Assembly: GCA_021735655.1 (NCBI GenBank) | Contig: JAIPGM010000002.1 | Location: forward strand, 192,001-256,000 | Length of the DNA: 64,000 bases | DNA from: Candidatus Omnitrophota bacterium | Lineage (GTDB): Bacteria; Omnitrophota; Gorgyraeia; Duberdicusellales; 4484-171 | Direction: 5' to 3' | Part shown: positions 1 through 64,000 of the stretch, piece after piece | Position numbering within the stretch: position 1 is the first letter of the stretch | How the letters are laid out: each line of letters opens with the position of its first letter | Notes under the pieces: model-generated | Seen by the model: only the letters and a program-made list of their open reading frames with translations | What the model was told of the DNA's origin: nothing | The model's database searches: none | Made by a program: the position numbers and the translations under genes

Positions 1-2
1 CT

Positions 3-224
3 TTCGGCCCTTTTAAAACGCAAATCCACTCTTTACCGGGAGAGCTAAAAGACAAGATATCTTCAGTGCTCGAGGAAGAGTTTACTTTTCTTTTTGAGCA
101 ACTAAAGATAAAAGGTACCAAGGAGCATGTCGATAATTACGTTAAAGTGGTGAGCTTCGATAAAGAAAAAGATTATTTTTTAGCCGAAGAAAAAGATTTA
201 GGTGAACTAGAAGGGGCTGACTAA
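3..224 (+). CDS. 3' end of an upstream CDS (C-terminal fragment, unknown product); stop at 222-224, translationally coupled to ilvD
   Basis: Open frame from window edge to TAA at 222-224; GGAGG RBS for ilvD lies within its last codons. Confidence 0.3.
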   Translation, partial: FGPFKTQIHSLPGELKDKISSVLEEEFTFLFEQLKIKGTKEHVDNYVKVVSFDKEKDYFLAEEKDLGELEGAD

Positions 225-242
225 TTAAAATGGAGGCAACTA

Positions 243-1901
243 ATGCGTTCAGATAAAATAAAAAAAGGTATTGAAAGAATGCCTAACCGGGCATTGCTTT
301 ACGGAACTGGTGTTCATTCGAGCCATCTGAGTCGGCCTTTTATTGCAATTGCATCAAGCTTTAGCGATTTAATACCTGGTCATATTAACATGCGTACTTT
401 AGAGCGTTACATTGAACGGGGTATCGAGAATGCTGGTGGAGCCCCTTTCATTTTCGGCGTTCCAGGAATCTGTGACGGTATTGCTATGGGTCATGAAGGA
501 ATGAAACAATCGCTACCTTCTCGAGAATTAATTTCTGACATTATTGAAAGTATGGCTTCCGCCTATGCCTTAGATGGACTAGTTCTTCTTACCAACTGTG
601 ATAAAATTACTCCGGGTATGATTATGGGTTCCTTAAGGATGAACATACCTACGATTGTAGTTACAGCTGGGCCAATGCTTTCGGGAAATTTTAAAAATCA
701 ACGACTTTCTTTAGTTCGTGATACCTTCGAGGCGGTTGGGCGCTATAAGGCCGGTAAGATTGGCGATAGCGAACAAAAAAAATTAGAAATTGAAGCTTGT
801 CCGTCTTGTGGTTCTTGCCAAGGGCTTTATACGGCAAATACTATGGCTTGCCTTACTGAGACCATTGGACTCTCACTTACCGGCTGCGCAACTGCCCCCG
901 CAGTTTTAAATAAAAAGATACGCATTGCCTACGAAAGTGGACAAAAAATTGTAGAGTTAGTTAAACAGGATATAAAGCCTCGTGATATTGTAAATAAAAA
1001 GTCTCTTGAAAATGCAATTAGGGTTGATGTGGCTTTGGGAGGGTCAACCAACACAGTTTTACATCTTATGGCCATTGCTAATGAGGCTAAGGTGAAGCTA
1101 ACCTTGAATGATTTTGATCGGATAAGCCTTGATACACCTCACATTACCAATTTACGGCCTGCTGGCGACCATTTTATGGAGGATTTGGATAGAGCTGGAG
1201 GCATACCAGCAGTTTTAAAACGTCTAACGAATAAACTGAATCAAAATCCAACAGTTTCTTTAAAACCAGTTAAAGAAATTGCTAAGAACGCAGTTGTTTA
1301 TGACCATGATGTGATTCGATCACTAGATAAGTCCTATCATAAGGAAGGTGGTATTGCTATTCTTTTTGGTAACTTAGCGCCTGAAGGAGCAGTAGTTAAA
1401 CAGTCAGCCGTAGATCCAGAGATGCTAAAATTTTCCGGCAAGGCTCATATTTTTGACTCTGAAGAAGAAGCAATGGCAGCTATCTTAAACAAAAAAATTA
1501 AAAAAGGACAAGTTGTAGTTATCCGCTATGAAGGTCCTAGCGGTGGTCCTGGCATGCGTGAAATGCTTTCACCTACCTCAGCTATAGTCGGATTAAATCT
1601 CCATAAGCATGTGGCTTTGATTACTGATGGGCGTTTTTCCGGAGGAACCCGAGGTCCTTGCATTGGTCATATTTCTCCCGAGGCAGCTCAAGGTGGTTTA
1701 TTGGCCTATTTAAAAGATGGTGATTTAATCACGATCGATATAGCTAAGCGAAAAATAGAAGTTAAGCTTTCAGAGAGTGAAATAAAAATTAGAAAAAAAG
1801 TAATGAAAATTAAGGCTCCCAAGGCTAGCAAAGGGTATTTAAGTCGCTATGCTAGGCTGGTAAGCTCGGCTTCTGACGGAGCGGTGCTTAAGGAGTCTTA
1901 A
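243..1901 (+). CDS. ilvD: dihydroxy-acid dehydratase
   Basis: 552 aa; ILVD/EDD family motifs ([27 protein letters not shown]); GGAGG RBS 7 nt upstream. Confidence 0.9.
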
Positions 1902-1944
1902 AAGGTTGATGTCTGGGCCTCAGTTGACATAAATGCGAAACCTA

Positions 1945-1973
1945 TTGACAGGGGTATGACTCTTTGTTATTAT
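1945..1973 (+). promoter_or_regulatory. sigma70-like promoter TTGACA-17-TATTAT, 10 nt upstream of mreB ATG (near-leaderless)
   Basis: TTGACA 1945-1950, TATTAT 1968-1973; no SD before ATG 1984. Confidence 0.4.
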
Positions 1974-1983
1974 TAAAATTACT

Positions 1984-3054
1984 ATGAATAAAGCAATGAA
2001 ACTGATTAATTCAATAGTGAAAAAGGCTCAGGATCTATTAGGTACTTTTTCTAGCGATATTGGTATAGATTTAGGTACAGCTACGACCCTAGTTTATGTA
2101 CGTGGTGAAGGAATTGTTTTGTGTGAGCCTTCAGTTGTTGCTATTTATAAGGATACGGGAGTGCCCTTAGCTGTTGGCGATGAAGCTAAGCGTATGCTTG
2201 GGAAAACTCCTGGAAGTATTGTTGCTATCCGACCGATGAAGGATGGCGTTATTGCTGACTTCGGTGTGACCGAAGAGATGCTGCGTTATTTTATTAAAAA
2301 AGCTTATCCGCGTAAATTTATTATTGGACCAAGAATCGTTGTTGCTGTTCCTTCGGGGATTACTGAAGTAGAGCAGCGAGCAGTTAAGGATTCTGCTCAT
2401 CGAGCCGGAGCGCGAGAGGTAATACCGGTTGAAGAGCCAATTGCTGCTGCCATTGGTGTGGGCTTACCGATCGCTGAACCTCAAGGCAACATGATAATTG
2501 ATATCGGAGGCGGAACTACCGAGATTGCTGTTATTTCGCTGGGCGGAATAGTTTTCGCTCGTTCAATTCGCATTGGCGGCGATGAGATGGATGCAGCGAT
2601 AATTGAACATATGAAGAAAAATTATAATTTAATGATTGGTGAGCGAACAGCTGAAGAGATAAAGATTAAGGTTGGTTCAGCATGGCCAATCGAAGAGGAA
2701 ATGACGATTGAGGTCAGAGGACGTGATCTTATTACCGGTCTTCCTAAATTTATCAAGGCCCATTCGGATGAAATTCGTAAAGCCTTGGAGTCTCCGCTAA
2801 GAGAGATTTTAGAAGCAACGAAAGTTACCTTAGAGCGTACACCTCCGGAATTAGCAGCTGATCTTATTGAAAGAGGAATTGTTCTTTGCGGCGGCGGAGC
2901 ATTGTTAAGGGGGATGGATAAGTTAATTTCTGAAGAAACCGGCTTGGCTTGTTTTGTGGCCGACGATCCTTTAACCGCAGTAGCCTTAGGTACTGGAAAA
3001 ATCCTAGAAGAACCAAAATTTCTAAAGAAGCTTTCCCTTGTATCTTCCTTCTAA
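1984..3054 (+). CDS. mreB: rod shape-determining protein MreB (actin-like ATPase)
   Basis: [14 protein letters not shown] phosphate-1 motif, [11 protein letters not shown]; 356 aa. Confidence 0.9.
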
Positions 3055-3763
3055 ATTAAAAGTTAAGTCTTTTGTTCTAATTTTCATATCTCTTTTTCTG
3101 CTTTTTTTTACCTTTCGTGGTTTCGTCCGTTACTTAATTTTTTTTAGTGCTAACCAATTTTTGCATTATCCAACAAGGAATAAGCAGCATTTAGTTGAAC
3201 TTAAACAAAAAAATTTAGAATTAATTTTAAAACTAGCTAGATATGAGTCTCTTTACCAAGAGAACCAAAATTTAAAGAAAGCGCTAAATTTTAAAACTAA
3301 TACTCAATATCACTTGATTGGTGCAGAAGTTTTAGCATTTTCTCCTTCAGCTTGGCAGCGATTGATAGTTGTTAATGTTGGTGAGGATCAAGGCGTCACA
3401 AAGGGTCTTTTCGCTATTGATCAGGACGGCAATCTTTTAGGGAGGATTGTTGAGGCCGATAAAAAATTTGCCTACCTAATGTTGGTTGGTGATCCTGACT
3501 TTACCGCATCGGTATTTATTGGTCAAGGTGCCCTAGGACTTTTAAAGGGAGGAGTAACCGGAGCTCAGGTTCTCTATGTTGAAGACAGCGATAATATAAA
3601 ATTAGGGGATAAGGTTTGGCTCAAAGTTGCTCAGTTATCTTCAGCAATAGAAATTGGTAAAGTAAAAAGCCTAAGCAAAACTGATGATAGTTTATTTTGG
3701 AATGTTGGAGTAGAAATGTTTCAAGAAGATGTAACTTTCAATCAAATATATATCGTCAAATGA
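3038..3763 (+). CDS. mreC: rod shape-determining protein MreC
   Basis: N-terminal TM plus coiled coil plus MreC beta domain; overlaps mreB stop; synteny. Confidence 0.75.
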
Positions 3764-4230
3764 TTAAACCCTCCCTAAGAGCTTTCATTATTATTTCAGT
3801 TTTTTTCCTTTTGGACTTAATAAAGCCTTTTGGTTATTTTTTATCGGTTGAATTCATTTTTTTGGGGCTTATTATCATTGCGCTTAATGAATCGCTAGCA
3901 ATAGCCTTGGTTGCTAGTTTTTTGTCAGCGTGCTTTCGCAATTTTTTTATTCTCAATGGATCTGCGGTTACTTTATTTGAATTTTTGTTTATCTGTTTAC
4001 TTATTCAATATATACGCTCGCGCCGTATTTTTTTAGCTAAGCCACAACAACTATTTATTGTTAAAGGGGTCATTGTGTTTTTGAGCCTTTGTGTACATAT
4101 TTTAGTTAATTCAGTGCAATTGGGATTGTTTATTTCGTTTTTTTCATTCCAGTTCCTCATTCAATCAATTTGCGTTTATTATTTTATTGATTATTTACTT
4201 AACCAAAAAGCGCTCCCAGCTTATCATTAG
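3697..4230 (+). CDS. mreD: rod shape-determining protein MreD (polytopic membrane protein)
   Basis: Hydrophobic 177 aa protein between mreC and PBP2. Confidence 0.55.
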   Translation: MECWSRNVSRRCNFQSNIYRQMIKPSLRAFIIISVFFLLDLIKPFGYFLSVEFIFLGLIIIALNESLAIALVASFLSACFRNFFILNGSAVTLFEFLFICLLIQYIRSRRIFLAKPQQLFIVKGVIVFLSLCVHILVNSVQLGLFISFFSFQFLIQSICVYYFIDYLLNQKALPAYH

Positions 4231-4295
4231 GGTATGTTTAAATGAGCTAACTCCATAACTTTTTATTTTTTAAAAAGTTAGGTTACTTTTTAACT

Positions 4296-6023
4296 ATGTT
4301 AAGAAAATTTTTTCAGAAAATCAACAATCTTTTTTCCCTTTCAACCTTAGAAAAAGTATATTTTATAGGTTTTTGCGTATTGCTCGGAACCTTAAGTTGG
4401 TACCAGCTCTTTCGTGGCGAGTATTATTTTCAACGCGCAAAAAATAATTATCTTAAAGTGCTTCCTTTGTCGTCTATGCGCGGGGAAATTTTGGATCGAA
4501 ATGGAATTTCTATTGCATATGATCGGGCTGAATTTAACCTAGGTGTGATTCCTTATCAGGTTAAAACGATTAAGGACTCATTATTTCAAGAATTAAGTGA
4601 CTATTCAAGCTTAAGTGTCGGATCTTTAAATAAAAATTATCGTAGAAACTTAAGTAGTTTTTTTAGTCCAGTAGATATAATTACTAATGTTGATAAGACT
4701 AAAGCCTTGGAATTGAATGAAAAATTTAGCGATTCTTTAGTTATTACTACTCGGCCACAGCGTTATTATTCTAACCCTTACGCTTTTGCTCATATTTTAG
4801 GTTATGTTAAACAGGCCAAATCATTTTACGAACAGTTAAAAAGTTATGGCTATAGTCCGATGGAACGTGTTGGTTTCGGTGGCATTGAGCAGTTCTATGA
4901 TACTTACCTTAAGGGTTCCGACGGTGGAGAGCTTGTTGAGGTTGATTCTCATGGAAGAATTATGGGTTATTTGGGTCAACAACGCCCACAAAAAGGTAAA
5001 GATATCTATCTAACTGTCGACAGTCTTGTCCAGCAAGCTGCTTATGAATCGTTGGGCGATAGACCTGGTGCTGTTATTTTAATGAATGCCGACAATGGTG
5101 AATTGATTTCTCTTTGTTCGAGGCCGGCTTTTAATCCTAATAGTTTTATAGAGGGCAAAAATACCAGCAGCTTTTTGAATAATTCGAAAAGCCCCTTGCT
5201 TAATCGAGCTCTTCAGGCTAAGTATCCAATGGGCTCGACCTTTAAGCCAATTGTTGCAGTTGCTGCCTTAGAAGAGGATAAATCTAAATCCTCAACAACT
5301 TTTGATTGCAATGGAGAATTACGCCTAGGGATTGCAAAATTTAGATGTTCACATGTGCATGGACGACAGAATCTTTTTGAAGCGATAGCCCACTCTTGCA
5401 ATGTTTATTTTTACAATTTAGGGCTTAAAATTGGACCAGATGCACTTTCAAGATGGGCTCGAAAGTTTGGCCTTGATTCCCTAACCGATGTAGATTTACC
5501 TTTTGAGGCTAGGGGTTTTGTGCCTGATGTGCGTTGGAAACAAAAAAAACTTAAAAGTAATTGGTTTGCCGGTGATACGGTTAATTTTTCGATTGGTCAG
5601 GGTTTCATGACCGCGACACCTTTGGCGACTATGCGAGCGATGAATGTTTTTGCCAGTAAAGGGTATTTAGTTAAACCTCAACTAATTAAAAAAATCGACT
5701 CAGTTGAGTCTGGAGCAATAGATAAGACTTATCTTGGTATTTCCGAAAGAACTCTTGAAAAAGTAAGTCAAGGTTTGCGTGAAACAATACTGAGAGAAGA
5801 CGGAACAGCTAGGATTCTTAATCGTTTAAACCTCAAGTTCAGCGGTAAAACCGGAACTGCTCAAAATTCCGGTAGACCCCACGGTTGGTTTATTGGTTTT
5901 TTTTCCTATCAAGAGAAAACTTATACTATTTGCGTATTACTTGAACATGGCGGATCTAGTTATGAAGCGGTAAAGATAGCCTATTACTTTGTTAAAAAAA
6001 TAACCGAAAACAAGATTTTATGA
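4296..6023 (+). CDS. mrdA: penicillin-binding protein 2 (elongasome transpeptidase)
   Basis: STFK active-site motif (GSTFKP), SxN-like and KTG(T) (SGKTGTAQ) motifs; N-terminal TM. Confidence 0.85.
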   Translation: MLRKFFQKINNLFSLSTLEKVYFIGFCVLLGTLSWYQLFRGEYYFQRAKNNYLKVLPLSSMRGEILDRNGISIAYDRAEFNLGVIPYQVKTIKDSLFQELSDYSSLSVGSLNKNYRRNLSSFFSPVDIITNVDKTKALELNEKFSDSLVITTRPQRYYSNPYAFAHILGYVKQAKSFYEQLKSYGYSPMERVGFGGIEQFYDTYLKGSDGGELVEVDSHGRIMGYLGQQRPQKGKDIYLTVDSLVQQAAYESLGDRPGAVILMNADNGELISLCSRPAFNPNSFIEGKNTSSFLNNSKSPLLNRALQAKYPMGSTFKPIVAVAALEEDKSKSSTTFDCNGELRLGIAKFRCSHVHGRQNLFEAIAHSCNVYFYNLGLKIGPDALSRWARKFGLDSLTDVDLPFEARGFVPDVRWKQKKLKSNWFAGDTVNFSIGQGFMTATPLATMRAMNVFASKGYLVKPQLIKKIDSVESGAIDKTYLGISERTLEKVSQGLRETILREDGTARILNRLNLKFSGKTGTAQNSGRPHGWFIGFFSYQEKTYTICVLLEHGGSSYEAVKIAYYFVKKITENKIL

Positions 6024-7117
6024 GATCTCATTCATTAAGAGCAACAGTAGTTAATCTTAAAGGGCTAAAAACAGTTGCTATTTGCTTACTAATTTTTAAT
6101 GCTTTAAGTTTAATTTCAATATATAGTAGCTTGCATCAGGCGGGAGAGTTTGTAGGTCAGCAAATCCTTTATCGACAGTTACTTTGGATAGCAGTATCTT
6201 GGCTTGCCTTGCTAATTTTTGCTAATATTAATTACCGTATTTATTTCGATTTAGCTCATTTAATTTATGGGTTTAACTTGTTATTACTTTTTTGGGTGTT
6301 ATTTTTTGGCAAAAAAGTAATGGGAGCCCAACGTTGGATTGAAATTTTTGGGTTTACCTTTCAGCCTTCCGAGTTATCAAAAATAGCGACTATTATTATT
6401 TTAGCGAAGTTTTTTTCTTCACGTCAGGAATCGATTCATGCTTTTTTGCTGCCGTTGGGTTTTACTGCTTTTAATGCCCTGGTTATACTTATTCAACCAG
6501 ATTTAGGCACAGCTTTAATTATTGTTTTTCTTTTTCTCGCTTTAGGATTATTTTCACGAATTCCTAAGCGGTACTTTTTTGGTTTAATTGCTATTGGTCT
6601 TTTAATATCGCCATTTTTAATTGGTTCATTAAAGGATTATCAAAAGCGGCGTTTGCTTGTATTTATGAATTCGGATCTTGACCCTTTAGGTGCTGGCTAC
6701 ACAATTATTCAGTCAAAGATTGCAGTTGGCTCTGGTAAGTTTACTGGTCGGGGATTTCTTTCCGGAACTCAAAATCAATTTAATTTTCTTCCTGAACGCC
6801 ATACCGATTTTATATTTACGGTTATTGCTGAAGAGTGGGGTTTTTTTGGCTCACTTTTTTTAATTATTCTTTATTGGTTAATTTTAAGTAAAGTTCTTCA
6901 ACGGGCCAAAGAAACTCAAGATCAATTTGCTTGTTTTTTGTGCTTGGGGATAAGTTTACTTTTTTTCCTGCATATATTTATTAATATCGGTATGACTTTA
7001 GGTATTTTACCGGTAGTAGGGCTGCCGCTTATTTTTTTAAGCTATGGAGGAAGCAGCTTGTTGGTTTCCTTTATCCTTTTAGGTATTTTTTTCAACATTT
7101 CCCGAAGTCGTAAATAA
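6020..7117 (+). CDS. rodA: rod shape-determining protein RodA (SEDS family glycosyltransferase)
   Basis: FtsW/RodA/SpoVE family, 10 TM; overlaps mrdA stop. Confidence 0.85.
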   Translation: MRSHSLRATVVNLKGLKTVAICLLIFNALSLISIYSSLHQAGEFVGQQILYRQLLWIAVSWLALLIFANINYRIYFDLAHLIYGFNLLLLFWVLFFGKKVMGAQRWIEIFGFTFQPSELSKIATIIILAKFFSSRQESIHAFLLPLGFTAFNALVILIQPDLGTALIIVFLFLALGLFSRIPKRYFFGLIAIGLLISPFLIGSLKDYQKRRLLVFMNSDLDPLGAGYTIIQSKIAVGSGKFTGRGFLSGTQNQFNFLPERHTDFIFTVIAEEWGFFGSLFLIILYWLILSKVLQRAKETQDQFACFLCLGISLLFFLHIFINIGMTLGILPVVGLPLIFLSYGGSSLLVSFILLGIFFNISRSRK

Positions 7118-7159
7118 TTCCCAAAAATAGTTATTCTAATTGTGTCAAAGTAACTTAAT

Positions 7160-8791
7160 ATGAATTTTGCAAATTTTCGGAAACCTCAGCGTTACATCGG
7201 CAATGAATGGAATGTCATAAAAAAATCACCTTCAGGAAAAATTTCTTTTTGCCTCTGTTATCCTGATTTGTATGAGCTTGGGATGAGCAATTTAGGCATG
7301 CACATCGTCTATGGCTTGCTTAACCAACACCCTGATTTATTTTGTGAACGTACTTTTATGCCGGCTGAAGATTTATCAACTTATCTTCGCGAAAAAAATA
7401 AACCTTTATTTTCACTTGAAACAAAAAAACCCCTAAATGAATTTGAAATTATTGGTTTTCATCTTGGTTGTGAGCTTAATTTCACCAATGTTTTGCATAT
7501 TTTAACTCTCGGATTAATACCAGCTAAAGCCAAAGATCGTAAACAACAAATCGTTGTTGGCGGCGGGGTTGCTAACCCTGAACCATTATCTGAATTCATC
7601 GATGTTTTTTATTTGGGTGAATTTGAGGAGGTTGCTGATGATTTCGTTAAGGTAATAAGAAAATACAAAGATAAAGAATCGCGTTTAAGGGCTTTGGCTG
7701 AAATTGAAGGGTTTTATGTGCCTAAATTCTACGAAGTTAACTTTGTCGATGGTGGATATGATTTTCGACGAAAATACGAATATGCTCGGCTTCCTTTGAA
7801 ACGAGTTTACGTAAAGGATTTAGATCGTGCCTTTGTTCCTCAAAGTTGGCTGACTCCTCACACCGAAATCATTCATGATCGTATCCCGATAGAAATTGCC
7901 AGAGGTTGCCCTAATCGTTGCAGTTTTTGCCAAGCTCAAGCACTTTATGCTCCCTATCGTGAGCGAAAAATAGCAACTATCCAAAATATATTAAAAGTAG
8001 CCTATGAGAAAAGTGGCTATGAGAATTTTTCATTCCTTGGGCTTTCGGCTTCTGACTATTCCCAAATTGAGGAGCTTATTGATTTATGCTCTGATTATTG
8101 TCAGAATCGTCGAATTGGTTTGTCTTTGCCGTCTTTACGGGCTAGTGACATTGTCGGACGCCTTTATAGAAAACTATCGAAACTTAAAAAAGCTTCATTA
8201 ACTATTGCTATTGAAGCGGCACGAGCCCCCTTGAGGGAAAGTCTTAATAAAAGAATCGGTACCAAAATTTTGTTTGAGGCAGCAAAAATACTTAAAAGTG
8301 TAGGCGCTAAGTCGATAAAGATTTACTTTATGTATGGTTTTCCTCAAGAAAACGAAGAAGACCTGTTGGCTATTGGTGAATTTTTAAAATCTTTATCAAG
8401 AAGTAGTCATATTAAATTAAATGTAAGCATCAATGCTTTTATACCTAAGCCTTTTTCTTTAGCTGAGGGATTTTTGATGCAAAGTGAAACGGTCTTAAAC
8501 AAAAAACGAGAAGTAATTATTAAAAATCTTCCCCAGCGATCGCGAGTGAGTGTTACTTTTTCTTCCATCCAGCGTAGCATTTTCGAAGCTATTGTTTCAG
8601 GCAGTGATCGGGAATTTGGTAAAGTTATTTATCGCGCTTACTCTAAGGGGGTTTGCTTTGATGGCAATAGAGAGAATTTTTCCTGGCCGACATGGCAAGA
8701 GTCGATGGTTCAAGAAAAAGTTGACCCTAAGGATTACCTTAACCGACAAGCTAAAAATTTTCCTTGGTCGTTCATTAATTCCAAACCATAA
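7160..8791 (+). CDS. B12-binding-domain radical SAM protein (TIGR03960-like)
   Basis: N-terminal QRYIGNEWN, CxxxCxxC-like radical SAM cluster motif CPNRCSFCQA. Confidence 0.7.
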   Translation: MNFANFRKPQRYIGNEWNVIKKSPSGKISFCLCYPDLYELGMSNLGMHIVYGLLNQHPDLFCERTFMPAEDLSTYLREKNKPLFSLETKKPLNEFEIIGFHLGCELNFTNVLHILTLGLIPAKAKDRKQQIVVGGGVANPEPLSEFIDVFYLGEFEEVADDFVKVIRKYKDKESRLRALAEIEGFYVPKFYEVNFVDGGYDFRRKYEYARLPLKRVYVKDLDRAFVPQSWLTPHTEIIHDRIPIEIARGCPNRCSFCQAQALYAPYRERKIATIQNILKVAYEKSGYENFSFLGLSASDYSQIEELIDLCSDYCQNRRIGLSLPSLRASDIVGRLYRKLSKLKKASLTIAIEAARAPLRESLNKRIGTKILFEAAKILKSVGAKSIKIYFMYGFPQENEEDLLAIGEFLKSLSRSSHIKLNVSINAFIPKPFSLAEGFLMQSETVLNKKREVIIKNLPQRSRVSVTFSSIQRSIFEAIVSGSDREFGKVIYRAYSKGVCFDGNRENFSWPTWQESMVQEKVDPKDYLNRQAKNFPWSFINSKP

Positions 8792-8794
8792 GTT

Positions 8795-9091
8795 ATGATT
8801 AATAAAAAGTTTCCCTTAGAAGTAATTTTAGAAAAGAGTCAGGAAATGATTTATTTTTCGCAGTTAGACTTAATTCATCTCCTGGAGCGAGCTTTGAGGA
8901 GGACTAGATTACCACTTTATTTCACTCAAGGCTTTAGTCCAAGAGTTAAGATAAGTTTTAAAAGTGGTTTAAAACTAGGTTTAGCCGGTAGAATAACAAC
9001 CATTTTTTATTTCACTGAAGACATTCCTTTTGTAGTTTTAAAAGAGAATCTCCAGCCACAGTTACCTCAAGGATTAGTAATAATAAAATAA
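8795..9091 (+). CDS. short DUF2344/TIGR03936-like radical-SAM-linked protein (probably truncated)
   Basis: 98 aa; conventional partner of the upstream rSAM gene; family members are usually >200 aa. Confidence 0.4.
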   Translation: MINKKFPLEVILEKSQEMIYFSQLDLIHLLERALRRTRLPLYFTQGFSPRVKISFKSGLKLGLAGRITTIFYFTEDIPFVVLKENLQPQLPQGLVIIK

Positions 9092-9095
9092 GGAT

Positions 9096-9560
9096 CTAGC
9101 GAACAAGGAAAGTGCTTTTGATACTTGTAGCCTTAAAAAATTCCTTAGTGAAATTTTTAGCTAATTCGTGGTCATACTTTTTGCAGGAAAAAATATTAAT
9201 ATAGGACTTTTGCCAATGTTCGGAAAAATGCCCGGTAATTGAGCTAGTTTCGATAAATTGTAGCAAGGAATAGCCTTTGGTGAAGGGTTTATCTAGACCA
9301 AAATAAGGCAGCTGAGCTTTACCGTACTTCTTCATTTTAATCAACTTACATAAGGTATTAACATATTCGGTAAGCTTCTTTTTTGAACTCATGATTGATA
9401 AGTCACATCCTGAAAGATCGAGGATTAATTCGTAACCAAAGATTGGTTTTTTAATTTTGGAGGAAGAAAGAGTAGTGTCGTTGGTCGAAAGGGGCCTGCT
9501 GGCAAGGCCAACCCCAGAGTAATTTTCTTGACTGCTAATCAGGTAGTGTTTGGTTCCCAT
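9096..9560 (-). CDS. pyruvoyl-dependent decarboxylase of the SpeH/SpeD (AdoMetDC class 1) family; could be SAM or arginine decarboxylase
   Basis: ELILDLSGCD and IETSSITGHFSEH align with the SpeD GCD/ESHxxIHxxPE motifs. Confidence 0.6.
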   Translation of the reverse strand: MGTKHYLISSQENYSGVGLASRPLSTNDTTLSSSKIKKPIFGYELILDLSGCDLSIMSSKKKLTEYVNTLCKLIKMKKYGKAQLPYFGLDKPFTKGYSLLQFIETSSITGHFSEHWQKSYINIFSCKKYDHELAKNFTKEFFKATSIKSTFLVR

Positions 9561-9757
9561 CCCCTTTAAGTATTTCTTTTTGATATAACATAAAAACTAA
9601 ACGCCTTAGTGAACTATCTTTTTATATCATAAATTTTATCGCTTGGCAAGATTTTTTTTCACTTTTTTTAATGAGACTTACCCAGAACCAGAACGAAGTT
9701 CAGTTCTGGGTTTAGTCGAATTAATCCCGAGGAGCGAAGCGACGAGGGATAACCGTT

Positions 9758-10990
9758 TTATTCCGCTTTAACCGGGCTTTCTTCTCGTATCTTTGTTGGC
9801 AATCCAATCTTGTTTAACAAATCAATAAATGGATCAGGGTTTAACTCTTCGACATTTACCATTGTTTTTATATCCCAAATGCCTTGAGCAATCAGCATGG
9901 CCGTGGCAACTGGGGGGACTCCAGCAGTGTAGGAAATAGCTTGAGACTCAACTTCCTTATAACATTCGGCGTGGTCACAGTTGTTATAAATAAAAATTTC
10001 CTTGTCTTTGCCGTCTTTTTTTCCTTTAATTAGATTTCCGATACAGGTTTTTCCGGTGTAGTTAGGTGCAAGTGATAAGGGATCTGGCAAAACGGCCTTT
10101 AATACTTTTAATGGCACCACTTCGACTCCTTCTGCGGTTGTGACCGGTTTCACTGAGGTTAAACCCAATCTAGTGAGGACAGTAAAGATATTGATATAAT
10201 GGTCGCTAAAACCCATCCAGAAGCGGATACTATTAGCATCGATATTCTTTGACAATGAATGGATTTCGTCGTGACCGCTTAAGTAAATAGTTTGTTTTCC
10301 AACTTCCGGAAAATCATAGGTTTTTTTAACTGAGTGGACAGGTAGACATTCCCATTTTCGGTCAATCCAGGTCCAGACTTTTATAAATTCACGAAGGTTT
10401 ATCTCCGGATCAAAGTTGGTAGCAAAATATTTTCCGTGGTCTCCGGCATTAACATCCATCATATCAATAGTGTCGATTGTGTCAAAGTGGTGCTTTACAG
10501 CATAGGCGCAGTAGGCGTTGACCACTCCTGGATCAAAGCCTGCTCCGAGGATTGCGGTGATTTGTTTTTCCGAGCATTCATCCTTTCGTTTCCATTCATA
10601 ATTAGCGTACCAAGGTGGATTCTCGCAAACCTTATTTGGATCTTCATATATGGCAGTGTCTATATAGGATACGCCAGCCTGGATGCAAGATTCAAGCAGT
10701 GCTTTATTTATATAGGTGGTGGCAAGGTTAATTATTATTTCTGAATTAGTTTCTTTAATTAGTTTTACCGTAGCCGAAACATCATAGGCATCTATTTGAC
10801 GAGAGTGAAGTTTTTTGCTTTTATCTTTTAGGCTATTTTTTCTTTTAATGCTTTCTATGATTTTTTCACACTTATCTTGTGTGCGAGATGCAATACAAAT
10901 ATCACCTAAAATATCGTTATTTTGAGCGCACTTATGCGCAGCTACATGGGCAACTCCACCAGCACCGACAATCATTACGTTTTTTTTCAT
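9758..10990 (-). CDS. carboxy(nor)spermidine dehydrogenase (saccharopine dehydrogenase family)
   Basis: N-terminal Rossmann IVGAGGVAHVAA; 410 aa; adjacent to nspC. Confidence 0.8.
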   Translation of the reverse strand: MKKNVMIVGAGGVAHVAAHKCAQNNDILGDICIASRTQDKCEKIIESIKRKNSLKDKSKKLHSRQIDAYDVSATVKLIKETNSEIIINLATTYINKALLESCIQAGVSYIDTAIYEDPNKVCENPPWYANYEWKRKDECSEKQITAILGAGFDPGVVNAYCAYAVKHHFDTIDTIDMMDVNAGDHGKYFATNFDPEINLREFIKVWTWIDRKWECLPVHSVKKTYDFPEVGKQTIYLSGHDEIHSLSKNIDANSIRFWMGFSDHYINIFTVLTRLGLTSVKPVTTAEGVEVVPLKVLKAVLPDPLSLAPNYTGKTCIGNLIKGKKDGKDKEIFIYNNCDHAECYKEVESQAISYTAGVPPVATAMLIAQGIWDIKTMVNVEELNPDPFIDLLNKIGLPTKIREESPVKAE

Positions 10991-11026
10991 CGTAGTATTC
11001 TCCTTGTTTATTGCTTTATTTTTAAG

Positions 11027-12130
11027 CTATGACAGATTGTTTAAAAAGTCTTTATATTCAAAATGACGAACGACCTTTAAACCCCCGGTTTTCTTTTTTA
11101 TGACGATTGATGGCATTGGTAATCCATTAAACCAGTTTTTTTTAACCATGGTATATCCGGCAACATCATTAATTTTAATTATGCTGCCTATCTTTAATCG
11201 AGATTTAAATTTATAGGTTCCAAATATATCTCCGGCTAAACAGGAGCGACCAGCAATCATATATTCAAATTGTCCCTTAGCGGAAGTTTTAATTTTAGCC
11301 TCGGTTCGATAAACTAAAAGATCCAATAAATGCGCTTCGATTGAGGAGTCGACAATGGCAATATTTAGCTTGTTATGGACTATATCCAGTACGCTGGTTA
11401 TTAGTTCGGCTGACTGAGTGATAACCGCTTCTCCAGGTTCCAAATAAATTTGGACCGCAAATTTATCGCTAAAGTTCTTTAGTAATCTCGAAAATTTATC
11501 TACCGGATAACCGGGCTTGGTAAAGTATATTCCGCCGCCTAAGCTTACCCAGCTTACTTTATGCAATAAATCTCGGTAGTTTCGGGCGATAATATTTAGA
11601 TTGTTAGAAAAATTTTTAAAATTATCATTTTCGCAGTTAAAATGAAACATGAGGCCGCTTATTAAATGAACTACGTTTTGAACAGCTTTTTTGTCAACCA
11701 CACCAAGACGTGAGTACTTACGAGCCGGATTGGCTAAATCAAAGTGTGAATAACTGATTTCGGGGTTAATTCTTAAACCAATTTTTAAACCAGAGGTGTT
11801 CCCATGGAATTTTTTTAGTTGCCCGATTGAATTAAAAATAATCTTATCGGCATAGCGACGAATAGTTTTTATTTCCTTTTCAGAGAAAGCAACACTGTAA
11901 ATTTGGACTTCTTTTTGAAACTTTTCGTATCCTAGGCGAGCTTCGTGGAGAGAGCTGCTGGTCGTACCATCAAGGTATTTTTTCATTAAACCAAAGACGC
12001 TCCAGGTAGAAAAACACTTTAAAGCTAAAACGAACTTTGCTCCAGAAGATTTTTTAATCCGTTCGATTAGCTTGAGGTTTTTTAATAATTTATCCTCGTG
12101 AATTAAATAATAAGGGGTTGCTAGTTTCAT
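11027..12130 (-). CDS. nspC: carboxy(nor)spermidine decarboxylase
   Basis: 367 aa, PLP-dependent fold III decarboxylase; NspC-typical N-terminus YYLIHEDKL. Confidence 0.8.
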   Translation of the reverse strand: MKLATPYYLIHEDKLLKNLKLIERIKKSSGAKFVLALKCFSTWSVFGLMKKYLDGTTSSSLHEARLGYEKFQKEVQIYSVAFSEKEIKTIRRYADKIIFNSIGQLKKFHGNTSGLKIGLRINPEISYSHFDLANPARKYSRLGVVDKKAVQNVVHLISGLMFHFNCENDNFKNFSNNLNIIARNYRDLLHKVSWVSLGGGIYFTKPGYPVDKFSRLLKNFSDKFAVQIYLEPGEAVITQSAELITSVLDIVHNKLNIAIVDSSIEAHLLDLLVYRTEAKIKTSAKGQFEYMIAGRSCLAGDIFGTYKFKSRLKIGSIIKINDVAGYTMVKKNWFNGLPMPSIVIKKKTGGLKVVRHFEYKDFLNNLS

Positions 12131-12205
12131 ATTTTATTTAAATTTGGTCTATATTAACAATATTTAATTATTCTGGCAAGCCTTTTATTGAACTTTCCTT
12201 TTTGC

Positions 12206-12234
12206 TTGTTAACCGAGACAATTTCTGTTAAAAT
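12206..12234 (+). promoter_or_regulatory. promoter for tRNA-Thr: TTGTTA-17-TAAAAT with TG extended -10
   Basis: -35 at 12206-12211, TGnTAAAAT at 12226-12234, tRNA starts 12255. Confidence 0.4.
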
Positions 12235-12254
12235 CGATTACTAATTTGAATATT

Positions 12255-12327
12255 GCCGAGATAGCTCAGTTGGCAGAGCAGGGGCTTCGTAAGTCTCAGG
12301 TCGAGAGTTCGAATCTCTCTCTCGGCT
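12255..12327 (+). tRNA. tRNA-Thr (anticodon CGU)
   Basis: Cloverleaf folded by hand: acceptor GCCGAGA/UCUCGGC, D arm GCUC-AGUUGGCA-GAGC, anticodon loop UUCGUAA, T loop UUCGAAU; no encoded CCA. Confidence 0.85.
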
Positions 12328-12349
12328 TAGAATAAGGAAGATCACTTTA

Positions 12350-13597
12350 ATGCGGTACTTAAAAATACTCAAGAAACGGAATTTTTTCCTTCTTTGGTTT
12401 GGCCAAATAATTTCTCAATTTGGCGATCGGCTCACTCAGATTGCTCTGGTTGGTTTAGTATCGGCGGCTTCAAAATCTTCGGCCCAGTTGGCGGTTGTAA
12501 TGAGCATGGCGATTGTGCCAGTTTTTATTATTTCACCAATATCTGGTGTGTATATTGACCGTTGGGATAAGCGTAAAACACTCTACCTTTGCGATTCAAT
12601 AAGGGTTATTCTTATGTTGTTAATACCGTTTGTTTTCCTTAAATCGCATTCACTTATTCCGATATATGCTTTAATTTTCCTTTCTTTTAGTGCTGGTCGG
12701 TTTTTCATTCCGGCTAAGATGGCCTTCTTACCCCGAGTGGTTGAAAAAAAAGATATATTTATGGCTAACTCATTAATATCTAATACCGCAACCATTGCTG
12801 CCGTATTAGGAATTGGTTTGGGTGGGGTATTGGTCGAAAGATATGGGCTAGTCGTTGGCTTTAATCTCGACGCGGCAACTTTTTTTATTTCGGGTATGTC
12901 AATTTTTTTAATTTCGGTTCAAGGCAAAGGTGAGTTCTTAGCTAAAGACATTTTAGATATTGGAAAAAATGTTGTCGCTAGCGTAAAGAAATCATTTTTG
13001 TATGAATTAAAAGAAGGGATTGGCTATATTTTTAAATCAAAAGAAACAAAGTACGCTTTTAAAATATTTTTCTTTCTTTTTTCATATATCGGAGCTTTGT
13101 ACGTCGTGTTCATTCGATTTATTCAAAATACCTTATCTTCAGTTACCAAGGATGTAGGCTTTGCTGCAGTTGGTTTAGGGGCAGGAATTTTTTTGGGAAC
13201 CTTAGCTTATGGTCGAATTGCCCATAAGTTTTCAATTAAAAAAGTTATTAACTGGTCAGTATTGCTTTCATCTTTTTTTATTGTATTTTTTGCAGTATTC
13301 TTAAGGGGATATCCCTATACTATTTGTTTAATTTTGCTGGCTTTCGGGCTAGGAATTATGATTTCTCCGGCTTTTGTTGGGGTCAATGCTTTAATTCATC
13401 GAGAGAGTGACGAGAATCTGCTAGGCAGAATTTTTAGCGGCTTAGAGTTTACTTCCCATTTAGGATTTTTAGTTGCAATGCTTTGTGCTTCAATACTAGC
13501 TGATATTATGACTCCCTTTACAATTGTAGTTTCGGTCGGTATAATCGGATCATTTTTTTCCTTATGTTTTATTTTTTGTGATGATTACAGTAGCTGA
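12350..13597 (+). CDS. MFS transporter
   Basis: 12 predicted TM, MFS motif GxxxDRxGKR-like (DRWDKRK). Confidence 0.7.
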   Translation: MRYLKILKKRNFFLLWFGQIISQFGDRLTQIALVGLVSAASKSSAQLAVVMSMAIVPVFIISPISGVYIDRWDKRKTLYLCDSIRVILMLLIPFVFLKSHSLIPIYALIFLSFSAGRFFIPAKMAFLPRVVEKKDIFMANSLISNTATIAAVLGIGLGGVLVERYGLVVGFNLDAATFFISGMSIFLISVQGKGEFLAKDILDIGKNVVASVKKSFLYELKEGIGYIFKSKETKYAFKIFFFLFSYIGALYVVFIRFIQNTLSSVTKDVGFAAVGLGAGIFLGTLAYGRIAHKFSIKKVINWSVLLSSFFIVFFAVFLRGYPYTICLILLAFGLGIMISPAFVGVNALIHRESDENLLGRIFSGLEFTSHLGFLVAMLCASILADIMTPFTIVVSVGIIGSFFSLCFIFCDDYSS

Positions 13598-14867
13598 ATG
13601 TAAAAAACCTCAGTCTAAGCTTCGAAGCGAAAAATTTTTGACTCCAAAGAAGCTCTATCTACCACTTTCTCAACATACCGGAAAACCTTCCAGTTGTTGT
13701 GTTAAGGTTGGTGATTTTATTGAAGAGTCGCAAGTAATCGCCAATCAAGATGGCTACATCTCTTCCTATTTGCATGCCCCAGCTAGTGGCAAGGTAATAG
13801 CAATTAATGCTTGGAACAATCCGGTTTTAGGGAGATCTGAAGCAATTATTTTAGAACCACAAGGAGTTAGTAAAAAATATTTACCGAGAGAGGGCATTGA
13901 GAACCTTACTAAGGAAAAGCTTATTGAAATTATTGCTGCTAGCGGTATCGTTGGCATGGGTGGAGCAGCCTTTCCTACTCAAGTTAAACTCAAAAGTCCC
14001 AAACCGATCGACACCTTAATTATTAACGGCTGTGAATGCGAACCTTATCTCACTACCGATCATCGTTTAATGGTTGAGAATTTAAAAGAAATCTTTCTCG
14101 GTATCGAAATTATTTGCCGGATAATTAAACCCAAAGTGGTAATTTTTGCTGTCGAAGAAAACAAATCGGATGCAATAAAGCAGATAAATCTATTAATACA
14201 TACGAAGAAGTTTTCCTTGCTAGCAGCTCGCACAGCGGTTTTGCCTTCTTATTATCCCCAGGGCGGCGAAAAGCAATTAATTTACAGTACTACTAGACGT
14301 AAGGTTCCTGGCGGAAAGTTGCCTTTGGATCTTGGCTGTTTGGTGCATAATGTTGCAACCTGTTTTGCTATTTACGAAGCAGTTTATTATAGTAAGCCCT
14401 TAATCGAGCGTTTAGTGAGTTTTTGTGGCGAGGCCTTGACTGCCCCAAAAAACATTTGGGTTAAAATCGGAACTTCACTCAAAGAACTGTTTGACCAAAA
14501 AATTATAGAATTTAGAACTGAACCGGAGAAGATAATTTCCGGAGGCCCAATGATGGGGACGAGTTTGGACAGTTTGGATTACCCAATCCTTAAATCAACT
14601 GGAGGGTTTTTGTTTCTAACTAAAGGGCCAAAAGAACTGACAGAAGGTTCTTGTTTGCGTTGTGCGCGTTGTGTCGACGCTTGTCCGATGGAACTTTTAC
14701 CTTTAGAGTACTATAAACGAGCAAAAAAAGGCGAGTATCAGGATTTAAGCACTTTTAATATAAATGATTGCATTGAATGCGGTTGCTGTGCTTTTAGCTG
14801 TCCGGCTAAAATTCCGCTTGTGCATTATATAAAAGCAGGAAAACGTTATGCCCCTAAAAATAAGTAG
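13578..14867 (+). CDS. rnfC: Rnf electron transport complex subunit C
   Basis: GMGGAAFPT motif, two 4Fe-4S CxxCxxCxxxCP motifs. Confidence 0.85.
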   Translation: MMITVAECKKPQSKLRSEKFLTPKKLYLPLSQHTGKPSSCCVKVGDFIEESQVIANQDGYISSYLHAPASGKVIAINAWNNPVLGRSEAIILEPQGVSKKYLPREGIENLTKEKLIEIIAASGIVGMGGAAFPTQVKLKSPKPIDTLIINGCECEPYLTTDHRLMVENLKEIFLGIEIICRIIKPKVVIFAVEENKSDAIKQINLLIHTKKFSLLAARTAVLPSYYPQGGEKQLIYSTTRRKVPGGKLPLDLGCLVHNVATCFAIYEAVYYSKPLIERLVSFCGEALTAPKNIWVKIGTSLKELFDQKIIEFRTEPEKIISGGPMMGTSLDSLDYPILKSTGGFLFLTKGPKELTEGSCLRCARCVDACPMELLPLEYYKRAKKGEYQDLSTFNINDCIECGCCAFSCPAKIPLVHYIKAGKRYAPKNK

Positions 14868-15798
14868 TTCACCACATTTTTTATCAAAAGTCGATACTCA
14901 GCATTTAATGACTCAAGTGCTTGTAGGCTTAATCCCGGTAATTTGCGCTTCAGTATACTTTTTCGGCCTAAGGGCAGGATTGCTTATTTTGAACTGTATG
15001 GTGACCGCAATAGCCACTGAGGCGGTTATTCTATACTTACGTAAGAAAGCTTTAGCGATAACTGATGGTAGTGCCGCAGTTACTGGGTTGCTTTTAGCCT
15101 TGATTTTGCCTCCGACGACTAAGTGGTATGCCGCTACTATGGGTTCAGTTTTTGCAATTTTTATTGGAAAACATATTTTCGGTGGCCTAGGTGCTAATAT
15201 ATTTAATCCGGCCTTAATTGCCAGGGCCTTTTTGATGGCTGCTTACCCTAAAATGCTGACCACTTTTAGCGCGCCGATTCGTTGGTTAATTGTGAAGCCT
15301 CAACAATGGGATTCTATAAGTCAAGCTACACCTTTAGTATTAAAAAAATTTAGTCAGGAAATTACACCTAATCTTGATTTATTTATTGGCAATATTTCCG
15401 GCAGCCTCGGTGAGACATCAGCTATTTGCATAATTATTGGCGGATTGTATCTTTTGATTCGAAAAATTGCTGATTGGCGAATTCCTTTGTCGCTGATTGT
15501 GACTGTGGTCATAATTTCAGAGATTGGTTTTATTTTAAGGCCAACTAACGCCGACGTGTTGTTTCATCTTTTTAGTGGAGGGTTGTTGTTGGGGGCGCTG
15601 TTTATGGCTACCGATCCAGCTACGACCCCGATTACTAAAAAAGGACGATATATTTTCGGTATAGCTTGTGGTGCATTGATTATGGTAATTCGCTATTTTG
15701 GTGGTTTACCGGAGGCGGTCATGTATTCGATTCTTTTCATGAATGCCTTGACGCCTTTAATTAATCGCTATACGCTCCCAAAGGCATTTGGAAGATGA
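14848..15798 (+). CDS. rnfD: Rnf complex subunit D
   Basis: NqrB/RnfD family membrane protein; operon position. Confidence 0.8.
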   Translation: MPLKISSSPHFLSKVDTQHLMTQVLVGLIPVICASVYFFGLRAGLLILNCMVTAIATEAVILYLRKKALAITDGSAAVTGLLLALILPPTTKWYAATMGSVFAIFIGKHIFGGLGANIFNPALIARAFLMAAYPKMLTTFSAPIRWLIVKPQQWDSISQATPLVLKKFSQEITPNLDLFIGNISGSLGETSAICIIIGGLYLLIRKIADWRIPLSLIVTVVIISEIGFILRPTNADVLFHLFSGGLLLGALFMATDPATTPITKKGRYIFGIACGALIMVIRYFGGLPEAVMYSILFMNALTPLINRYTLPKAFGR

Positions 15799-16397
15799 AA
15801 GAAATAATTAAAATTATTGTAGTTTTAACTTTAGTCTGCATTATTTGTGCGTTTTTTTTAGCTTTAGTTCAAGGCTTAGCTGAGAAAAAAATTGAGTTTA
15901 ATGCTGCTAAAAGAATAAAGGACGCGATATCTAATCTTGCTCCTGGTTATTCAGATATTGAAGAAATTGTTGTAGAGGAAGATGTCATTTATAAGTTAAA
16001 AGATAAATCAGGAAAGTCAATCGGCTATGCTTTCTCAGCTCAAGGCCAAGGCTACCAGGGAAAGATAAAAATCTTAGCGGTAGCCAACCCTTCCTTGAAT
16101 CGCCTTGAGGGAATTGAAATAGTCGACTCTTTAGAGACTCCTGGTTTAGGAGCAAAGATACAGGAAGAACCTTTTAGTGGTCAGTTTAAGGGACTTAATT
16201 TAGGCGAATCAATCCAGTGTGTTAAGGGTGCTTCGACTGATGACGATAAGGTCCCGGCTGTTAGTCAAGCGACAAAAGTCTACTCAAAGAGTCAAATTGA
16301 AGCAATTACTGGAGCAACCGTTTCCTCAAGGGCAGTGGTTAATATCTTAAATGAACGTATTAAAATATTACATAAGCAGTTAAAGAAAGATAACTAG
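15795..16397 (+). CDS. rnfG: Rnf complex subunit G (FMN-binding)
   Basis: FMN-binding domain motif SGATVSSRAV. Confidence 0.8.
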   Translation: MKEIIKIIVVLTLVCIICAFFLALVQGLAEKKIEFNAAKRIKDAISNLAPGYSDIEEIVVEEDVIYKLKDKSGKSIGYAFSAQGQGYQGKIKILAVANPSLNRLEGIEIVDSLETPGLGAKIQEEPFSGQFKGLNLGESIQCVKGASTDDDKVPAVSQATKVYSKSQIEAITGATVSSRAVVNILNERIKILHKQLKKDN

Positions 16398-16410
16398 GGT
16401 TTGTTAGAAA

Positions 16411-16992
16411 ATGAAAAAAGAATTTATTAAAGGCCTTTGGAAAGAGCATCCGGTATTTCGTCAACTTCTTGGTATGTGCCCGACCTTAGCCGTAACTACT
16501 TCGGCGATTAACGGTCTTTCTATGGGGCTGGCGGTAATTTTTGTTTTGTTTTTTTCATCCTTAGTGGTTGCTTTGATTAAAAAATTAATTCCCCATCAAG
16601 TAAGAATTGCTGTTTATACTGTGATTATTGCTACCTTTGTTACTATCGTTGATCTGTTCTTCAAGGCTCAATTTCCTGAGATTAGTCGTGCTCTCGGGCC
16701 TTATATTCCTTTAATTATTGTTAACTGCATTATTTTAGGAAGGTGTGAAGCCTTTGCTTCAAAGCACTCAGTTTCATCATCTTTATTTGATGCTTTGGGG
16801 ATGGGTTTAGGCTTTACTTGGGGGGTATTTTTGCTCGGTTCAATTCGAGAGCTATTTGGTGCCGGAACAATTCTCGGATTTCGTTTATTTCCTTTAAGCT
16901 ATAATCCGTTGATCGTAATGATTCTTCCGGCTGGAGCATTTCTAGTCCTAGGTTTTTTAGTCGCAACAATGAATAAATTAGAACAAAAATGA
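16411..16992 (+). CDS. rnfE: Rnf complex subunit E
   Basis: NqrD/RnfE family; operon position. Confidence 0.8.
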   Translation: MKKEFIKGLWKEHPVFRQLLGMCPTLAVTTSAINGLSMGLAVIFVLFFSSLVVALIKKLIPHQVRIAVYTVIIATFVTIVDLFFKAQFPEISRALGPYIPLIIVNCIILGRCEAFASKHSVSSSLFDALGMGLGFTWGVFLLGSIRELFGAGTILGFRLFPLSYNPLIVMILPAGAFLVLGFLVATMNKLEQK

Positions 16993-17573
16993 ACGAATTA
17001 TTATTAATTTTTATTTCAGCGATTTTAGTCAACAATTTGGTGCTTTCTTACTTTCTCGGAATTTGTCCTTTCTTGGGCGTTTCAGGAAAGGTTGAATCAG
17101 CCTTTGGGATGGGGTTGGCGGTTACTTTTGTGATGGTTTTGGCAACTAGCATTAGTTGGTTAATTTATCATTTAGTTTTAGTAAAGTTTGGATTGCTTTT
17201 TTTGCAATACGTAATCTTTATCTTAGTGATCGCATCTTTAGTTCAGATGGTCGAAATGTTTATTCGCAAATTTTCAAATTCGCTTTATCAAGCTCTAGGT
17301 ATATATTTACCATTAATCACCACTAATTGTGCCATTTTGGGTGCGGCTCTTTTTATGGTAACTAGAAACTACTCATTTTTAGAATCAGTAGTTTTTGGAT
17401 TTTCTGGTGGTTTGGGTTTTTCTTTAGTTCTTTTGGTTATGGCTGGAATTCGCCAAGAACTTGATTATGCTGATATTCCTGAGGTATTTAAAGGTGCACC
17501 AATAACTTTAATTATTGCTGGTTTACTAGCATTAATTTTTATGGGATTTTCTGGTTTGTTTAGCAGTATATAA
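16989..17573 (+). CDS. rnfA: Rnf complex subunit A
   Basis: NqrE/RnfA family; operon position. Confidence 0.8.
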   Translation: MNELLLIFISAILVNNLVLSYFLGICPFLGVSGKVESAFGMGLAVTFVMVLATSISWLIYHLVLVKFGLLFLQYVIFILVIASLVQMVEMFIRKFSNSLYQALGIYLPLITTNCAILGAALFMVTRNYSFLESVVFGFSGGLGFSLVLLVMAGIRQELDYADIPEVFKGAPITLIIAGLLALIFMGFSGLFSSI

Positions 17574-17574
17574 A

Positions 17575-18378
17575 ATGATTATTAGCGCAGTGGTAACTTT
17601 AGGTTTGGTTGGTTTTCTTTTTGCGTTACTTTTAGCTTTTTTGAGTAAAAAGTTACAGGTTGAAGAAGACCCAAAAGTTAAAACGGTTCTTGAGATCGTT
17701 CCTGGCTTGAACTGCGGAGCTTGTGGCTTTTCCGGTTGTCGCCCATTTGCTGAAGCAGTAGCTAGAGAATCTAAAATTTTTAATGGTTGTCTTCCTGGTG
17801 GTCAGGAAATTAACGATAAGATATCACAAATTCTCGGCATTACCGGTTGTTCGGGATTAAAAAGTCAGGTTGTTATCTGTTGTTGTGGTGCTGATGAGAC
17901 TGCGAAAAAAATATCAACCAAATATATTGGGCCGCAAACCTGCCAAGCAGCCCAGATTACTGGTGGGGCCTTAGATTGCCGATATGGATGTTTTGGTTTT
18001 GGTGATTGTTTAGGAATTTGTCCGGTCGGCGCCTTAACTTTGGATAAAAAGAAAATTAAGGTTGATATTGCTAAATGCATTGGTTGTGGCCAATGTGTTG
18101 AGATTTGTCCGCGCAATCTATTTAAAATAACTCCCTTGCCTGAAATTACTGGTTTTTATTCGGTTGCTTGCAGCAATAAGGAGAAAGCAATGAATGTAAA
18201 GAAGGTTTGCGCTCAAGGGTGTATTGCTTGCACAATTTGCACTCGAGTGCCTGAATCACCTTACTACATGAAAGATAATCTTTCTTATATTGATTATTCC
18301 AAATCAAACAACACTGAACCGCTTCAGGCAGGAATGGACAAATGCCCAACTAAATGTATAGTAAAACTTGATGGATAA
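17575..18378 (+). CDS. rnfB: Rnf complex subunit B (polyferredoxin)
   Basis: N-terminal TM, multiple 4Fe-4S CxxCxxCxxxCP motifs. Confidence 0.8.
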   Translation: MIISAVVTLGLVGFLFALLLAFLSKKLQVEEDPKVKTVLEIVPGLNCGACGFSGCRPFAEAVARESKIFNGCLPGGQEINDKISQILGITGCSGLKSQVVICCCGADETAKKISTKYIGPQTCQAAQITGGALDCRYGCFGFGDCLGICPVGALTLDKKKIKVDIAKCIGCGQCVEICPRNLFKITPLPEITGFYSVACSNKEKAMNVKKVCAQGCIACTICTRVPESPYYMKDNLSYIDYSKSNNTEPLQAGMDKCPTKCIVKLDG

Positions 18379-18763
18379 AGAAGTCGTCAGGGTTGAAAAA
18401 GTTATTGGGGATAAAGTAAGAGTTCAATTTGAAAGAAAAGTTAGTTGCTCTTGTTGTCGTTTAGAATCCGTTTGCGCTCAGAGAAAGGGAAATTTTGATA
18501 TTGAGCGAAGAGGTTTTTCTTTAAAGGCGGGCGATAAAGTAGAGGTTGCTATTGATGGAAATAAAGGGCTACTTGCTGTGGTTTTAACTTTTTTCTTTCC
18601 GGCAGCCGTATTTATGGCTAGCGTAATCATTTTTCAAGACAAAGGCGAGCTGATAAGTTTTTTTATTGCTTTGGTGATTGTCTGCTTATATTATTTAATC
18701 CTTAAACTGATAGTCAAAAGATTTAAAAACAAATTTGAGTTAAAAATTTTAAAAAAGCTATGA
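18368..18763 (+). CDS. RseC/MucC-family protein (Rnf/Rsx-associated)
   Basis: N-terminal Cys cluster CSCCRLESVC plus two C-terminal TM helices; immediately follows rnfB. Confidence 0.6.
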   Translation: MMDKEVVRVEKVIGDKVRVQFERKVSCSCCRLESVCAQRKGNFDIERRGFSLKAGDKVEVAIDGNKGLLAVVLTFFFPAAVFMASVIIFQDKGELISFFIALVIVCLYYLILKLIVKRFKNKFELKILKKL

Positions 18764-19359
18764 ATATAGCAATATTAGCCTCTGGTAATGGCAGTAATTT
18801 TGAAGCAATTGCTAAAGCGATAAGGCGCGGCCAGATTAGGGCAGAAGTGAAACTTTTAATTACTGATAAGCCACAAGCCTTTGCTCGATTCAGAGCGAAG
18901 AAGTTAAAAATAAAAGATATTTTTATTAATCCTGATAATTATCCATCGAGACTTCTGTTTGATAAAAAACTAGTAGAGGTTTTAAAGATTGATAAAATTG
19001 ATTTAGTAGTTTTGGCCGGATATATGAGAATTCTCTCACCGTACTTTGTAAAAAAATATAAAAATAAAATTTTAAATATTCATCCTTCTCTACTTCCGCG
19101 TTTTAAGGGTGTTAACGCTATCGCTCGAGCTTTTAACCATGGATCTAAATTAACTGGGGTTACTGTACATTTTGTGGATAGTAAAGTTGATCATGGACCA
19201 GTAATTCTACAAAGTTCAATTTTAATAAAAAAAAGCATGAAGCTAAAAAGCTTAGAGAAAGAAATTCATAAACTGGAACATAAGTTATACCCCTTAGCGA
19301 TTAAGTTGTTTGCTGAAAAAAAGTTAAAAGTAAGGGGGAGGAAAGTTGCGATTAACTAA
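18760..19359 (+). CDS. purN: phosphoribosylglycinamide formyltransferase
   Basis: ILASGNGSNFEAI N-terminus, formyl transferase fold, 199 aa. Confidence 0.85.
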   Translation: MNIAILASGNGSNFEAIAKAIRRGQIRAEVKLLITDKPQAFARFRAKKLKIKDIFINPDNYPSRLLFDKKLVEVLKIDKIDLVVLAGYMRILSPYFVKKYKNKILNIHPSLLPRFKGVNAIARAFNHGSKLTGVTVHFVDSKVDHGPVILQSSILIKKSMKLKSLEKEIHKLEHKLYPLAIKLFAEKKLKVRGRKVAIN

Positions 19360-19780
19360 GCTTGTTATCTTGGTTTTTGGTTTATTCTTGTTGTTAGGGG
19401 CTGGAGAGTCAGGCCAAATAGTTAAGGCCACGGTCAATAAGAATAAGGTCTCAACAGGAGAATTGTTAATTTATACTGTAACTATTGAGGGTATTTTTAA
19501 AGATCCTCAAGTAACCCCACCAGAATTTAAGGACTTTAAAGTTAGTTCGCAAAGCAATTCGCAAAACTACTATTTTTCTGGATCCGGAACTAAAATAAAC
19601 ATAACGTTAATTTATACATTACTTGCTCTCAAGGCTGGTAATTTTAGTCTTGGCCCAACAGTCATTAAAGATGAGGGGGAAGAGTACAAAAGTAACGTTG
19701 TTGATATTGCTGTAGAGGGTAAGCCTTTTAAGGAAAAAAAGAAAATCCTACCGTATATTGATGAAGGCCTAGAAATTTAA
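19346..19780 (+). CDS. secreted hypothetical protein, BatD-N-terminal-like domain only
   Basis: Signal peptide; weak resemblance to BatD N-terminal beta domain; 144 aa. Confidence 0.35.
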   Translation: MRLTKLVILVFGLFLLLGAGESGQIVKATVNKNKVSTGELLIYTVTIEGIFKDPQVTPPEFKDFKVSSQSNSQNYYFSGSGTKINITLIYTLLALKAGNFSLGPTVIKDEGEEYKSNVVDIAVEGKPFKEKKKILPYIDEGLEI

Positions 19781-21828
19781 GGAATTCTACGTATATTTTC
19801 CTCGGCCTTTCGGGCATTAAGATAATCCCCATACTCATAAAATAAGTCATGAGCTTTTAGGAAATTTTCTTTAGCTTTTTGGTTTTCTCCTAAAGCGGAG
19901 TAGGTTCTGCCCATGCCGAAGTATACCTGCGGAGAATCAGGTTTTATTATTAAAGCTTTACGGAAGTGCTGAATTGCTTTTTTGTATTGAACTAAGTTGG
20001 TATAAGTTTCCCCTAGGCTATAATGTATTTGAAAGTTGTCAGGGTCAAGGCGCAATGCCTTCTCAAGGTAGTTTAGGGCTTTTTGTTGTTCTGAGGCGTT
20101 TTTATTTTTTAGGCCTAGTTCATTATGGGCCTTAGACAGGCTAACATATATATCGGGAGATTCCGGAATTGAAGCAAGGACTTTTTCATATTTAGTAATT
20201 GCTCTTTCGTATTGACCTAAAGTTAAATAAGTATTCGCTAATCCGAGTTCCGCTGAGATAGAGGTTGGGTCTAATCTTAGGGCCTTTTCGAAATTATCTA
20301 TTGCCTTTTGAGAATCGCCTAAAAGTCTATAGACATCGCCCAAAGATAAATAGGTTAGAAAATAATCATCTTTTAGTTTTTGTGACCTTAGAAGATACTG
20401 TAATGCTTTTTGATATTGGCCAAGCCTTAGGTACACACTTCCAATGCTGCGGTAAATCTCTGGGTCTTTAGAATTTTTGGCTTCGGCATTTTCAATTGCT
20501 CGTTCAAGATATTGCAATGCTTCTTCAGGAATTCCTAAATCAGCGTAAATCTTGCTTAAAGCCTCGATGATGCCCGGGTAGTCAGGCTGTGCGAGAAAGA
20601 CCTGTTTGAATTCTTCAAGAGCTTCCTTGGGCCTATCAAGAATGCGGTAACATTCACCTAAAGGAAAATGAATTGTTGGGTTTCTAGGATCCAGTTTTAG
20701 CGCATAATTAAAAGCAGCCAGGGCTTGTTTGTGGCGACCCAAATTCATGTAGGTTTCACCGAGCAGCACTTGTGCGTAGATATAACCTGGTGAAATTTCA
20801 AGAGTTTTTCTACAGAAGGCTATTACTTTGTCGAAATTTTTGTTTTCACCTTGAGAATACCGATAGGCTTGACTTAGATAAAAGTTTGCTTTATAGAGTT
20901 TAAATAGTGTTTTATTACTGTCAGCTTCGGGTGGGTACAAGAAAACTTTGTTAACTTCACCAGTTGATGATTTGAATAAAACTGTTTTTGTTTTTTTATT
21001 AAAGTTATCGTTTATTGTAGCGCGTTTGATTTGGATAAAAGAAGAGTAGTTTTCGACTATTTCTCTAGTTATTCTTTCAACTTCTTTATCGGGCGTTGGG
21101 ATATCCGGACTATACTTTTTAATTCGGACATTAAAATCGACTATTATCCGAGAGCTTTGGTAGCGAACATCAATATCGTTAACTTCAAAGTTATCGTTTA
21201 AGCTCGGGGCCAAAAAGGTTCTAGAAATTCTTTCTTGAATTAGCATAGGAATAAACTCAGCTAAGCCAACATTATATTTGCGGAGGTAACGACCACGATC
21301 ATCTTCTAGTATGTTTTTATCGATAAAGGGAGTTTGAAAAGAAATAATTCGTTTTTCAAATTCATAGGCGGATATGTTAGTCGCTAAACCATAAGTGGCT
21401 AAGGTTAGTCTTATCTGATCAGGAATAAATATCAGTTCGTATTGGTTCATCCTGATTAAATTTATTCCTTTTAGACGTTGGATATCGGATTTAACAAAAC
21501 AATAAAATATTGGCGGAGCATCCATATTGAGAAGGGCTCGTTGTATTGATTGAGAAATTTTTCTGACAGTTTCAGACAAGTCTTCATCAACTTTTCCTTC
21601 TTCGTTTACTTTAAATTTGCCAGCTTCATCAAAAAATTCAACCGGGGCATAAACCCAAAGAGTCTCTCCAACCAGCCAAGTGCTTACTTCGATTTTATGC
21701 TCTTCCCTACAGATTTTTTTTATTATTTCGGCAATATCTTTACGTGAATAGGTTGGTGGGACAGAACAGGAAATTAGTAGAAGAGCGCAAAAACTAAGCA
21801 GGAGGTTTTTGAGAGGTATTTTTTGCAT
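19777..21828 (-). CDS. TPR-repeat lipoprotein (N-terminal non-TPR domain plus about 10 TPRs)
   Basis: Lipobox LLISCS; many TPR units in C-terminal half; overlaps the tandem FtsH gene by about 35 nt (co-operonic). Confidence 0.7.
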   Translation of the reverse strand: MQKIPLKNLLLSFCALLLISCSVPPTYSRKDIAEIIKKICREEHKIEVSTWLVGETLWVYAPVEFFDEAGKFKVNEEGKVDEDLSETVRKISQSIQRALLNMDAPPIFYCFVKSDIQRLKGINLIRMNQYELIFIPDQIRLTLATYGLATNISAYEFEKRIISFQTPFIDKNILEDDRGRYLRKYNVGLAEFIPMLIQERISRTFLAPSLNDNFEVNDIDVRYQSSRIIVDFNVRIKKYSPDIPTPDKEVERITREIVENYSSFIQIKRATINDNFNKKTKTVLFKSSTGEVNKVFLYPPEADSNKTLFKLYKANFYLSQAYRYSQGENKNFDKVIAFCRKTLEISPGYIYAQVLLGETYMNLGRHKQALAAFNYALKLDPRNPTIHFPLGECYRILDRPKEALEEFKQVFLAQPDYPGIIEALSKIYADLGIPEEALQYLERAIENAEAKNSKDPEIYRSIGSVYLRLGQYQKALQYLLRSQKLKDDYFLTYLSLGDVYRLLGDSQKAIDNFEKALRLDPTSISAELGLANTYLTLGQYERAITKYEKVLASIPESPDIYVSLSKAHNELGLKNKNASEQQKALNYLEKALRLDPDNFQIHYSLGETYTNLVQYKKAIQHFRKALIIKPDSPQVYFGMGRTYSALGENQKAKENFLKAHDLFYEYGDYLNARKAEENIRRIP

Positions 21829-24800
21829 ACTTTTTAAAAATTAGTTCTAGTTCAGATTGGGTAAGCTCTTCTTTTTTTAACAATTCACTTGTTAAATGTT
21901 CGAATAAATCTTTTTCTTTTTCTAATAAAGCAACGGTTGATTTAAGGCAATCCTGAAGTAATTCTTGAGTTTCCATATCTAACTTTGATTTCATTTCTTC
22001 AGACAGTAGATTGTTTTCGTTTTGTTCAAATAAAAAGTCACCAATGTATCCTGAACGACCCATGCCCCAACGCCAAACCATTGATCTAGCATACCACATC
22101 GAAGTTTTAAAATCCTGAGAAACACCATTGGTAGTGCTGGCAGTAATTTTCTCAGCAGCATATCCACCAAGAAAAATCTTGATAGTGGACAATAGTTCTT
22201 CCTTGGTGCCGGCGGAACGATCTCCTTTGGTAGCATACCAAGCTACACCTAAAGTTTTGTCTCTTGGAATAATAGATAACTTAAAGGGGAAATTTCCTTT
22301 TCCAAAAAAATACTCAGCTAAACAATGTCCGGCTTCATGGTAGGCGGTGGCCTTAAGCTCCTCGGGGGTTAATTTTAATTTCTTTTTTAAGCCTAATTCT
22401 ATTCTTTCTCGAGCTTCATCGAGCTCTTTCATACCCAGAATAGTTTTTTTCATTTTAGCAGTTAGAAGAGTGCCTTCTTTAATTAAATTAGCTATATCAG
22501 CCGGGGAATAACCCGGAGTAATACCGGCAAACATTTCAGGGTCAATCTCATCTTTGTTATACTTAGTTTTAGAAAGATAAAACTGAAATAACTGCTTTCT
22601 TTCGTCAAAGGTTGGTAAAGAAACATGGAGTTTTCGATCAAACCTTCCCGGCCTAAGAACCGCTTTATCCAAGTTACTTTCATCGGTATTGGTAGCGCCA
22701 ATAATAACAATATTATATTCAGCATCCTTTTCCTTTAAACCGTCCATTTCAACTAAAAATTGGTTTAAAGTTTGATTATGTTCTTGAGTACCGCCGAAAC
22801 CTTTGTCCATAGCCCTTTTGGCGCATAAAGCATCAATTTCATCAATAAAAATTATACAGCCACCTTTGGCTAATGCTTGCTCTCTAGCTTCCCTGAACAT
22901 TTGGCGCACTCGGCTTGCGCCCACACCGACAAACATTTCTACGAATTCTGAACCAGCCTTAGCGATAAAAGGGATCCCTGCCTCATTAGCGATAGCAGAG
23001 GCAAGATAAGTTTTTCCGCATCCAGGAGGGCCAAGCATTAACAAACCCTTAATAATTTGTCCACCCATTTGTTTTAGGTTGGCTCGGTCTTTTATTAAGC
23101 TGACAATTTCTTTGGCTTCGTCTTTTGCGCCTTCCATACCAATGATATCATCCCAACCTATAGAATCTTTTTTTGACTTTTTCATTCCTTCCATTATATA
23201 AGTAAGCCTAGTTTTCCCATGTTTTTTGAAGGTTTCTTCTATTTGATCGTAATCTAACTCTTCTTCTTTTAATAAACGGTTAGCAATTTCATCTAAAATT
23301 ACTTTTTCTCGACGTAATATTTCATTGACTTCATCCAAACATTTATTAATGATATCTTCTTTGTCTCTTTCAGAAATTTGCGAAGGGAAGCCATGTTCTT
23401 GAGTTATACCTCCTGGGCCCGAAGTCCCCATGCCCCACTGATCTACCATTTTCATCGCTAGATTGTTTGCTTGTTTAAGATCTTTCCCTACTCCGGAAGA
23501 TACCGAACCAAAGCGAATTTTTTCAGCAGCATAACCACCAAGAAAACTCTTTATTTGACCTAAAAGATATTCTTTATCCGGGATGTGGCGTTCTTCTTTG
23601 TCCCTTGTCCAGGTAACCCCTCCGGCTGAACGTCTAGGAATAATACTAGCCTTAAAAACATCTTGAGTTGGCACTAAAAAGTAAGTAGCCAGTGTGTGTC
23701 CGGCTTCATGGTAGGCGGCAATTTTTTTATCTTGGAGAGATAACACATATTCAGCTTTTATCCCGATATCGATTCTTTCTTTTGCGTCATGGATGTCGGA
23801 CAAATCAACTTGATTTTTTTTCTTACGGGTAGCAATTAGAGAAGATTCACGAACAATGTTTGCTATGTCAGCTGGGCTATTGCCAACTGTAAAACGAGCT
23901 AACTTAGCAAAATCAATTTTTTCCTTATTGTAGGAAATCTTGGTGAAATAGTATTGTAAAAGATCTTCACGTTCTTTTAACCCGGGGAGCCCAACATAAA
24001 CTTTGCGGTCGAATCGTCCGGGACGCATTAGGGCGCTATCAAGTTCACTCTCGGGAACATTTGTCGCCGCGATTATTACGATATTGTCTTTGGCAGTATC
24101 TAACCCGTCCAATTCAGTTAAAAGCTGATTAACGGTAGCATTATAATCTTGACCGGCACGGCCGCCTCCGGAACTTTCTATTCTCGGTCGGGCGAAAGTA
24201 TCAATTTCATCGATAAAAATTATACAACCACCATCTATTTCAGCGGAGATTCTGGCTTCCTTAAATAGGCTTTTTACTCGATTGGCGCCAACCCCGACAA
24301 ACATACCTTGGAATTCACTACCGGCAACGTGAAGAAAGGGGAGTTTCGTTTCAGTAGCGATAGCTTTAGCCAGATAAGTCTTTCCGCATCCAGGAGGGCC
24401 AATCATTAAAACACCTTTAATAATTTTTCCGCCAACCCGGTCTAAATTAGTATGGTCATTTATGAGCTGAATTACTTCCCAGACTTCCTTCTTTATGTTT
24501 TCCATCCCAATAACGTCAGACCATCTGACATTCACTGATTGCGGTTTTACTTTTTTTGATTTTAATTTATCAAGACCTCCCCCCCAAAGAAAGTATACAA
24601 ATATACTTGTCGTTATTGCACCGGATACAGTACCGACAATTAGCATAAAAAAGATTTGCAGAGGAATACCGGCAAGCATTGATTTACGAAAAAAAGAATC
24701 TAACTGGAAGAAGGTTCGAAGGCCAACAGTGGTTAAAGCAATTATGCTTAGAATTAGGAGAATAGCTACACTTATTATCGTAACTTTTATCCAGTGTAGT

Positions 24801-24841
24801 TTTATATACTTTGTTAATCGTTGATTTGAGCTATTTGCCAT
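21794..24841 (-). CDS. internally duplicated FtsH-like membrane protease: TM-TM-AAA+-M41-AAA+-M41 (start moved to MANSS ATG with GGGAGG RBS)
   Basis: Two copies each of Walker A GPPGCGKT, Walker B IIFIDEID, pore loop MFVGVG, SRH ATN..RPGRFDR and zinc site HEAGH. Confidence 0.85.
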
Positions 24842-24977
24842 GGATTCGCCTCCCGAGATTAAGAATACCATATATTTTTATTATTGTCTACTTCTTAGAT
24901 GTTGCCAACACCTATTTTAATAAGGTTTCCCTGCTCTGTAAGCGATTACATCTATATTCATATATATAAAAAATAGC

Positions 24978-25005
24978 TTGCTAAAACAACCGAATAAGCT
25001 ATAAT
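24978..25005 (+). promoter_or_regulatory. sigma70-like promoter TTGCTA-16-TATAAT, 7 nt upstream of hflK ATG (leaderless)
   Basis: -35 at 24978-24983, -10 at 25000-25005, ATG 25013, no SD. Confidence 0.45.
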
Positions 25006-25012
25006 CTATTTT

Positions 25013-26026
25013 ATGGAATTTCAAAGTCGACAGCCCGATGAAATCTTTCAAAATTTAAAACAAAAATTTAGTGGCCAGAGGCCGAAAGGTTTTTGGTTTC
25101 CTTTACTAATTGGTATTGCTATCTTGTCTATATTTTTAAACGGGGCCGGACTTTCTCCCAATCCTTTTTATACTATTCAGCCAGACGAAGTTGGTGTTGT
25201 TTTACGTTTTGGAAAATTCATCAAGGCCACTAATCCTGGTCTTCATTTTAAGTATCCTTTAATTGAAAGAGTTATCCCAGTTAAGGTTGAGAAAGTTTAC
25301 ACTGAAGAGTTTGGCTTTAGAACTCAATCCCCAGGGGTAAGAACTGTCTATAGCCCGAAGTCGTTTGATGATGAGTCGTTAATGCTTACCGGAGATTTAA
25401 ATGTATTAGATTTAGAATGGATTGTTCAATATAAAATAAGTGACCCTTTCGGTGCTTTGTTTAATATACGAAAATTGGTTAAGGCTATACGTGATGTTTC
25501 TGAGTCAGTAGTTCGAAGATTAGTCGGCGATCATTCTTTTAACGAAGTTCTTACTACCGAACGAATAGAGATAAATAATCAAATTCAAGATGAGATGCAA
25601 GAAATTCTTGATTCTTACAACTGTGGAATTCAAATCGTTAAGGTAAAATTACAAGATGTTAACCCGCCTGACCCGGTTAAACCAGCCTTTAATGAAGTAA
25701 ACCAGGCAAAGCAGGAGCGAGAGAAGTTGAAGAACCAGGCTTGGGAAGTTTATAACCAAAAAATACCACAAGCCAAGGGCGAAGCTCTTAAGTTATTTCA
25801 AGAAGCTGAGGGTTACGCTACCGAGAAGGTTAATTGGGCAAAGGGTGATGCGGAGCGTTTCTTGCTGCTTTATAAAGAATACACCAAAGCTAAAGATGTC
25901 ACCTTGAAACGACTGTACTTAGAAAACATGAGTCAAATTCTTAAAAAAGCTGGTAAAAAATACATTCTTGATCCTAAAGAAAAGGGGATTCTTCCCTTAC
26001 TAAAGCTAGAGAGTCAAAATGAATAA
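25013..26026 (+). CDS. hflK: SPFH/band-7 protein HflK (FtsH modulator)
   Basis: N-terminal TM plus SPFH domain plus HflK C-terminal coiled coil. Confidence 0.8.
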   Translation: MEFQSRQPDEIFQNLKQKFSGQRPKGFWFPLLIGIAILSIFLNGAGLSPNPFYTIQPDEVGVVLRFGKFIKATNPGLHFKYPLIERVIPVKVEKVYTEEFGFRTQSPGVRTVYSPKSFDDESLMLTGDLNVLDLEWIVQYKISDPFGALFNIRKLVKAIRDVSESVVRRLVGDHSFNEVLTTERIEINNQIQDEMQEILDSYNCGIQIVKVKLQDVNPPDPVKPAFNEVNQAKQEREKLKNQAWEVYNQKIPQAKGEALKLFQEAEGYATEKVNWAKGDAERFLLLYKEYTKAKDVTLKRLYLENMSQILKKAGKKYILDPKEKGILPLLKLESQNE

Positions 26027-26966
26027 GAAGTTTGGTTTAATTCCTTTAATAATTATTTTTGTAGTTATTTTGCTAGGCAATCCTTTTTATGTCATAACTG
26101 AAGGCCAACAGGCAGTGATTACTTTATTAGGTAAACCAAAGCGTATAGTTATTGAGTCAGGATTAAAGTTAAAGGTTCCTTTTCTTGAGAAAGTAAATAA
26201 ATTTGAAAAGCGAATATTAGAGTGGGATGGTTACCCTAACGAGATACCAACTAAAGATAAACGTTACATTTGGATTGATACTACTGCTCGTTGGAGAATA
26301 GTCGATGCTTTGAAATTTTTTAAAGCCGCTTCCTCAGAACGTGGTGCCCAAACCATACTCGACGGGATTATTGATGCAGCGGTCAGAGATGCGATTACCG
26401 CTCAGAAATCAACTGAAGTTGTGCGGTCTTCGAACAGGTTACTGGAAAGTCTAAAAACTGCTAAAACCGAAGAAGGCTTTGTTGATGAGAGCGCCTTGGA
26501 TGCAACTGAGATTGGTCGAGACAAAATTCGTGAAGAGATAGTTGAAAAAGCAAGGGGAGACTTAGGCTCTCGCTATGGAATCGAGCTAATTGATGTCAGA
26601 ATTAAACGAATTAATTATATCGAAAAAGTTCAACAGGATGTCTACGAGCGAATGATTGCTGAACGTAAACGAGCCGCTGAGCAATATCGTTCTGAAGGAA
26701 GAGGGATTAGGGCTGATGTTGAAGGGCGTACCGAAAAAGAGCTTAAGTCGATTCTTTCAGAAGCTTATAAGAAGGCTCAAACCATTAAAGGTGAAGCTGA
26801 TGCCGAGTCTACAAAGATTTATGCTGATGCTTATGGGAAAGATCCTGAATTCTTCGCATTTTTAAAAACTCTCGAAACTTACAATGATACCGTTGATAAA
26901 AATACGATAATTATCCTAACTACTGAAGGGGAGTATTATAAGTATTTGAATGCAATCAATCCTTAA
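26019..26966 (+). CDS. hflC: SPFH/band-7 protein HflC
   Basis: SPFH domain; overlaps hflK stop. Confidence 0.8.
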   Translation: MNKKFGLIPLIIIFVVILLGNPFYVITEGQQAVITLLGKPKRIVIESGLKLKVPFLEKVNKFEKRILEWDGYPNEIPTKDKRYIWIDTTARWRIVDALKFFKAASSERGAQTILDGIIDAAVRDAITAQKSTEVVRSSNRLLESLKTAKTEEGFVDESALDATEIGRDKIREEIVEKARGDLGSRYGIELIDVRIKRINYIEKVQQDVYERMIAERKRAAEQYRSEGRGIRADVEGRTEKELKSILSEAYKKAQTIKGEADAESTKIYADAYGKDPEFFAFLKTLETYNDTVDKNTIIILTTEGEYYKYLNAINP

Positions 26967-26993
26967 AGTCCTTCTGCTTATTTTCCCACACAA

Positions 26994-27845
26994 ATGAATA
27001 CTGCAACTTTATTAATATCTTGTCCCGATCAAAAAGGCATAACCGCAAGTATTACCGATTTTATTTATCGGCATCAAGGAAATATTGAACATGCCGATCA
27101 ACATATCGATTTTCAATCTAATATCTTTTTCATGCGGATCGAATGGTCTTTGGATAATTTTGAAATTCCCAAAGATAAAATTAAAGAATCATTCAATTCT
27201 CTAGCTGATAAGTTCAGAATGAACTTTTCGCTTCATTTTAGTTCTAAAATTCCCCGAATGGCAATTTTTGTCTCAAAGCAAACCCATTGTCTCTACGATT
27301 TACTGCTTAAATACAAACAGGGGCACTTGCGTTGCGAGATACCTTTAATAATTAGTAATCATTCCGAAGTTAAAGAAATTGCTAAAAGTTTTAACCTGAA
27401 GTTTTTCTATTCAGTTAAGAATCAAAAAAATAAAGTAGCTTCTGAAAATAAAGAGCTGACCTTACTAGCTAAGGAAAAAGTAGATTTTCTTGTCTTAGCC
27501 AGATACGGACAAATTTTTACCAAAGAGTTTGTTGAAAATTTCCCTAGTCGAATTATAAATATCCATCATTCTTTTTTACCGGCCTTTATTGGCTCAGATC
27601 CTTATCGTCAGGCTTATTCTCGGGGAGTTAAAATTATTGGAGCAACTAGTCATTACGTAACTGAAGCTCTTGATGCTGGGCCGATTATTGATCAGGACAT
27701 TACTAGGGTTAGTCACCGCGACTGCTTAGAAGATTTGAAGCGGGAAGGCCAAGATTTAGAGCGCACAGTCCTAAGTCGGGCAGTTCGTTGGCACCTTGAG
27801 CACAAAATCTTAGTTTATGCTAATAAAACTGTTGTTTTTGATTAA
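26994..27845 (+). CDS. purU: formyltetrahydrofolate deformylase
   Basis: N-terminal ACT domain plus formyl transferase domain, 283 aa. Confidence 0.85.
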   Translation: MNTATLLISCPDQKGITASITDFIYRHQGNIEHADQHIDFQSNIFFMRIEWSLDNFEIPKDKIKESFNSLADKFRMNFSLHFSSKIPRMAIFVSKQTHCLYDLLLKYKQGHLRCEIPLIISNHSEVKEIAKSFNLKFFYSVKNQKNKVASENKELTLLAKEKVDFLVLARYGQIFTKEFVENFPSRIINIHHSFLPAFIGSDPYRQAYSRGVKIIGATSHYVTEALDAGPIIDQDITRVSHRDCLEDLKREGQDLERTVLSRAVRWHLEHKILVYANKTVVFD

Positions 27846-27886
27846 ATATTGCAATATTTTTAATATATGTTAAAATAACCATCTTT

Positions 27887-27924
27887 GTAAGCGCAGAAAA
27901 TAACCGCGCTTACACCTCTTTTTT
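27887..27924 (+). terminator. rho-independent terminator after purU
   Basis: Perfect 8-bp stem GTAAGCGC/GCGCTTAC with 11-nt loop, followed by CTCTTTTTT. Confidence 0.7.
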
Positions 27925-27954
27925 AAATTTTACAATATTCAAGGGAGGAGCGTA

Positions 27955-29238
27955 ATGAAAAAAATACTTAAGTTTACTGCTATCATTGTCTTATTGTTGT
28001 TTGTTTTTGGCTGTTCTGGTCAAAAACCTAAAGACGGCACAGTGGTCGTTTGGCATTGGATGACCGACAGAAAAGATGCTTTTTTAGAGTTAGCTAAAAA
28101 GTATCAGGCTGAAACCGGCGTAACTGTTGAATTTAAACTGCTATTTCCTCCGGAAACCTATTCAATGAAGGTTACTGCCGGAGCCCGAGCAAAAACCCTA
28201 CCTGATATTTTTGGTATTTTAGGTGAGAAAAAAACAGTTGGTTCGTTCATTCGGGCAAAGCATATATCTGATCTTACTTCCGATATGACTGCTGATTCAA
28301 AAACATGGCAGAAACGTTTTTACCCTCAAACTTTAGATGTAGTTGTATTTAAGAAAAACAATTATTCTGGTGTCAAACCGGGAATATACGGTGTCCCAAT
28401 AGATACTACGGTTATGCAGTTTGTTTATAACAAATCACTTCTTAATGATTTAGGCTTGCCAGGACCTCCGGAAACTTTTGAGGATTTTATCAACTATGCA
28501 AATCGAGTAAAAGAAAAAGAAAAAACTTTCGGTTTTGTTTGTGGCTGGGGTGAAGGCTGGTTGCTTAATGCTTTAGCGACTGAATGGGCAATAAACCTTA
28601 TGGGGGAAAAGAAGTTTTTAAGTACCCTTGAAGGGAGTGTTTCTTATACTGACCCTGACTGGATAAAGGTTTTTTCATTATTCGAGACCTTGCGTAACTC
28701 CGGCATTCTTTCACCGAATATCGCGACTATGACCAACAAAGAGTCAGAGAATGCTTTTTCTAAAGGCAAAGCTTTGTTTTCTTTTAATGGTAGTTGGTCA
28801 ATGAATGTTTATGCACAACTTAATCCCGAACTTAATTATGGCTTTTTTTCACTTCCCAAGGTTTCGAAAAATTATCCGGTAAAGGTTTGGGGAGGTTCAG
28901 GAACCTCGTTTATGGTTAATGACCGTTCTCCTAATAAGGACAAAGCCATTGAATTTCTTAAATGGTTAACCAAAAAGGAACAACAGATCTTTTTGATTAA
29001 GGAAACTAACAATCTGCCGGCGATTAAAGGCTGTGAAGATCAGATGTCAGAAAGGCTTAAAAAACTTACTTTAAATTTAAATAACCTTACTCATCCTGAT
29101 GTTTGGCCGGGCAATGAGGATTCAAGGGTAATTGAATCTTTGAATCGTGGCCTGCAGCAAATAGTCATGGGCCTCAAAAAACCTCAAGAGGTTGCTAAAG
29201 AGGTGCAGGAAAAGAAAGACAAAATTGTAAAAAGATGA
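27955..29238 (+). CDS. sugar ABC transporter substrate-binding lipoprotein (SBP family 1)
   Basis: Lipobox FGCSG; SBP_bac_1-like; GGGAGG RBS. Confidence 0.75.
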   Translation: MKKILKFTAIIVLLLFVFGCSGQKPKDGTVVVWHWMTDRKDAFLELAKKYQAETGVTVEFKLLFPPETYSMKVTAGARAKTLPDIFGILGEKKTVGSFIRAKHISDLTSDMTADSKTWQKRFYPQTLDVVVFKKNNYSGVKPGIYGVPIDTTVMQFVYNKSLLNDLGLPGPPETFEDFINYANRVKEKEKTFGFVCGWGEGWLLNALATEWAINLMGEKKFLSTLEGSVSYTDPDWIKVFSLFETLRNSGILSPNIATMTNKESENAFSKGKALFSFNGSWSMNVYAQLNPELNYGFFSLPKVSKNYPVKVWGGSGTSFMVNDRSPNKDKAIEFLKWLTKKEQQIFLIKETNNLPAIKGCEDQMSERLKKLTLNLNNLTHPDVWPGNEDSRVIESLNRGLQQIVMGLKKPQEVAKEVQEKKDKIVKR

Positions 29239-30149
29239 ATTCTTCGGTAAAAGAGAATAGCGTAAATTTTTCATTCATTTTTCCAGCCCTTTTTATTTTT
29301 TCGGTTTTTTATATCTACCCCTTCTTTTACAGTTTCATTTTAAGTTTAACTAATTATGATCTGATTGGAGATTTTAACTTAAAAGAATACTATATCGGCT
29401 TTGGTAATTTTCAAGACGCCTTAACCGACAAAGACTGGTGGAGTTCGATGTATAACGGAGGCTTCATCACCTTTTGGGCTTTGACTTTTCAAAATATTTT
29501 AGCATTTGCTTTAGCTCTTGCTGTCGATAAGGTAGTACGGTTAAAGAAATTTTATCGAGTCGTATTTTTTATTTTGCCGGTTCTTTCAGAAATTATAATC
29601 GGTTTATTAATGAAACAACTTTTGATTGGTGAGCCTATCGGCAGGGATGTGTTTAATCATATTTTAACTAACCTCCATTTGGGATTTTTAGCTCAGGATT
29701 GGATTGGCGGAGAGAATGTACGTCTGGTTACGGCCTTAGTCCATTGCTGGAAAGGCTTTGGGTGGGCGTTTGTTATATTTTTTGCTGGTTTACAAACTAT
29801 TCCTGAACAACTATACGAGGCAGCAAAAATTGACGGCGCTGGAGCCTGGCAGCAATTTCGTAAAATTACCGTCCCTTTGCTTATGCCCGTCATTACTCTA
29901 ATTATTGTTCTTACAATATTAGGCACTATGCAGGCCTTTGCTATGATCTTAGCTTTAAATGCCGGGGCTGGAGGCCAAACGACGGTGCCGGTTATGATTA
30001 TTTTTTCTCATATTGGCGGAGCCAGTAAGCTGGCCGGGCTAGCCTGCGCCGAGGGTCTTATTCTAGGGGTGATGCTGGTTATAGTTTCATTTACTATGTT
30101 TTTTGTTTCCAAAAAAGTAAAGGAAAAATATGGTGTATTACCGAGCTAA
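29235..30149 (+). CDS. sugar ABC transporter permease (MalF/UgpA-like)
   Basis: EAA loop AAKIDGAGAWQQFRKITVP; 6 TM. Confidence 0.8.
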   Translation: MNSSVKENSVNFSFIFPALFIFSVFYIYPFFYSFILSLTNYDLIGDFNLKEYYIGFGNFQDALTDKDWWSSMYNGGFITFWALTFQNILAFALALAVDKVVRLKKFYRVVFFILPVLSEIIIGLLMKQLLIGEPIGRDVFNHILTNLHLGFLAQDWIGGENVRLVTALVHCWKGFGWAFVIFFAGLQTIPEQLYEAAKIDGAGAWQQFRKITVPLLMPVITLIIVLTILGTMQAFAMILALNAGAGGQTTVPVMIIFSHIGGASKLAGLACAEGLILGVMLVIVSFTMFFVSKKVKEKYGVLPS

Positions 30150-30969
30150 GAAAATAGTCACTTTAATTATTTTACATACATTTCTTTTTAGTGTTGCCTT
30201 GAGTTGTATTTTTCCTTTTTTCTGGATGATTAACGTATCCTTAAAAACTCAAAGCCAATATGATGCTGACTCAGGCTTAAAAATTTCTAGTTCTTTAAAT
30301 TGGGACAACTATTACAAAGTAATAGTTGAAGGTGAATTTTGGCGTTATATTGTTAACAGTGTTATTTATACGTTCTCTACGGTTATTTTTATTGTTCTTG
30401 TATCTTCTTTAGCCGCCTATGGATTTTCCCGTCTTCATTTTCCCGGTAAGAATATTATCTTTTTTATGTTTTTGGCGGCGATGATGATACCGCTTCCAGC
30501 CGGTTTTGTTCCAGTGTATGCACTCTTGCAACAACTAGGTCTCTTAAATCGAACCGGATATGTTTTAGCTATGACAAATATCGGTCTTTCTTTCAGTATC
30601 TACCTTTTAAAAACTTTTTTTGACCAATTGCCGCGCGATCTTGAGGATGCAGCCAGAATGGACGGTTGCACCAAGTTTCAAATTTATTGGCATGTTGGTT
30701 TGCCTTTAGTTGCTCCAGCTCTTGGCGTAGTTGTTATTTTCAACGCTTTAAATGTTTGGAATGAGTTTGTTTTAGCTAAACTTATATTTACTGACGAACA
30801 ATTTATGCCCCTTCAAGCTGGATTAATGGAATTTACTGGGAAAATGGTAACCCAACACACTCTGATCATGGCCGCTTTAACCATAGCGGCTCTTCCGATA
30901 ATTCTATTGTATATTAAGATGCAAAAGCAATTTATTAAAGGGCTTACTGCCGGAGCAGTGGTAGGATAA
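30130..30969 (+). CDS. sugar ABC transporter permease (MalG/UgpE-like)
   Basis: EAA loop DAARMDGCTKFQIYWHVGLP. Confidence 0.8.
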   Translation: MVYYRAKKIVTLIILHTFLFSVALSCIFPFFWMINVSLKTQSQYDADSGLKISSSLNWDNYYKVIVEGEFWRYIVNSVIYTFSTVIFIVLVSSLAAYGFSRLHFPGKNIIFFMFLAAMMIPLPAGFVPVYALLQQLGLLNRTGYVLAMTNIGLSFSIYLLKTFFDQLPRDLEDAARMDGCTKFQIYWHVGLPLVAPALGVVVIFNALNVWNEFVLAKLIFTDEQFMPLQAGLMEFTGKMVTQHTLIMAALTIAALPIILLYIKMQKQFIKGLTAGAVVG

Positions 30970-33284
30970 TGAAAACTATAGTTAAAAATTTAATTTTACT
31001 TTTATTTCTATCTAACCTCTTAATAGTTGAAAGTTACTCTCAAGAAACTGCGAAACTTGAGAAGTCCAAACATGTTAATAGTGCTTGGTCTCTACGCGGT
31101 CAGAAAAAATACGAACAAGCCTACGAAGAAGTAGACGCTTGCATTGCTAACCTGACTGATAATGCTAATCGCCTAGCGAAAGCTTTAACTGGGCCAACCG
31201 ATGAAGTTAAAAAATCTAGCTATCAAAATATGAATGATATTGCTGAATGTTACTTTATTAGAGCTGAAATATTTCGTGATCAGACAAAGTATGAGGAAGC
31301 TAGTAAAGCTTTCAGCGTCATTATTGAAAAATATCCTTACGCTCAGTGCTTTGACCCCCGGGGCTGGTTTTGGTCTCCGGCCAATGCAGCAAAAGACGCT
31401 ATAAAGGAAATAGCTAATGTTAAACTAGAAGAAAAAATTACCATCGAACCAGAGGTTCCAATCAGTCTTTACGACCCCGGGTTGGAATTCCCGGTTGATT
31501 ACTTAAAATATGGTGAATTTAAAGGTGAGGGAACTGAAGATTACGAATATATTACTAGTGACCCAATAGGCCTATCTAAAGCTGTTGGTGAGGGAATTTA
31601 TCCAAACACTAGTTCGATTAAATTTGATCCAGGATTCATTGCGATCAAGAAAACACTTTCTAGTATTGACCACTGGAAGATCTTAAATAGCCGAAACTTA
31701 AAATTAGCTTTTTATAAGTGGAATATGGCTCCTGAGCCTCAGGGAGTGAAGCAATTTCATTTAGCGGAAATTTTAGAAAGAAGTGGCCTGGTTGAATCGG
31801 CGATAAAAGCTTACTATGCTGCATTGGTTCATTTTCCAAAAAGTTATGGCTGGACTTATTGGCATACACCTTGGTATGTATCTAAGGTGGCACTTTACCG
31901 AATAAAATATTTACTTAAAAAAAATCCCGAACTCAATCTTGCTCTCGAAGGAGCTGAAGTTAAAATAATTAACGGCTACGATAACGATATTCGTAATGAT
32001 ATCTTCTTAGTCAGCCCAGGTCGTTTAGTCGCACTTTCATTCTGGGAAAAAAGCTTCATTGACAACTCTTGTTCTGCTCGCAAGCAAAAACTTGGAGAAG
32101 TTGTTAAGAGTAGCGGAAATATAATTAAACTAGTCAATTATCAACCCGGAGGATGGCAACTATTGTTAAATGATAAGCCATTTATGGTCAAAGCAATAAC
32201 TTACGGACCTACTAGAGTTGGAGAATCTCCTGATGATGGTAGTATGCAGAACTGGACTACTCAGGATTTAAATGAAAATGGAATTATTGACTCAGGTTTT
32301 GAAACTTGGGTTGATAAAAACCAAAATAATCTTCAAGATGAAGGGGAAAAAGTGGTTGGCGATTTTGCTCTTCTTAAGCAAATGGGGGCTAACTCGATTA
32401 GGCTCTATCATCAGCCTCTAGAATTAAATAAAAAAATTCTTCGACAAATGTATGAAAAATATGGTATATATGTACTACTGGGTGATTTCCTTGGTAAATA
32501 CGCCTTAGGTAGTGGTGCAGATTGGGACCCAGGAACCGATTATGATAATCCGGACCAAAAGCAGAAAATGCTTGAAAGTATTGAGAAAATGGTCCGAGAG
32601 TTTAAGGATGAACCCTACGTTCTGATGTGGCTTTTAGGTAACGAAAACGTTTATGGTCTAGGATGTAATGCTGACAAGAAGCCAGAAAGCTTCTTTAAAT
32701 TTGCTAATGAGGCAGCCCGCCTCATTAAGTCTTTAGATCCAAAAAAGCGTCCAGTAGCCATTGTTTCAGGGGATATTCTGTATTTAGATATCTTTGCTAA
32801 AAATTGCCCTGACATTGATATTTTTGGTACCAATGCTTATCGGGGAAAATATGGGTTTTTAGATATTTGGGATGAAGTTAGCCGAGTTGCGAATAAAGCA
32901 ACGATGATAACCGAGTATGGTACTTCTTCTTATGCCAAGGGTTACTCTTTGGAGGAAGCTGAACAATACCAAGCCGGCTATCATCGAGCTTGTTGGGAAG
33001 ATATAATCTGTAACTCTGCTGGTTTCGGAGCTGGAAATGCCGTTGGCGGAATAGCTTTCGAATGGATAGACGAGTGGTGGAAGGCGTATAAGCCTGCTTA
33101 CCACGATCGTAAAGGTCTTTTTAGCGGGCCGTTTCTTGATGGATATATGCATGAAGAATGGCTTGGTGTCTCTGGTCAGGGCGATGGAAGTAAATCACCT
33201 TATTTGCGCCATTTAAAAAAGTCTTATTTTACGTACAAAGAACTTTGGAATCAACCTTGCGAAGAAAGGGTAAGTAAAAATTAG
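30969..33284 (+). CDS. secreted two-domain protein: N-terminal helical (TPR-like) domain plus C-terminal clan GH-A TIM-barrel glycoside hydrolase (family uncertain)
   Basis: Signal peptide; LLGNENVYG (acid/base region), ITEYGTSSY (nucleophile region), FEWIDEWWK shared with paralog 34646-36028. Confidence 0.55.
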   Translation: MKTIVKNLILLLFLSNLLIVESYSQETAKLEKSKHVNSAWSLRGQKKYEQAYEEVDACIANLTDNANRLAKALTGPTDEVKKSSYQNMNDIAECYFIRAEIFRDQTKYEEASKAFSVIIEKYPYAQCFDPRGWFWSPANAAKDAIKEIANVKLEEKITIEPEVPISLYDPGLEFPVDYLKYGEFKGEGTEDYEYITSDPIGLSKAVGEGIYPNTSSIKFDPGFIAIKKTLSSIDHWKILNSRNLKLAFYKWNMAPEPQGVKQFHLAEILERSGLVESAIKAYYAALVHFPKSYGWTYWHTPWYVSKVALYRIKYLLKKNPELNLALEGAEVKIINGYDNDIRNDIFLVSPGRLVALSFWEKSFIDNSCSARKQKLGEVVKSSGNIIKLVNYQPGGWQLLLNDKPFMVKAITYGPTRVGESPDDGSMQNWTTQDLNENGIIDSGFETWVDKNQNNLQDEGEKVVGDFALLKQMGANSIRLYHQPLELNKKILRQMYEKYGIYVLLGDFLGKYALGSGADWDPGTDYDNPDQKQKMLESIEKMVREFKDEPYVLMWLLGNENVYGLGCNADKKPESFFKFANEAARLIKSLDPKKRPVAIVSGDILYLDIFAKNCPDIDIFGTNAYRGKYGFLDIWDEVSRVANKATMITEYGTSSYAKGYSLEEAEQYQAGYHRACWEDIICNSAGFGAGNAVGGIAFEWIDEWWKAYKPAYHDRKGLFSGPFLDGYMHEEWLGVSGQGDGSKSPYLRHLKKSYFTYKELWNQPCEERVSKN

Positions 33285-33364
33285 AATTACAGAAACACGA
33301 AATAACCACGGGAAGTGTAAAATTTCTGTAATTCTAGTAAGTAGTTAAGGTAGTCCGTGGTTAT
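33282..33364 (+). promoter_or_regulatory. interleaved perfect inverted repeats (14 bp and 10 bp) in the GH1-to-CBM-like intergenic region; candidate RNA pseudoknot or switch
   Basis: TAGAATTACAGAAA 33282-33295 pairs with TTTCTGTAATTCTA 33323-33336; ATAACCACGG 33302-33311 pairs with CCGTGGTTAT 33355-33364. Confidence 0.5.
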
Positions 33365-33386
33365 AAGAAAAGAGGAGGTTCACGAA

Positions 33387-34577
33387 ATGGGCAAAAGACT
33401 TTTGTTGAGCATTTTCTGTTTTGTTGCGGCGACTGGATTTGTCGTAGGCAGCTATGCCTTGAGTGGCGAATGTTTGGCTGTAGATAATTTCTTTGTCTAT
33501 ACCGACAAAAATTCACCACAGAATAACTTTATTCCTAGTGGTTGGATGGGTGACTATGGGGATTTGCGGATGAACGACCAGGCAACTGATGAGTACGCTT
33601 CTGGAGCAACCTCAATTAAGATCACCTATACCGCAAAAAAAGCCCAAAATCAGGGCTGGGCTGGTATTTTCTGGCAATCAGCACAAGGCAACTGGGGCGA
33701 GAAAGATACTGGAATTGATTTAAGTCGTTACAACAAGCTTGTTTTAAAAGCTAAGGGTGAAAACGGCGGCGAGGTAATAACCAAAATAAAGGTTGGTGGA
33801 ATTACTAATAATTCAGCTACTGGAGAGCCAGTATCTTTTCCTGACACTCTTGATGTAGAATCGGGACCAATACGCCTAACTAATGACTGGCAAGAATATT
33901 CTATAAATCTTGCTGAGCAAGATTTATCTAACGTTAACGGCGGCTTTGCTATAATTTTCAACGTTGATCATGCTGAAGGTGGACAAACAATCTATCTAGA
34001 TGAAATTCACTTTACTTATGATGCCGGACTAAAAAAAGAAGAAGCAAGAGTTAATCTTCCTTTTTATGTTTATGCTGATTCAAACTCTTTAGACAATCAC
34101 TTCATTCCCAGTGGTTGGATGCCGGCAACTGCCGCAAGAGATTTGCATATAAACACAAATTGGAAAAATTACCCTTTTTCAGGTGACAGCTCGATAAGAG
34201 TTGAATACAAAAATGAATCAGGAACACGTTGGGCTGGCATCTATTGGCAGCAACCGGCAAATAACTGGGGAACAGTACCTAATGCTGGATATAATCTTCA
34301 AGGGGCCAGCAAACTTACTTTTTGGGCTCGTGGAGACAGCGGAGCTGAAGTAATCAATGAATTCAAAGTTGGAGGAATTTCCAGCGGCGAGTATATTGAT
34401 TCTGACAGTGCCAGTATCGGCCCAGTTCAGTTATCTCCTGAATGGAAAAAGTATGAGATTGATTTGACCGGTAAAGACCTTTCATACATTATTGGTGGTT
34501 TTTGCTGGGCAACTAACATCGACGTAAACGATCCAGAAGGAATAGTATTTTACCTCGATGAAATTGCTTACGAATAA
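33387..34577 (+). CDS. secreted protein with two tandem about 190-aa CBM-like repeats (start moved to ATG after AAGAGGAGG RBS)
   Basis: Signal peptide; repeats share FIPSGWM, WAGI(F/Y)WQ, NWG, KVGGI and YLDEI blocks. Confidence 0.6.
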   Translation: MGKRLLLSIFCFVAATGFVVGSYALSGECLAVDNFFVYTDKNSPQNNFIPSGWMGDYGDLRMNDQATDEYASGATSIKITYTAKKAQNQGWAGIFWQSAQGNWGEKDTGIDLSRYNKLVLKAKGENGGEVITKIKVGGITNNSATGEPVSFPDTLDVESGPIRLTNDWQEYSINLAEQDLSNVNGGFAIIFNVDHAEGGQTIYLDEIHFTYDAGLKKEEARVNLPFYVYADSNSLDNHFIPSGWMPATAARDLHINTNWKNYPFSGDSSIRVEYKNESGTRWAGIYWQQPANNWGTVPNAGYNLQGASKLTFWARGDSGAEVINEFKVGGISSGEYIDSDSASIGPVQLSPEWKKYEIDLTGKDLSYIIGGFCWATNIDVNDPEGIVFYLDEIAYE

Positions 34578-34591
34578 ACGGAAATAATAAA

Positions 34592-34621
34592 CCCTACTAG
34601 AGACTTTGTTCTCTAGTAGGG
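34592..34621 (+). terminator. perfect 12-bp stem hairpin (CCCTACTAGAGA/TCTCTAGTAGGG, 6-nt loop) downstream of the CBM-like gene
   Basis: Direct inspection; followed by AT-rich, T-containing tract. Confidence 0.5.
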
Positions 34622-34645
34622 CAGTCTTAATTTAAATTTTATTTT

Positions 34646-36028
34646 ATGTTTAAAAACTTTAAATTTACTTGGGCTAATTTTAAAATAGACAGAAAACGTG
34701 CTCAACGTCTTTGTGTAGCATTCATTTTTTTAATGCTGATTGGAATATTTGGCTATCTTTTAGCTTATACCCGTTTTTTAACCCTTCAATCTAAAACGAT
34801 AAGCCTTATTTCTCTGAACAAAAAATTAACAGCTAAACTTAAAAATTGTCGGGAGCGACTTGAATTATGTCAAGATCGCTTTGTAAAAAAAGTTGAAATA
34901 ATCCCTAATTCTTGCGGTGGTTACAACTTTTATGTTAAAGGAAAACCTTTTCTAGTAAAAGGCGTAGGCTATAATCCTACGCCAATAGGTAAAGGTTACG
35001 ACTATGAACTTTTCAGCGATGAGACTAAACCTTGGCTCGTTGACGGTAAACTTATGAAAGAGGCCGGCATAAACTGTGTCCGTATTTATTCAACTGGTAG
35101 TGATTTAGAAAAAGTTAAAGAATTTATCAGTGATATGTATGAAAAATTTGGTATTTATACTTTAGTTAGCGATTGGCTAGGATTGTGGGATTATCCACGA
35201 GCAAACTATGCCGATCAAAAATTTCGTGAACGAACTAAGAAAAGAATTTTAGGAATCGTTGAAGCCTTAAAAAATGAAGAAGGCCTATTAATGTGGATCC
35301 TTGGTAATGAAAATAACTATACCTTTTCCGGGCGTATTGGATTTTGGACTTCAAATGAAATCGAAAAGCTTCCTGAAGCTTGTGATAAGCAAAATAAACG
35401 CGCTGAGATTTACTACAGTTTTGTTAATGACCTCACTTTAGCGATTAAAAAAATAGACCCGTTGCATCCAATAGCTTTAGGCAATGGTGAGGCTAACTTT
35501 CTTCAAATTGCCTCTCAACAGGCCAAAGATGTAGATCTTCTAGCAATAATTATCTATCGTGGTAAAAGTTTCGGTAATTTATTCAATAGCGTTCGTCACT
35601 CTTTCGATAAACCGATTATGCTTTCAGAATTTGGCTCCGATTCTTATGATGCTTATCGTGAGAAGGAAGACCAGGATATTCAATCTGAATTTTTAATTTC
35701 GCAGTGGAAAGATTTGTATGCTAATACCACAATCAGCGGTAACTGCGAAGCAAATGCGATCGGTGGGTCTCTTTTTGAATGGAATGATGAGTGGTGGAAG
35801 CATAATGAGGGTTACAGCGATGGCTGGAGCATCCACGATACCGAAGCTGGCTGGTCTCACGGAGCCTATTTTTTTGATATTCGTGCCAAAAATAATTTGA
35901 ATATGAATGAAGAATGGTTTGGTATCGTTAGCTTAAGTAAAGACAAGGAAAATGGAATAAATAAAAGGAATCCTAAAAAGTCTTACTACGATCTTCGTAC
36001 TTTTTTCGGCCAACCTTATACCGATTAA
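34646..36028 (+). CDS. membrane-anchored clan GH-A glycoside hydrolase, paralog of the C-terminal domain of 30969-33284
   Basis: N-terminal TM; ILGNENNYTF, LSEFGSDSY and FEWNDEWWK motifs. Confidence 0.55.
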   Translation: MFKNFKFTWANFKIDRKRAQRLCVAFIFLMLIGIFGYLLAYTRFLTLQSKTISLISLNKKLTAKLKNCRERLELCQDRFVKKVEIIPNSCGGYNFYVKGKPFLVKGVGYNPTPIGKGYDYELFSDETKPWLVDGKLMKEAGINCVRIYSTGSDLEKVKEFISDMYEKFGIYTLVSDWLGLWDYPRANYADQKFRERTKKRILGIVEALKNEEGLLMWILGNENNYTFSGRIGFWTSNEIEKLPEACDKQNKRAEIYYSFVNDLTLAIKKIDPLHPIALGNGEANFLQIASQQAKDVDLLAIIIYRGKSFGNLFNSVRHSFDKPIMLSEFGSDSYDAYREKEDQDIQSEFLISQWKDLYANTTISGNCEANAIGGSLFEWNDEWWKHNEGYSDGWSIHDTEAGWSHGAYFFDIRAKNNLNMNEEWFGIVSLSKDKENGINKRNPKKSYYDLRTFFGQPYTD

Positions 36029-36072
36029 TAACAGTTTTGTTGCACAGACTATTTTGATATAATGTAATTTGG

Positions 36073-36705
36073 ATGAAAAATTATTGGAATCTAGCCATAA
36101 CTTTCTCTTTGATTTTTCATAGTGCCTTAATTATACGCTTACCTCAATTGACTTTTTTTAGCAAAAAAAGAAACGCTGTTAAAACGGAAATTAAAAAAGA
36201 AGTAACCATGGTACCTGAAAATGTTAAAGAGAAGGTAAAGGTCAGGACTGATTCGATAGCCCTAATCGAACCTGCACCTTATACTGAAAATATTATGGAT
36301 ACGCTTATAAAAAATGGCGGTATTACCACAATGAGTAAAACTGATGTTTTTGAAAAAAACATTAAAGAAATCGTTCTTTCTGAAATACCGCCACACAATA
36401 AGGAACTAAAAAAAAATCCAGCCTATATGAACTATTATCGTCTTATCCGAGAAAAAATACGTAGTAATACTTATCGTTACTATCGCTCAAGTAATACTGG
36501 TAAGGTATTGTTAAGCTTCATCGTGCTTAAAGACGGTGACTTAGGTGAGTTTTTTCTAGACGATGAATCAGTGGCTGATGATGGTTTGCGCCAGATAACT
36601 CTAGAAAGCATTAAAGATGCAGCTCCTTTTCCGCCTTTCCCTGATGAGTTAAGTAATTATACCCAGCTTAGCTTTCGTATCCCAATTTACTTTAAAAATA
36701 ATTAA
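36073..36705 (+). CDS. TonB C-terminal-domain-like protein
   Basis: N-terminal TM, C-terminal TonB_C-like block (GKVLLSFIVLKDGDL...FPPFPDEL). Confidence 0.5.
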   Translation: MKNYWNLAITFSLIFHSALIIRLPQLTFFSKKRNAVKTEIKKEVTMVPENVKEKVKVRTDSIALIEPAPYTENIMDTLIKNGGITTMSKTDVFEKNIKEIVLSEIPPHNKELKKNPAYMNYYRLIREKIRSNTYRYYRSSNTGKVLLSFIVLKDGDLGEFFLDDESVADDGLRQITLESIKDAAPFPPFPDELSNYTQLSFRIPIYFKNN

Positions 36706-36853
36706 TCTGGGTTACCTGCGAAGTGGCCCTGCCGTCTTGCTCAGGGGCTTCTCGCCGTAACGAAGTGCGATTGAGGGTGCAAAAGGAAAGAATTAACCCA
36801 AGAGTAGCCGAGCAACTTTATGGAAATGCATAATTCGACTAAGCCCTCATTAC

Positions 36854-36881
36854 TTGACATTCGAGGTTAGGATTATATAAT
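36854..36881 (+). promoter_or_regulatory. consensus sigma70 promoter TTGACA-16-TATAAT, 6 nt upstream of ATG (leaderless)
   Basis: -35 at 36854-36859, -10 at 36876-36881, ATG 36888, no SD. Confidence 0.55.
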
Positions 36882-36887
36882 ATAGCG

Positions 36888-37691
36888 ATGATAAGGAAGC
36901 CGGCGGTAAGCGGGCAATTTTACCCTAGTGATAAAAGAGATCTTGAGGCTACAATCGATGGATTTAAGCCTAAAAGAAACAATAAAATTTCTGCTAAGGG
37001 TATAATTCTTCCTCATGCTGGTTACGCTTATTCAGGACGGGTAGCAGTTGAAACAATCAGTAGAGTTTTAGCTAAAAAAAAATTGATTTTACTTGGACCC
37101 AATCATACTGGGTTGGGTGAAAAGTTTAGTCTTTGGGGTAAAGGAAAGTGGGAGACCCCTTTGGCCTCAATTAATATTGACGAAGAGTTAAGCAAGCGTA
37201 TTTTAGGAACCGGAAGCTTAATTGCTGAAGATAAGCTTGCTCATCAGCACGAACATTCTTTAGAGGTTCAGTTACCGATTCTATATCGTTTTTTTGGACA
37301 ATTTAGTTTTGTTCCGATCGCTTGTCAACAAGCGAGCCTTGCAAATTATCGTAAGGTTGCAGCTCAGATTTGCCAAGCGATAAAAGCTCAAGAGGATGAA
37401 GTTCTTTTCATTGCTTCGACTGACCTAACTCATTATGAACCTGATATAACAGCAAGGGTCAAGGATAGGACAGTTATCGAAGCAATTATTAACTTGGACG
37501 AAGAAGAGCTACTAAACAAAGTTAAGGCAAAAGGCATAACTATGTGCGGTGTGGCTCCGGTAGCGATTCTTCTTTGTTGTTTAAAAGCGGTTGGCGCCAA
37601 AAAAGCAGAAGTTTGTCTTTATCAGACTAGCGGCGACGCAGGTGGAGATAAAACTTCAGTTGTCGGTTATGTAGGGATGATTATTAAATAA
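36888..37691 (+). CDS. MEMO1-family protein (AmmeMemoRadiSam system protein B)
   Basis: 267 aa, N-terminal RKPAVSGQFYP, His-rich motifs typical of MEMO1/LigB-like fold. Confidence 0.75.
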   Translation: MIRKPAVSGQFYPSDKRDLEATIDGFKPKRNNKISAKGIILPHAGYAYSGRVAVETISRVLAKKKLILLGPNHTGLGEKFSLWGKGKWETPLASINIDEELSKRILGTGSLIAEDKLAHQHEHSLEVQLPILYRFFGQFSFVPIACQQASLANYRKVAAQICQAIKAQEDEVLFIASTDLTHYEPDITARVKDRTVIEAIINLDEEELLNKVKAKGITMCGVAPVAILLCCLKAVGAKKAEVCLYQTSGDAGGDKTSVVGYVGMIIK

Positions 37692-37715
37692 ACGATTTTA
37701 AATTAGGAGAAAATA

Positions 37716-38057
37716 ATGGATCAAGAAGCTCAAAAGAAAGTGGATGAAAGTTGGAAAAATCAGGTACGTAAAGAAAAGGAAGAAACCGAAAACAAAAATG
37801 ATACTTATCATCAGCCGAATTTTTCAATATTTTTATCATCTTTAGGAATGCAAGCTATGATTGCAATGGGAAAACTAGAAAACCCTTTAACTAAAAAGCT
37901 TGAGATCAACCTTGAGCAAGCAAGATTTTTAATTGACACTATCGGAGTAATTAAGGAAAAAACTAAAGGTAACCTTAGCCCTGAAGAGGAAACTTTGTTG
38001 AACGATTCACTTTATAGTTTACGCATGATTTACGTGGAGTCTAAAGGTGATAAATAA
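37716..38057 (+). CDS. DUF1844-like small acidic protein
   Basis: 113 aa; recalled family pattern (F.IFL..LG.QA...G...NP.T......L..A...ID.........KTKGNL). Confidence 0.4.
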   Translation: MDQEAQKKVDESWKNQVRKEKEETENKNDTYHQPNFSIFLSSLGMQAMIAMGKLENPLTKKLEINLEQARFLIDTIGVIKEKTKGNLSPEEETLLNDSLYSLRMIYVESKGDK

Positions 38058-38214
38058 AGATCTTTTAAGTATTCTTGCTTGTCCGGCCTGTAAAGGTTCA
38101 GTTAATTTAGAGAATCAGACAGTTGTCTGTGAAGTTTGCGCTAAGGCTTATCCGATTAAGGACGGTATTCCAATAATGATTGTCGAGGAGGCAGAAAAAC
38201 ATGAAATCAAGTAA
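38047..38214 (+). CDS. Trm112/UPF0434-like zinc-ribbon protein (55 aa, GTG start; not in supplied ORF track)
   Basis: Translation VINKDLLSILACPACKGSVNLENQTVVCEVCAKAYPIKDGIPIMIVEEAEKHEIK; CPxC...CxxC, DGIPIM core. Confidence 0.6.
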   Translation: MINKDLLSILACPACKGSVNLENQTVVCEVCAKAYPIKDGIPIMIVEEAEKHEIK

Positions 38215-38665
38215 AGTGAAAAAAGTTTTAATTATCCACGGACCCAACCTGCATCTTTTGGGTAAGCGCGAACCAGACATCTACGGAAACTTTAGCTTGT
38301 TAGATTTAAATCGTGACTTAAAGCTTAAAGCTAAAAAAAGTAAGATTGCGATAGCGATTTTTCAGTCTAATTCTGAAGGAGAAATCGTTGAAAAAATAAC
38401 TAACTCTAAGTATGATTTTTTAATAATTAACCCCGCTGCTTACACACATACTTCAGTGGCCATTCGTGATGCGCTTCTTGGCGTAAATAAACCTACCCTT
38501 GAGGTGCATATTTCAAATATTTACCGGCGAGAAGACTTTAGAAAAAAATCCCTAGTCAGCGACGTTGTCTTAGGAATTATTGGTGGGTTAGGTAAATGGA
38601 GTTACTTATTGGCCTTAGATGCCGCCATTGCCTTCTTTAAGAATAACCTTTCAGCAAAAAAGTGA
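38201..38665 (+). CDS. aroQ: 3-dehydroquinate dehydratase type II (start moved to ATG after GAGGAGG)
   Basis: LIIHGPNLHLLGKREPDIYG signature. Confidence 0.9.
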   Translation: MKSSKVKKVLIIHGPNLHLLGKREPDIYGNFSLLDLNRDLKLKAKKSKIAIAIFQSNSEGEIVEKITNSKYDFLIINPAAYTHTSVAIRDALLGVNKPTLEVHISNIYRREDFRKKSLVSDVVLGIIGGLGKWSYLLALDAAIAFFKNNLSAKK

Positions 38666-39726
38666 AAGCAAGAATTAAAAAGTGCTCGCAATTAATGCGC
38701 AAAAGCGGTTACGAAGCGCTTTTTGTTTCGGACCCTTTGAATCTTGCGTATCTAACTGGATCTCGAGAAGTTGAAGGGTACCTTCTCATTTCCACCAAAA
38801 ACAAACCGATTTTTTTTACCAATTTTATATATCAAACAACGGCTAAAAAGTTGAGCGATTGCAATCTTGTTATTGCTAAGCAAGCTGAAAGCACCTTTAA
38901 ACTTGTTGCCGACTGCGCTGCCCGCTTAAAAATTAAACGTCTTGGCTTCGAGGCTCAAAGTTTTAATTTTAAACAATATCAAAAACTCAAATTTTTGCTG
39001 ACCGAGAAGAAAATAAACTGCTTGATAACTGATGGTTTAATCGAAAATCTACGGGCAATCAAAGAGCCCGATGAGCTCAAACTAATAAAGAAATCAATCC
39101 AAATTAGTGAAGAAGCTTTTCAATTTGCCAGGGAAATATTTGAAGGTTCAATGAGTGAAAAAGGGCTAAAGATTGAGCTGGAGCGTTTTTTAAGGCTCAA
39201 AGGAGACAATGAAATTGCCTTTAGTTCAATCGTTGCTTCTGGTAAAAATACAGCCTTTCCGCATCATTGCTCGAATGAAACGATAATTGGTAATAAATTT
39301 TTCCTAATTGACTTAGGTTCAAAATATTATGGATATTGCGCTGACTTGACAAGGGTATTCTTCTGCGGTAGAATGCCCCTTCTTTTTAGAAAAATACACG
39401 ATACAGTACGAAAAAGCCAAGCTCAGGCTATAGCAAAAATCAAAGCTGGGGTTAGAGCTTGTGATGTAGATAGTACAGCACGCAAAATAATCGATAAACA
39501 AGGCTGGGGAAAATATTTTGGACATAGTTTAGGGCACGGCGTTGGAATGGCCGTACACGAAGCACCCCGAATTGGACCAAAAAACACCACCGTGCTAAAA
39601 GAAGGTATGGTGGTTACAATCGAGCCGGGTATTTATTTAAATAATAAATTCGGCATCCGACTAGAAGATATGGTGTTGGTAAAAAAAGATAAGTCAGAGG
39701 TGTTGAGTGGGCATGGTAATTGGTGA
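38662..39726 (+). CDS. pepP: Xaa-Pro aminopeptidase (M24B)
   Basis: HSLGHGVGMAVHEAPRIG metal-binding motif; conserved aroQ-pepP-efp synteny. Confidence 0.8.
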   Translation: MKARIKKCSQLMRKSGYEALFVSDPLNLAYLTGSREVEGYLLISTKNKPIFFTNFIYQTTAKKLSDCNLVIAKQAESTFKLVADCAARLKIKRLGFEAQSFNFKQYQKLKFLLTEKKINCLITDGLIENLRAIKEPDELKLIKKSIQISEEAFQFAREIFEGSMSEKGLKIELERFLRLKGDNEIAFSSIVASGKNTAFPHHCSNETIIGNKFFLIDLGSKYYGYCADLTRVFFCGRMPLLFRKIHDTVRKSQAQAIAKIKAGVRACDVDSTARKIIDKQGWGKYFGHSLGHGVGMAVHEAPRIGPKNTTVLKEGMVVTIEPGIYLNNKFGIRLEDMVLVKKDKSEVLSGHGNW

Positions 39727-40267
39727 GTTAAGGCCAGGAATGGCTATTATTTATAACGATCAGCTTTATTTATTAATTAACTGCGAGCACACCAAAATTG
39801 CTAGAGGCCCGGCCTTCTGTCGAGCAAGGTTAAGAAATTTAAAAACTGATCAGGTGCTTGAGCGAACTTTGCGTGATTCTGACAATGTTGAACCGGCTTT
39901 TATTGAAAAACGTAAACTTCAATATCAGTACCATCAAGACGACCAGTACCACTTTATGGACTTAGAAACCTATGAAGATCTTTTATTGCATAAATCGCGA
40001 ATTGCCGATAAATCTTTTTGGCTAGTAGACAACCTGGAGCTGGTCGGTCTTTTTTACGATAATAAACTTATTGATTTAGAATTTCCGCCTTCTTTAATAT
40101 TTAAAGTTACTGAAACTGATCCTGGATTTAGAGGCGATACAGTTAAACAAGGCACTAAGCCGGCAACACTTGAAACCGGATTGGTTATTAATGTGCCGAA
40201 TTTCATAAATAGCGGTGAAAATATTAGGGTGAATACAAAAACTAAGGATTATTTGGGCCGAGCATAA
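39707..40267 (+). CDS. efp: elongation factor P
   Basis: 186 aa, KPGKG-region analog and OB domains; synteny. Confidence 0.85.
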   Translation: MGMVIGELRPGMAIIYNDQLYLLINCEHTKIARGPAFCRARLRNLKTDQVLERTLRDSDNVEPAFIEKRKLQYQYHQDDQYHFMDLETYEDLLLHKSRIADKSFWLVDNLELVGLFYDNKLIDLEFPPSLIFKVTETDPGFRGDTVKQGTKPATLETGLVINVPNFINSGENIRVNTKTKDYLGRA

Positions 40268-40278
40268 AGGGGGCAAAT

Positions 40279-40698
40279 ATGGAAGTTGAAAAACTAAAAA
40301 AGTTTATAGAATTCATGGATCAGAATAATCTCGCCGAGTTAGAAATTGAGGAAGGAGACAAACGCATTCGTTTAAAACGAAACATTTCCAGTGCCCCGGT
40401 TGCAAATTATCATCCGATAATCCCGACGCCTGAAGTTGCTGGCTCTAAAAACGAAAATACTGTTGAGATAAAGTCACCAATGGTAGGAACATTCTATCGA
40501 GCTCCTTCACCAGGAGCAAAACCTTATGCCGAGGTTGGGCAAATTATTAAACCTGGAGACGTGGTTTGCATTGTTGAGGCGATGAAGCTCATGAATGAGA
40601 TTAAAGCTGAAGTTGGCGGCAAGATTGTTCAAGTTCCGGTTGAAAACGGCGAACCAGTTGAGTTTGGTCAAAGTCTATTTATAATCGAAGCGGCATAA
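40279..40698 (+). CDS. accB: acetyl-CoA carboxylase biotin carboxyl carrier protein
   Basis: Biotinylation motif EAMKLMNEI. Confidence 0.9.
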   Translation: MEVEKLKKFIEFMDQNNLAELEIEEGDKRIRLKRNISSAPVANYHPIIPTPEVAGSKNENTVEIKSPMVGTFYRAPSPGAKPYAEVGQIIKPGDVVCIVEAMKLMNEIKAEVGGKIVQVPVENGEPVEFGQSLFIIEAA

Positions 40699-40732
40699 AT
40701 AAAATGTTAGTATTTGATTTTGAGGAAAAATA

Positions 40733-42085
40733 ATGTTTTCAAAAATACTGATAGCCAATAGAGGCGAGATCGCAATTCGGATAATTAGGGCTTGTAAGGA
40801 TCTTGGCGTTAAGACCGTTGCTGTATATTCTGAAGCTGATAAAAATTCTTTGCATTTAGAATTTGCTGATGAAGCAATCTGTATCGGCAAAGCAGCATCT
40901 TCTGAAAGCTACCTTAACATTTCAAGTCTCATTAGCGCAGCTGAAATTACTGATAGTGATGCTATACATCCCGGTTATGGGTTCTTGGCCGAAAATCCTC
41001 ACTTTGCTGAAATTTGTGAATCTTGCGGTATAAAATTTATTGGGCCTTCGGCAGAAAATATTCGCCTGATGGGAGACAAAATAAAGGCTAAAGAAACTAT
41101 GCGTAAGGCCGGCTTGCCTTTAATTCCCGGTAGCAAAGCTGGTGTAAAATCTAAACAAGAGGCCTTAGATTTAGCTAAGCAAATTGGCTATCCGCTCATT
41201 TTAAAAGCAAAAGCCGGCGGAGGCGGTAAGGGGATGCGAGTTTGCCATAGTGATGTCAGGCTGGTAAGCGCTCTCCTAACTGCTCAATCTGAAGCTGAAG
41301 CTGCCTTTGGTGATTCTGAAGTATACATTGAAAAACTTATCGAGAACCCACGACACGTTGAAGTTCAAATCGCTGCTGACAATTATGGCAATGCAGTTTA
41401 CCTTGGAGAAAGAGATTGTAGTATCCAGCGCCGTCATCAAAAAATTATCGAAGAAACGCCATCTCCAGCTATAGACGCTCGGCAACGTAAAAAATTGGGT
41501 GAATTGTGTCTTAAGGGGGTTAAATTTATAAATTATTGTAGTGTTGGCACTATCGAATTTCTTCTTGATTCCAAGGGTGATTTTTATTTTATGGAAATGA
41601 ATACTCGAATTCAAGTTGAACATACAGTAACTGAAGAAGTGACCGGAATTGATCTTGTAAAATTACAAATTGCCACAGCCGCCGGAAAACAACTCAAGCT
41701 AAAGCAAGATGACATATCTTTAAAGGGTGCTGCTATTGAGTGTAGAATCAATGCCGAAGATCCTGAAAGAGGGTTTATGCCTTCACCAGGGTCAATCAAC
41801 TTTTGCTATTTACCCGGAGGCAATAACGTAAGAGTCGATACTCATATCTACTCCGGGTATCGCATTCCGCCTTATTATGATTCATTAATTGCAAAAGTAA
41901 TTACTAAAGCTAATACTCGTGCCGAAGCTTTGAGAATAATGGATCGTGCGCTCAGCGAGCTTATCATTGAACCAATTAAAACAACGACCTCTTTTTGCAG
42001 AAGTGTAATTAACGACGTTGATTTTAAAAACGGCAAATACCATACTGGATTTTTGGATAAATTTGTTGAACTTAAAGAAGAATAA
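40733..42085 (+). CDS. accC: biotin carboxylase
   Basis: 450 aa ATP-grasp; N-terminal KILIANRGEIA. Confidence 0.9.
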   Translation: MFSKILIANRGEIAIRIIRACKDLGVKTVAVYSEADKNSLHLEFADEAICIGKAASSESYLNISSLISAAEITDSDAIHPGYGFLAENPHFAEICESCGIKFIGPSAENIRLMGDKIKAKETMRKAGLPLIPGSKAGVKSKQEALDLAKQIGYPLILKAKAGGGGKGMRVCHSDVRLVSALLTAQSEAEAAFGDSEVYIEKLIENPRHVEVQIAADNYGNAVYLGERDCSIQRRHQKIIEETPSPAIDARQRKKLGELCLKGVKFINYCSVGTIEFLLDSKGDFYFMEMNTRIQVEHTVTEEVTGIDLVKLQIATAAGKQLKLKQDDISLKGAAIECRINAEDPERGFMPSPGSINFCYLPGGNNVRVDTHIYSGYRIPPYYDSLIAKVITKANTRAEALRIMDRALSELIIEPIKTTTSFCRSVINDVDFKNGKYHTGFLDKFVELKEE

Positions 42086-42112
42086 TTAGCCCCGAGGGGG
42101 CCTACTAAGGAG

Positions 42113-42697
42113 GTGCATATGGGTTTTTTAACTATTTTAGTTTATATTATTTTATCCTTGGTTGTGGGAATATTGTTGATTGGGATATCTTGGGATCCAA
42201 CCGTTTTACAGATCGCGGTAACTTATCTAGAAGGGCAATTTTTTTCTGACTACTGGATGCGAGTTATTGCTGGTTTGTTAGGGATACTATTCATCCTTAT
42301 GTGTTTTAGTTATTTGCAACGAACTCTGCAACGCTCCCGACGCGATAAATCTTTAACCTTTGAATCAGAGCAAGGAAAAGTTAGTATAACTTTGTTTGCC
42401 ATTGAAGATATGCTGAGAAAAATTCTTGAATCTCGTCCAGAAGTTTCTCACATTAGGGTTAAGGTATTACTAAAAAAGAAGTGCATCGAAGTTATGATCA
42501 GAGGCATTTTAACCGCCGAAGTTAATTTGGTAGATTTCACAAAAGAAATACAAGAAAACGTTAAGGAAAAAATGCATACTCTTCTTGGCGAAGACAAAGA
42601 GGTTCAGGTTAATCTTGAAATACGTAAGGTAGCAATTGGAGCAAAAAAGGGGCTGGTTGAGGAACATGAACCAGAAATACCTTTCAGGAACTATTAA
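42113..42697 (+). CDS. membrane-anchored Asp23/Gls24-like (DUF322) protein
   Basis: Two N-terminal TM helices plus Asp23-like C-terminal region; position after accBC mirrors Firmicute yqhY. Confidence 0.4.
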   Translation: MHMGFLTILVYIILSLVVGILLIGISWDPTVLQIAVTYLEGQFFSDYWMRVIAGLLGILFILMCFSYLQRTLQRSRRDKSLTFESEQGKVSITLFAIEDMLRKILESRPEVSHIRVKVLLKKKCIEVMIRGILTAEVNLVDFTKEIQENVKEKMHTLLGEDKEVQVNLEIRKVAIGAKKGLVEEHEPEIPFRNY

Positions 42698-42713
42698 TTA
42701 GGAGGTAATCGGA

Positions 42714-43736
42714 ATGAAAATAGGTATTCTTACCGGTGGTGGCGACTGCCCAGGTTTAAACTCAGTAATACGCGCCGTGGTACGTAAAGCGATTAATGAT
42801 GGCCAAGAAGTTATCGGCCTGCGCTATGGCTGGAAAGGCCTTCTTGAAAAAGATACCGTACCTTTAGATTTAAGGTCAGTATCAGGAATTCTTCCCAAGG
42901 GAGGAACCATTCTTGGCACCTCACGGACAAATCCCTATAAAAAAGAAAATGGCGTTAAAATAGCAAAGGAAAACTTTAAAGCCTTGGGCTTGGATGCGCT
43001 AGTAGCTATTGGTGGTGAAGATACGTTAGGAGTAGCCTCAAAATTATCTGAAGAGGGCTTTAAAATCGTCGGAGTGCCTAAGACTATTGATAATGATCTT
43101 GGGGCGACTGACTTTACTTTTGGTTTTGACACAGCAATTAATATCGTAATGGAGTGTATCGATCGTTTACATACAACAGCCGAATCTCACAATCGAATTA
43201 TGGTCGTTGAGGTCATGGGTAGACATGCTGGTTGGATTGCTGCCTATTCAGGGATAGCTGGAGGAGCTGATTATATACTTATTCCGGAAATACCAATTGA
43301 CATTCAAGAAGTTTGCTCTTCGATACAAAAACGCCATGAAAGAGGAAAAAATTTTAGTATCGTGGTTGTTTCAGAAGGAGCTTTTTTCAAAGAAGAGAAT
43401 TTATGCTTGCAGGAAAAGAAATTGGACGAATTCGGTCATGTACGCCTAGGTGGCATTGGCCACACCCTTGGCAAAATGATTGAAGACAAAACAGGCTATG
43501 AAACTCGAGTTACAGTTTTAGGTCACATTCAACGCGGCGGCTCTCCGTCAGCCTTTGATAGAGTTTTGGGCACCCGGTTTGGAATTAAAGCCTATGATTT
43601 AGTAAAGAGTGGCAAGTTTGGACGAATGGCCAGCTTAAAGGGAAATCAAGTTGTAGATGTCGCATTAAAAGACGCGATAACTAAGCTGAAAACTTTAAAC
43701 CTTGATCTTTATGAGATAGCCTCAATATTCTTTTAG
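42714..43736 (+). CDS. pfk: 6-phosphofructokinase, probably pyrophosphate-dependent
   Basis: GGGDCPGLN and MGRHAGWIA motifs; GGEDT and PKTIDND at positions that discriminate PPi- from ATP-dependent enzymes. Confidence 0.8.
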   Translation: MKIGILTGGGDCPGLNSVIRAVVRKAINDGQEVIGLRYGWKGLLEKDTVPLDLRSVSGILPKGGTILGTSRTNPYKKENGVKIAKENFKALGLDALVAIGGEDTLGVASKLSEEGFKIVGVPKTIDNDLGATDFTFGFDTAINIVMECIDRLHTTAESHNRIMVVEVMGRHAGWIAAYSGIAGGADYILIPEIPIDIQEVCSSIQKRHERGKNFSIVVVSEGAFFKEENLCLQEKKLDEFGHVRLGGIGHTLGKMIEDKTGYETRVTVLGHIQRGGSPSAFDRVLGTRFGIKAYDLVKSGKFGRMASLKGNQVVDVALKDAITKLKTLNLDLYEIASIFF

Positions 43737-43751
43737 AAACAAATAATTCTA

Positions 43752-44315
43752 ATGAATAAAATAATTACTGAGTCTTTGAATCAACATAGAGAGGCAGTAG
43801 CTTTCCTTGAAAGTAACTGCCAACTTCTTGAAAAGATAGCTGGAATTTTTATTGAAACCTTAAAACAAAAAGGTAAGGTTATTTTCATGGGCAATGGTGG
43901 TAGTGCTGCCGATGCTCAACATCTTGCGGCTGAACTGATCGGAAGATTTAAGCTTAACCGGGCACCTCTAGCAGCATTAGCTCTTTCCACCAATACTTCG
44001 ACCATCACAGCGGTCGGTAATGATTTTGGATTCAAAGAAGTGTTTGCTCGCCAGGTTGAAGCTTTGACTGAGGCCCGTGATTGTATTGTTGGCATTTCGA
44101 CTTCGGGAAAGTCGGAAAACGTCATTATCGCAATCAAAAAAGCAAAAGAGATCGGAGCTAAAACAATAGGATTTTTAGGTAAGGACGGTGGAGATCTAGC
44201 TAAAATTGTTGATTTACCTCTAATAGTTTCAGTGAACGATACTCCGCGGATACAAGAGATGCATCTTTTGGCCGGACACATCATTTGTGAAATAGTTGAA
44301 AAAGAACTTTGTTAA
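43752..44315 (+). CDS. gmhA: D-sedoheptulose 7-phosphate isomerase (SIS domain)
   Basis: GNGGSAADAQHLAAEL SIS motif. Confidence 0.85.
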   Translation: MNKIITESLNQHREAVAFLESNCQLLEKIAGIFIETLKQKGKVIFMGNGGSAADAQHLAAELIGRFKLNRAPLAALALSTNTSTITAVGNDFGFKEVFARQVEALTEARDCIVGISTSGKSENVIIAIKKAKEIGAKTIGFLGKDGGDLAKIVDLPLIVSVNDTPRIQEMHLLAGHIICEIVEKELC

Positions 44316-44364
44316 TATTTCGATTAGCCGCTTTTTAAAAAACTAAATTTCCTAAATACTCACT

Positions 44365-44832
44365 GTGACTATGGCTAAAACACAAACTTTAATTAAGCTA
44401 AAAGCGATTGCTCGCGACTTAAGAAAAAAGGGCAAGCGACTAGTTTTTACTAATGGTTGTTTTGACCTACTTCATCCCGGTCACATCAAAGTACTGAAAG
44501 AAGCTAAACAAAAAGGCGATATCCTAATTGTTGCTGTAAATAGTGATTCTTCAATTAAAAAAATTAAAGGTCCGAGTCGACCAATTCTAAAAGAAAAAGC
44601 ACGAATAAAACTTCTTGAACACATCGACCTCATTGACTATATCATTATTTTTAAAACCCCAACCCCATATAGTCTAATTAAAGCGCTGAAGCCCGATGTC
44701 TTAGTTAAAGGCGGAGACTGGCAAAAAAAAGATATTGTCGGTAGCGATCTTGTTGGTCAGGTTCATCGAGTAAAACTCTCGCCAAGGCATTCAACCACGG
44801 CCATTATCAAAATTATCAAGGAGCGGAGTTGA
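44365..44832 (+). CDS. D-glycero-beta-D-manno-heptose 1-phosphate adenylyltransferase (HldE domain II-like cytidylyltransferase)
   Basis: FTNGCFDLLHPGH nucleotidyltransferase motif. Confidence 0.8.
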   Translation: MTMAKTQTLIKLKAIARDLRKKGKRLVFTNGCFDLLHPGHIKVLKEAKQKGDILIVAVNSDSSIKKIKGPSRPILKEKARIKLLEHIDLIDYIIIFKTPTPYSLIKALKPDVLVKGGDWQKKDIVGSDLVGQVHRVKLSPRHSTTAIIKIIKERS

Positions 44833-45236
44833 AAAAAAATCTCTTGCGAGTGGTTGATGTGAATTTTAATCGCTCTAAAGAAGGCTTACGTGTCATTGAG
44901 GATATTTTTCGCTTTGTGTTCGAGGACAATTCTTCTAGACGTAAGGTGAGAACCTTGCGCCATGCATTAGATGCGATTGCTCAAGATAGACTTTTAAAAG
45001 AAGCGATTTTGAATCGAGATTCTAATCGAGATATTGGAAAAAAAATTGACAACCTTGAAACAAAACGTTCAGACGCCAAAGATATACTTTATATTAATTT
45101 TCAGCGCGTAAAAGAGTCTTTACGTGTTCTTGAAGAATTTTTTAAAATTTTGCTTCCGAATAGAGTTTCCGAAATTAAAAAGTTACGCTATAAAGTATAT
45201 ACTTTAGAAAAAGATACTCGCAAAAAATACAAATAA
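44829..45236 (+). CDS. hypothetical protein translationally coupled (ATGA overlap) to thiC
   Basis: 135 aa ORF with conserved-looking N-terminus; no recognised family. Confidence 0.35.
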   Translation: MKKNLLRVVDVNFNRSKEGLRVIEDIFRFVFEDNSSRRKVRTLRHALDAIAQDRLLKEAILNRDSNRDIGKKIDNLETKRSDAKDILYINFQRVKESLRVLEEFFKILLPNRVSEIKKLRYKVYTLEKDTRKKYK

Positions 45237-46489
45237 TGTTTAGTAAGAAACTAATCAAGCAAATAGCTAAAAAAGAGAGAATAACTGCCAGTTTCCTAGA
45301 GCAACAGCTAAGTCGTGGCCGAGCAGTAATACTTGCCAGCAAAAAACACCTTAATTGCCAGCCTACAGCTATCGGAGAAGGCTTAAAGGTAAAAATTAAT
45401 ACTAATATTGGTCTTTCAACCAATCGGACCAACACCGCTCTCGAACTAAGTAAATTAAAAGTAGCCCTTGATAATGGCACCGATACAATTATGGATTTAA
45501 GCGTCAATAAAAATTTAAGTATTTTTCGACAGAAACTTCTTAAAAAATGCCCGGTGCCCTTAGGGACAGTTCCAATATATGAAATAGCCAATGAGGTAAA
45601 AAAAAGAAAGGGCGACGTCAATAAAATGACGTTTGATGATATTTGGGACGTATTGAAACAACAAGCTGAAGAAGGAGTGGACTTTTTTACAATTCATGCC
45701 GGAATTTTAAAAAAAACGGTTCAAAGCATCAAGCGTACCAAGCGAACAGGTGGGATTGTTAGCAGAGGTGGAGCACTTTTAGCTCAATGGATGTTGGTTA
45801 ATAAAAAAGAAAATTTACTTTATGAAAATTTTGACAAAATACTTGAACTTGCTAAAATTCACAATATCACCTTAAGTTTGGGGGACGCTCTACGCCCGGG
45901 GTCAATAGTCGATTCGACTGATAGGCCACAACTAGCGGAATTGCGTGTTTTGGGAAAGTTAGTAAAACGTTGTCGTGAAAAAAATGTTCAAGTAATGGTA
46001 GAGGGGCCAGGTCATATACGATTAGATGAAATTGCAATGAATATGTTGTTAGAGAAAAAATTTTGCTACCACGCTCCGTTTTATGTATTGGGACCTTTAC
46101 CGATCGATATCGCTGCCGGTTATGATCATATTGGTTCAGCAATTGGAGGGGCCTTGGCAGCTTTCTATGGTGCTAGTTTTCTTTGCGTAGTTACTCCGGC
46201 TGAGCATCTGCGTCATCCGAGTATAAATGATATAAAAGAAGGGGTTATAGCCTCACGCATTGCTGCTCACTCAGTAGACGTATTACGGTTTAAAGATGAG
46301 TGGAGGAAAAATCAGGAAGTTTCTCTCTATCGATCTAAAAGGAATTGGGAAAAAGTTTTTCCTTTGTTAATCGATGAGGCTAAGGCTAGGCGCTACAGAA
46401 AGGGCCTAAATCTTTCTGAAGACCTTTGCACAATGTGTGGTGATTTTTGTTCTCTCAAAATAGCTGACAAGTGTAATCTTTTGAAATGA
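45236..46489 (+). CDS. thiC: phosphomethylpyrimidine synthase (short-form ThiC)
   Basis: 417 aa radical SAM ThiC with C-terminal CTMCGDFCS cluster. Confidence 0.85.
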   Translation: MFSKKLIKQIAKKERITASFLEQQLSRGRAVILASKKHLNCQPTAIGEGLKVKINTNIGLSTNRTNTALELSKLKVALDNGTDTIMDLSVNKNLSIFRQKLLKKCPVPLGTVPIYEIANEVKKRKGDVNKMTFDDIWDVLKQQAEEGVDFFTIHAGILKKTVQSIKRTKRTGGIVSRGGALLAQWMLVNKKENLLYENFDKILELAKIHNITLSLGDALRPGSIVDSTDRPQLAELRVLGKLVKRCREKNVQVMVEGPGHIRLDEIAMNMLLEKKFCYHAPFYVLGPLPIDIAAGYDHIGSAIGGALAAFYGASFLCVVTPAEHLRHPSINDIKEGVIASRIAAHSVDVLRFKDEWRKNQEVSLYRSKRNWEKVFPLLIDEAKARRYRKGLNLSEDLCTMCGDFCSLKIADKCNLLK

Positions 46490-46491
46490 AC

Positions 46492-46562
46492 GCGGGCGTG
46501 GTTCAATGGTAGAATATGACCTTCCCAAGGTTGAGACGGCGGTTCGATTCCGCTCGCCCGCT
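46492..46562 (+). tRNA. tRNA-Gly (anticodon CCC)
   Basis: Near-identical architecture to E. coli tRNA-Gly(CCC): GCGGGCG acceptor, anticodon loop UUCCCAA, T loop UUCGAUU. Confidence 0.85.
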
Positions 46563-46727
46563 AATACGATCTAATTTTTCTTAAAGTATTGCCGTCAAAA
46601 AAGTGGGACGAGGTGAAAATTTCAATAAATAATAATTGATTGAAATTTTTCTAATTTACGATAAGATATTGTAGTTTTCATCAACTAATACCTAAGTTAA
46701 CCAACAGCTCTTATACTTAATTCTGCA

Positions 46728-47363
46728 ATGGGTAAATTGTTTTTATTCTTAATTATTATTTTTGTTTTCATTTCCTGTACTGCCACTGAATCTTTCCATC
46801 GACAACCTCAACCTGAAGTAGCACCGTTAAAAAAAATAAACTATATTATTAAGTCAGGAGACTCTCTATGGAAAATATCTAAGCGTTACGGGACTACGCC
46901 AGAAGAACTTATGAAAATAAATAAAATTCCTTCTCCTAATAATTTACAAATCGGCCAAAAAATATTAATACCACATTCGGAGAAAAAAGTTAAAGGAGAT
47001 TTTAGCTGGCCGCTTAAGGGAAATGTTGTTAATTTTTTCGGCGAAAATGTCGATAACTCAGTTAATCGTGGCTTAAACATACAGACAAATTCTATCAGCA
47101 AGGAAGTAAAATCCGCTGCTAAAGGTAAGGTTGTTTTTGCTAATCAACTTAAAGGCTGGGGGCATACAGTTATTTTACAGCACCTTGGTGATTTTTATAC
47201 AATCTATGCAAATCTTGAGCCTTCATTAATTAAGGAAGGTTCAATCGCTAAAAGTAATCAAATTATCGGTAATGTCGCTTCAGGAAAAAGTGGCAATCAT
47301 ATATTACATTTTGAGATTCGCAAGCGCTATATACCCCAAGATCCGTTACAGTATCTGAATTAA
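46728..47363 (+). CDS. LysM-domain M23 peptidase lipoprotein
   Basis: Lipobox FISCT; LysM block YIIKSGDSLWKIS; M23 HxxxD/HxH-region (HLGDFYTIY, HILHFEI). Confidence 0.75.
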   Translation: MGKLFLFLIIIFVFISCTATESFHRQPQPEVAPLKKINYIIKSGDSLWKISKRYGTTPEELMKINKIPSPNNLQIGQKILIPHSEKKVKGDFSWPLKGNVVNFFGENVDNSVNRGLNIQTNSISKEVKSAAKGKVVFANQLKGWGHTVILQHLGDFYTIYANLEPSLIKEGSIAKSNQIIGNVASGKSGNHILHFEIRKRYIPQDPLQYLN

Positions 47364-47368
47364 ATTTT

Positions 47369-48931
47369 ATGAGTAACAAACCCTGGACTACAAAACTCTC
47401 AGTTTTAGACAAAAGAGTTAGTGCTTTTAGCGAAGGCTATCGTCAAAACATTGCTCTTTTGGGTAATGATGCCGAAGAGACAGCTTATCTTTTACAGAAT
47501 TACCGAGAACTAAAAAACCACAATCAATTTGTCTATATCCATATCTCGACAGTTTATGCCGGAAAAAAAGAGTTATTGAAGGCGACAATCCTTTCTTTAC
47601 TCAGTAGCTATGCCGATAAGACTGATAGCCTCGATAATCTTATTTATGCCGTGAGCTCAGTTCTTCCTTTAACTACCGAGAATATAAAAAACTGTCTCAA
47701 GAAAAACTCTATCTGTTTTTTGGATATTTTGGAAATAATTAACGCTTTTATTAACGAAAGTGGTTCACGTTGCGTTTTTATTATCGAAGAATTTCTAGGG
47801 GTAGTTGCTCTCTTTGAAAACTTCTATTCTGATTTCTCAAAGTTTATAATTTTACAACAAAATTGCATGATCATTCTTGCCGCTTCTTCGGAACGATTGG
47901 CTCAAAAAGTTCTTTCTGATGAATTAAATTTACTATTTGGTAACTTTGAGATTATTTCTCTAAGCGAAGAGTCTTTTCTCAATAGCTTCGTTTATTTAAA
48001 AAATTTACTCCCATCAATTACCCCATCACCGTTTTTTTTATCGTTTTTTGCTAACTTTTTGGGTTCAAACTGTATATATTATGACTCTCTGGCTAAAAGT
48101 ATAAAAGACAAGTACCAGTCTGATAATGAAGAGAGCGCAATAATTTCTATATTGGAGGAATTTTTATATAGGCAAGAGACATACTGTTTCCAACGTTTTA
48201 TCAAAAATATAGACAAATTAAAATTTATTTTTAAGGATTTTCAGCCAACCCTTAAATTACTGACGTCGATCAGTCAAGGCTATATGCGTAAAAAAGAACT
48301 CTTAGCTTTAGGGTTTTGTGATTCCAAAGAATTAAATAGCAAATTGCAAAAACTGATTGACTCAAATTACATAGTTAATTTTGGAAATATCTATAAAATC
48401 CGCGATTCTTTATTCTCATTTTGGTTATCACATGTATTCGAACTACACTCTTTATTCCCCTTACATAACCCTAAACAGCGGAAACAATTTTTTAAAGAAA
48501 AACTTAAAAAGGAAATATCTCTTTTTAAAGATGAGTTTTATACGGATTCCTTAAAGAAAGTTTTGCAACTCTTTGCTTCCTTTAAAAATGACACTTTGAA
48601 ACTCGGGAAGACCAGGTACAGCTTGCCGACTATAGAACGAACCAAAACTATTTCCTACCCTCAAAGAGATTTCCACTTTATCATCGGAGAAGGAAAAGAA
48701 ATAATTTTTGCCGGAATCAAAGGTAAAGATGCCGACGATATTGACATGACTGATTTTATTGAGAAGGGAGCAAACATCCGCGGTAAGGGAGTGAAAAAAA
48801 TATTTATATCATTAGGTACATTGCCATCAGCCACACGTTTAATTGCTAAAAATAATAAAATCGCCATTTGGGATCTTCAGGAGCTCAATAAACTTTTACA
48901 TATATATAATAAACCGGTTTTTTCTCAATAA
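47369..48931 (+). CDS. hypothetical 520-aa protein, archaeal-type-ATPase-like with degenerate P-loop and restriction-endonuclease-like C-terminus (DUF234-like)
   Basis: LLGNDAEETAYLL sits where Walker A would be (no Lys); VFIIEEF Walker-B-like; charged C-terminal block. Confidence 0.3.
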   Translation: MSNKPWTTKLSVLDKRVSAFSEGYRQNIALLGNDAEETAYLLQNYRELKNHNQFVYIHISTVYAGKKELLKATILSLLSSYADKTDSLDNLIYAVSSVLPLTTENIKNCLKKNSICFLDILEIINAFINESGSRCVFIIEEFLGVVALFENFYSDFSKFIILQQNCMIILAASSERLAQKVLSDELNLLFGNFEIISLSEESFLNSFVYLKNLLPSITPSPFFLSFFANFLGSNCIYYDSLAKSIKDKYQSDNEESAIISILEEFLYRQETYCFQRFIKNIDKLKFIFKDFQPTLKLLTSISQGYMRKKELLALGFCDSKELNSKLQKLIDSNYIVNFGNIYKIRDSLFSFWLSHVFELHSLFPLHNPKQRKQFFKEKLKKEISLFKDEFYTDSLKKVLQLFASFKNDTLKLGKTRYSLPTIERTKTISYPQRDFHFIIGEGKEIIFAGIKGKDADDIDMTDFIEKGANIRGKGVKKIFISLGTLPSATRLIAKNNKIAIWDLQELNKLLHIYNKPVFSQ

Positions 48932-48938
48932 AAAGATC

Positions 48939-49439
48939 ATGACAAGAATATTAGTACTTTCCGATACCCACATACCGACCGCTGCGGATAATCTGTCAGC
49001 AGTAATAGCCAAAGAAGCAAAAAAAAGTGATTGCTGTCTTCATGCCGGAGATTTTGTATCCTATTCGGTTTTTGAAGCTTTATCTAGCTTCAAAAAAACC
49101 TACGGCGTTTATGGCAATATGGATCAAGAACGAATTAAAATAGAGCTTCCTGAACAGCAAATTCTAAAATTTGAAGATGTTACCTTAAGTTTAACCCATG
49201 GGGCCGGGCATCCGGCAAATCTAATTGGCTACCTTCAGAATAAGTTTTCGGAAAAAATCGATGAAATTGATATTTTTGTTTTTGGTCATTCTCATTGTGC
49301 AACCGATGAGGAAATTGACAAAAAAATTTATTTTAATCCCGGATCACCAACAGACAAAGTATTTGCATGTTATCGTTCATATGGTATCTTAGAAATAAAT
49401 GGCTCTGAAATAAAAAGGAGGATTATAAAAATTGAGTGA
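48939..49439 (+). CDS. metallophosphoesterase, YfcE/MJ0936 family (start moved to MTRILVLSDTH)
   Basis: DTH, GD, GNMD, GHSH metallophosphatase motifs. Confidence 0.75.
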   Translation: MTRILVLSDTHIPTAADNLSAVIAKEAKKSDCCLHAGDFVSYSVFEALSSFKKTYGVYGNMDQERIKIELPEQQILKFEDVTLSLTHGAGHPANLIGYLQNKFSEKIDEIDIFVFGHSHCATDEEIDKKIYFNPGSPTDKVFACYRSYGILEINGSEIKRRIIKIE

Positions 49440-49902
49440 ACTTTGGGCTCCTTGGAGAATAAATTATGTACAAGACAAAAAGGCAAAGGGTTGCGTTTTT
49501 TGTAAAATCCTAAAAGCAAAAAATGACACCCAAGACAATGTTCTTTTACGGTCAAAACATTGTTTTGCCGTTTTAAATAAATTTCCTTATAATAACGGAC
49601 ACACATTAATAGTAACTAATCGTCACATTAAATCACTAGAACAGTTAAAAGATCAAGAGTTATTAAACATTAACAAAACTTTAATTTCGGTAAAATCAAG
49701 ACTTAAAAAAATTCTCAAGCCCGATGGGTTTAATATCGGAATTAACATTGAAAAGTCGGCCGGGGCAGGAATAGTGGGCCATATTCATATTCATCTTGTG
49801 CCTCGCTGGACTGGTGATACAAATTTTATGCCAGTGACCGCAAGTACAAAAATAATCTCCCAAAGCCTCAAAGAATTAAGTCGACAATTTAAAAATAAAT
49901 AG
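49432..49902 (+). CDS. HIT-family nucleotide hydrolase
   Basis: Histidine triad HIHIHLVPR. Confidence 0.8.
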   Translation: MSELWAPWRINYVQDKKAKGCVFCKILKAKNDTQDNVLLRSKHCFAVLNKFPYNNGHTLIVTNRHIKSLEQLKDQELLNINKTLISVKSRLKKILKPDGFNIGINIEKSAGAGIVGHIHIHLVPRWTGDTNFMPVTASTKIISQSLKELSRQFKNK

Positions 49903-49908
49903 TACAAT
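49881..49908 (+). promoter_or_regulatory. sigma70-like promoter TCGACA-16-TACAAT, 8 nt upstream of ATG (leaderless)
   Basis: -35 at 49881-49886, -10 at 49903-49908, ATG 49917, no SD. Confidence 0.4.
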
Positions 49909-49916
49909 CAAACACT

Positions 49917-50957
49917 ATGGTGCACTACACAACTATATTTTCTTCCTTCCATACTCTCTATCGTCTAACTACTACGCTTGATGATTTGCCAAGCTTTGCT
50001 ATGGGTGTATGTCGCCTTTACCGCAACGCTTTTAATGCTGATAAGGTAGTAATAATTTGTAAAAGTGTTTCTAGCCAGACAACTCTTAAAGTCTGCTGCG
50101 AAAATAAAAATTCCTATATAAAAAAGGGAGGCAATTCTATTCTTACCAGAATAGAAAAAGAACTTCTTAAACAAGAAAAAGAAATTCTTTCAACCAACCG
50201 TTTCATTTACCCTTTTATATTTACCCATATTCTAGGAGGAATTTATGTGAAGCGTGATTCAAAAACCAACAAGTTTGATGAGACTGAAAAAAAATGGTTT
50301 TTGTCGCTTTGCGAAGAAGCAAGCATGAGTCTAAAAATATTTGATTTGTATAGCGAGCAAAAAAAGATAGTACTTAGCTACATTAAATCTTTATCACAAT
50401 TCTTAAACCAATATGTACCAACTTCTTATTTGCACACTAAAATTATTTCTCGTTTGATTAAAGCTTTAGGTAAAGCGATGAAGCTGTCGGAAGTTGAAAT
50501 TAAATCTCTGGAACACGCTTCTTTATTGCACGATATAGGAAAAATGCAAGTTCCTTCACAACTATTAAAAAAACAAAAACCACTAACAGACAAAGAGTTT
50601 AAACTTATCGCAAAGCACCCTCGAAAAGGTGCTAATTTATTTAAAAATTTAGAAATTCTGAAGCCGGCCATACCGATAATCTTACACCATCATGAACGTT
50701 ATGATGGAAAAGGATACCCTTCAAAGTTAAAAAAAGAACAAATCCCCTTAGCTTCAAGAATATTATCAGTGTTAGATACCTTCGACGCCATGTATTTTGG
50801 ACGACCTTATCGACGTAAACGTCGCCTAAAAGAAATTGAGAAAGAATTTAAGGAGCAGCGTGGAAAGCAATTTGACCCTAAGGTAGTTGATGTATTTCTT
50901 GCGATTTTGAAAAGAAAAAGTATACAAAAATACTTCAAATCTTCCCCAAAAAAGTAA
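49917..50957 (+). CDS. HD-GYP domain c-di-GMP phosphodiesterase with N-terminal GAF-like region
   Basis: HDIGK and HHHERYDGKGYP motifs. Confidence 0.8.
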   Translation: MVHYTTIFSSFHTLYRLTTTLDDLPSFAMGVCRLYRNAFNADKVVIICKSVSSQTTLKVCCENKNSYIKKGGNSILTRIEKELLKQEKEILSTNRFIYPFIFTHILGGIYVKRDSKTNKFDETEKKWFLSLCEEASMSLKIFDLYSEQKKIVLSYIKSLSQFLNQYVPTSYLHTKIISRLIKALGKAMKLSEVEIKSLEHASLLHDIGKMQVPSQLLKKQKPLTDKEFKLIAKHPRKGANLFKNLEILKPAIPIILHHHERYDGKGYPSKLKKEQIPLASRILSVLDTFDAMYFGRPYRRKRRLKEIEKEFKEQRGKQFDPKVVDVFLAILKRKSIQKYFKSSPKK

Positions 50958-50970
50958 CCACAAGGAATTC

Positions 50971-50999
50971 TTGATTTTTACCCCTATTTATCTTATAAT
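50971..50999 (+). promoter_or_regulatory. sigma70-like promoter TTGATT-17-TATAAT, 6 nt upstream of ATG (leaderless)
   Basis: -35 at 50971-50976, -10 at 50994-50999, ATG 51006, no SD. Confidence 0.45.
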
Positions 51000-51005
51000 A
51001 ATCAT

Positions 51006-51536
51006 ATGAGAGGAAAGCAGCTTTATCTTTTTGGTCTCAAAAGTGATAGTTCAAATACTCCGCCACAGCAAAAAATTAAGCTACCTTTAGATATATTAAC
51101 TATAGCTAGTGTGGTTTTTGTTCTTTCATTGATTATTTCATTTTCTCTGGGAGTGGAGAAAGGCAAAAAAATTGCTTCTAGTAAAATCGCAATAGAACCC
51201 CAGGAAAGATTACCCCGTTTAGACGTTGCTGTCGATAAGCAATCCGTCGAACCAGATAGTTCGAAACAGGATTCTTTAGTTGAAGAGAAAATCGTTCCAA
51301 ACGAAATAGTAAAAAATAAGCAAAAATACAATATTCAAGTAGCTAGTTTTTATAAAGAAAATACAGCTCGCAAAGAAGCAGAACAATTAAAAGAAAATGG
51401 TTATCCGACCTCAGTATCCCGAAAAGGTAAATACGTTGTTATCTATGTCGGGGATTTTGACGATGAGGGGGAAGCCAAATCTAATTTTGAACTTTTGCAA
51501 AAAAGATACAAAGACTGCATATTGCGACAACTATAA
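51006..51536 (+). CDS. SPOR-domain protein (N-terminal TM)
   Basis: C-terminal SPOR block YNIQVASFYKENTARKEAEQLKENGYPTSV...YVVIYVGDF. Confidence 0.7.
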   Translation: MRGKQLYLFGLKSDSSNTPPQQKIKLPLDILTIASVVFVLSLIISFSLGVEKGKKIASSKIAIEPQERLPRLDVAVDKQSVEPDSSKQDSLVEEKIVPNEIVKNKQKYNIQVASFYKENTARKEAEQLKENGYPTSVSRKGKYVVIYVGDFDDEGEAKSNFELLQKRYKDCILRQL

Positions 51537-51546
51537 GGAGGATTAA

Positions 51547-51792
51547 ATGGGACTACATCCATCATTGAAACGATCAGATGTAAAGGGTAATCGTTCAGTA
51601 ATGAAACGAACTGAACGGATAAAGTGGCTTATCGGAAAAGGCAAATGGAACGAAGGCGATCCAGTTTTAGGTTTACCTAAAATAAAAATTATAAAATTAA
51701 AAGCCATAAAGAAAGAAAAGCAAAAACCTGAAGAAGAAGGGCAACCTACCGAAGGTGCAAAAAAACCAGTTGAGAAAAAATCAAAAGATTAA
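51547..51792 (+). CDS. small highly basic hypothetical protein
   Basis: 81 aa, Lys/Arg-rich, strong AAGGAGG RBS. Confidence 0.45.
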   Translation: MGLHPSLKRSDVKGNRSVMKRTERIKWLIGKGKWNEGDPVLGLPKIKIIKLKAIKKEKQKPEEEGQPTEGAKKPVEKKSKD

Positions 51793-51798
51793 CCAAGA

Positions 51799-52560
51799 AT
51801 GAAAATATTCTATATTCTTCTGATAGCAATATTTTTTTCTATGACTTTGGTTTCAGCCTTTGATCTTTATGAAGTAGCTAATGATAAGGCACAAATTCGG
51901 GTCGATTCTACAAGTTTGTCAGGCTCTTTGGGTTTCTTCAACCAAGGAGACTCAGTCGAAGTAGTTGGAGAGAAGTTTGATTGGTACCGCGTTGTTTTGC
52001 CAAAAGAGACTACTTGTTATGTTTATAGCAAGCTCATTGAAGTGCTAGACGGAGGAATGGTGAGAATTAGCGCAACAAATGTTAATTTACGCTATCAACC
52101 TTCGCTTGAAGCCCCAATTATTGGTAAAGCATTAAAAGATGAAGTATTTTCACTCCTTGGAGATAATGGGGAGTGGCTTAAAATTAATAATAATTCAAAG
52201 GCTAGAGGTTGGGTACATAAAAAATTCCTAAAAAAACAGGATTCGTCTCAAAATTTAGCCTTACTTGAAGAAAGAATTGTAACTTCCGATACGGCTACGA
52301 TCTACAATACGATTACCATTCTAAGCCAGCTAGGAAAAAATAAACCGGAGTTGCTACCCCGGTTTTTAGAAAAGGCCAAAAGATTATCACTCAAACCAGC
52401 AAGCGCCTACCTAGACATCTTACAAAACATTCTTGAGCCCAAAGATCAAAAGAAGGCTTACTTTTATCAAGCTCAAAACAACGCCCTTAGTGATCAAGAT
52501 ATTCAAAGGGCCTTAAGTTTGTTTCAGACAATGATCGAAACCAAAAATATTAGCCAATAG
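51799..52560 (+). CDS. secreted protein with two bacterial SH3 domains
   Basis: Signal peptide; two SH3b-like blocks (..GDSVEVVGEKFDWYRV.., ..DEVFSLLGDNGEWLKI..). Confidence 0.55.
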   Translation: MKIFYILLIAIFFSMTLVSAFDLYEVANDKAQIRVDSTSLSGSLGFFNQGDSVEVVGEKFDWYRVVLPKETTCYVYSKLIEVLDGGMVRISATNVNLRYQPSLEAPIIGKALKDEVFSLLGDNGEWLKINNNSKARGWVHKKFLKKQDSSQNLALLEERIVTSDTATIYNTITILSQLGKNKPELLPRFLEKAKRLSLKPASAYLDILQNILEPKDQKKAYFYQAQNNALSDQDIQRALSLFQTMIETKNISQ

Positions 52561-52566
52561 ACACTA

Positions 52567-53178
52567 ATGGCAATTACTTACTTACTTATCGTATTTTTTA
52601 TCCTTTTGTTTTCAATAACTATGCACGAATTTGCGCATGGTTGGATTGCTTATAAGCTCGGCGATCCGACCCCTAAAGATCGTGGTCGTTTAACTTTAAA
52701 CCCTTTTGCTCATATTGATTTAATCGGAACAATAGTTGTGCCTTTTCTTATTGTTTTTATCAGTCGAGGATTGCTTCCGCCGATTGGCCGAGCCAAACCA
52801 ATACCGATTAACCCTTCACATTTTAAAAACCCTAAGCAAGATATGATGTTAGTTGGAGCAGCAGGGCCACTAACCAATATCGCCATTGCCATAGTTTTTA
52901 TTCTATTAGCAAAAGTAAGCAGCCCACTGATCTCGGAAATACTTGCTTTTGGTGCGGTCTTAAATCTTGTCTTGGCAATTTTTAATCTTATTCCGATACC
53001 ACCGCTTGACGGATCACGAATAGTTGCCGGATTGTTGCCATCGCGACAATACCAAGCCTATCGTAAAATCGAAAGATTTGGATTTTTTATATTGATACCG
53101 TTTATTTTTTTAATTATTGCTACCGGGTTATTTGGAAAAATTATTAATTTTTTACAAAAGATAGTTTACTCTTTATGA
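52567..53178 (+). CDS. small site-2 (M50) family metalloprotease
   Basis: HEFAHGWIA (HExxH) in TM1, LDG motif; 203 aa. Confidence 0.75.
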   Translation: MAITYLLIVFFILLFSITMHEFAHGWIAYKLGDPTPKDRGRLTLNPFAHIDLIGTIVVPFLIVFISRGLLPPIGRAKPIPINPSHFKNPKQDMMLVGAAGPLTNIAIAIVFILLAKVSSPLISEILAFGAVLNLVLAIFNLIPIPPLDGSRIVAGLLPSRQYQAYRKIERFGFFILIPFIFLIIATGLFGKIINFLQKIVYSL

Positions 53179-54284
53179 GCACTACTTTAACTGCGACGAC
53201 TATAACCGTTGGTTTAAAAAGTAATCCTTACCGGATATATATCGGGAATAACCTTTTAAAAAAAATATCAACACACATTGCTAAACTTAAGTTAGGTAAT
53301 TTTGGAATAGTGATCACCTCGCCAAAGATATACTCAATTTACCAAAAACAAATCATAAAAAACTTCGGACCCAATAAATACAAAATTATTAAAGTTGCTG
53401 ACGGCGAAGCTGCTAAATCTAAAAAGTGGCTTTTTAGAGTTCTTGATGAAATAGCTCGTTGTGATAATTACAAACTTAGTCCATTCATAATTTGCTTGGG
53501 TGGAGGCACAGTTGGGGATTTAGGCGGATTTGTTGCCGCAATTTATAAACGCGGAATACCCTATATACAAATTCCAACAACTCTTTTGGCTCAGATTGAT
53601 TCTAGTATCGGCGGTAAGACTGCGATAGACATGCCACATGCAAAAAATATCATCGGATCTTTCTATCAGCCTAAGGCAGTATTCATTGATCCTTGCTTTT
53701 TAGCCACATTACCGCTGGCCTATTTTAAAGAAGGGTTGTCTGAAATAGTTAAATATGGGGTTATTAAAGATGCTGAATTTTTTCGTTTTCTGAAAGTAAA
53801 TCATTCTAAAATCTTAAAACGTGACTCAGTTTCTATTTTTAAAATCGTCTCAGTTTGTGCGAGAATAAAAGCCCAAATAGTAGAGAAGGACGAGAAAGAA
53901 ACAAAAGGTTTAAGAACCGTGCTTAACTTTGGCCATACCTTTGCCCATGCCTTAGAAAGCGCTTTAAAATATCAAAAAATTTCACATGGCGAAGCTGTAT
54001 CTCTAGGGATGATTTACGCTGGAAAATTATCTTTACTGCTTGGAAAATGCAATAAAACCTCTTTTTTCGAACTTCTAGATATATTACGGCTTTTTGGCTT
54101 GCCGATAGGTATAAAATTTGATCCAGCAAGGATTTATCGGTCTTTAGTCCATGATAAGAAGTTTATTTCAGGAAAAATTCGCATGGTCCTTTTAAAGAAA
54201 ATAGGCAAAGTAGAAGTCGTTGATTCGATCAGCCCTTTAGACATAAAAAGAGCGTTTAAAGTTTTCTATCCCGCCTCACATTGA
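53175..54284 (+). CDS. aroB: 3-dehydroquinate synthase
   Basis: GGGTVGDLGGFVAA, IPTTLLAQIDSSIGGKTAI motifs. Confidence 0.9.
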   Translation: MSTTLTATTITVGLKSNPYRIYIGNNLLKKISTHIAKLKLGNFGIVITSPKIYSIYQKQIIKNFGPNKYKIIKVADGEAAKSKKWLFRVLDEIARCDNYKLSPFIICLGGGTVGDLGGFVAAIYKRGIPYIQIPTTLLAQIDSSIGGKTAIDMPHAKNIIGSFYQPKAVFIDPCFLATLPLAYFKEGLSEIVKYGVIKDAEFFRFLKVNHSKILKRDSVSIFKIVSVCARIKAQIVEKDEKETKGLRTVLNFGHTFAHALESALKYQKISHGEAVSLGMIYAGKLSLLLGKCNKTSFFELLDILRLFGLPIGIKFDPARIYRSLVHDKKFISGKIRMVLLKKIGKVEVVDSISPLDIKRAFKVFYPASH

Positions 54285-54335
54285 CAAAGCCCTATAAATA
54301 TGGTATATTTATACCGAATATAGGTTTATTAAGCG

Positions 54336-54701
54336 TTGCGGCTAATAAAATCAATAGTTGGAAGAGCTAATATGGATGAAAGACGGCAATACCCCAGAGT
54401 AAACATTTCTCTCCCAGTCGAATGTAAAATGTTACCCTCGCGGGACTATTTCTATACAGTAAGTAAGGATTTAAGTCAGGTAGGCTTAAAGATTGTAAGT
54501 AACGAATTTATGCCTAAGAATGAGCTTTTAAAATTAAGTTTGAATCTGATCAACAAGATGCTTGATGTTAAAGCTAGGGTAGTTTGGTGCAGCCAGGAAC
54601 GTGCTTCGGAGAGATACTCGGCTGGCGTTGAGTTTGTGGAAATTGAAGATCACTCGCGCAATGAACTTACCGCATTTTTAGCTACAACCGAAAACTCATA
54701 A
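54336..54701 (+). CDS. PilZ-domain c-di-GMP receptor
   Basis: RQYPRVN...(D)LSQVGLKI = RxxxR and D/NxSxxG PilZ motifs. Confidence 0.7.
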   Translation: MRLIKSIVGRANMDERRQYPRVNISLPVECKMLPSRDYFYTVSKDLSQVGLKIVSNEFMPKNELLKLSLNLINKMLDVKARVVWCSQERASERYSAGVEFVEIEDHSRNELTAFLATTENS

Positions 54702-54702
54702 A

Positions 54703-54846
54703 ATGGCAAAAGCTGAAGAAAAAAGAAAAAATTGCCTAGGTTGCAATAAGTCACTGGTGCGATCCCAGTGGTACTATCGCAATGGCGGCTATTTTTGCAA
54801 CAAGTCTTGTTTCAAAACCAATCTTAAAAAGCAAGAATCCAAATAA
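54703..54846 (+). CDS. 47-aa zinc-ribbon protein (CxxC-x17-CxxxC; not in supplied ORF track)
   Basis: Translation MAKAEEKRKNCLGCNKSLVRSQWYYRNGGYFCNKSCFKTNLKKQESK; fills the gap exactly between the two PilZ genes. Confidence 0.45.
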   Translation: MAKAEEKRKNCLGCNKSLVRSQWYYRNGGYFCNKSCFKTNLKKQESK

Positions 54847-54852
54847 ACCTTA

Positions 54853-55203
54853 ATGAAAGAGCGACGAAAATCAACGCGCATCAATAAGGTTCTTTCGGTG
54901 AAGCTATCGGATTCTGAATTTGATATTTTAACCGAAACTAAAAATATTAGCGCAACCGGTGCCTATTGTCCAGTTTCAAAACCACTGGACCTGATGACTA
55001 AACTACGCTTGGTGCTTCTAATCCCAATTCAAAAAAATCGCACGAAAACGATAAAGAAAATAAGTTGCGAAGGTATCGTTGTGCGACTTGAAACGACTAA
55101 AGACAAAGGAAAATACCCTTATCGTGCTGGAATATTCTTTAACGAAATTAATGATCAGGATAAGAAGTCGCTCCTCTCTTATATACAGTCCTCATTAAAA
55201 TAA
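54853..55203 (+). CDS. PilZ-domain protein
   Basis: RRKSTRINK...NISATGAY PilZ motifs. Confidence 0.7.
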   Translation: MKERRKSTRINKVLSVKLSDSEFDILTETKNISATGAYCPVSKPLDLMTKLRLVLLIPIQKNRTKTIKKISCEGIVVRLETTKDKGKYPYRAGIFFNEINDQDKKSLLSYIQSSLK

Positions 55204-55222
55204 AACTTTTTTAGCCCAATCG

Positions 55223-55753
55223 ATGCTCAAACTTCAATTTCCTAAACCGGTAAAGTTTATCTGTGGTTTTATCTATTCTACCGAAAAATCTTATCAGCAG
55301 GTTAAAAGTATCTTGGAAAGTAAATTCGGAAAGGTTGATTTCGAAACTCAACCAATAGACTTTACTTTTACTGACTACTACGAAGAAGAAATGGGTAAAA
55401 ACCTCAAGCGACGGTTTATTTCATTTAGAAAGTTACAAAACCCTAAACGATTTACCACAATTAAGCTTTTTTGTTTAAAACTGGAAAAAAAGTTTGCATT
55501 AAATAATAAACGGCAAATAAACATTGATCCTGGATACCTTAATGAAGCAAAATTAGTTTTAACTACTACCAAGGATTTTTCACACCGTATCTATCTTGAC
55601 AAGGGAATCTATGCTGAGATAACTTTGCTGTTTAAAGATGGTGCTTTCTGTAATTTGGAAACTACCTTTCCCGACTATCGAACTAAAACCTACAAAGGAA
55701 TCTTTCACCTAATTCGTGATACTTACCGTCAAAATCTAAAAAATGAATATTGA
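55223..55753 (+). CDS. hypothetical protein, translationally coupled to the AmmeMemoRadiSam radical SAM gene
   Basis: 176 aa, no recognised motifs; 11-nt overlap with next gene. Confidence 0.35.
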   Translation: MLKLQFPKPVKFICGFIYSTEKSYQQVKSILESKFGKVDFETQPIDFTFTDYYEEEMGKNLKRRFISFRKLQNPKRFTTIKLFCLKLEKKFALNNKRQINIDPGYLNEAKLVLTTTKDFSHRIYLDKGIYAEITLLFKDGAFCNLETTFPDYRTKTYKGIFHLIRDTYRQNLKNEY

Positions 55754-56696
55754 AGGTAAAATCAATAAGATTGAGCCATTGTTAGAGGCCCTCAACCAGC
55801 GTCTTAAAACCTGCGATATTTGCCCCAGAAACTGCTATACAGACCGCTTAGCCGGCCAAAAGGGGTATTGCGGAGGAGGAAAGGATATGGCCCTTTTTAC
55901 GGCCTTTTTGCATTGTGGAGAAGAACCAGCAATAAGTGGTGAAAACGGCTCAGGCACAGTGTTCTTTTCTGGCTGCAATCTTAAGTGTATTTACTGTCAA
56001 AACTATGAATTTTCGCAAATTAAGAAGGGTAAATTAACCACAATTGATAAGCTGACCGACATTATGCTCGGTTTAGAAAAAGATGGAGCCCATAATATCA
56101 ACTTGGTTACTCCGACCCATTTTCTTCCTCAGATACTAAAATCGCTTTATCTAGCCCTAAAAAGAGGCCTTAAAATACCAATAGTTTATAATACTTCAGG
56201 ATACGAGAAAAAAGAGGTCATAAGTCAATTAGAAGGAGTTGTTGATATATATCTGACTGATTTACGTTATCTAAATAGTGAGTTAGCGAAAAAGTACTCT
56301 AATGCCGAAGATTATCCAATGGTGGCTACTGAGAGTATTAAAGAAATGTACCGGCAATACCCACAAGCGATCTGGGACGAAGATATATTAAAACAAGGTA
56401 CAATTGTCCGCCACCTAGTCCTTCCTGGATATTTAAGCGAATCAAAAAAGGTCTTAAACTGGATTAAGGACAATACTCCTAAAGTTTTACCCAGTGTTAT
56501 GTTTCAATATCAACCTTACTTTAAGGCAAATACTTACCCAGAGATAAATCGACCAATCAACAAAAACGAATATAAAGAAATTAAACAGTTTGTCGAGGAA
56601 CTAGGCCTAGAAGGAGGCTGGATTCAAGAATTTGGACCACAGAGCGATTTGGCCGGAGTACATTTTAAGGCCGATCAAAAAGATAGCTTCATCTAG
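55743..56696 (+). CDS. AmmeMemoRadiSam system radical SAM enzyme (PFL-activase-like)
   Basis: CDICPRNC...GYCG N-terminal Cys motif plus CNLKCIYCQN radical SAM cluster. Confidence 0.8.
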   Translation: MNIEGKINKIEPLLEALNQRLKTCDICPRNCYTDRLAGQKGYCGGGKDMALFTAFLHCGEEPAISGENGSGTVFFSGCNLKCIYCQNYEFSQIKKGKLTTIDKLTDIMLGLEKDGAHNINLVTPTHFLPQILKSLYLALKRGLKIPIVYNTSGYEKKEVISQLEGVVDIYLTDLRYLNSELAKKYSNAEDYPMVATESIKEMYRQYPQAIWDEDILKQGTIVRHLVLPGYLSESKKVLNWIKDNTPKVLPSVMFQYQPYFKANTYPEINRPINKNEYKEIKQFVEELGLEGGWIQEFGPQSDLAGVHFKADQKDSFI

Positions 56697-56967
56697 TCTT
56701 CTCAGTAAAGAAACCTACCTTTTTTTCCTTTTCCGGACCTTTAATAATAATATGGTGAATATTAGCAAGAGGGATAATAGCCAAATCATCACCTTTAGTT
56801 TGAGCATCAATAATCATTAAAGGCTGAAAGACGCTAACCGTCGGTTCAATAATTTTATAAATAGAATCAGTTTCGTATTGTTGACCGTTGTTAAGATAGA
56901 TAACGGCCGTGTTTTTCCTGCTTTTCTTTAAGAATTCCTCAGTAGTCTTTATTGCAATAATATCCAT
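56689..56967 (-). CDS. hypothetical protein with weak Sm/Hfq-like pattern
   Basis: AAGGAGG RBS; VIYLNNGQQYETDSIYKI and IIPLANIHHII loosely resemble Hfq Sm1/Sm2. Confidence 0.3.
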   Translation of the reverse strand: MDIIAIKTTEEFLKKSRKNTAVIYLNNGQQYETDSIYKIIEPTVSVFQPLMIIDAQTKGDDLAIIPLANIHHIIIKGPEKEKKVGFFTEKTR

Positions 56968-57080
56968 AAGGAGCCTCCTTTTAGGTATTGTAACCGCAAG
57001 TAGCTAATGTGTCAAATTGAGCAATTCGATGGAGGAGAAACGGAGAAACTTTCTGTGTTTTTTAGTGTTTTTTTGTATAC

Positions 57081-57108
57081 TTGAAAATATTGTCAATTCT
57101 GGTATAAT
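57081..57108 (+). promoter_or_regulatory. near-consensus sigma70 promoter TTGAAA-16-TATAAT for the RHH gene
   Basis: -35 at 57081-57086, -10 at 57103-57108; AAGGAG RBS before ATG 57148. Confidence 0.5.
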
Positions 57109-57147
57109 AAATACAAGTTAAATGGCTGCTAACAATAAGGAGTAACG

Positions 57148-57363
57148 ATGGCTATAAAAAAGACTAAAAAAGGGCGCCCCAAAAAGGCTATTAAATACAC
57201 TAAAACAATAAATGTTCGCCTAACCAGCGATCAATGGGTACAAGTCCTTAATTGGGCCCAAAGAGCCAATCTGGAGCCTTCGGTATATATCCGCAAGATT
57301 CTTCTAGACTTTCTTAATATCGAACATGAAATAAGTGTCGGTAAAAGTTCGGCTAAGAAATAG
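57148..57363 (+). CDS. ribbon-helix-helix (CopG/MobC-like) DNA-binding protein, orphan
   Basis: Basic N-tail then INVRLTSDQW..L...A...NL..S.YIRKIL pattern typical of RHH. Confidence 0.45.
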   Translation: MAIKKTKKGRPKKAIKYTKTINVRLTSDQWVQVLNWAQRANLEPSVYIRKILLDFLNIEHEISVGKSSAKK

Positions 57364-57712
57364 AACCCCGGATAAGAACTCGCAACTAAAACATAAGGAA
57401 AGAGTGCCGGTTTAGAGACTAAAAAGCCCAGGAAAACCGCATACCTTCTACTTCCGATAATATATCTTATGTTAACTTTTATAAATGAGTGATTTGGCCT
57501 CTTTGTTTAATGTCACTAATGACTTTTGGTGTTTTGACAATAACCTGTGAATTTAACCAATGGTCTTTACTTTCTATTGGGTATTACATAATAACCTTAC
57601 TTTAAAGTCTAGACTAAAAGAGCTCTTAAAGTTGATTGGAAAGGGTGTTTTGGGGCGATTTTAAGTTAACTTAACTGCCTTGGAAGCAGATATAGAAGCC
57701 TTCAGTTTGGAT

Positions 57713-58318
57713 TTACCAACAACTGTAAGTACTACAAAAATCCCACTGCATTACCCAAACTGCATCAGTGCCTCCCGGATGCTGAAAGTACCCAGTAGTT
57801 ACATTACCATCATCAATCACAGCATCAATTCTTTTTGCGGAAGCAAGCGGTAAAGAGCAATTATTTGGGCCGTCGGGATAGCAATAATCTTCAAACTCTA
57901 CACAAAGTTCAATATCTCCGGCAGGATCAGTCGGCTGCCTGCGGCGATTGGTATTAGTCGTAAATGTATAGATTCCTCCCCAGGGATGTACTCCACTTTT
58001 CTGATCTAAATAGGGCCCGTCCCAACCCGGCCAATCACCAGTTAAGTCCGGTGGTGTTGTACTCGGCCAGGCTCTAGTAGGGTTTCTTATTAGGTGTGAC
58101 TCTATAACCCGACCTTCACTATCGCCTCCATGAGGCCACTTGCCTGTGTCAGCATAAAGAGATCCACAAGCAGTCTTCATGGCTTTAAAATCAGCTATTG
58201 CCTTAGCAACTTTAGCCTTCTCAATAGCCTTAAAAGCATTAGGTGCAATGATTGCGGCAAGGATAGCTATGATAGCAATAACCACTATAAGCTCGATAAG
58301 AGTAAAACTTTTTTTCAT
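57713..58318 (-). CDS. type IV pilin / pseudopilin (prepilin-type N-terminal methylation domain)
   Basis: FTLIELIVVIAIIAILAAI prepilin motif, C-terminal Cys pair. Confidence 0.8.
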   Translation of the reverse strand: MKKSFTLIELIVVIAIIAILAAIIAPNAFKAIEKAKVAKAIADFKAMKTACGSLYADTGKWPHGGDSEGRVIESHLIRNPTRAWPSTTPPDLTGDWPGWDGPYLDQKSGVHPWGGIYTFTTNTNRRRQPTDPAGDIELCVEFEDYCYPDGPNNCSLPLASAKRIDAVIDDGNVTTGYFQHPGGTDAVWVMQWDFCSTYSCW

Positions 58319-58340
58319 GTCGCCTTCCTCATCAATACGT

Positions 58341-59744
58341 TTAATCTTCTCTTATAATTTCAATAAGAGCCTCCACCACCTGTGGATTAAATTGAGACCC
58401 TTTACTTTCATTTAAGCGCTCGATTGCCTCTGCAACTTCCATAGCCGGCCGATAGGCTCGGACTGAAACCATGGCATCATAAGCATCAGCAACTGAAATA
58501 ATTTGCGTACAAATATCCATTTTTTTACCCTCAATTTTATCAGGATATCCTTTTCCATCGTAGCGTTCGTGATGAGAACGAACAATCGTCAATAACTGCT
58601 CATCAAAGGCCACTGGTTTTAAAATGTGCTCACCGATTATTGGGTGATTTCTGATTATTTCCCATTCTTCTTCGGTAAGACGGGTCTTTTTGTTTAGTAT
58701 GTTTTTCTGAATGCTGAGCTTTCCAATGTCATGAAGCTCAGCGGCTCGCTTAAGTAATTCTATCCTTTCGGGAGATAATTTCATTTTTTGGCCGATTTTT
58801 TCGGCATATTCAACAACCCGATCAGAATGTCCGTGAGTATAGGGATCCTTAGCCTCAAGAATTCGAATTAAAGCCTGCATTGCCCGATAAAAATAATCAC
58901 GCATTTTGTTTTGGGATTTAGATAAACTCTTAGCCATAGTATTAAAAGATTGAGCTAACTCACCAATTTCATCATGCCCCTTAATACTAACTTGATATTC
59001 TAGCTCACCATTAGCTAGATGATGGGTACCTTCGACTAATCTCTCAATACGATCGGTAATTCGCCAAGAAATAATCATGCCCAAAACCACTGAGAGCATA
59101 ATACCGACGATAAAAACTAACATGGCTCGGTTGTGGACTCGCTTGCGCAAATTATAAACCGAATCAGCCATAATATCGACTCCTAACATGGCTATAGCTT
59201 GACCGGCTTGATTAATTATCGGTGCATAACCTGACAAAGTGGCCCCCCACTCATCAATTTCTAACTTTGTGTCAGCCGACGGCCCATCAAAAGCTTTCAA
59301 CATTTCCGGAAAACGTGAGGCATCATATTTGTCACCCGGATAAGAAGTAAGTCCTTGCTCTATATCCTCGGGTGTATAGCCTGAAGGATCAACAATAAAT
59401 TGCCATACCCCCTCCTCTTCTGTCTTAGCTAAGGTATAAATATATTTAATTTGAGGGTTGACAGATCGAACCTTGTTCAGTTTTTCAGCAATTACTTTAA
59501 AATTTTCAGTCTGTATGCCCTTCTTATTTAACGGTATTTGAATGAGCTTATCCGGGTCAACCAGTAAAGCCGCGGTTTGAGCTATGATCTTAAGTTTATC
59601 GCGCAAATCATTAAACTGGCTATTTAAAGTGTATTTATAGATTAGGAAATTACTGAGGGTTCCAGAAAGAAGCATACAAAAAATAAAGGCCAAAGTAACC
59701 TTTACTTGAAAACCACGCAGTGGCTTAAAGGTAATCCGTTTCAT
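58341..59744 (-). CDS. HD-GYP phosphodiesterase with extracytoplasmic sensor and HAMP
   Basis: Two TM flanking sensor domain, HAMP, HDIGK and HHERYDGKGYP. Confidence 0.8.
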   Translation of the reverse strand: MKRITFKPLRGFQVKVTLAFIFCMLLSGTLSNFLIYKYTLNSQFNDLRDKLKIIAQTAALLVDPDKLIQIPLNKKGIQTENFKVIAEKLNKVRSVNPQIKYIYTLAKTEEEGVWQFIVDPSGYTPEDIEQGLTSYPGDKYDASRFPEMLKAFDGPSADTKLEIDEWGATLSGYAPIINQAGQAIAMLGVDIMADSVYNLRKRVHNRAMLVFIVGIMLSVVLGMIISWRITDRIERLVEGTHHLANGELEYQVSIKGHDEIGELAQSFNTMAKSLSKSQNKMRDYFYRAMQALIRILEAKDPYTHGHSDRVVEYAEKIGQKMKLSPERIELLKRAAELHDIGKLSIQKNILNKKTRLTEEEWEIIRNHPIIGEHILKPVAFDEQLLTIVRSHHERYDGKGYPDKIEGKKMDICTQIISVADAYDAMVSVRAYRPAMEVAEAIERLNESKGSQFNPQVVEALIEIIRED

Positions 59745-59752
59745 ACTTAAAT

Positions 59753-59762
59753 ATTATACCAA
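59753..59762 (-). promoter_or_regulatory. extended -10 (TGGTATAAT) 8 nt upstream of the HD-GYP start codon (leaderless)
   Basis: Minus-strand TTGGTATAAT ATTTAAGT ATG; no SD. Confidence 0.4.
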
Positions 59763-59808
59763 AGTTAGATCGTTTTGATAGGGATAAAAGATATGCTTTC
59801 GGCGAGAA

Positions 59809-62790
59809 TTAAAACATTTCGATAACCAAAGTAAATTTATCTACCAGTTCAGGATCAAATTGAGTCCCAGAACATCTTCTTATTTCTGCAACAGCTTCTT
59901 CTTTGCTCACGCCTAGGTGATAAGGACGAACATTAGTCATAGCATCATAGGAATCTAAGATAGTAAGTATTCTGCACTCTAAGGGTATTTGTTCCCCTTT
60001 TAATCCAGTCAAATAACCCTTACCATTCCACCACTCATGATGGTAAAGAATCAAATTTGCAATATGCGATAATTCTTTAGAACGGCTAGCTATGATATGG
60101 CCGATCTTTACATGTTCCTTCATTTTTTCATATTCTTTTTCCGATAGTCTTTTTGGTTTAAATAAGATTTTATCCGGTATTCCTACCTTACCTAAATCAT
60201 GCATTTTAGCTAAAAGATCAAGGTTTCTTTTCTCATTGTCAGAAAGAGCTATAGCATCGGCCATTTTATCGGCCAAGACTGAAAGTCTCTCTAGGTGACC
60301 CTGAGATATAAAGTCTCTTTCCGATAAAGCAGCTACTAGCATCTCGATAACCTTATTTTCAGGAATTTCAGGCTTAGCTGAGCGATCCTCATACATATTA
60401 TCGTCGGCTCGCTGATAAACATCATAAACGGTTTCTTTTCCGGTATCTTGAGCGGTGGCCACACCAATTGAGATATGCATCGGGACTACTGGTTTCTTAC
60501 TATTATAAATATTGATTAACTTTTTTATTTTATCTCGTTTAACTAAGGCTTCCTTATAATCAACCTGTGGCAATATAATACAAAACTCATCACCACCAAC
60601 TCGAGCAATCAAATCCATCTTTCTAAAAGGAGTAGTTATGACCTTGGTTGCTGCGACTAATAACTTATCACCACTTTTATGGCCAAAGGTATCATTAACT
60701 AGTTTCAGCCGATCGATATCCAAAGATAAAATACTTAAAGGTAATGAACGGGAAAAATCTTTGCTTAAACGAGCCATCTCCTCAGCAAAAAAGGCACGAT
60801 TATAAATACCGGTGAGCGGATCATAGGAATTAACGTATTTAAGATGCTGCTCGCTTTGTTTTAATAACCTCTCGGCCCTTACGCGTTTTGTGATATCGCG
60901 GATATTGCACTGAATAATTTTCTTACTTCCAACCAAATAAAGACTACTAATTAGTTCAACCTCTACCTTTTCACCATTTTTTTTCTCAAGAGTCAAATTA
61001 TCATAGCGTAGGCTTTTTTCACTCCTTAGTTTTTTAAAAGCTTGCCAAGCAGTGTCATTGTTCTTTGCAAACCCAAGATTGCAAAACTCATTACCAATAA
61101 TTTCCGATTCTGAGTAACCCAACATATTGACTAAGGCTGGATTAACGGCAATTATTTTTTTCGACAAGACATCAATGATCATCATACCATCGCAAGCAGT
61201 TTCAAAAAGACGACGATAGCGAGATTCCGAAGATTGTAGGGCCCTCTCTGCTTTCTTTCGCTCAGTAATATCACTATGTACCTCAACTGCAATTCTACCA
61301 CATTCCGAATGATCAATCAGTGAAGACTTTACATAACACCAAATACGAGCCCCATCCTTCTTTATGTTTTCGACCTCCCCTTTCCATTCGCCTTCCTTTT
61401 TTAAAATAAGTGCAATTTTATCCTTAATTTCCTTAGGGGTTCTATTGCCTGGAGCATTAATTACCGAGATGTCCTTGCCAATCAGCTCCCCGGATTTATA
61501 ACCAAACATTTTTTCAAATTTAGAATTTGCAGAAATAATCTTGGCATCACGCAAACAAACTAAAACAACCCCTTCGGCTAGATTTTTCATTACTTCATTG
61601 TTAATGACCAACTCATTTTGGATTTTTTGTTTTTCGGTAACATCTTCTCCAGAGCCTAATGTTGAAATAATTTTCCCGTCATTGTCACGTAAAAATGAAT
61701 TATGCCAACCAATGATTCTTTTTTCTCCAGAAGCAGTCAAAACGTTGTTTTCGAAATATTCAACCGGAGCCAATTCCCCAGAAATAAGCTGACTATATAC
61801 TTCTTTAACTTTAGCCCTTTCATCTTCAGGAATAAAATTATCAAACCAATTTTTTCCAATAATTTCTTGTTCAGAATAACCTAATATTTCACATCCCTTT
61901 TTATTGATTAGGCTGACTTTCTGATCAGAATCAATCACGATAATTATGACATTGGCAATTTTAAGATATTCCTGAATGCGCGCCTTTTCCCCCTTTATAT
62001 CTTTTAGGGCTTTTCTCTGCTCATCAATATCTTGCACTTGAAAAACAAAATACAAAGGCCTACCGTCAACACCACAAACTAATGAAGCAGTTAAAAGAAT
62101 CCAGATTACTTCTCCGTCTTTGCGAACATAACGTTTTTCAATGCAATAATAAGGTAAACTCCCCTTTAGCATCTTCTCAACGTAATCGATCTCAATGCCG
62201 ATGTCCTCAGGATGAGTTATTTCCTGAAAATTACTACTTAATAATTCTTTCTTCGAATAGCCTAAGATTGAACACAAAGATTTATTAACTTTTAAAAAAG
62301 TACCATTAGGCTCAACTAAAGCTATGCCGATTCCGGAAACCTCAAACATAGTTTTAAAACGCGATTCACTTTCGTTTAAAGAATGGATTAATTCTTGATT
62401 TTTGGTGGCGTCTTGAAAGATACCTTGGACTACCGGTTTGCCACCAGAAAAAGTTAACAAAGTAGTTATCAAGACTGGTTTTACTTCTCCGGTTTTAGTT
62501 ATTATCTCTGCCTCGCGGATAATTTCCCCATTTTGCTTTATCAGCCGTTTAAACATTTTAACGTATTCTTGGGATTTCTCAGGCGGATGGATTGAAGACT
62601 GGTGCATTCCAATAAGTTCTTTTCTTTTTCTGGCAAAAAGATTTTCAGCGGCCTTGTTACACTCTATGATTAAACCAGATTCAGCTTCGGCCCAAAGGAT
62701 AGCAACTCGTGTATTATCGATTAAGGATTTTTTTAACATAAAACCGCCAAAAATAAAAAAAGCGTCAGTTTTTCTAACGCTTTTGAACAT
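59809..62790 (-). CDS. multi-PAS GGDEF plus HD-GYP bifunctional c-di-GMP enzyme (start uncertain: 62790 or Met18 at 62739)
   Basis: About 5 PAS/PAC units, intact GGDEF (RVGGDEF), HD-GYP (HDLGK, HHEWWNGKGY). Confidence 0.8.
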   Translation of the reverse strand: MFKSVRKTDAFFIFGGFMLKKSLIDNTRVAILWAEAESGLIIECNKAAENLFARKRKELIGMHQSSIHPPEKSQEYVKMFKRLIKQNGEIIREAEIITKTGEVKPVLITTLLTFSGGKPVVQGIFQDATKNQELIHSLNESESRFKTMFEVSGIGIALVEPNGTFLKVNKSLCSILGYSKKELLSSNFQEITHPEDIGIEIDYVEKMLKGSLPYYCIEKRYVRKDGEVIWILLTASLVCGVDGRPLYFVFQVQDIDEQRKALKDIKGEKARIQEYLKIANVIIIVIDSDQKVSLINKKGCEILGYSEQEIIGKNWFDNFIPEDERAKVKEVYSQLISGELAPVEYFENNVLTASGEKRIIGWHNSFLRDNDGKIISTLGSGEDVTEKQKIQNELVINNEVMKNLAEGVVLVCLRDAKIISANSKFEKMFGYKSGELIGKDISVINAPGNRTPKEIKDKIALILKKEGEWKGEVENIKKDGARIWCYVKSSLIDHSECGRIAVEVHSDITERKKAERALQSSESRYRRLFETACDGMMIIDVLSKKIIAVNPALVNMLGYSESEIIGNEFCNLGFAKNNDTAWQAFKKLRSEKSLRYDNLTLEKKNGEKVEVELISSLYLVGSKKIIQCNIRDITKRVRAERLLKQSEQHLKYVNSYDPLTGIYNRAFFAEEMARLSKDFSRSLPLSILSLDIDRLKLVNDTFGHKSGDKLLVAATKVITTPFRKMDLIARVGGDEFCIILPQVDYKEALVKRDKIKKLINIYNSKKPVVPMHISIGVATAQDTGKETVYDVYQRADDNMYEDRSAKPEIPENKVIEMLVAALSERDFISQGHLERLSVLADKMADAIALSDNEKRNLDLLAKMHDLGKVGIPDKILFKPKRLSEKEYEKMKEHVKIGHIIASRSKELSHIANLILYHHEWWNGKGYLTGLKGEQIPLECRILTILDSYDAMTNVRPYHLGVSKEEAVAEIRRCSGTQFDPELVDKFTLVIEMF

Positions 62791-62940
62791 CTAAGCTGTT
62801 TTTTAGTTAATCTATTTATTTGTTTTTTCCACATAATATTTCGTGGCATATATAATATAACACGATTTTAACATATTATCAAGGTAATTTAGGCAATCGG
62901 CCGACCGATCCAGCAATAAAATATTGCTCAGTAAGGATTT

Positions 62941-63648
62941 TTAAGATTTTTTTAATTTAAGGTAGGCTTGTCTTCTGGCCTCAGGAAATCTCTCAATGGC
63001 ATATCTAACTGTGATTCGGGGCATTTTTAGCTGATATTTACTTAAAAACCTCTCCTCTAACGACTGGTCACGCTTACCAACCTCACGTAACATCCAACCA
63101 GTTGCCTTATGAATTAAATCTTCTTTGTCGCAAAGTAACATTTTAGCTACTTTTAAAGTATCTTTAAACTGATTATTTTTTATGAAGTAAGCTGTTGAAA
63201 CAATGGCTATTCGTCTTTCCCAAAGGTTCTTTGATTTCGCTAATTTAAATAAAATGCTTCGGTTCTTATCCCAAAGGTAAGCCCCAACAATATTGGCAGC
63301 AGTTAAATCAACTAAGTCCCAATTGTTAACATAGCTGGTGTTTTGTAAATATAATCTATAAATTTCGGCTTTCTTGCCAGTAGTAGCTTCTTGAAATTTT
63401 AAAACAAGAATTATCAGTGCTAATAAGCGTTCTTCGTGAATTGGTGATTTAATAAGTTTTTTTAAAACAACCAGGCTTATATTTTGATATTCTTTGGCAA
63501 GTTTACGAATTTGAGGCACAGTGACTCCGATAAAAATATCACCTTCAGCATATTCACCGGAACCAGTTTTAAAAAAACTCTGTAAGATTTTAGCTTTTTT
63601 CTTATTACTATAATTAGCAAGAGTCTTTTTAATCTGCGGCAAAGTCAT
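62941..63648 (-). CDS. DNA alkylation repair protein (AlkD/AlkC-like HEAT-repeat glycosylase)
   Basis: 235 aa, DNA_alkylation family pattern (ILQSFFKTG..Y..GD.F.GV..P..R). Confidence 0.65.
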   Translation of the reverse strand: MTLPQIKKTLANYSNKKKAKILQSFFKTGSGEYAEGDIFIGVTVPQIRKLAKEYQNISLVVLKKLIKSPIHEERLLALIILVLKFQEATTGKKAEIYRLYLQNTSYVNNWDLVDLTAANIVGAYLWDKNRSILFKLAKSKNLWERRIAIVSTAYFIKNNQFKDTLKVAKMLLCDKEDLIHKATGWMLREVGKRDQSLEERFLSKYQLKMPRITVRYAIERFPEARRQAYLKLKKS

Positions 63649-63696
63649 AACATTGCAATTTGAAGCCCAGAAACATCAGCTTAGAGGCTTTTTAGA

Positions 63697-63897
63697 CTAA
63701 ACTTTTTTTCTAACTAGCCGCTTAATGTTTGTCGGTGGCTTTTGTATGCTTATTCCACTTCTTCGTAAAGCTTTCAACATTCGGTCGTAAACTTGATAGA
63801 GCGTTCGGCCTTCAGTGAGGTGGTTGAGACACAAGGCAGCATAACCTTTACGGTTTTCCATCTTAAAAATCCTTACCTTTTGAACGCTAATTTTCAT
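63697..63897 (-). CDS. hypothetical 66-aa protein
   Basis: Strong AGAGGAGG RBS; no family recognised. Confidence 0.35.
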   Translation of the reverse strand: MKISVQKVRIFKMENRKGYAALCLNHLTEGRTLYQVYDRMLKALRRSGISIQKPPTNIKRLVRKKV

Positions 63898-64000
63898 GCT
63901 TACCTCCTCTCTTCTTACTTTACCAGTTATTCTGCTCCATTCGCTTACGATTACAAGAACCCCTTTGCTTCATTTTTCCAACAAATTCATCTTTGTAAGA

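Follow-up and report, generated by a model that had tools for sequence, protein, structure and literature searches.

A double-module FtsH with a conserved lipoprotein partner in Candidatus Omnitrophota

The window (the whole stretch of Candidatus Omnitrophota DNA analysed, 64 kb) carries an ftsH gene whose product has two complete AAA–M41 units in one polypeptide, in the slot where other Omnitrophota have a single-module FtsH. We are highly confident that this double ftsH is real and conserved and encodes an FtsH-type AAA+ zinc metalloprotease anchored in the membrane; the complete explanation, adding proposed roles for the two modules and a mode of assembly, we hold at a probability of about 0.6. 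No description of a double-module FtsH was found in the searchable literature.

The first in-frame ATG, at 24871, gives an alternative ORF of 1025 aa (21794..24871, minus strand). The start at Met11 (ATG at 24841) has a GGGAGG 6 nt to its 5′ side and gives the 1015-aa form, identical to the database protein P0001, which NCBI labels only as “AAA family ATPase.” The chain runs TM–TM–AAA–M41–AAA–M41: Pfam finds two stretches each of AAA, AAA_lid_3 and Peptidase_M41, and TIGR01241 (FtsH_fam) matches two stretches, so that the HMM domain count bears out the tandem architecture proposed in the initial annotation. Aligned with each other, the halves share 48% identity over 458 aa (E = 3e-137). Numbered on the 1025-aa form, the paired motifs are GPPGCGKT at 158 and 614, MFVGVG at 190 and 646, IIFIDEID at 217 and 673, RPGRFD at 283 and 740, and HEAGH at 388 and 845; the third zinc ligand is an aspartate in both M41 domains (D454 and D910, numbered, like H835 and its neighbors, on P0001).

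Features of the double ftsH locus, in positions of the window
Feature	Coordinates	Strand	Details
Partner lipoprotein ORF	19777..21828	−	683 aa
Partner C-terminal TPR array	19777..20901	−	residues ~310–683; Pfam TPR_1, TPR_2 and related families
Partner signal peptide and conserved N-terminal domain	20959..21828	−	~270 aa; lipobox LISC (Cys21)
Double FtsH CDS	21794..24841	−	1015 aa plus stop, start at Met11; from ORF list
Peptidase M41 domain 2	21809..22375	−	residues 823–1011; H835, E836, H839, D910
AAA module 2 and lid	22376..23173	−	residues 557–822; all motifs intact
Inter-module junction	23156..23221	−	residues 541–562; short AF2 helix 547–558, lower confidence
Peptidase M41 domain 1	23198..23746	−	residues 366–548; HEAGH and Asp454 intact in the window's clade
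AAA module 1 and lid	23747..24541	−	residues 101–365; Walker A, Walker B, MFVGVG, RPGRFDR intact
N-terminal membrane hairpin	24584..24793	−	TM1 residues 17–41, loop 42–58, TM2 59–86; from hydropathy
Divergent intergenic region ftsH/hflK	24842..25012	.	171 bp
hflK	25013..26026	+	337 aa; TIGR01933 288.5 bits (cut-off 159.4); Band_7
hflC	26019..26966	+	315 aa; TIGR01932 280.6 bits (cut-off 134.4); Band_7

The protein resembles canonical bacterial FtsH, known from the structures of E. coli, T. maritima, T. thermophilus and A. aeolicus (PDB 7vhp, 2ce7/3kds/7tdo, 2dhr and 4ww0), in its two-helix N-terminal membrane anchor, in its classical AAA modules with Walker A/B, aromatic pore loop and SRH arginines, and in its Asp-zincin M41 domains with HEXXH plus Asp. 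Either module can be aligned over its full length with FtsH of known structure (E as low as 1e-99; ≈35–37% identity in the fold search), and in the AF2 model (pLDDT 80.6) each gives a TM-score of ≈0.8 when fitted onto protomers of FtsH, AFG3L2 and YME1. Unlike canonical FtsH, however, it has two such units per chain rather than one and an obligatory downstream lipoprotein gene, each module alone scores below the curated FtsH equivalog, and the periplasmic domain of ≈70 aa is replaced by a loop of 17 aa. That loop, which the initial annotation had put at about 20 aa, has the same length in 54/54 aligned homologs (the AF2 helices on either side span residues 5–46 and 49–86), and PF06480 (FtsH_ext) was matched by Pfam search neither in the double FtsH nor in any of its best 120 homologs.

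Proteins of the same APAP architecture number 58, from independent NCBI, JGI, ENA and Logan assemblies; almost all are labelled Ca. Omnitrophota, and they align at 46–70% identity over ≈99% coverage. Because the module 1s and the module 2s each form a single clade (bootstrap 65 and 88, respectively), the trees indicate one old event: a tandem, in-frame duplication of the AAA + M41 cytosolic unit, once, early in one lineage of Candidatus Omnitrophota. The deep order of the tree is weakly supported (0% bootstrap for an exclusive clade of both modules, 31% for module 2 with the single-module proteins), so the single-module FtsHs could be secondary reductions. The junction between the modules is poorly conserved in sequence and conserved in length, with 21–27 residues between the invariant F538 and W563.

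The two modules are not equivalent across the family. In M41-2, HEXXH and D910 are intact in all 54 aligned doubles (H835, E836, H839 and D910 are invariant), while in M41-1 the HEXXH is intact in only 19/54, and in the other 35 the first zinc histidine is gone (YEAGH, YEAGR and other variants). The initial annotation's claim that every catalytic signature is intact in both copies therefore holds for the window's clade but not for the family. Family-wide, AAA-2 is more conserved than AAA-1 (0.706 vs. 0.636, Wilcoxon p = 3e-7), and M41-1 and M41-2 do not differ (0.57 vs. 0.545, p = 0.3); an M41-1 that is mostly dead yet as conserved as its counterpart points to a structural role for this domain. 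In the window's protein, where the motifs are intact, both modules would be active as ATPases and as proteases. Module 2, always catalytically intact and with the more conserved AAA, is the likely core protease, and module 1 would be an accessory module next to the membrane with a dispensable protease site, since most of the family has lost the residues.

The same short TM hairpin is common to AP (24 proteins), APAP (58), AAAP (28), AAAAP (6) and APPAP (1) forms, and these occupy the same slot. In the APAP loci (the window, L030, L032, L036, L037) the order is purU, ftsH, lipoprotein gene, purN, rnf; in L039, with a single AP, eno–divIC is followed by ftsH, a 294-aa gene, purN and rnf; in L040 (AAAAP) and L041 (AAAP), eno–divIC is followed by the ftsH variant, a gene of 357 aa or 324 aa, respectively, and purN. 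By position, the double ftsH is thus the ortholog of the short-loop, single-module FtsH found in other Omnitrophota and, the slot (ftsH, lipoprotein, purN, rnf) being shared, the lineage's version of the phylum's FtsH. Rather than an odd extra at an otherwise ordinary FtsH locus, the gene is one among several forms with multiple modules that occur there.

The lipoprotein gene starts inside ftsH and shares its last 35 nt (21794–21828), just as the initial annotation had it. It lies directly downstream of an FtsH-type gene in 17/17 informative loci, its HMM matches 11/11 downstream genes (E from 1e-12 to 1e-143), and wherever a lipoprotein locus has upstream sequence (6/6) the FtsH gene abuts or overlaps the lipoprotein start. 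From the overlap, the two genes would be co-transcribed and are probably translationally coupled. What is conserved in this partner, initially described as a TPR lipoprotein, is the lipoprotein itself with its ≈270-aa non-TPR domain, which has no Pfam family and is found in 587 clusters; the TPR tail is present in four of the partners read (window, L001, L032, L036), missing in 7–8 (L030, L037, L034, L038, L039, L002, L040, L041) and lineage-specific. A role as substrate-delivery adaptor, also suggested initially, fails because the signal peptide and lipobox mark the protein for export, which makes direct feeding of a cytoplasmic AAA ring impossible. The partner resembles LapB/YciM of E. coli as a TPR protein linked to FtsH (in LapB the link is functional), but LapB has cytoplasmic TPRs, conservation in the partner lies outside its TPRs, and LapB models score only 58–66 bits against it (cut-offs 363–474). 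The ≈270-aa domain and the 17-residue loop would be the only periplasmic part of the system.

On the other side, bona fide hflK and hflC (overlapping by 8 nt) are divergent neighbors of ftsH, which recalls the E. coli HflK/HflC–FtsH holoenzyme. The spacer measures 171 bp if ftsH starts at Met11 and 141 bp if it starts at the first ATG, and its sigma-70-like hexamers, counted on both strands, show no excess over shuffled sequence (23 found, 20.2 expected). The divergent arrangement reported earlier stands for the window but not as a family feature: it occurs only in the window, L001 and L032/33, was absent from eight other locus types checked, and is limited to a subclade of three close relatives. 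In E. coli, HflK Arg191 contacts residues 62–64 of the FtsH periplasmic domain (PMC12048511), a domain absent from the double FtsH.

Could a canonical FtsH elsewhere do the housekeeping and bind HflKC, leaving the double FtsH as a specialised extra protease? Scores of 425 and 440 bits for the modules and 493 for the single-module ortholog, all below the FtsH equivalog cut-off of 600, would fit, as would the noncommittal NCBI name and the missing domain that HflK contacts in E. coli (PMC12048511). We nevertheless consider it unlikely: at all the Omnitrophota loci examined this conserved slot is occupied by a gene of FtsH type, PF06480 is absent throughout the best 120 homologs as well, and hflKC stands divergent beside the double ftsH in three independent relatives, which argues for a functional link between them; the search for a second FtsH, covering 64 kb of the 322,746-bp contig, found none within the window. 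Far less probable is cleavage of the chain at the junction, leaving one FtsH in the membrane and releasing a soluble protein like FtsH, the two co-assembling or acting separately. E. coli FtsH does trim its own C-terminal tail, and the junction is variable and modelled with lower confidence by AF2, but neither a conserved cleavage motif nor a conserved internal start was found there, its constant length suggests a tether, and since 58 clusters have kept the fusion, the covalent link would seem to be important. That two adjacent ftsH genes were joined by mistake, through a collapsed assembly, a frameshift in sequencing or faulty gene calling, is effectively refuted, even for a metagenome-assembled genome: halves sharing only 48% protein identity cannot be collapsed repeats, module 2 lacks the membrane anchor that a separate ftsH would bring with it, and the ORF is nowhere split in two, its junction being continuous and of conserved length in 58 proteins of the same architecture from independent assemblies and sources.

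For the assembly of the double FtsH we slightly favor, at even odds, a hexamer with four coaxial tiers (AAA1/M41-1/AAA2/M41-2), because the TM-AAAx3-M41, TM-AAAx4-M41 and TM-A-P-P-A-P forms could be built only by tiers above a C-terminal AAA–M41 core. Tandem classical-clade AAA modules in one polypeptide are shared with type II AAA+ proteins (p97/Cdc48, NSF, NVL, ClpA/ClpB), which set the precedent of hexameric tiers stacked on each other, one of them often the dominant motor, and taken alone the AAA modules have strong scores to Cdc48/p97; in the double FtsH, however, one complete protease ring would separate the AAA tiers and another would follow them, and no type II machine is known to be so built. 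A trimer, in which three chains form one FtsH-like double ring with modules 1 and 2 alternating, has somewhat less than even odds. It would have 6 sites for ATPase and 6 for protease activity but no more than three membrane hairpins, and would amount to a covalently linked form of the alternating hetero-hexamers of chloroplasts and cyanobacteria (type A/B) and of the mitochondrial m-AAA proteases (Yta10/Yta12, AFG3L2/SPG7). Like the double FtsH, hetero-hexameric FtsH and the pseudo-protease FtsHi comprise diverged modules of which one can lose its zinc site and keep its ATPase, although there the polypeptides are separate, each with its own anchor; the Ycf2–FtsHi motor chain (PDB 8xku) is among the structural matches. 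It is always M41-1 that lost catalytic residues (35/54), its AAA keeping all motor motifs, and a shared proteolytic chamber explains this simply. Divergence to 48% identity with each module monophyletic is as expected for obligate hetero-partners, the 21–27-residue junction could reach from one protomer to its neighbor, provided that the C-terminus of M41 is close to the rim, and engineered single-chain ClpX rings are functional. Against the trimer, it does not extend to the positional orthologs with 4 AAA, 3 AAA + one M41, or A-P-P-A-P; it halves the membrane hairpins, yet hairpin, loop length and lipoprotein partner are conserved as in the single-module forms; and natural tandems of classical-clade AAA modules (p97, NSF, Pex1/6) stack. 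AF2 places the modules confidently neither side by side nor otherwise (pTM 0.52). In most of the family, a competent AAA-1 in the stacked hexamer would translocate into a dead M41-1 chamber and an axial route to AAA-2 would be needed, a pattern more simply explained if the modules alternate in one ring around a common chamber.

In the window, the large ORF encodes a double FtsH, a single chain for which Pfam returns two AAA (PF00004), two AAA-lid and two Peptidase_M41 (PF01434) stretches and the NCBIfam FtsH model (TIGR01241) two matching stretches, a full M41 domain lying between the two AAA modules. Walker A, Walker B, the MFVGVG pore loop and RPGRFDR (the SRH arginines) each occur twice, and both M41 domains have HEAGH and the third-ligand Asp, the zinc sites being H378/E379/H382/D454 in M41-1 and H835/E836/H839/D910 in M41-2. 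Domain counts and motifs are as the initial annotation had read them, and the loss of catalytic motifs from one copy, which it had named as contrary evidence, is not seen: both copies in the window protein keep them all. The membrane anchor is on module 1 (the N-terminal AAA-M41 unit) only, and consists of two N-terminal TM helices (from hydropathy; residues 5–46 and 49–86 in the AF2 model) joined by a loop of 17 residues in 54 of 54 aligned homologs, close to the 20 or so first proposed. Pfam finds no FtsH_ext (PF06480) in the double FtsH, and positions 1–151 of the TIGR01241 profile are unmatched. The TIGR01241 total of 858 bits passes the cut-off of 600 only through summing of the two modules, with module 1 alone reaching 425.5 bits, module 2 (the C-terminal unit) 440, and P0104, a single-module ortholog, 492.7. 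Since modules and single-module ortholog all fall under this equivalog cut-off, the whole clade is a divergent FtsH subfamily, which accounts for the NCBI label “AAA family ATPase”.

GGGAGG lies upstream of the second in-frame ATG (24841), and the product from there is identical to P0001, a database protein of a Candidatus Omnitrophica MAG whose contig is 322,746 bp long. A sigma-70-like hexamer pair would have transcription begin close to the first ATG, which favors Met11 as the start; promoter and terminator scans gave no excess over shuffled sequence, and this goes for the sigma-70-like consensus matches of the region too. An internal translation start at the junction between the modules was considered and rejected, there being no well-spaced Shine–Dalgarno sequence and no conservation of the Met residues. 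The 683-aa ORF that follows shares 35 nt with the 3′ end of ftsH, as claimed.

Coordinates of the double-FtsH locus, of other features in the window and of two positional orthologs
Feature	Position	Strand	Product or detail
Large ORF (double FtsH), first ATG	21794–24871	-	1025 aa
Double FtsH, second in-frame ATG	21794–24841	-	1015 aa
Partner ORF (lipoprotein)	19777–21828	-	683 aa
Lipoprotein domain of partner	20959–21828	-	
Sigma-70-like hexamer pair	24862–24908	-	TTGGCA-17 nt-AATAAT, ending at 24880
hflK	25013–26026	+	
hflC	26019–26966	+	
Formyltransferase gene	18760–19359	+	
Formyltransferase gene	26994–27845	+	
BatD-like ORF	19346–19780	+	144 aa
ORF	47369–48931	+	520 aa
HAMP-HD protein	58341–59744	-	
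PAS/GGDEF/HD protein	59809–62790	-	993 aa
P0041, positional ortholog	L041:6001–9306		1101 aa; three tandem AAA, one M41
P0029, positional ortholog	L040:6001–10110		1369 aa; four tandem AAA, one M41

The protein is no artefact of assembly: its halves are 48% identical in sequence, so a collapsed repeat is impossible, and a search that took in 5.8 billion proteins found dozens of full-length homologs (46–70% identity, ~99% coverage) in independent sources, namely NCBI, JGI, ENA and Logan assemblies. The named ones are nearly all Omnitrophica/Omnitrophota, with one labeled Aureabacteria (a PVC-group phylum) and one Deltaproteobacteria. With architectures called by module HMMs on the best 120 matches (“A” for AAA and “P” for M41), the spread of orthologs that had been left for checking comes to 58 A-P-A-P proteins, alongside 28 A-A-A-P, 24 A-P, six A-A-A-A-P and one A-P-P-A-P. 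The last (P0027, 1217 aa, from ENA, on one 7,121-bp contig) has YEAGH at 378 and 571, the extra M41 copy being dead, then the second AAA and a live HEAGH at 1033; as a single cluster, it may be an assembly or recent-duplication artefact. In a neighbor-joining tree of AAA-M41 modules, rooted on three solved canonical FtsH sequences, the 58 module-1 sequences form one clade (bootstrap 65) and the 58 module-2 sequences another (bootstrap 88); in the multi-AAA forms the terminal modules make up a third, separate clade (bootstrap 100). One clade per module indicates, as far as the tree goes, a single ancient duplication; an exclusive clade of modules 1 and 2 was recovered in no bootstrap, and one of module 2 with the single-module proteins in 31%. 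A scan of species-representative genomes with the single protein was of little help, giving only two true relatives (L001 and L002), and its remaining 27 loci were unrelated AAA proteins from Bacteroidota, Spirochaetes and others, useless as outgroups.

All 54 aligned doubles keep the ATPase motifs in module 1 and module 2 alike, and H835, E836, H839 and D910 of the second protease site are invariant in them. The first protease site is intact in 19 of the 54 and lost in 35, all of which have Tyr for the first His, 11 also being without the second His and 9 without the Asp; the window protein sits in the clade that retains both sites. M41-1, mostly dead, is conserved like M41-2 (0.57 vs. 0.545, p = 0.3), which argues for purifying selection on a non-catalytic role, and conservation is significantly higher in AAA-2 than in AAA-1 (0.706 vs. 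0.636, p = 3e-7). With the invariant second site, the mostly lost first site and the better conserved AAA-2, module 2 looks to be the proteolytic core and module 1 an accessory unit close to the membrane.

Gene order was read at 11 loci around FtsH variants. The doubles (the window, L030, L032/33, L036 and L037) have purU, ftsH, a small or TPR-tailed gene, purN and rnf, while eno-divIC precedes the other architectures: ftsH, a 294-aa gene, purN and rnf with the single-module P0104 (L039), the ftsH variant, a 357-aa gene and purN with four AAA (L040), and the ftsH variant, a 324-aa gene and purN with three (L041). This common slot for every architecture makes them positional orthologs, and the short TM hairpin is likewise common to all. 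The lipoprotein family downstream of the P0041 and P0029 types is that found beside the double FtsH; the last AAA has all motifs, and in 23 of 28 A-A-A-P proteins the second is without the aromatic pore motif. We found no description of these three- and four-AAA forms with M41 in the searchable literature. In the window, two formyltransferase genes bracket the ftsH-lipoprotein pair; in the orthologous loci their Pfam content is purN-like and purU-like, and the bracket is kept across double-FtsH loci.

The 683-aa partner encoded directly 3′ of ftsH begins with a signal peptide and the lipobox LISC, whose Cys21 is at least 90% conserved in an alignment of 61 partner sequences. Pfam has no family for its first ~290 residues, after which TPR repeats follow. 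The genes 3′ of ftsH at all 11 loci match an HMM of this N-terminal domain (E 1e-12 to 1e-143), and the TPR tail is on four of the 11 (the window, L001, L032 and L036) and absent from seven, so what is conserved in the partner is the new lipoprotein domain, with the TPRs as an extra. Of the TPR lipoprotein first proposed as an adaptor or substrate-delivery partner, the conserved 3′ neighbor thus stands; the TPRs do not generally, nor does delivery in the cytoplasm, since for an exported partner the parts of FtsH within reach are the membrane hairpin and its 17-aa loop, not the cytoplasmic motor. The TPR protein also falls short of the curated LapB/YciM models (NF008756, 66.5 vs. 474 bits; NF008757, 58.4 vs. 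363 bits). A metagenome scan from a three-sequence lipoprotein alignment gave eight loci, and in all six with upstream sequence an FtsH gene ends at or overlaps the lipoprotein start. While a word-indexed search with the domain gave two matches only, an exhaustive HMMER search gave 587 cluster representatives (clusters at 50% identity), 297 of them at E ≤ 1e-10, with lengths of 260–300 or 540–710 aa, and the few named proteins among them are Omnitrophota hypothetical proteins. The AF2 model of the domain (pLDDT 89.9, pTM 0.85) is confident and consists of repeated alpha-beta-beta units; the domain would merit its own family definition.

Some smaller observations concern the lipoprotein and its surroundings. 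The predicted fold of the family, which takes in the window domain and P0123–P0272, has only a partial likeness to OsmC and to BON and ring-building-motif periplasmic modules, DolP, OsmY and PrgK/EscJ being the members considered for superposition. In P0181 (1154 aa, JGI) the lipoprotein domain (999–1152) comes after long TPR arrays, the reverse of the order in the window; this protein has no evident N-terminal signal peptide and ends before the domain is complete. A BatD-like ORF (PF13584, E = 1.4e-14) is convergent with the lipoprotein gene in the window, the two 3′ ends overlapping by 4 nt, and a BatD-like gene also follows the lipoprotein gene in L030 and L037.

The divergent hflKC reported on the other side of ftsH is indeed present, both genes being bona fide by their scores against TIGR01933 (hflK, 288.5 bits; cut-off 159.4) and TIGR01932 (hflC, 280.6 bits; cut-off 134.4), with PF01145 (SPFH/Band_7) in both products. 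In E. coli, Arg191 of HflK touches residues 62–64 of FtsH, within the periplasmic domain (residues 31–97; PMC12048511). This contact region has no counterpart in the double FtsH, and the doubt raised earlier about an HflKC interaction is justified by the absence of the domain. The divergent adjacency occurs also in L001 and L032/33 and in none of the other loci, which makes it a feature of a subclade; it is suggestive of a functional link of HflKC to the double FtsH rather than a defining family trait, and the gene pair seems either to have entered the interval from purU to ftsH in these loci or to have dropped out of it in others. How HflKC couples to an FtsH without periplasmic domain is a testable question.

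The AF2 model of the double FtsH has a mean pLDDT of 80.6 with all domains folded, relative domain positions not being fixed (pTM 0.52) and confidence being lower at the junction (residues 541–562). Superposed on protomers of FtsH, AFG3L2 and YME1, either module gives a TM-score of ~0.8. The length of the junction is conserved, at 21–27 residues between the invariant F538 and W563, similar to the 20–24 residues of the linker from TM2 to AAA-1. The catalytic fragment of T. maritima FtsH without its TM region is monomeric in solution (PMC8943139).

We slightly favor a stacked hexamer, with a chance of roughly one in two, in which tiers of AAA and M41 modules would lie along one axis. The A-A-A-P, A-A-A-A-P and A-P-P-A-P forms could be built by tier addition only, the hairpin and partner show the same conservation as in the single-module forms, and where classical AAA modules occur in natural tandems, they stack. 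A trimer with modules 1 and 2 alternating around one ring is a real though rather doubtful alternative: a shared chamber would be the simplest account of a live AAA-1 before a dead M41-1, and FtsH paralogs often assemble as alternating hetero-hexamers with pseudo-protease subunits, but such a ring does not extend to the orthologs with added modules. Comparing the two modules position by position for conservation gave no surface-specific signal that separates the two assemblies. The double FtsH has two AAA per chain, as do Type II (double-ring) AAA+ ATPases, but with a full M41 domain between them; stacking of the kind seen in the directly apposed rings of Type II proteins would be a prediction for it.

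A broader reading, which we hold only tentatively and think unlikely as a whole, is that the Omnitrophota FtsH locus encodes a series of axially extended AAA+ proteases, each with the same hairpin and C-terminal AAA-M41 core and with one to three extra hexameric tiers between (A; A-A; A-A-A; A-P; A-P-P). On this reading the double FtsH would be built of four tiers, two motors enclosing a protease ring that may be live or dead. The exported lipoprotein of the new fold family would stand in for the FtsH periplasmic domain, fastening the protease to the envelope and in some lineages to HflKC as well.

FtsH, essential in many bacteria and organelles, is to our knowledge the only membrane-anchored AAA+ protease, and every characterized FtsH that we know of pairs a single motor with a single protease in each chain. 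No description of the tandem double FtsH was found in full-text literature searches that also covered Omnitrophota FtsH, and the databases hold its sequences under generic names. It has the chemistry and the folds of FtsH; its architecture, the series of multi-module forms sharing a locus and the lipoprotein as obligatory partner are undescribed. A natural covalent tandem, with orthologs of three and four motors and one protease, bears on what the number of rings, the alternation of subunits and dead protease sites do to an AAA+ protease, questions hitherto approached, as far as we know, only via engineered single-chain rings or organellar hetero-hexamers. The uncharacterized lipoprotein family, with its 587 clusters and no Pfam model, is the obligatory genomic partner of these FtsH forms. 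Omnitrophota are uncultivated and often ultra-small bacteria, which limits any other view of their envelope quality control.

No second FtsH is found within the 64-kb window, whose other genes are ordinary chromosomal ones, and Rfam returns two tRNAs only. One 520-aa ORF is without a Pfam match at E ≤ 1e-5. The 993-aa protein has five PAS, a GGDEF and an HD-GYP-type HD domain, and with its HAMP-HD neighbor it is ordinary cyclic-di-GMP signaling, bearing no relation to the double FtsH.

Follow-up and report, generated by a model that had tools for sequence, protein, structure and literature searches.

What is a sugar importer used for when it is encoded together with two related glycoside hydrolases and a secreted tandem-module protein? 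The window in which this question arises, meaning the whole 64,000-nucleotide stretch of DNA that was analyzed, comes from a MAG of Candidatus Omnitrophota. An earlier note had placed seven plus-strand open reading frames (ORFs) at positions 27955-36705, and all seven are found there with the gene content and order that it described (Table 1). The note had likened the group to a polysaccharide-utilization locus. However, no domains of a SusC-like TonB-dependent transporter or a SusD-like protein are detected in the seven proteins or their neighbors, and no regulator gene lies within the cluster. Rather than a Sus-type or accessory locus, it is a CUT1 ABC-importer CAZyme cluster that resides amid housekeeping genes and is colinear across Omnitrophota.

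Table 1. Coordinates of the genes, protein parts, and RNA hairpins at the locus (window numbering)
Feature	Position	Strand	Description
Sugar-binding lipoprotein (SBP)	27955..29238	+	427 aa
ABC permease 1, MalF/UgpA type	29235..30149	+	304 aa
ABC permease 2, MalG/UgpE type	30130..30969	+	279 aa
GH771 (771-aa protein)	30969..33284	+	TPR-like N-domain and predicted GH-A barrel
GH771, N-terminal part	30969..32099	+	signal peptide ~aa 1-24; TPR-like helical domain with small beta elements ~aa 30-370
GH771, predicted catalytic (alpha/beta)8 barrel, clan GH-A	32100..33284	+	acid/base E559 (GNEN), nucleophile E649 (TEYG)
RNA hairpin right after GH771 stop codon	33282..33336	+	13+4 bp stem in 109-nt stretch, -20.3 kcal/mol, z -2.0
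Repeat protein CBMx2, ORF as called	33357-34577	+	likeliest start ATG 33387
CBMx2, secreted, two predicted beta-sandwich CBM-like modules	33387..34577	+	396 aa; start from SD and M11 conservation
Perfect 12-bp RNA hairpin after CBMx2 stop codon, then A/U-rich tract	34592..34621	+	-20.5 kcal/mol, z -3.9
GH460 (460-aa protein)	34646..36028	+	predicted exported GH-A paralogue
TonB-family-like protein	36073..36705	+	210 aa; N-terminal TM helix, linker, TonB C-terminal domain

A comparison of genomic neighborhoods reveals that the first six genes, which code for the SBP, the two permeases, GH771, CBMx2, and GH460 and which we define as the core, are colinear in every one of the 80 related loci that are long enough to show the arrangement. 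A relative of GH771 is encoded in at least 549 matching stretches of species-representative genomes, and the cluster is surrounded by the housekeeping genes FtsH, HflKC, and PurU in the window and in two complete genomes. The literature portrays Omnitrophota as fermenters of sugars that use ABC importers for oligosaccharides (PMC8542988), and the cluster has already been seen in earlier papers on this phylum but is uncharacterized. The same is true of its enzyme and binding-module families, and the gene order recurs in hundreds of species of these uncultivated, ultra-small organisms.

Only 9 of the 80 genome-scan loci have the seventh gene beside the cluster, with products that share 37-59% identity, and a PagL-like gene occupies its place in two complete genomes. 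Thus, it is not the cluster member that had been proposed, but an accessory neighbor that is kept in close relatives only and stands outside the conserved core. The description of its product as TonB-C-like holds for the NCBIfam model TIGR01352 (28.3 bits versus a cut-off of 27.1) but falls short for the Pfam TonB_C model (20.3 versus 24.6). The N-terminus of its sequence is hydrophobic.

The first gene had been read as coding for a family-1 sugar-binding lipoprotein. Its product indeed matches SBP_bac_1 (1.2e-31) and also SBP_bac_8 (3e-31) in Pfam, and carries an N-terminus ending in FVFGC, which is lipobox-like. Among solved structures, its nearest relatives are NagB1 and NagB2, which bind chitin oligosaccharides (5e-21 and 1.4e-20, respectively), and the best NCBIfam model is NgcE (1e-19), albeit at 70.8 bits, which is far under the cut-off of 399.65. 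The SBP is kept in related loci with 44-77% identity. The last 4 nucleotides of the SBP gene, stop codon included, are also the first of the permease 1 gene. Both putative permeases prove to carry the BPD_transp_1 domain (Pfam, 2.9e-14 and 1.2e-16), wherein permease 1 is UgpA-like (7.7e-25) and colinear in all related loci, and permease 2 is MalG- and GlcU-like (3e-30; both NCBIfam).

As the earlier note remarked, the cluster has no gene for an ABC ATPase, and the LSGGQ and Walker-A motifs of MalK-type proteins are absent from all window ORFs that are 100 aa or longer. CUT1 systems usually have no ATPase gene alongside them. Judging from sequence, the family-1 SBP together with MalF-like and MalG-like permeases is predicted to constitute a carbohydrate ABC importer of the CUT1 type, and its ATPase is encoded outside the cluster. 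Clusters of the Gram-positive/Thermotoga type, which share an MsiK/MalK ATPase, likewise combine an SBP and two permeases with co-operonic glycosidases in the absence of an ATPase gene. Unlike those systems, the cluster described here is found phylum-wide in a diderm, PVC-related phylum and includes no regulator gene. In at least two divergent lineages (L041 and L059), a gene for a GPH/MFS_2-type sugar symporter is located between permease 2 and GH771, where the Pfam match (1.5e-58) comes from the L041 protein only. A similar gap of 1.4-2.1 kb separates these two genes in seven more loci.

The GH771 protein had been proposed to join a helical domain to a TIM-barrel hydrolase domain, and both are recovered as TPR and Glyco_hydro_2_C matches. 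The N-terminal domain gives weak matches to TPR_6, TPR_2, and TPR_14 (Pfam) and has no sequence relative in the PDB, and many of its residues are invariant across 44 orthologues. An AF2 model places helices at 2-121 and 199-318, with pLDDT values that are mostly 80-96. The barrel matches Glyco_hydro_2_C (PF02836) with an E-value of 3.3e-15 (56.5 bits versus a cut-off of 21), and there is a weak match to GH72. However, no Pfam match to Glyco_hydro_2_N or Glyco_hydro_2 is found in GH771, where the TPR-like domain takes their place. Two further features of the barrel are a conserved double DxNxNGxID-like loop insert at aa 433-460 and the FEWIDEWWK block, which comes after strand 8. Past this strand, the model contains only ~70 residues, which form short strands and helices. 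Orthologues share 50-77% identity with GH771, and E559 and E649 are invariant in the 44 examined.

The prediction that the two hydrolases are paralogous is borne out by an alignment of GH460 with residues 368-763 of GH771 (29% identity, E 1e-44), and the GNEN, (T/S)E(Y/F)G, and FEW(I/N)DEWWK motifs are present in both. In GH460, the barrel begins at about aa 83, after an N-terminal membrane anchor (~aa 22-40) and a linker. Its candidate acid/base is E222 in GNEN and its candidate nucleophile is E328 in SEFG, and the final block reads FEWNDEWWK. All 68 GH460 orthologues retain these two glutamates, an NEE motif, and, within FEWxDEWWK, the F, W, D, and EWWK, whereas the E of FEW is kept in 67 and YRGK in 65-68 of them. 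Thus, the block that had been considered atypical is family-wide, with FEW, D, and EWWK each retained in 67-68 of the 68 sequences. GH460 had also been described as membrane-anchored. The anchor is present in the window, but such a long one is lineage-specific, and most orthologues have a short N-terminus that is signal-peptide-like or lipobox-like; a hydrophobic N-terminus of some kind occurs in 62 of 69 GH460 sequences.

With their intact pair of catalytic Glu residues, GH771 and GH460 are paralogues within clan GH-A and predicted retaining glycosidases. Their nearest neighbors are GH158 laminarinases, and GH2, GH157, and GH72 are almost as close. In phmmer searches of the PDB, GH771 matches 6pal (BuGH158; 9e-11) and 9oro (GH158; 2e-10) over ~180-195 residues; a profile search returns GH158 at 6e-12 versus a GH2 beta-glucuronidase at 3e-11, and the best Foldseek match is again GH158 (1.6e-12). 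GH460 matches GH158 at 1e-4, Glyco_hydro_2_C at 23.1 bits versus the cut-off of 21, and GH72 weakly. The near equality of GH158 and GH2 in profile and structure comparisons agrees with the view that the family could not be assigned by eye. It had further been suggested that the enzymes define an uncharacterized subfamily. This idea survives to the extent that no characterized family fits them in Pfam, NCBIfam, PDB, or Foldseek searches, but the features quoted in its favor are not rare.

The best comparison is perhaps the Bacteroides beta(1,3)-glucan locus, represented by BuGH158 (6PAL) and the processive GH158(Pro) (9ORO). These are retaining GH-A (alpha/beta)8 enzymes with a Glu acid/base in an NE motif on strand 4 and a Glu nucleophile on strand 7, at positions equivalent to those of GH771 and spaced by ~86-90 residues; E559 and E649 align with E135 and E221 of the 9oro chain, which the GH158(Pro) paper numbers Glu143 and Glu229. 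That locus follows the same logic, in that an endo-enzyme is combined with glycan-binding proteins that are not catalytic and with an importer of its own. However, GH158 and GH771 are just 18-27% identical, and this across a portion of the barrel, with nearly equal scores for GH2. In the GH158 structure paper the barrel is accompanied by an Ig-like domain, which is eight-stranded in this family, whereas GH771 has no C-terminal Ig-like domain and has instead a 350-aa TPR-like N-domain. The Bacteroides locus uses SusC/SusD and an SGBP, whereas the Omnitrophota cluster uses an ABC importer, a tandem CBM30/CBM11-like protein, and two paralogous hydrolases. GH2 beta-glucuronidases and beta-galactosidases have the NEN acid/base and E-x-G nucleophile motifs in common with the cluster enzymes, but their N-terminal jelly-roll and Ig-like domains are missing from GH771.

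The repeat protein CBMx2 is present as an ORF as called, but its start is most likely ATG 33387 and not GTG 33357, because AGGAGG lies 8 nucleotides upstream and M11 is nearly invariant in orthologues. The reported internal duplication is evident, as the two halves are 40% identical (E 3e-37) and the blocks FIPSGWM, WAGI(F/Y)WQ, NWG, KVGGI, and YLDEI occur in both. The modules span ~aa 44-220 and ~235-406, numbered from GTG 33357. Structure prediction, which had been suggested as a check on a CBM-like fold, returns a beta-sandwich (jelly-roll) with an AF2 pLDDT of 90. On this model, the modules are predicted to have a type-B-like CBM fold resembling CBM30 and CBM11. They match no Pfam family even at E-values up to 10 and have no sequence match in the PDB, so that CBMx2 falls outside known CBM families in these searches, as had been thought possible. 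The related beta-sandwich modules CBM30 (2C24), CBM11 (1V0A), and CBM8 (7T7Z), to which CBMx2 likewise has no sequence match, are enzyme appendages, whereas CBMx2 is a free-standing, secreted protein of two modules. CBMx2 also matches the NCBIfam choice-of-anchor J model NF038128 in two stretches (34.5 bits versus a cut-off of 30), which is a domain without assigned function.

CBMx2 orthologues are 64-89% identical, and the module is by no means atypical, given that it is found in 2,876 representative clusters. A GH17 domain is present in 14 of the 45 multidomain proteins that bear it, and in 96 of 120 GH17-family homologues of the protein P0258 the module immediately follows the catalytic domain. 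It is the standard appendage of a large GH17-family clade that some sources annotate as exo-beta-1,3-glucanase (GH17 family). In addition, an Omnitrophota protein (P0319) and five others have the module inserted between barrel segments of a hydrolase that is homologous to GH771 and GH460. Sequence mapping places the insertion in the beta3-alpha3 loop.

The reading we prefer, which we hold with about even confidence, is that the six-gene operon harvests and imports an extracytoplasmic glycan, probably of the beta-1,3-glucan type. Import is proposed because the genes are tightly spaced, all six are colinear in related loci, and some lineages add a symporter. Secreted GH771 and CBMx2 would attach to and cleave a polymer or oligomer of the beta-glucan type, either in the periplasm or on the cell surface. 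GH460 might trim the products at or near the inner membrane, and the lipoprotein binder would pass the oligosaccharides on to the permeases, to be taken up and fermented. By association, the likeliest substrate class would be a laminarin-, curdlan-, or callose-like beta-1,3-glucan, because the closest characterized enzymes are GH158 laminarinases and because the module is both the usual appendage of the GH17 clade and an insert in homologous barrels. However, remote GH-A similarity cannot reveal substrate specificity. CBM30 and CBM11 bind beta-1,4 and mixed-linkage glucans and are not known to bind pure beta-1,3-glucans, which counts against this substrate, as does the preference of the nearest solved SBP relatives for chitin oligosaccharides. 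It is also hard to explain why a laminarin-type locus would be retained in more than 500 species of groundwater, sediment, and digesters.

A different source for the glycan is conceivable. The cluster, giant "Archaeovorin" proteins, and a secretion system might together degrade the cell-envelope glycan of a prey or host and import the fragments, which we regard as unlikely. SBPs, permeases, and glycosyl hydrolases lie downstream of most giant genes, for which prey cell-wall degradation has been proposed (West-Roberts et al. 2023, bioRxiv 10.1101/2023.11.21.568195), and two "GH2" genes flank that of a 147,155-aa protein (2026 preprint 10.64898/2026.06.07.730766). These gene sets contain the same SBP, binding-protein-dependent permeases, and "GH2" hydrolases, but the papers treat the genes as a group and distinguish neither the six-gene unit nor the tandem-module protein nor the affinities of the hydrolases. 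Consistent with such a link, 20 of the 80 scan loci have a long same-strand ORF that terminates shortly before the SBP gene (1,315-2,164 aa as measured inside the locus, with most extending past its 5' end). The phylum, in which the cluster is universal, has host-dependent traits, and a contig that binning assigned to a Methanosarcinales archaeon holds a full copy (L013). The four upstream ORFs that were scanned contain methyltransferase, PRK, CheR, sigma-70 region 4, or DUF4290 domains. However, the cluster in the window has a housekeeping neighborhood, and no giant gene occurs within 10 kb of it there or in two complete genomes; moreover, the closest enzymes target storage or wall beta-glucans and not peptidoglycan or archaeal sheaths. 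This alternative is about where the substrate comes from and can coexist with a glycan-import operon. A bolder version, which seems distinctly improbable to us, is a core feeding device in which the hydrolases and CBMx2 form one extracytoplasmic complex, with a module docked on the catalytic face of each barrel, that strips a specific envelope or storage glycan from host or prey cells and is functionally coupled to Archaeovorins. Such a complex would mirror the single-chain relatives with the module inserted in the barrel. Giant Archaeovorin proteins, on this proposal, precede the cluster in many lineages. If it is true, the hydrolases and the modules would each represent a new family (GH and CBM, respectively), and the substrate would define what ultra-small Omnitrophota live on.

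Perhaps the hydrolases remodel or recycle a self-made periplasmic or exopolysaccharide glucan, in the manner of PslG or the GH17/GH72 transglycosylases, and the importer takes the pieces back up. The structural neighbors include PslG, which is a membrane-anchored GH39 from the Psl operon, and two GH72 glucanosyltransferases, Gas2 and Gel4. The weak GH72 matches, the very high conservation of GH771 and CBMx2, and the housekeeping surroundings, which suggest a core cellular function, point the same way. Our enthusiasm is dampened by the lack of a glycosyltransferase, polymerase, or exporter in or beside the cluster at any inspected locus and by the conservation of an importer and, in some lineages, of a second sugar symporter, such that we consider this quite improbable. 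We are more skeptical still that the enzymes are GH2-type exo-glycosidases (beta-galactosidases or beta-glucuronidases) acting on small glycosides, as JGI and NCBI names for the proteins ("beta-glucuronidase" or "GH2 TIM barrel-domain containing") imply. The above-cut-off Glyco_hydro_2_C match and the profile hit to beta-glucuronidases favor this assignment, but a TPR-like domain replaces the N-terminal sugar-binding and Ig-like domains, NCBIfam GH2 equivalogs score only 17-34 bits versus cut-offs of 544-2000, and association and fusion with CBM-fold modules point to polymeric or oligomeric substrates. Equally doubtful is a GlcNAc-containing target, be it chitin oligosaccharides or a wall polymer with beta-1,3-linked amino sugars such as pseudomurein. 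NagB1, NagB2, and NgcE are the relatives that recommend it, yet the NgcE score is far below its cut-off, and no chitinase, hexosaminidase, or lysozyme is described among the hydrolase neighbors listed by sequence, profile, and structure searches. To our knowledge, similarity between CUT1 binders at the NagB1/NgcE level does not predict the ligand, which also counts against this target.

Finally, the hairpin that follows CBMx2 might act as a partial terminator or as an mRNA stabilizer. None of 200 shuffled sequences folds as well, and a terminator scan detected this hairpin on the opposite strand.

The cluster consists of seven consecutive ORFs on the + strand, whose coordinates match exactly those proposed in the earlier note. 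The first four, from the family-1 solute-binding protein (SBP) to GH771, a 771-aa protein with TPR and glycoside hydrolase (GH) regions, abut or overlap. The gene for CBMx2, a protein with two ~190-aa modules that resemble carbohydrate-binding modules (CBMs), is flanked by intergenic gaps of 102 nt on its 5' side and 68 nt on its 3' side. Its start is most likely the ATG at 33387, not 33357, because AGGAGG lies 8 nt upstream and the Met is nearly invariant among orthologues. Stable hairpins occur on either side of this gene, and, with the strong AGGAGG ribosome-binding site, they suggest that the CBMx2 cistron is differentially expressed or stabilised. A search of the whole region against Rfam returned two chance matches, both sub-threshold, and neither hairpin was matched. 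A perfect sigma-70 consensus just 5' of a Memo-like gene at 36888 appears to mark the start of a separate transcription unit 3' of the TonB-like gene. The operon was also claimed to lack an ATPase, and a motif search of the whole 64-kb window indeed found no ABC ATPase motif.

Genes and other features of the cluster, its surroundings and related loci
Feature	Position	Strand	Details
FtsH ORF	21794-24871	-	1,025 aa; two complete AAA + Peptidase_M41 units fused
SBP, family-1 solute-binding protein	27955-29238	+	427 aa; SBP_bac_1 1e-31; N-terminus ends FVFGC, lipobox-like
Permease 1	29235-30149	+	304 aa; BPD_transp_1
Permease 2	30130-30969	+	279 aa; BPD_transp_1
GH771	30969-33284	+	771 aa; weak TPR, Glyco_hydro_2_C 3e-15, marginal GH72
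Insert in GH771	32265-32348		aa 433-460; two DxNxNGxID-like loops
Hairpin	33282-33336	+	stable
CBMx2 repeat protein	33357-34577	+	406 aa; NCBIfam 'choice-of-anchor J' 34.5 bits (cut-off 30); no Pfam family match
Hairpin	34592-34621	+	stable; perfect 12-bp stem, -20.5 kcal/mol, z -3.9, then A/U-rich tract
GH460, paralogue of GH771	34646-36028	+	460 aa; marginal GH72 + GH2_C
TonB-like protein	36073-36705	+	210 aa; NCBIfam TonB C-terminal 28.3 vs 27.1 bits; Pfam TonB C-terminal cut-off not reached
Promoter consensus	36854-36881	+	TTGACA, 16 nt, TATAAT
ORF	47369-48931	+	520 aa; no Pfam family at E up to 1e-6
Two signalling proteins	58341-62790	-	HAMP + HD(HD_5); 993 aa, multiple PAS + GGDEF + HD(HD_5)
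Symporter gene, locus L041	8425-9954		Pfam match 1.5e-58; the one symporter protein run against Pfam
Symporter gene, locus L059	3905-5425
Long ORF just 5' of SBP gene, 20 related loci			L040, L050, L053-L058, L061, L062, L065, L067, L069-L071, L073, L075, L076, L079, L081

The cluster is widely conserved. GH771 is identical to a protein from a Candidatus Omnitrophica MAG, and its best 120 database clusters are Omnitrophota proteins with 56-81% identity; for CBMx2, the best 120 clusters have 65-89% identity. Scanning a single genome for each GTDB species revealed at least 549 stretches with GH771 relatives. The best 80 are full-length (49-77% identity); their records bear the name Omnitrophota or a placeholder, apart from one filed as a Methanosarcinales MAG. 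When the proteins of the window were compared with 82 loci by tblastn, the SBP, two permeases, GH771, CBMx2 and GH460 were encoded on one strand and colinear wherever the contig was long enough, at 44-91% identity. The same order, namely FtsH - HflK - HflC - PurU - SBP - permease - permease - GH771 - CBMx2 - GH460, is kept in a pair of complete Omnitrophota chromosomes of 1.52 and 1.28 Mb, and in both a PagL-like gene replaces the TonB-like gene after GH460. Just 9 of the 80 scan loci, all closely related, have the TonB-like gene, and it was rejected as a core part of the system. Thus, six genes form the conserved unit, which is not an accessory island but belongs to the core of the phylum.

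In the window, the cluster is surrounded by housekeeping genes: on its upstream side tandem FtsH, HflKC and PurU, and on its downstream side genes for a Memo-like protein, AroQ, an M24 peptidase of the prolidase type, EF-P and AccC. HflKC and PurU precede the cluster in nearer relatives only. The fused FtsH ORF of the window corresponds in the two complete relatives to a single 560-aa copy followed by a 270-aa ORF. The Methanosarcinales filing belongs to a 10,990-bp contig (L013, JAIWAR010000050.1) whose copy of the cluster runs from HflK through the TonB-like gene, with identities of 41-75%. This filing is probably a binning error, or it could alternatively indicate a physical association between an Omnitrophota epibiont and a methanogen.

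The two enzymes are paralogous in their GH domains, as had been noted by eye (29% identity over ~400 residues, E 1e-44), and every motif quoted at that time is legible in the translated ORFs. An AlphaFold model of GH771 (pLDDT 84.5) comprises a signal peptide, an N-terminal domain reaching roughly residue 370 and, after it, an (alpha/beta)8 barrel. The N-terminal domain is helical and TPR-like with small beta elements, and it gave no meaningful match when compared alone with the PDB. The nearest solved proteins to GH771 are BuGH158 (6PAL, 9e-11) and GH158(Pro) (9ORO, 2e-10), with GH2 beta-glucuronidases next (5e-8). A profile built from 44 sequences matched GH158 (6e-12), GH2 (3e-11) and 6PAL (1e-10), and Foldseek ranked GH158 (1.6e-12) ahead of GH2 (6.5e-11), PslG (8.6e-9) and GH72 (1.2e-8). 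The catalytic residues E559 and E649 of GH771 are invariant in 44 orthologues, and their GH460 equivalents, E222 and E328, are kept in 68/68 orthologues. GH460 also retains the F, W, D and EWWK of its FEWxDEWWK block in all 68 orthologues (the E of FEW in 67), NEE in all 68, and YRGK in 65-68 of them. The N-terminus of GH460 in the window is a signal anchor plus linker; in orthologues it is mostly short and signal-peptide-like, and two of 15 N-termini inspected end in Cys. We therefore predict that GH771 and GH460 are active, retaining, exported enzymes of clan GH-A.

The statement in the earlier note that the GH family could not be assigned still stands, since the clade of GH771 and GH460 is close to GH158 and fits no characterised family with the methods used. 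GH771 was rejected as a member of GH2 because the N-terminal domains of that family are absent, so that its domain architecture is not that of a GH2 enzyme. A clean assignment to GH158 was not reached either: GH2 scores are nearly equal, leaving the separation between the two families unclear, and GH771 has no counterpart of the Ig-like domain found with the GH158 barrel.

GH771 also carries an insert after the first barrel strand that is absent from GH460. It contains two conserved loops, DLNENGIID and DKNQNNLQDEGE, whose sequences appear to resemble EF-hand or dockerin-type Ca-binding motifs. Residues D433, D441, D449 and E460 are invariant among 44 orthologues, with N435, N437, N451, N453 and N454 nearly so. 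No Pfam dockerin match was obtained for the insert.

The internal duplication proposed for CBMx2 is clear, with halves that are 40% identical (E 3e-37). Its modules have no match in Pfam even at a permissive threshold, and CBMx2 matched no PDB sequence either as a single sequence or as a profile. The modules do not pass sequence tests for CBM30 and CBM11, but they have the same fold as these families. When 1.84 billion representative proteins were searched with a profile, the module turned up in 2,876 clusters, 670 of them below 1e-30. It is frequent in large multidomain proteins, which can carry as many as 10 copies, and the named ones include archaeal MAG proteins. Among 45 multidomain module proteins, a Pfam GH17 domain is present in 14, weak CBM30 in three and CBM_11 in one.

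One GH17 protein with a module (P0258) was used as the query for 120 homologues, which naming sources call 'glycosyl hydrolase family 17 protein' or 'exo-beta-1,3-glucanase (GH17 family)'. Among the sources with a name are Bacteroidetes, Latescibacterota, Planctomycetota, Omnitrophica and archaeal MAGs. The module is found in 96 of the 120, usually as one copy directly C-terminal to the catalytic domain, with E values of 1e-42 to 1e-59 for ten of these homologues; the 24 that lack it are mostly NdvB-like GT2-GH17 proteins. In six single-chain proteins (P0319, P0355, P0360, P0358, P0297 and P0381), the module splits a barrel homologous to those of GH771 and GH460 into two segments, and sequence mapping places the insertion point in the beta3-alpha3 loop. 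One of these, P0319 (L083 90-2498), is from Omnitrophota; its context is uninformative, with a secretin gene nearby. These fusions tie the module functionally both to GH17-family enzymes and to the GH771/GH460 clade.

The cluster encodes a CUT1-type importer, an exported tandem CBM-fold protein and two exported GH-A enzymes whose catalytic machinery is intact, and its six genes are strictly co-conserved. We propose that GH771 and CBMx2 would capture and then cleave a glycan outside the cytoplasm, that GH460 would trim the fragments near the membrane, and that the lipoprotein SBP would pass oligosaccharides to the permeases. CUT1 systems usually share an ATPase, and the ATPase for this importer would likewise be supplied from elsewhere. 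The import role is strengthened by a sugar symporter gene (~507 aa, GPH/MFS_2-type) that, in at least two divergent lineages, separates permease 2 from GH771; seven further loci have a similar gap of 1.4-2.1 kb at this position. It also agrees with the published physiology of Omnitrophota, in which sugars are fermented and ABC systems serve oligosaccharides (PMC8542988). We regard this general mechanism, glycan cleavage outside the cytoplasm followed by oligosaccharide import, as likely.

The substrate is the weakest step of the proposed mechanism. The affinity to GH158 and the partnership of the module with GH17-family enzymes point to a beta-1,3-glucan type, which we advance tentatively, as somewhat short of an even chance. 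Three observations weigh against this substrate: GH2 and GH5 lie almost as near as GH158, the fold neighbours CBM30 and CBM11 have beta-1,4 and mixed-linkage glucans as ligands, and the nearest solved relatives of the SBP bind chitin oligosaccharides (5e-21). The SBP similarity is also the sole basis for considering GlcNAc-containing substrates, a target that we find very doubtful. It is just as doubtful that the enzymes are plain GH2 exo-glycosidases, as annotated, given that their architecture is wrong for that family. The cluster might instead process a glucan made by the cell itself, with PslG-, GH72- or GH17-like activity. The structural neighbours and the housekeeping context permit this reading, but synthesis and export genes are absent beside the cluster in the loci inspected, and we consider it improbable.

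More weight, although still on the unlikely side, is given to the harvesting of prey or host envelopes. In 20 fetched loci, a long ORF on the same strand ends just 5' of the SBP gene. These ORFs span 1,315-2,164 aa inside the locus, and most run off its 5' end. Four that were scanned contain methyltransferase, PRK, CheR, sigma-70 region 4 or DUF4290 domains, with methyltransferase, PRK or CheR domains in three of them, and the long ORFs are probably the giant 'Archaeovorin'-type genes of the literature. This context agrees with the gene sets of West-Roberts et al., who observed that giant genes are followed by genes for SBPs, permeases and glycosyl hydrolases and suggested that prey cell walls are degraded, and with a 2026 preprint in which a protein of 147,155 aa has two 'GH2' genes next to it. 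However, no giant gene is nearby in the window, where the longest ORF is 1,025 aa, or in the two complete genomes. Because envelope harvesting concerns the origin of the substrate, it can be compatible with glycan cleavage and import as the function of the cluster.

The description of the cluster as a polysaccharide-utilisation-like locus holds in that it would work in the manner of a beta-glucan utilisation locus. A Sus-type locus was rejected because SusC and SusD are absent. In comparison with a beta-glucan utilisation locus, the cluster has an ABC importer instead of SusC/SusD, a free tandem CBM-fold protein instead of SGBPs, and two paralogous enzymes from a GH-A clade outside the assigned families.

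A CAZyme-importer operon would not in itself surprise a specialist. Its genes are collectively noted in Omnitrophota papers, where they are neither dissected nor characterised, and Seymour et al. (2023) report nothing on them. What is notable is the phylum-wide conservation in an enigmatic group, together with two widespread, uncharacterised families that are directly testable. Omnitrophota are widespread, mostly ultra-small and uncultivated, and their lifestyle (predator, epibiont or free-living fermenter) is disputed (PMC10066038; PMC8542988). The six-gene unit offers a concrete, clonable route to their diet, as the two enzymes, CBMx2 and the SBP can each be expressed. The two families flagged here without a characterised member are the GH-A clade, which is equidistant from GH158 and GH2, and the CBM-fold module, which at ~2,900 representative clusters is the habitual partner of a large GH17-family clade in anaerobic bacterial and archaeal MAGs. 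Once defined, the ligands of both would improve CAZyme annotation in sediment and groundwater metagenomes.

Elsewhere in the window are a 520-aa ORF and two adjacent signalling proteins, and this pair points to cyclic-di-GMP signalling in the source genome.

Follow-up and report, generated by a model that had tools for sequence, protein, structure and literature searches.

A candidate hairpin and pseudoknot in the spacer between a glycoside hydrolase gene and a tandem-CBM gene of one Omnitrophota sub-clade

Two interleaved inverted repeats occupy the spacer between a glycoside hydrolase (GH) gene and the gene for a tandem-CBM protein in the 64-kb stretch of Candidatus Omnitrophota DNA analysed here (hereafter, the window). 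Together they would form one cis-acting structure in the plus-strand polycistronic mRNA of a sugar-uptake/GH operon. The element is real but local, being confined to one sub-clade, and since it is kept in three diverged relatives and missing from the rest of the phylum, it is most likely an ordinary expression-tuning signal, of a kind already well known. The best explanation overall, which we put forward tentatively and at just under even weight, is a structure of the papBA/cip-cel type that would set the abundance of the cistron for the glycan-binding protein.

The upstream cistron (30969..33284, plus strand) encodes a 771-aa protein combining TPR with a GH2_C-like TIM-barrel glycoside hydrolase, and the downstream cistron (33387..34577, plus strand) a 396-aa secreted protein with two tandem CBM-type beta-sandwich domains, for which there is no Pfam hit but whose fold matches are to tandem CBM22, CBM30, CBM4 and SGBP-B. 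The products of the neighbourhood (SBP, permeases, GHs and the tandem-CBM protein) are those of a sugar-uptake/GH operon, with no evident RNA-binding domain among them, and the gene order GH, tandem-CBM, GH is kept in about 180 Omnitrophota loci. Beginning 14 nt past the stop codon of the downstream gene is a 13-bp hairpin (34591..34622, plus strand). A hairpin in this position, usually followed by a U-rich tail, is found in nearly all lineages (counterparts occur in L080, L001, L002, L166, L086, L003, L008 and L012), and because it recurs with unrelated stem sequences we take it to be a terminator-like or 3'-stabilising structure.

A repeat search of the window returned the coordinates, the perfect complementarity and the interleaved order of the arms exactly as the initial annotation had given them. 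The arms of stem 1 (S1), TAGAATTACAGAAA (33282-33295) and TTTCTGTAATTCTA (33323-33336), are perfect reverse complements over 14 bp with a loop of 27 nt, their cores at 33284-33293 and 33325-33334 being those kept in relatives; the stem is AU-rich, with 3/14 pairs G-C, and can be lengthened to arms of 25 nt (33271-33295/33323-33347) at 80% complementarity. Those of stem 2 (S2), ATAACCACGG (33302-33311) and CCGTGGTTAT (33355-33364), are perfect over 10 bp with 43 nt between them, and one additional G.U pair, G33312-U33354, extends them to 33302..33312 and 33354..33364. The 5' arm of stem 2 lies inside the loop of stem 1, giving the order arm1-arm2-arm1'-arm2', all on the plus strand. The Shine-Dalgarno (SD) sequence of the downstream gene, AAGAGGAGG (33370-33378), is unpaired in both helices and invariant in relatives; the gap separating it from the 3' arm of stem 2 is 5 nt, rather than the approximately 7 nt first annotated. 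Relative to the start codon (ATG 33387) the 3' side of the stem 2 helix occupies positions -33 to -23, in the upstream part of the 30S footprint.

How far such an arrangement could arise by chance depends on whether the repeats are taken singly or together. With 300 dinucleotide shuffles as the null model, the window has 13 perfect inverted repeats that reach 10 bp or more and whose loops do not exceed 60 nt, against 7.8 +/- 2.8 in the shuffles, so that the 10-bp repeat is unremarkable alone, and the 14-bp repeat, taken singly, is of borderline rarity, 5% of the shuffled windows containing a repeat of at least 14 bp. An interleaved pair of any kind occurs in 2% of shuffled windows, and, once the 14-bp hairpin is taken as present, a perfect 10-mer interleaved with it arises in 3.8e-4 of 400,000 shuffles. 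From the product of the shuffle figures we infer that the combination is improbable, at about 2e-5 per window. The original claim that the repeats are very unlikely by chance thus holds for the interleaved pair, but not for either repeat by itself.

Across the syntenic loci the GH-to-CBM spacer ranges in length between 3 and 410 nt; in most of the phylum it is a matter of 3-40 nt without structure. The element is carried only by the window and its relatives L001 and L002 (3 of the roughly 180 loci in synteny). A remnant persists in L080, the closest relative, which has lost the 3' arms of both stems and keeps ACCACGGGG, now within another hairpin. The 5' block of stem 2, ACCACGGG, is present in all four close lineages, L080 included, and every member of the sub-clade, L080 and L166 among them, has a hairpin of some sort past the GH stop. 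No more element-bearing sequences emerged from a metagenome scan, from the P0003-P0007 loci or from a GH C-terminus search aimed at short contigs, together with the contigs thus found, and the strain-level P0002 contigs, all identical, added no new lineage. Weak CM matches, among them those within the GH2 coding sequence of L057 (26.8 bits) and L059 (20.6 bits), were regarded as chance, and there is no second copy of the element in the 64-kb window, with filters off too, or in about 820 kb of the relatives' loci. A lack of conservation in relatives, which had been named as grounds for refuting the element, is therefore what is seen across the phylum at large, and not what is seen in the immediate sub-clade.

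Other Omnitrophota lineages appear to fill the spacer in their own ways, with a sigma-70-like promoter, with other hairpins or with a distal SD-like block. The promoter that occupies the same spacer in other lineages, CTTGAAA-N17-TATAAT, shows recurrent selection for separate expression of the downstream gene. The comparison of syntenic loci also found a GIY-YIG gene as spacer content.

Among the window, L080, L001 and L002 only 37-47% of four-fold degenerate sites are identical, so that synonymous divergence is saturated, and the retention of the arms against this background argues for selection on the element. The S1 core (10 bp) and the S2 core (9 bp) stay paired in all lineages that carry the element, whereas the loops have diverged, with indels. 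Because these indels caused the arms to be misplaced in automatic MAFFT alignments, the latter were set aside for a structural alignment anchored on the stems by hand and N-padded, which is biased towards structure and comprises only three independent element-bearing lineages; paired cells amount to 80% in the given register, as against 37-47% with the partners slid. Within stem 1 the pair G33284-C33334 is replaced by A-U in L002 and the pair U33288-A33330 by C-G in both L001 and L002, two further pairs show G.U transitions, a U.G replacement is seen in L001, and RNAalifold independently gives the same 10-bp core. The double-sided compensatory changes and the G.U pairs point to a hairpin in the plus-strand RNA, and stem 1 is very probably a selected RNA hairpin.

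In stem 2 the nine pairs are always formed, but eight of them are invariant and the remaining one is a G.U arising from an A-to-G change in the 5' arm of L001 that keeps the pairing; across the three lineages there is no double-sided change. Both arms are nevertheless the best-conserved blocks of the spacer besides the RBS, the 3' arm being conserved in L001 and L002 and deleted in L080, and the loop block ACCACGGGAA and the block GUAGU(N)CCGUGGUU are conserved beyond the needs of pairing. Since the arms are conserved and complementary, yet invariant, pairing is likely but unproven, and we lean somewhat towards the view that the 3' arm of stem 2 does pair with the loop of stem 1. The loss of this arm in L080 implies that the pseudoknot can be dispensed with, and the conservation of the loop block may have some other cause.

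Folding of the window yields z = -3.6, and the two AU-rich stems, each of -13 to -14 kcal/mol when standing alone, are similar in energy and only moderately stable. Enforcing S1 costs at most 0.7 kcal/mol relative to the free ensemble, and S1 dominates the nested ensembles of two of the three lineages. The gain from adding S2 onto S1 was estimated at 5.7-11 kcal/mol, or 0.2-5.5 kcal/mol with a harsher pseudoknot penalty, by a rough model that is not a pseudoknot-aware predictor, and the connecting loops in the three lineages (6-18, 5-9 and 14-18 nt) are long enough for both helices to exist together. In the window, L001 and L002 the distance from S1 to the AUG downstream is 50-105 nt, other hairpins taking that place in L080 and L166, and in all predicted folds the SD and the AUG are unpaired. 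The search for the element and for covariation in relatives thus bears out stem 1, with its two double-sided changes, and leaves the H-type pseudoknot proposed in the initial annotation possible in its geometry and favourable in energy by the rough estimate, but without covariation in stem 2 and with the 3' arm of that stem absent from L080.

In the reading that we prefer, stem 1 forms, as its covariation shows, a hairpin directly past the GH stop codon, and the loop block ACCACGG(G) would probably pair with UCCGUGGUU just upstream of the next Shine-Dalgarno sequence, producing an H-type pseudoknot in which the SD stays single-stranded. Such a structure may act as a 'selective RNA processing and stabilisation' element of the papBA/cip-cel type. 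An endonucleolytic cut within the spacer or ahead of it, or else a plain barrier or insulator role, would provide the tandem-CBM cistron with a compact 5' cap, its 3' end would be closed by the conserved terminator-like hairpin at 34591-34622, and the non-catalytic glycan-binding protein would consequently outnumber the flanking enzymes. Cleavage, stability and stoichiometry at this locus are what we infer here. A processing or stability signal is the best fit among the options that had been offered, and a function in stability, processing or expression tuning is plausible, if still somewhat short of probable. An AAAUU string (RN|WUU-like) is present at 33277-33281, a match that is non-specific in sequence of 37% GC.

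It is conceivable, though unlikely, that stem 1 functions by itself, as a stabiliser of a generic kind or a site for an RNase, and that the arms of stem 2 are conserved for unrelated reasons and are unpaired in vivo; the 5' block of stem 2 could, for example, descend in degenerate form from GGAGGTGAYC, a distal SD-like motif that the spacer carries elsewhere in the phylum. The lack of covariation in S2, the retention by L080 of the 5' block and not the 3' arm, and the presence of some hairpin after the GH stop throughout the sub-clade are all consistent with this possibility, as are the similarity of GGGTGACCACGGGGGTTGAT in L080 to GGAGGTGACCGTACGCGGGTGAAT in L055 and the occurrence of AAGGAGGTGAT or AAGGGGGTGAT shortly past the GH stop in about 20 distant spacers. 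However, it would require that two independently conserved 9-mers be exact reverse complements by chance, for which we estimate a figure of about 4e-6 per position pair, and it leaves aside both the A-to-G change in L001 that preserves pairing as G.U and the rough energy estimate favouring S2 formation.

That the pseudoknot is a translational operator, bound by a protein or small ligand so as to repress or activate initiation at the tandem-CBM gene after the models of the L20, S15, S4 and T4 gene 32 operators or of the small pseudoknot riboswitches, seems to us decidedly unlikely. The interleaved topology beside the SD is indeed kept in three lineages, the conservation of ACCACGGGAA and GUAGU(N)CCGUGGUU exceeds what pairing requires, ACCACGGG is still present in L080 although its partner is gone, as might be expected of a motif contacted by a protein or ligand, and known pseudoknot operators directly adjoin the SD that they regulate (PMC1888825). 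Against this, neither the SD nor the AUG is sequestered in any predicted state, the distribution is very narrow, with loss in the closest relative, no conserved multi-helix aptamer core is visible, and autoregulation of the L20/S15/S4 type finds no encoded RNA-binding protein among the operon neighbours, the downstream product being a CBM tandem. A search of Rfam 15 over 32800-33900 with E up to 10 gave no curated riboswitch or leader but only sub-threshold chance matches (at most 17.7 bits, none overlapping 33282-33364), and in 12 relatives only tRNAs passed the gathering threshold; nor would a riboswitch be expected from 3 of about 180 loci, an SD that is never sequestered and the lack of a terminator. 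A more particular form, a lineage-specific pseudoknotted operator in which the loop block ACCACGGG(A/G) would be contacted by a trans factor (protein, small RNA or sugar-derived ligand) to set translation of the glycan-binding protein, is very doubtful. Were it true, it would constitute a new cis-regulatory RNA class in Omnitrophota, a phylum in which we know of no characterised riboregulators. Two further RNA elements seem unlikely as well: a BglG/SacY-type RAT antiterminator would have no terminator to antiterminate, a CsrA site with GGA in the loop would be missing from L080, which has no GGA, and neither resembles the element in sequence.

The switch between two mutually exclusive hairpins that the initial annotation had also envisaged does not agree with the folds: S1 and S2 have no nucleotide in common, so that neither stem excludes the other, S1 is dominant in two of the three lineages, and the lineages folded contain no conserved alternative pairing. 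It is accordingly improbable that termination of a ribosome at the GH stop opens up the 5' arm of S1 and re-partitions the spacer between S1 and S2, thereby coupling downstream expression to upstream translation. A terminating ribosome covers about 12-15 nt downstream, and the 5' arm of S1, which starts 0, 2 and 13 nt after the stop in the window, L002 and L001 respectively, would be within or at the edge of this footprint; the similar stand-alone energies of S1 and S2 would also suit a two-state device. But the freed arms have no conserved alternative partner, and, since the SD is free in all states, no output is evident. The same spacings mean that the placement of the GH stop within stem 1, where TAG (33282-33284) supplies the first 3 nt of the 5' arm, is true of the window and is not a shared feature. 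A role of S1 in stop-codon read-through, or a frameshift gate, was rejected: only in the window does the stop codon overlap S1, no in-frame X XXY YYZ slippery site is present, and the GH frame (TAG AAU UAC AGA AAC ACG AAA UAA) reaches TAA seven codons after TAG, with further in-frame stops before the next ORF. Gating of transcriptional read-through is likewise not supported, there being no U-tract terminator.

We give very little credence to a DNA-level or non-functional origin, be it an operator palindrome, a cruciform, a MITE/REP remnant or a by-product of template switching. In its favour, quasi-palindrome correction can leave perfect arms where DNA is AT-rich, the 10-bp repeat taken singly does not exceed chance, and most relatives lack the element. 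Yet each G.U pair would become a C.A mismatch on the opposite strand and at the level of DNA, and the half-site spacing of S2 (45, 49 and 53 nt) shifts by 4 and 8 bp between lineages, which argues for RNA and not a DNA operator; moreover, the arms are retained across saturated synonymous divergence, and as regards REP or MITE insertion the element is single-copy, with no target-site duplication visible, the flanks AAAAAT and GTAAGT not being duplicated. An intrinsic terminator or attenuator ending transcription after the GH gene merits hardly any, since, although a stable hairpin stands directly past the stop codon, its stem is AU-rich and no U-tract comes after it (GUAAGUAGUUAAGG follows the 3' arm), the scan called no terminator in 33282-33386, where the tail is GUAAGUAGUU and a G+C-rich stem with U-tract is wanting, and no promoter was found downstream of the hairpin to drive the conserved next gene. 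An internal promoter was not detected in the spacer at the scan threshold, and TAAAAT at 33318-33323 was rejected as a promoter, having no acceptable -35 and not being conserved in L001 and L002.

If the expression-tuning reading is right, the locus would offer a testable case of an uncultivated, ultra-small member of the Omnitrophota tuning stoichiometry in a polysaccharide-utilisation operon by mRNA structure and not by a separate promoter. A single spacer refilled repeatedly, with a promoter, hairpins, SD-like blocks or a GIY-YIG gene, is in addition a useful natural experiment on the evolution of intra-operon expression control. The practical value of the element itself is limited by its narrow distribution, its dispensability in the closest relative and its belonging to a kind already well known.

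Among known systems, the REP/BIME hairpins in the malEFG spacer of an ABC sugar-transport operon are thought to shape segmental mRNA stability, and the element resembles them as an intercistronic hairpin in a sugar-transport operon. REPs, however, occur as hundreds of dispersed copies and shield the cistron that precedes them, whereas the element is single-copy in all the sequence examined. The H-type riboswitches preQ1-I/II/III, SAM-II and guanidine-III, of less than 100 nt and directly upstream of the SD, have a helix 2 that sequesters the SD or anti-SD, a wide phylogenetic range and entries in Rfam; by contrast, the element has no match among the Rfam models, the SD beside it stays free and its range is limited to one sub-clade. 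Further counterparts are the L20 operator of infC-rpmI-rplT, S15/rpsO and the S4/alpha-operon, where an mRNA pseudoknot likewise joins an upstream segment to nucleotides adjoining the SD of the next cistron (PMC1888825, PMC3985624). In these cases the pseudoknot is bound by the ribosomal protein that the downstream gene encodes, and it includes or borders on the initiation region (PMC1888825, PMC3985624), whereas here the product is a CBM tandem and the SD is free.

The nearest precedents are in differential stabilisation. For papBA and E. coli operons a protective structure upstream of the favoured cistron has been described (Dar & Sorek 2018, PMC5927463). The element shares with this type a stable fold, within the spacer or close to it, that immediately precedes the more-needed cistron, a terminator-type hairpin closing the 3' end of the favoured cistron, and conservation of the protective structure among related species only (PMC5927463). 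It differs in having a candidate second, loop-to-downstream helix and in lying in the spacer, the E. coli structures being mostly inside the upstream coding region (PMC5927463). In the GH-rich cip-cel operon of Ruminiclostridium cellulolyticum, the processed transcripts that are abundant have a stem-loop at either end (PMC10311766). Cleavage signals in cip-cel depend on stems that are GC-rich or long (PMC10311766), unlike the AU-rich stem with its core of 10-14 bp described here, and that operon, from an unrelated phylum and without sequence similarity, has no described pseudoknot; but it too is a polysaccharide-degradation operon, and there spacer stem-loops set the stoichiometry of a non-catalytic binding or scaffold protein relative to the enzymes (PMC10311766).

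The element under study lies within a single operon of co-directional genes, encoding a solute-binding protein (27955-29238), two ABC permeases (29235-30969), a TPR plus GH2_C-like glycoside hydrolase (GH; 30969-33284), a 396-aa protein with no Pfam hit (33387-34577) and a second GH, paralogous to the first (34646-36028). The flanking GHs share about 29% identity over the TIM-barrel part, the N-terminal TPR region being extra in the upstream paralogue, fragments of which are called 'beta-glucuronidase' in several sources. The 396-aa protein is an internal tandem duplication, for which a confident AlphaFold model (pLDDT 86) shows a signal peptide and two beta-sandwich domains; the best structural matches of the latter (Foldseek) are tandem CBM22-1/CBM22-2, CBM30, CBM4 and a Bacteroides surface glycan-binding protein (SGBP-B). 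The model and matches support the 'CBM-like' label of the initial annotation, and with it a predicted secreted, non-catalytic glycan binder. Of its 3251 homologues nearly all carry the label Candidatus Omnitrophota, and they always lie between two GH2_C-like GH genes.

The spacer upstream of the CBM-like gene contains two inverted repeats, which match their first description in exact position, perfect pairing and interleaved order. The arms of the 14-bp repeat (S1) are TAGAATTACAGAAA (33282-33295), which includes the TAG stop of the 771-aa GH ORF (33282-33284), and TTTCTGTAATTCTA (33323-33336), with extension possible to 25-nt arms of 80% complementarity. The 5' arm of the 10-bp repeat (S2), ATAACCACGG (33302-33311), lies in the S1 loop, and its partner CCGTGGTTAT (33355-33364) stands 5 nt before the Shine-Dalgarno sequence (SD) AAGAGGAGG (33370-33378) of the CBM-like gene, which starts at ATG 33387. 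Counting perfect inverted repeats of 10 bp or more with a loop no longer than 60 nt gives 13 for the window and 7.8 ± 2.8 for dinucleotide shuffles, so that a 10-bp repeat is by itself ordinary; one of 14 bp or more is present in 5% of the shuffled windows. Once the 14-bp hairpin is given, 3.8e-4 of shuffles produce a perfect 10-mer interleaved with it. The assertion that the repeats are very unlikely by chance thus holds for S1 and S2 jointly, which are not a chance feature, but not for either repeat alone. Since the shuffle statistics alone are too weak, comparison with relatives served as the decisive test. The octamer CACGAAAT also occurs twice, between the 5' arms of S1 and S2 (33296-33303) and ending in the start codon (33381-33388, CACGAAATG); it is not conserved in the syntenic loci L001 and L002, and the duplication is probably due to chance.

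The collections hold four close lineages only, namely the window, L080-L084 (89% protein identity to the window), L001 = L085 = L175-L181 (84%) and L002, almost identical to L165 (81%), with the protein tree ((window, L080), (L001, L002)). Both helices occur, in the same interleaved order, in the window, L001 and L002. At four-fold degenerate sites of the adjacent gene the four lineages are 37-47% identical, which means that neutral positions are saturated and any conserved spacer block has been maintained. In an arm-anchored alignment the loops vary in sequence and length, and the invariant blocks are ACCACGGGAA, TCTGT.ATT, TCCGTGGTT and the SD region. The 10-bp core of S1 (33284-33293 with 33325-33334) is paired in every row and carries, among three independent lineages only and in an alignment fitted to the arms, two double-sided changes (G33284-C33334 to A-U in L002; U33288-A33330 to C-G in L001 and L002, which may be a single event), while another two pairs vary via G.U and an A-U at the inner edge becomes U.G in L001. 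Cells are paired in register at 80%, compared with 37-47% when partners are slid by 1-3 columns, and RNAalifold independently recovered the S1 core, including the two covarying pairs. Because G.U pairs are functional only in RNA of the + strand, and because the distance between the S2 half-sites varies across lineages (45, 49, 53 nt), we conclude from this comparison that S1 is an mRNA hairpin under selection. S2 shows no double-sided change: its 9-bp core (33304-33312 with 33354-33362) is likewise paired in every row, but with eight pairs invariant and one varying to G.U. Pairing of S2 is likely, though not demonstrated, since two conserved 9-mers would very improbably be exact complements by accident. 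A model in which S1 alone is functional is still reasonable; in it, the ACCACGGG block could descend from a distal SD-like motif, GGAGGTGAYC, common in this spacer elsewhere.

The initial annotation had offered a pseudoknot or two mutually exclusive hairpins. S1 and S2 share no nucleotides and so do not compete for bases, nor was any other conserved pairing found through which a two-state switch could have an output; exclusivity was therefore not borne out, whereas energies and loops leave the pseudoknot plausible. In nested-only ensembles, enforcing S1 costs at most 0.7 kcal/mol and enforcing S2 2.3-7.4 kcal/mol. Taken alone, S1 and S2 have similar energies: in the window -13.7 and -13.1, in L001 -12.7 and -12.0, in L002 -8.6 and -10.1. 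An RNAup-style estimate, combining the cost of opening the two arms of S2 within the S1-constrained ensemble with the S2 duplex energy, gives a gain of 5.7-11 kcal/mol on adding S2 to S1, or 0.2-5.5 with a Dirks-Pierce-like penalty. The connecting loops (6-18, 5-9 and 14-18 nt) should, from pseudoknot geometry, span the grooves of 10-14 bp helices. In the absence of base competition, and with favourable estimated energy and sufficient loops, a pseudoknot is what one would expect by default, provided that S2 forms. Such a fold would have the geometry of pseudoknot operators of the L20/S15 type, in which helix 2 lies next to the SD (PMC1888825; PMC3985624); in the window the S2 3' arm ends 5 nt short of it. 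However, no RNA-binding protein is encoded in the operon and every predicted fold leaves the SD free, which makes such an operator rather improbable here.

The 79 genome loci, practically without exception, and the metagenome loci keep the GH/CBM-like/GH order, with spacers of 3 to 410 nt, many of which (3-40 nt) are too short for the element. L080 retains TAGAAAACAG and GACCACGGGG and has lost the 3' arms of both S1 and S2, its spacer adopting another fold, an interrupted hairpin of about 20 bp; in L166, the next outgroup, a third kind of hairpin follows the GH stop. Upstream of homologous genes the element was thus found in L001 and L002, but only as a remnant in L080 and without trace in lineages at 74-78% identity. 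A covariance model derived from it matched its training sequences and the L080 remnant (31.9 bits) only, with no second copy in the window (filters off) and no convincing match in about 820 kb of relatives; an Rfam search gave no match. As far as these sequences indicate, the element is limited to a single small sub-clade of Omnitrophota and dispensable in L080, the window's nearest relative, and this narrow distribution and loss make a riboswitch unlikely. Chance and DNA-level explanations are disfavoured, the latter by the strand-specific G.U pairs and because a DNA-binding dimer would not tolerate half-site distances shifting from 45 to 49 to 53 nt.

Elsewhere the spacer has varied contents. 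About 20 distant lineages (e.g. L008, L012, L026, L028, L039, L040, L042, L051, L054-L057, L059, L064, L071-L075, L079, L172, L173) carry a distal extended-SD-like motif (AAGGAGGTGAT or AAGGGGGTGATG), 5-60 nt 3' of the GH stop and 40-200 nt 5' of the real RBS; some copies precede tiny ORFs (L054 MCLLFQQLIILELSEIV, L079 MCDNSGSDKKLILINQ) and others are not followed by a start codon. The block in the loop of the window's element, ACGGGAAGTG (L080 ACGGGGGTTGAT; compare L055 GGAGGTGACCGTACGCGGGTGAAT), may represent a degenerate homologue of the motif. In L077 an 89-aa GIY-YIG domain ORF (2442-2711; Pfam PF01541, E = 9e-13) is inserted in a 379-nt spacer, which evidently tolerates gene insertion. 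L008 (5841-6000) and L014 (1183-1569) have in common a structured block, ATGGGAGGCGCT...GAAGGAGGTG...AGCGCTTA, a GCGCU/AGCGC hairpin around an SD-like motif; long GC-rich hairpins occur in L014, L015, L050, L070, L072 and L078, and a short tandem repeat, (AAAGTGT) x4, in L060 (649-723). Where tested against Rfam, these hairpins and blocks gave no gathering-level match.

A scan of the window's spacer revealed neither a U-tract terminator nor a promoter, and in-frame stops rule out read-through products, so that the suggested gating of read-through can be set aside. A strong 13-bp hairpin (34591-34622) lies directly 3' of the CBM-like gene and 5' of the second GH gene, with an equivalent, usually followed by a U-rich tail, in L080, L001, L002, L166, L086, L003, L008 and L012; the stems differ wholly in sequence among lineages while the structure is kept, and it looks like an intra-operon terminator, attenuator or 3' stabiliser. 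In seven lineages (L024, L030, L033, L037, L038, L043, L044) the GH-to-CBM spacer holds a clear sigma-70-like promoter, CTTGAAA-N17-(G)TATAAT, at the place of the window's hairpin, and in some Omnitrophota the CBM-like gene thus seems to have its own promoter. Taken together, the spacer scan, the 3' hairpins and the promoters of distant lineages suggest that the CBM-like gene has repeatedly been made a separate unit of expression between the two GH genes.

The overall interpretation of the initial annotation stands insofar as the element is a real mRNA structure between cistrons and under selection, in which the hairpin is proven and the pseudoknot plausible. S1, probably together with S2, would protect or insulate the CBM-like cistron at its 5' end, through cleavage, stabilisation and higher expression of that cistron, the selected structure, its RNA-level nature and the 3' hairpin being the steps in evidence. 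The proposal follows well-documented precedent. For papBA and other operons of E. coli, endonucleolytic cleavage 5' of a hairpin leaves the downstream cistron protected by this structure at its 5' end and by a terminator at its 3' end (PMC5927463); in the GH-rich cip-cel operon spacer stem-loops are both cleavage signals and stabilisers, and abundant processed transcripts bear a stem-loop at each end (PMC10311766). The spacer structure and 3' hairpin of the window match this arrangement.
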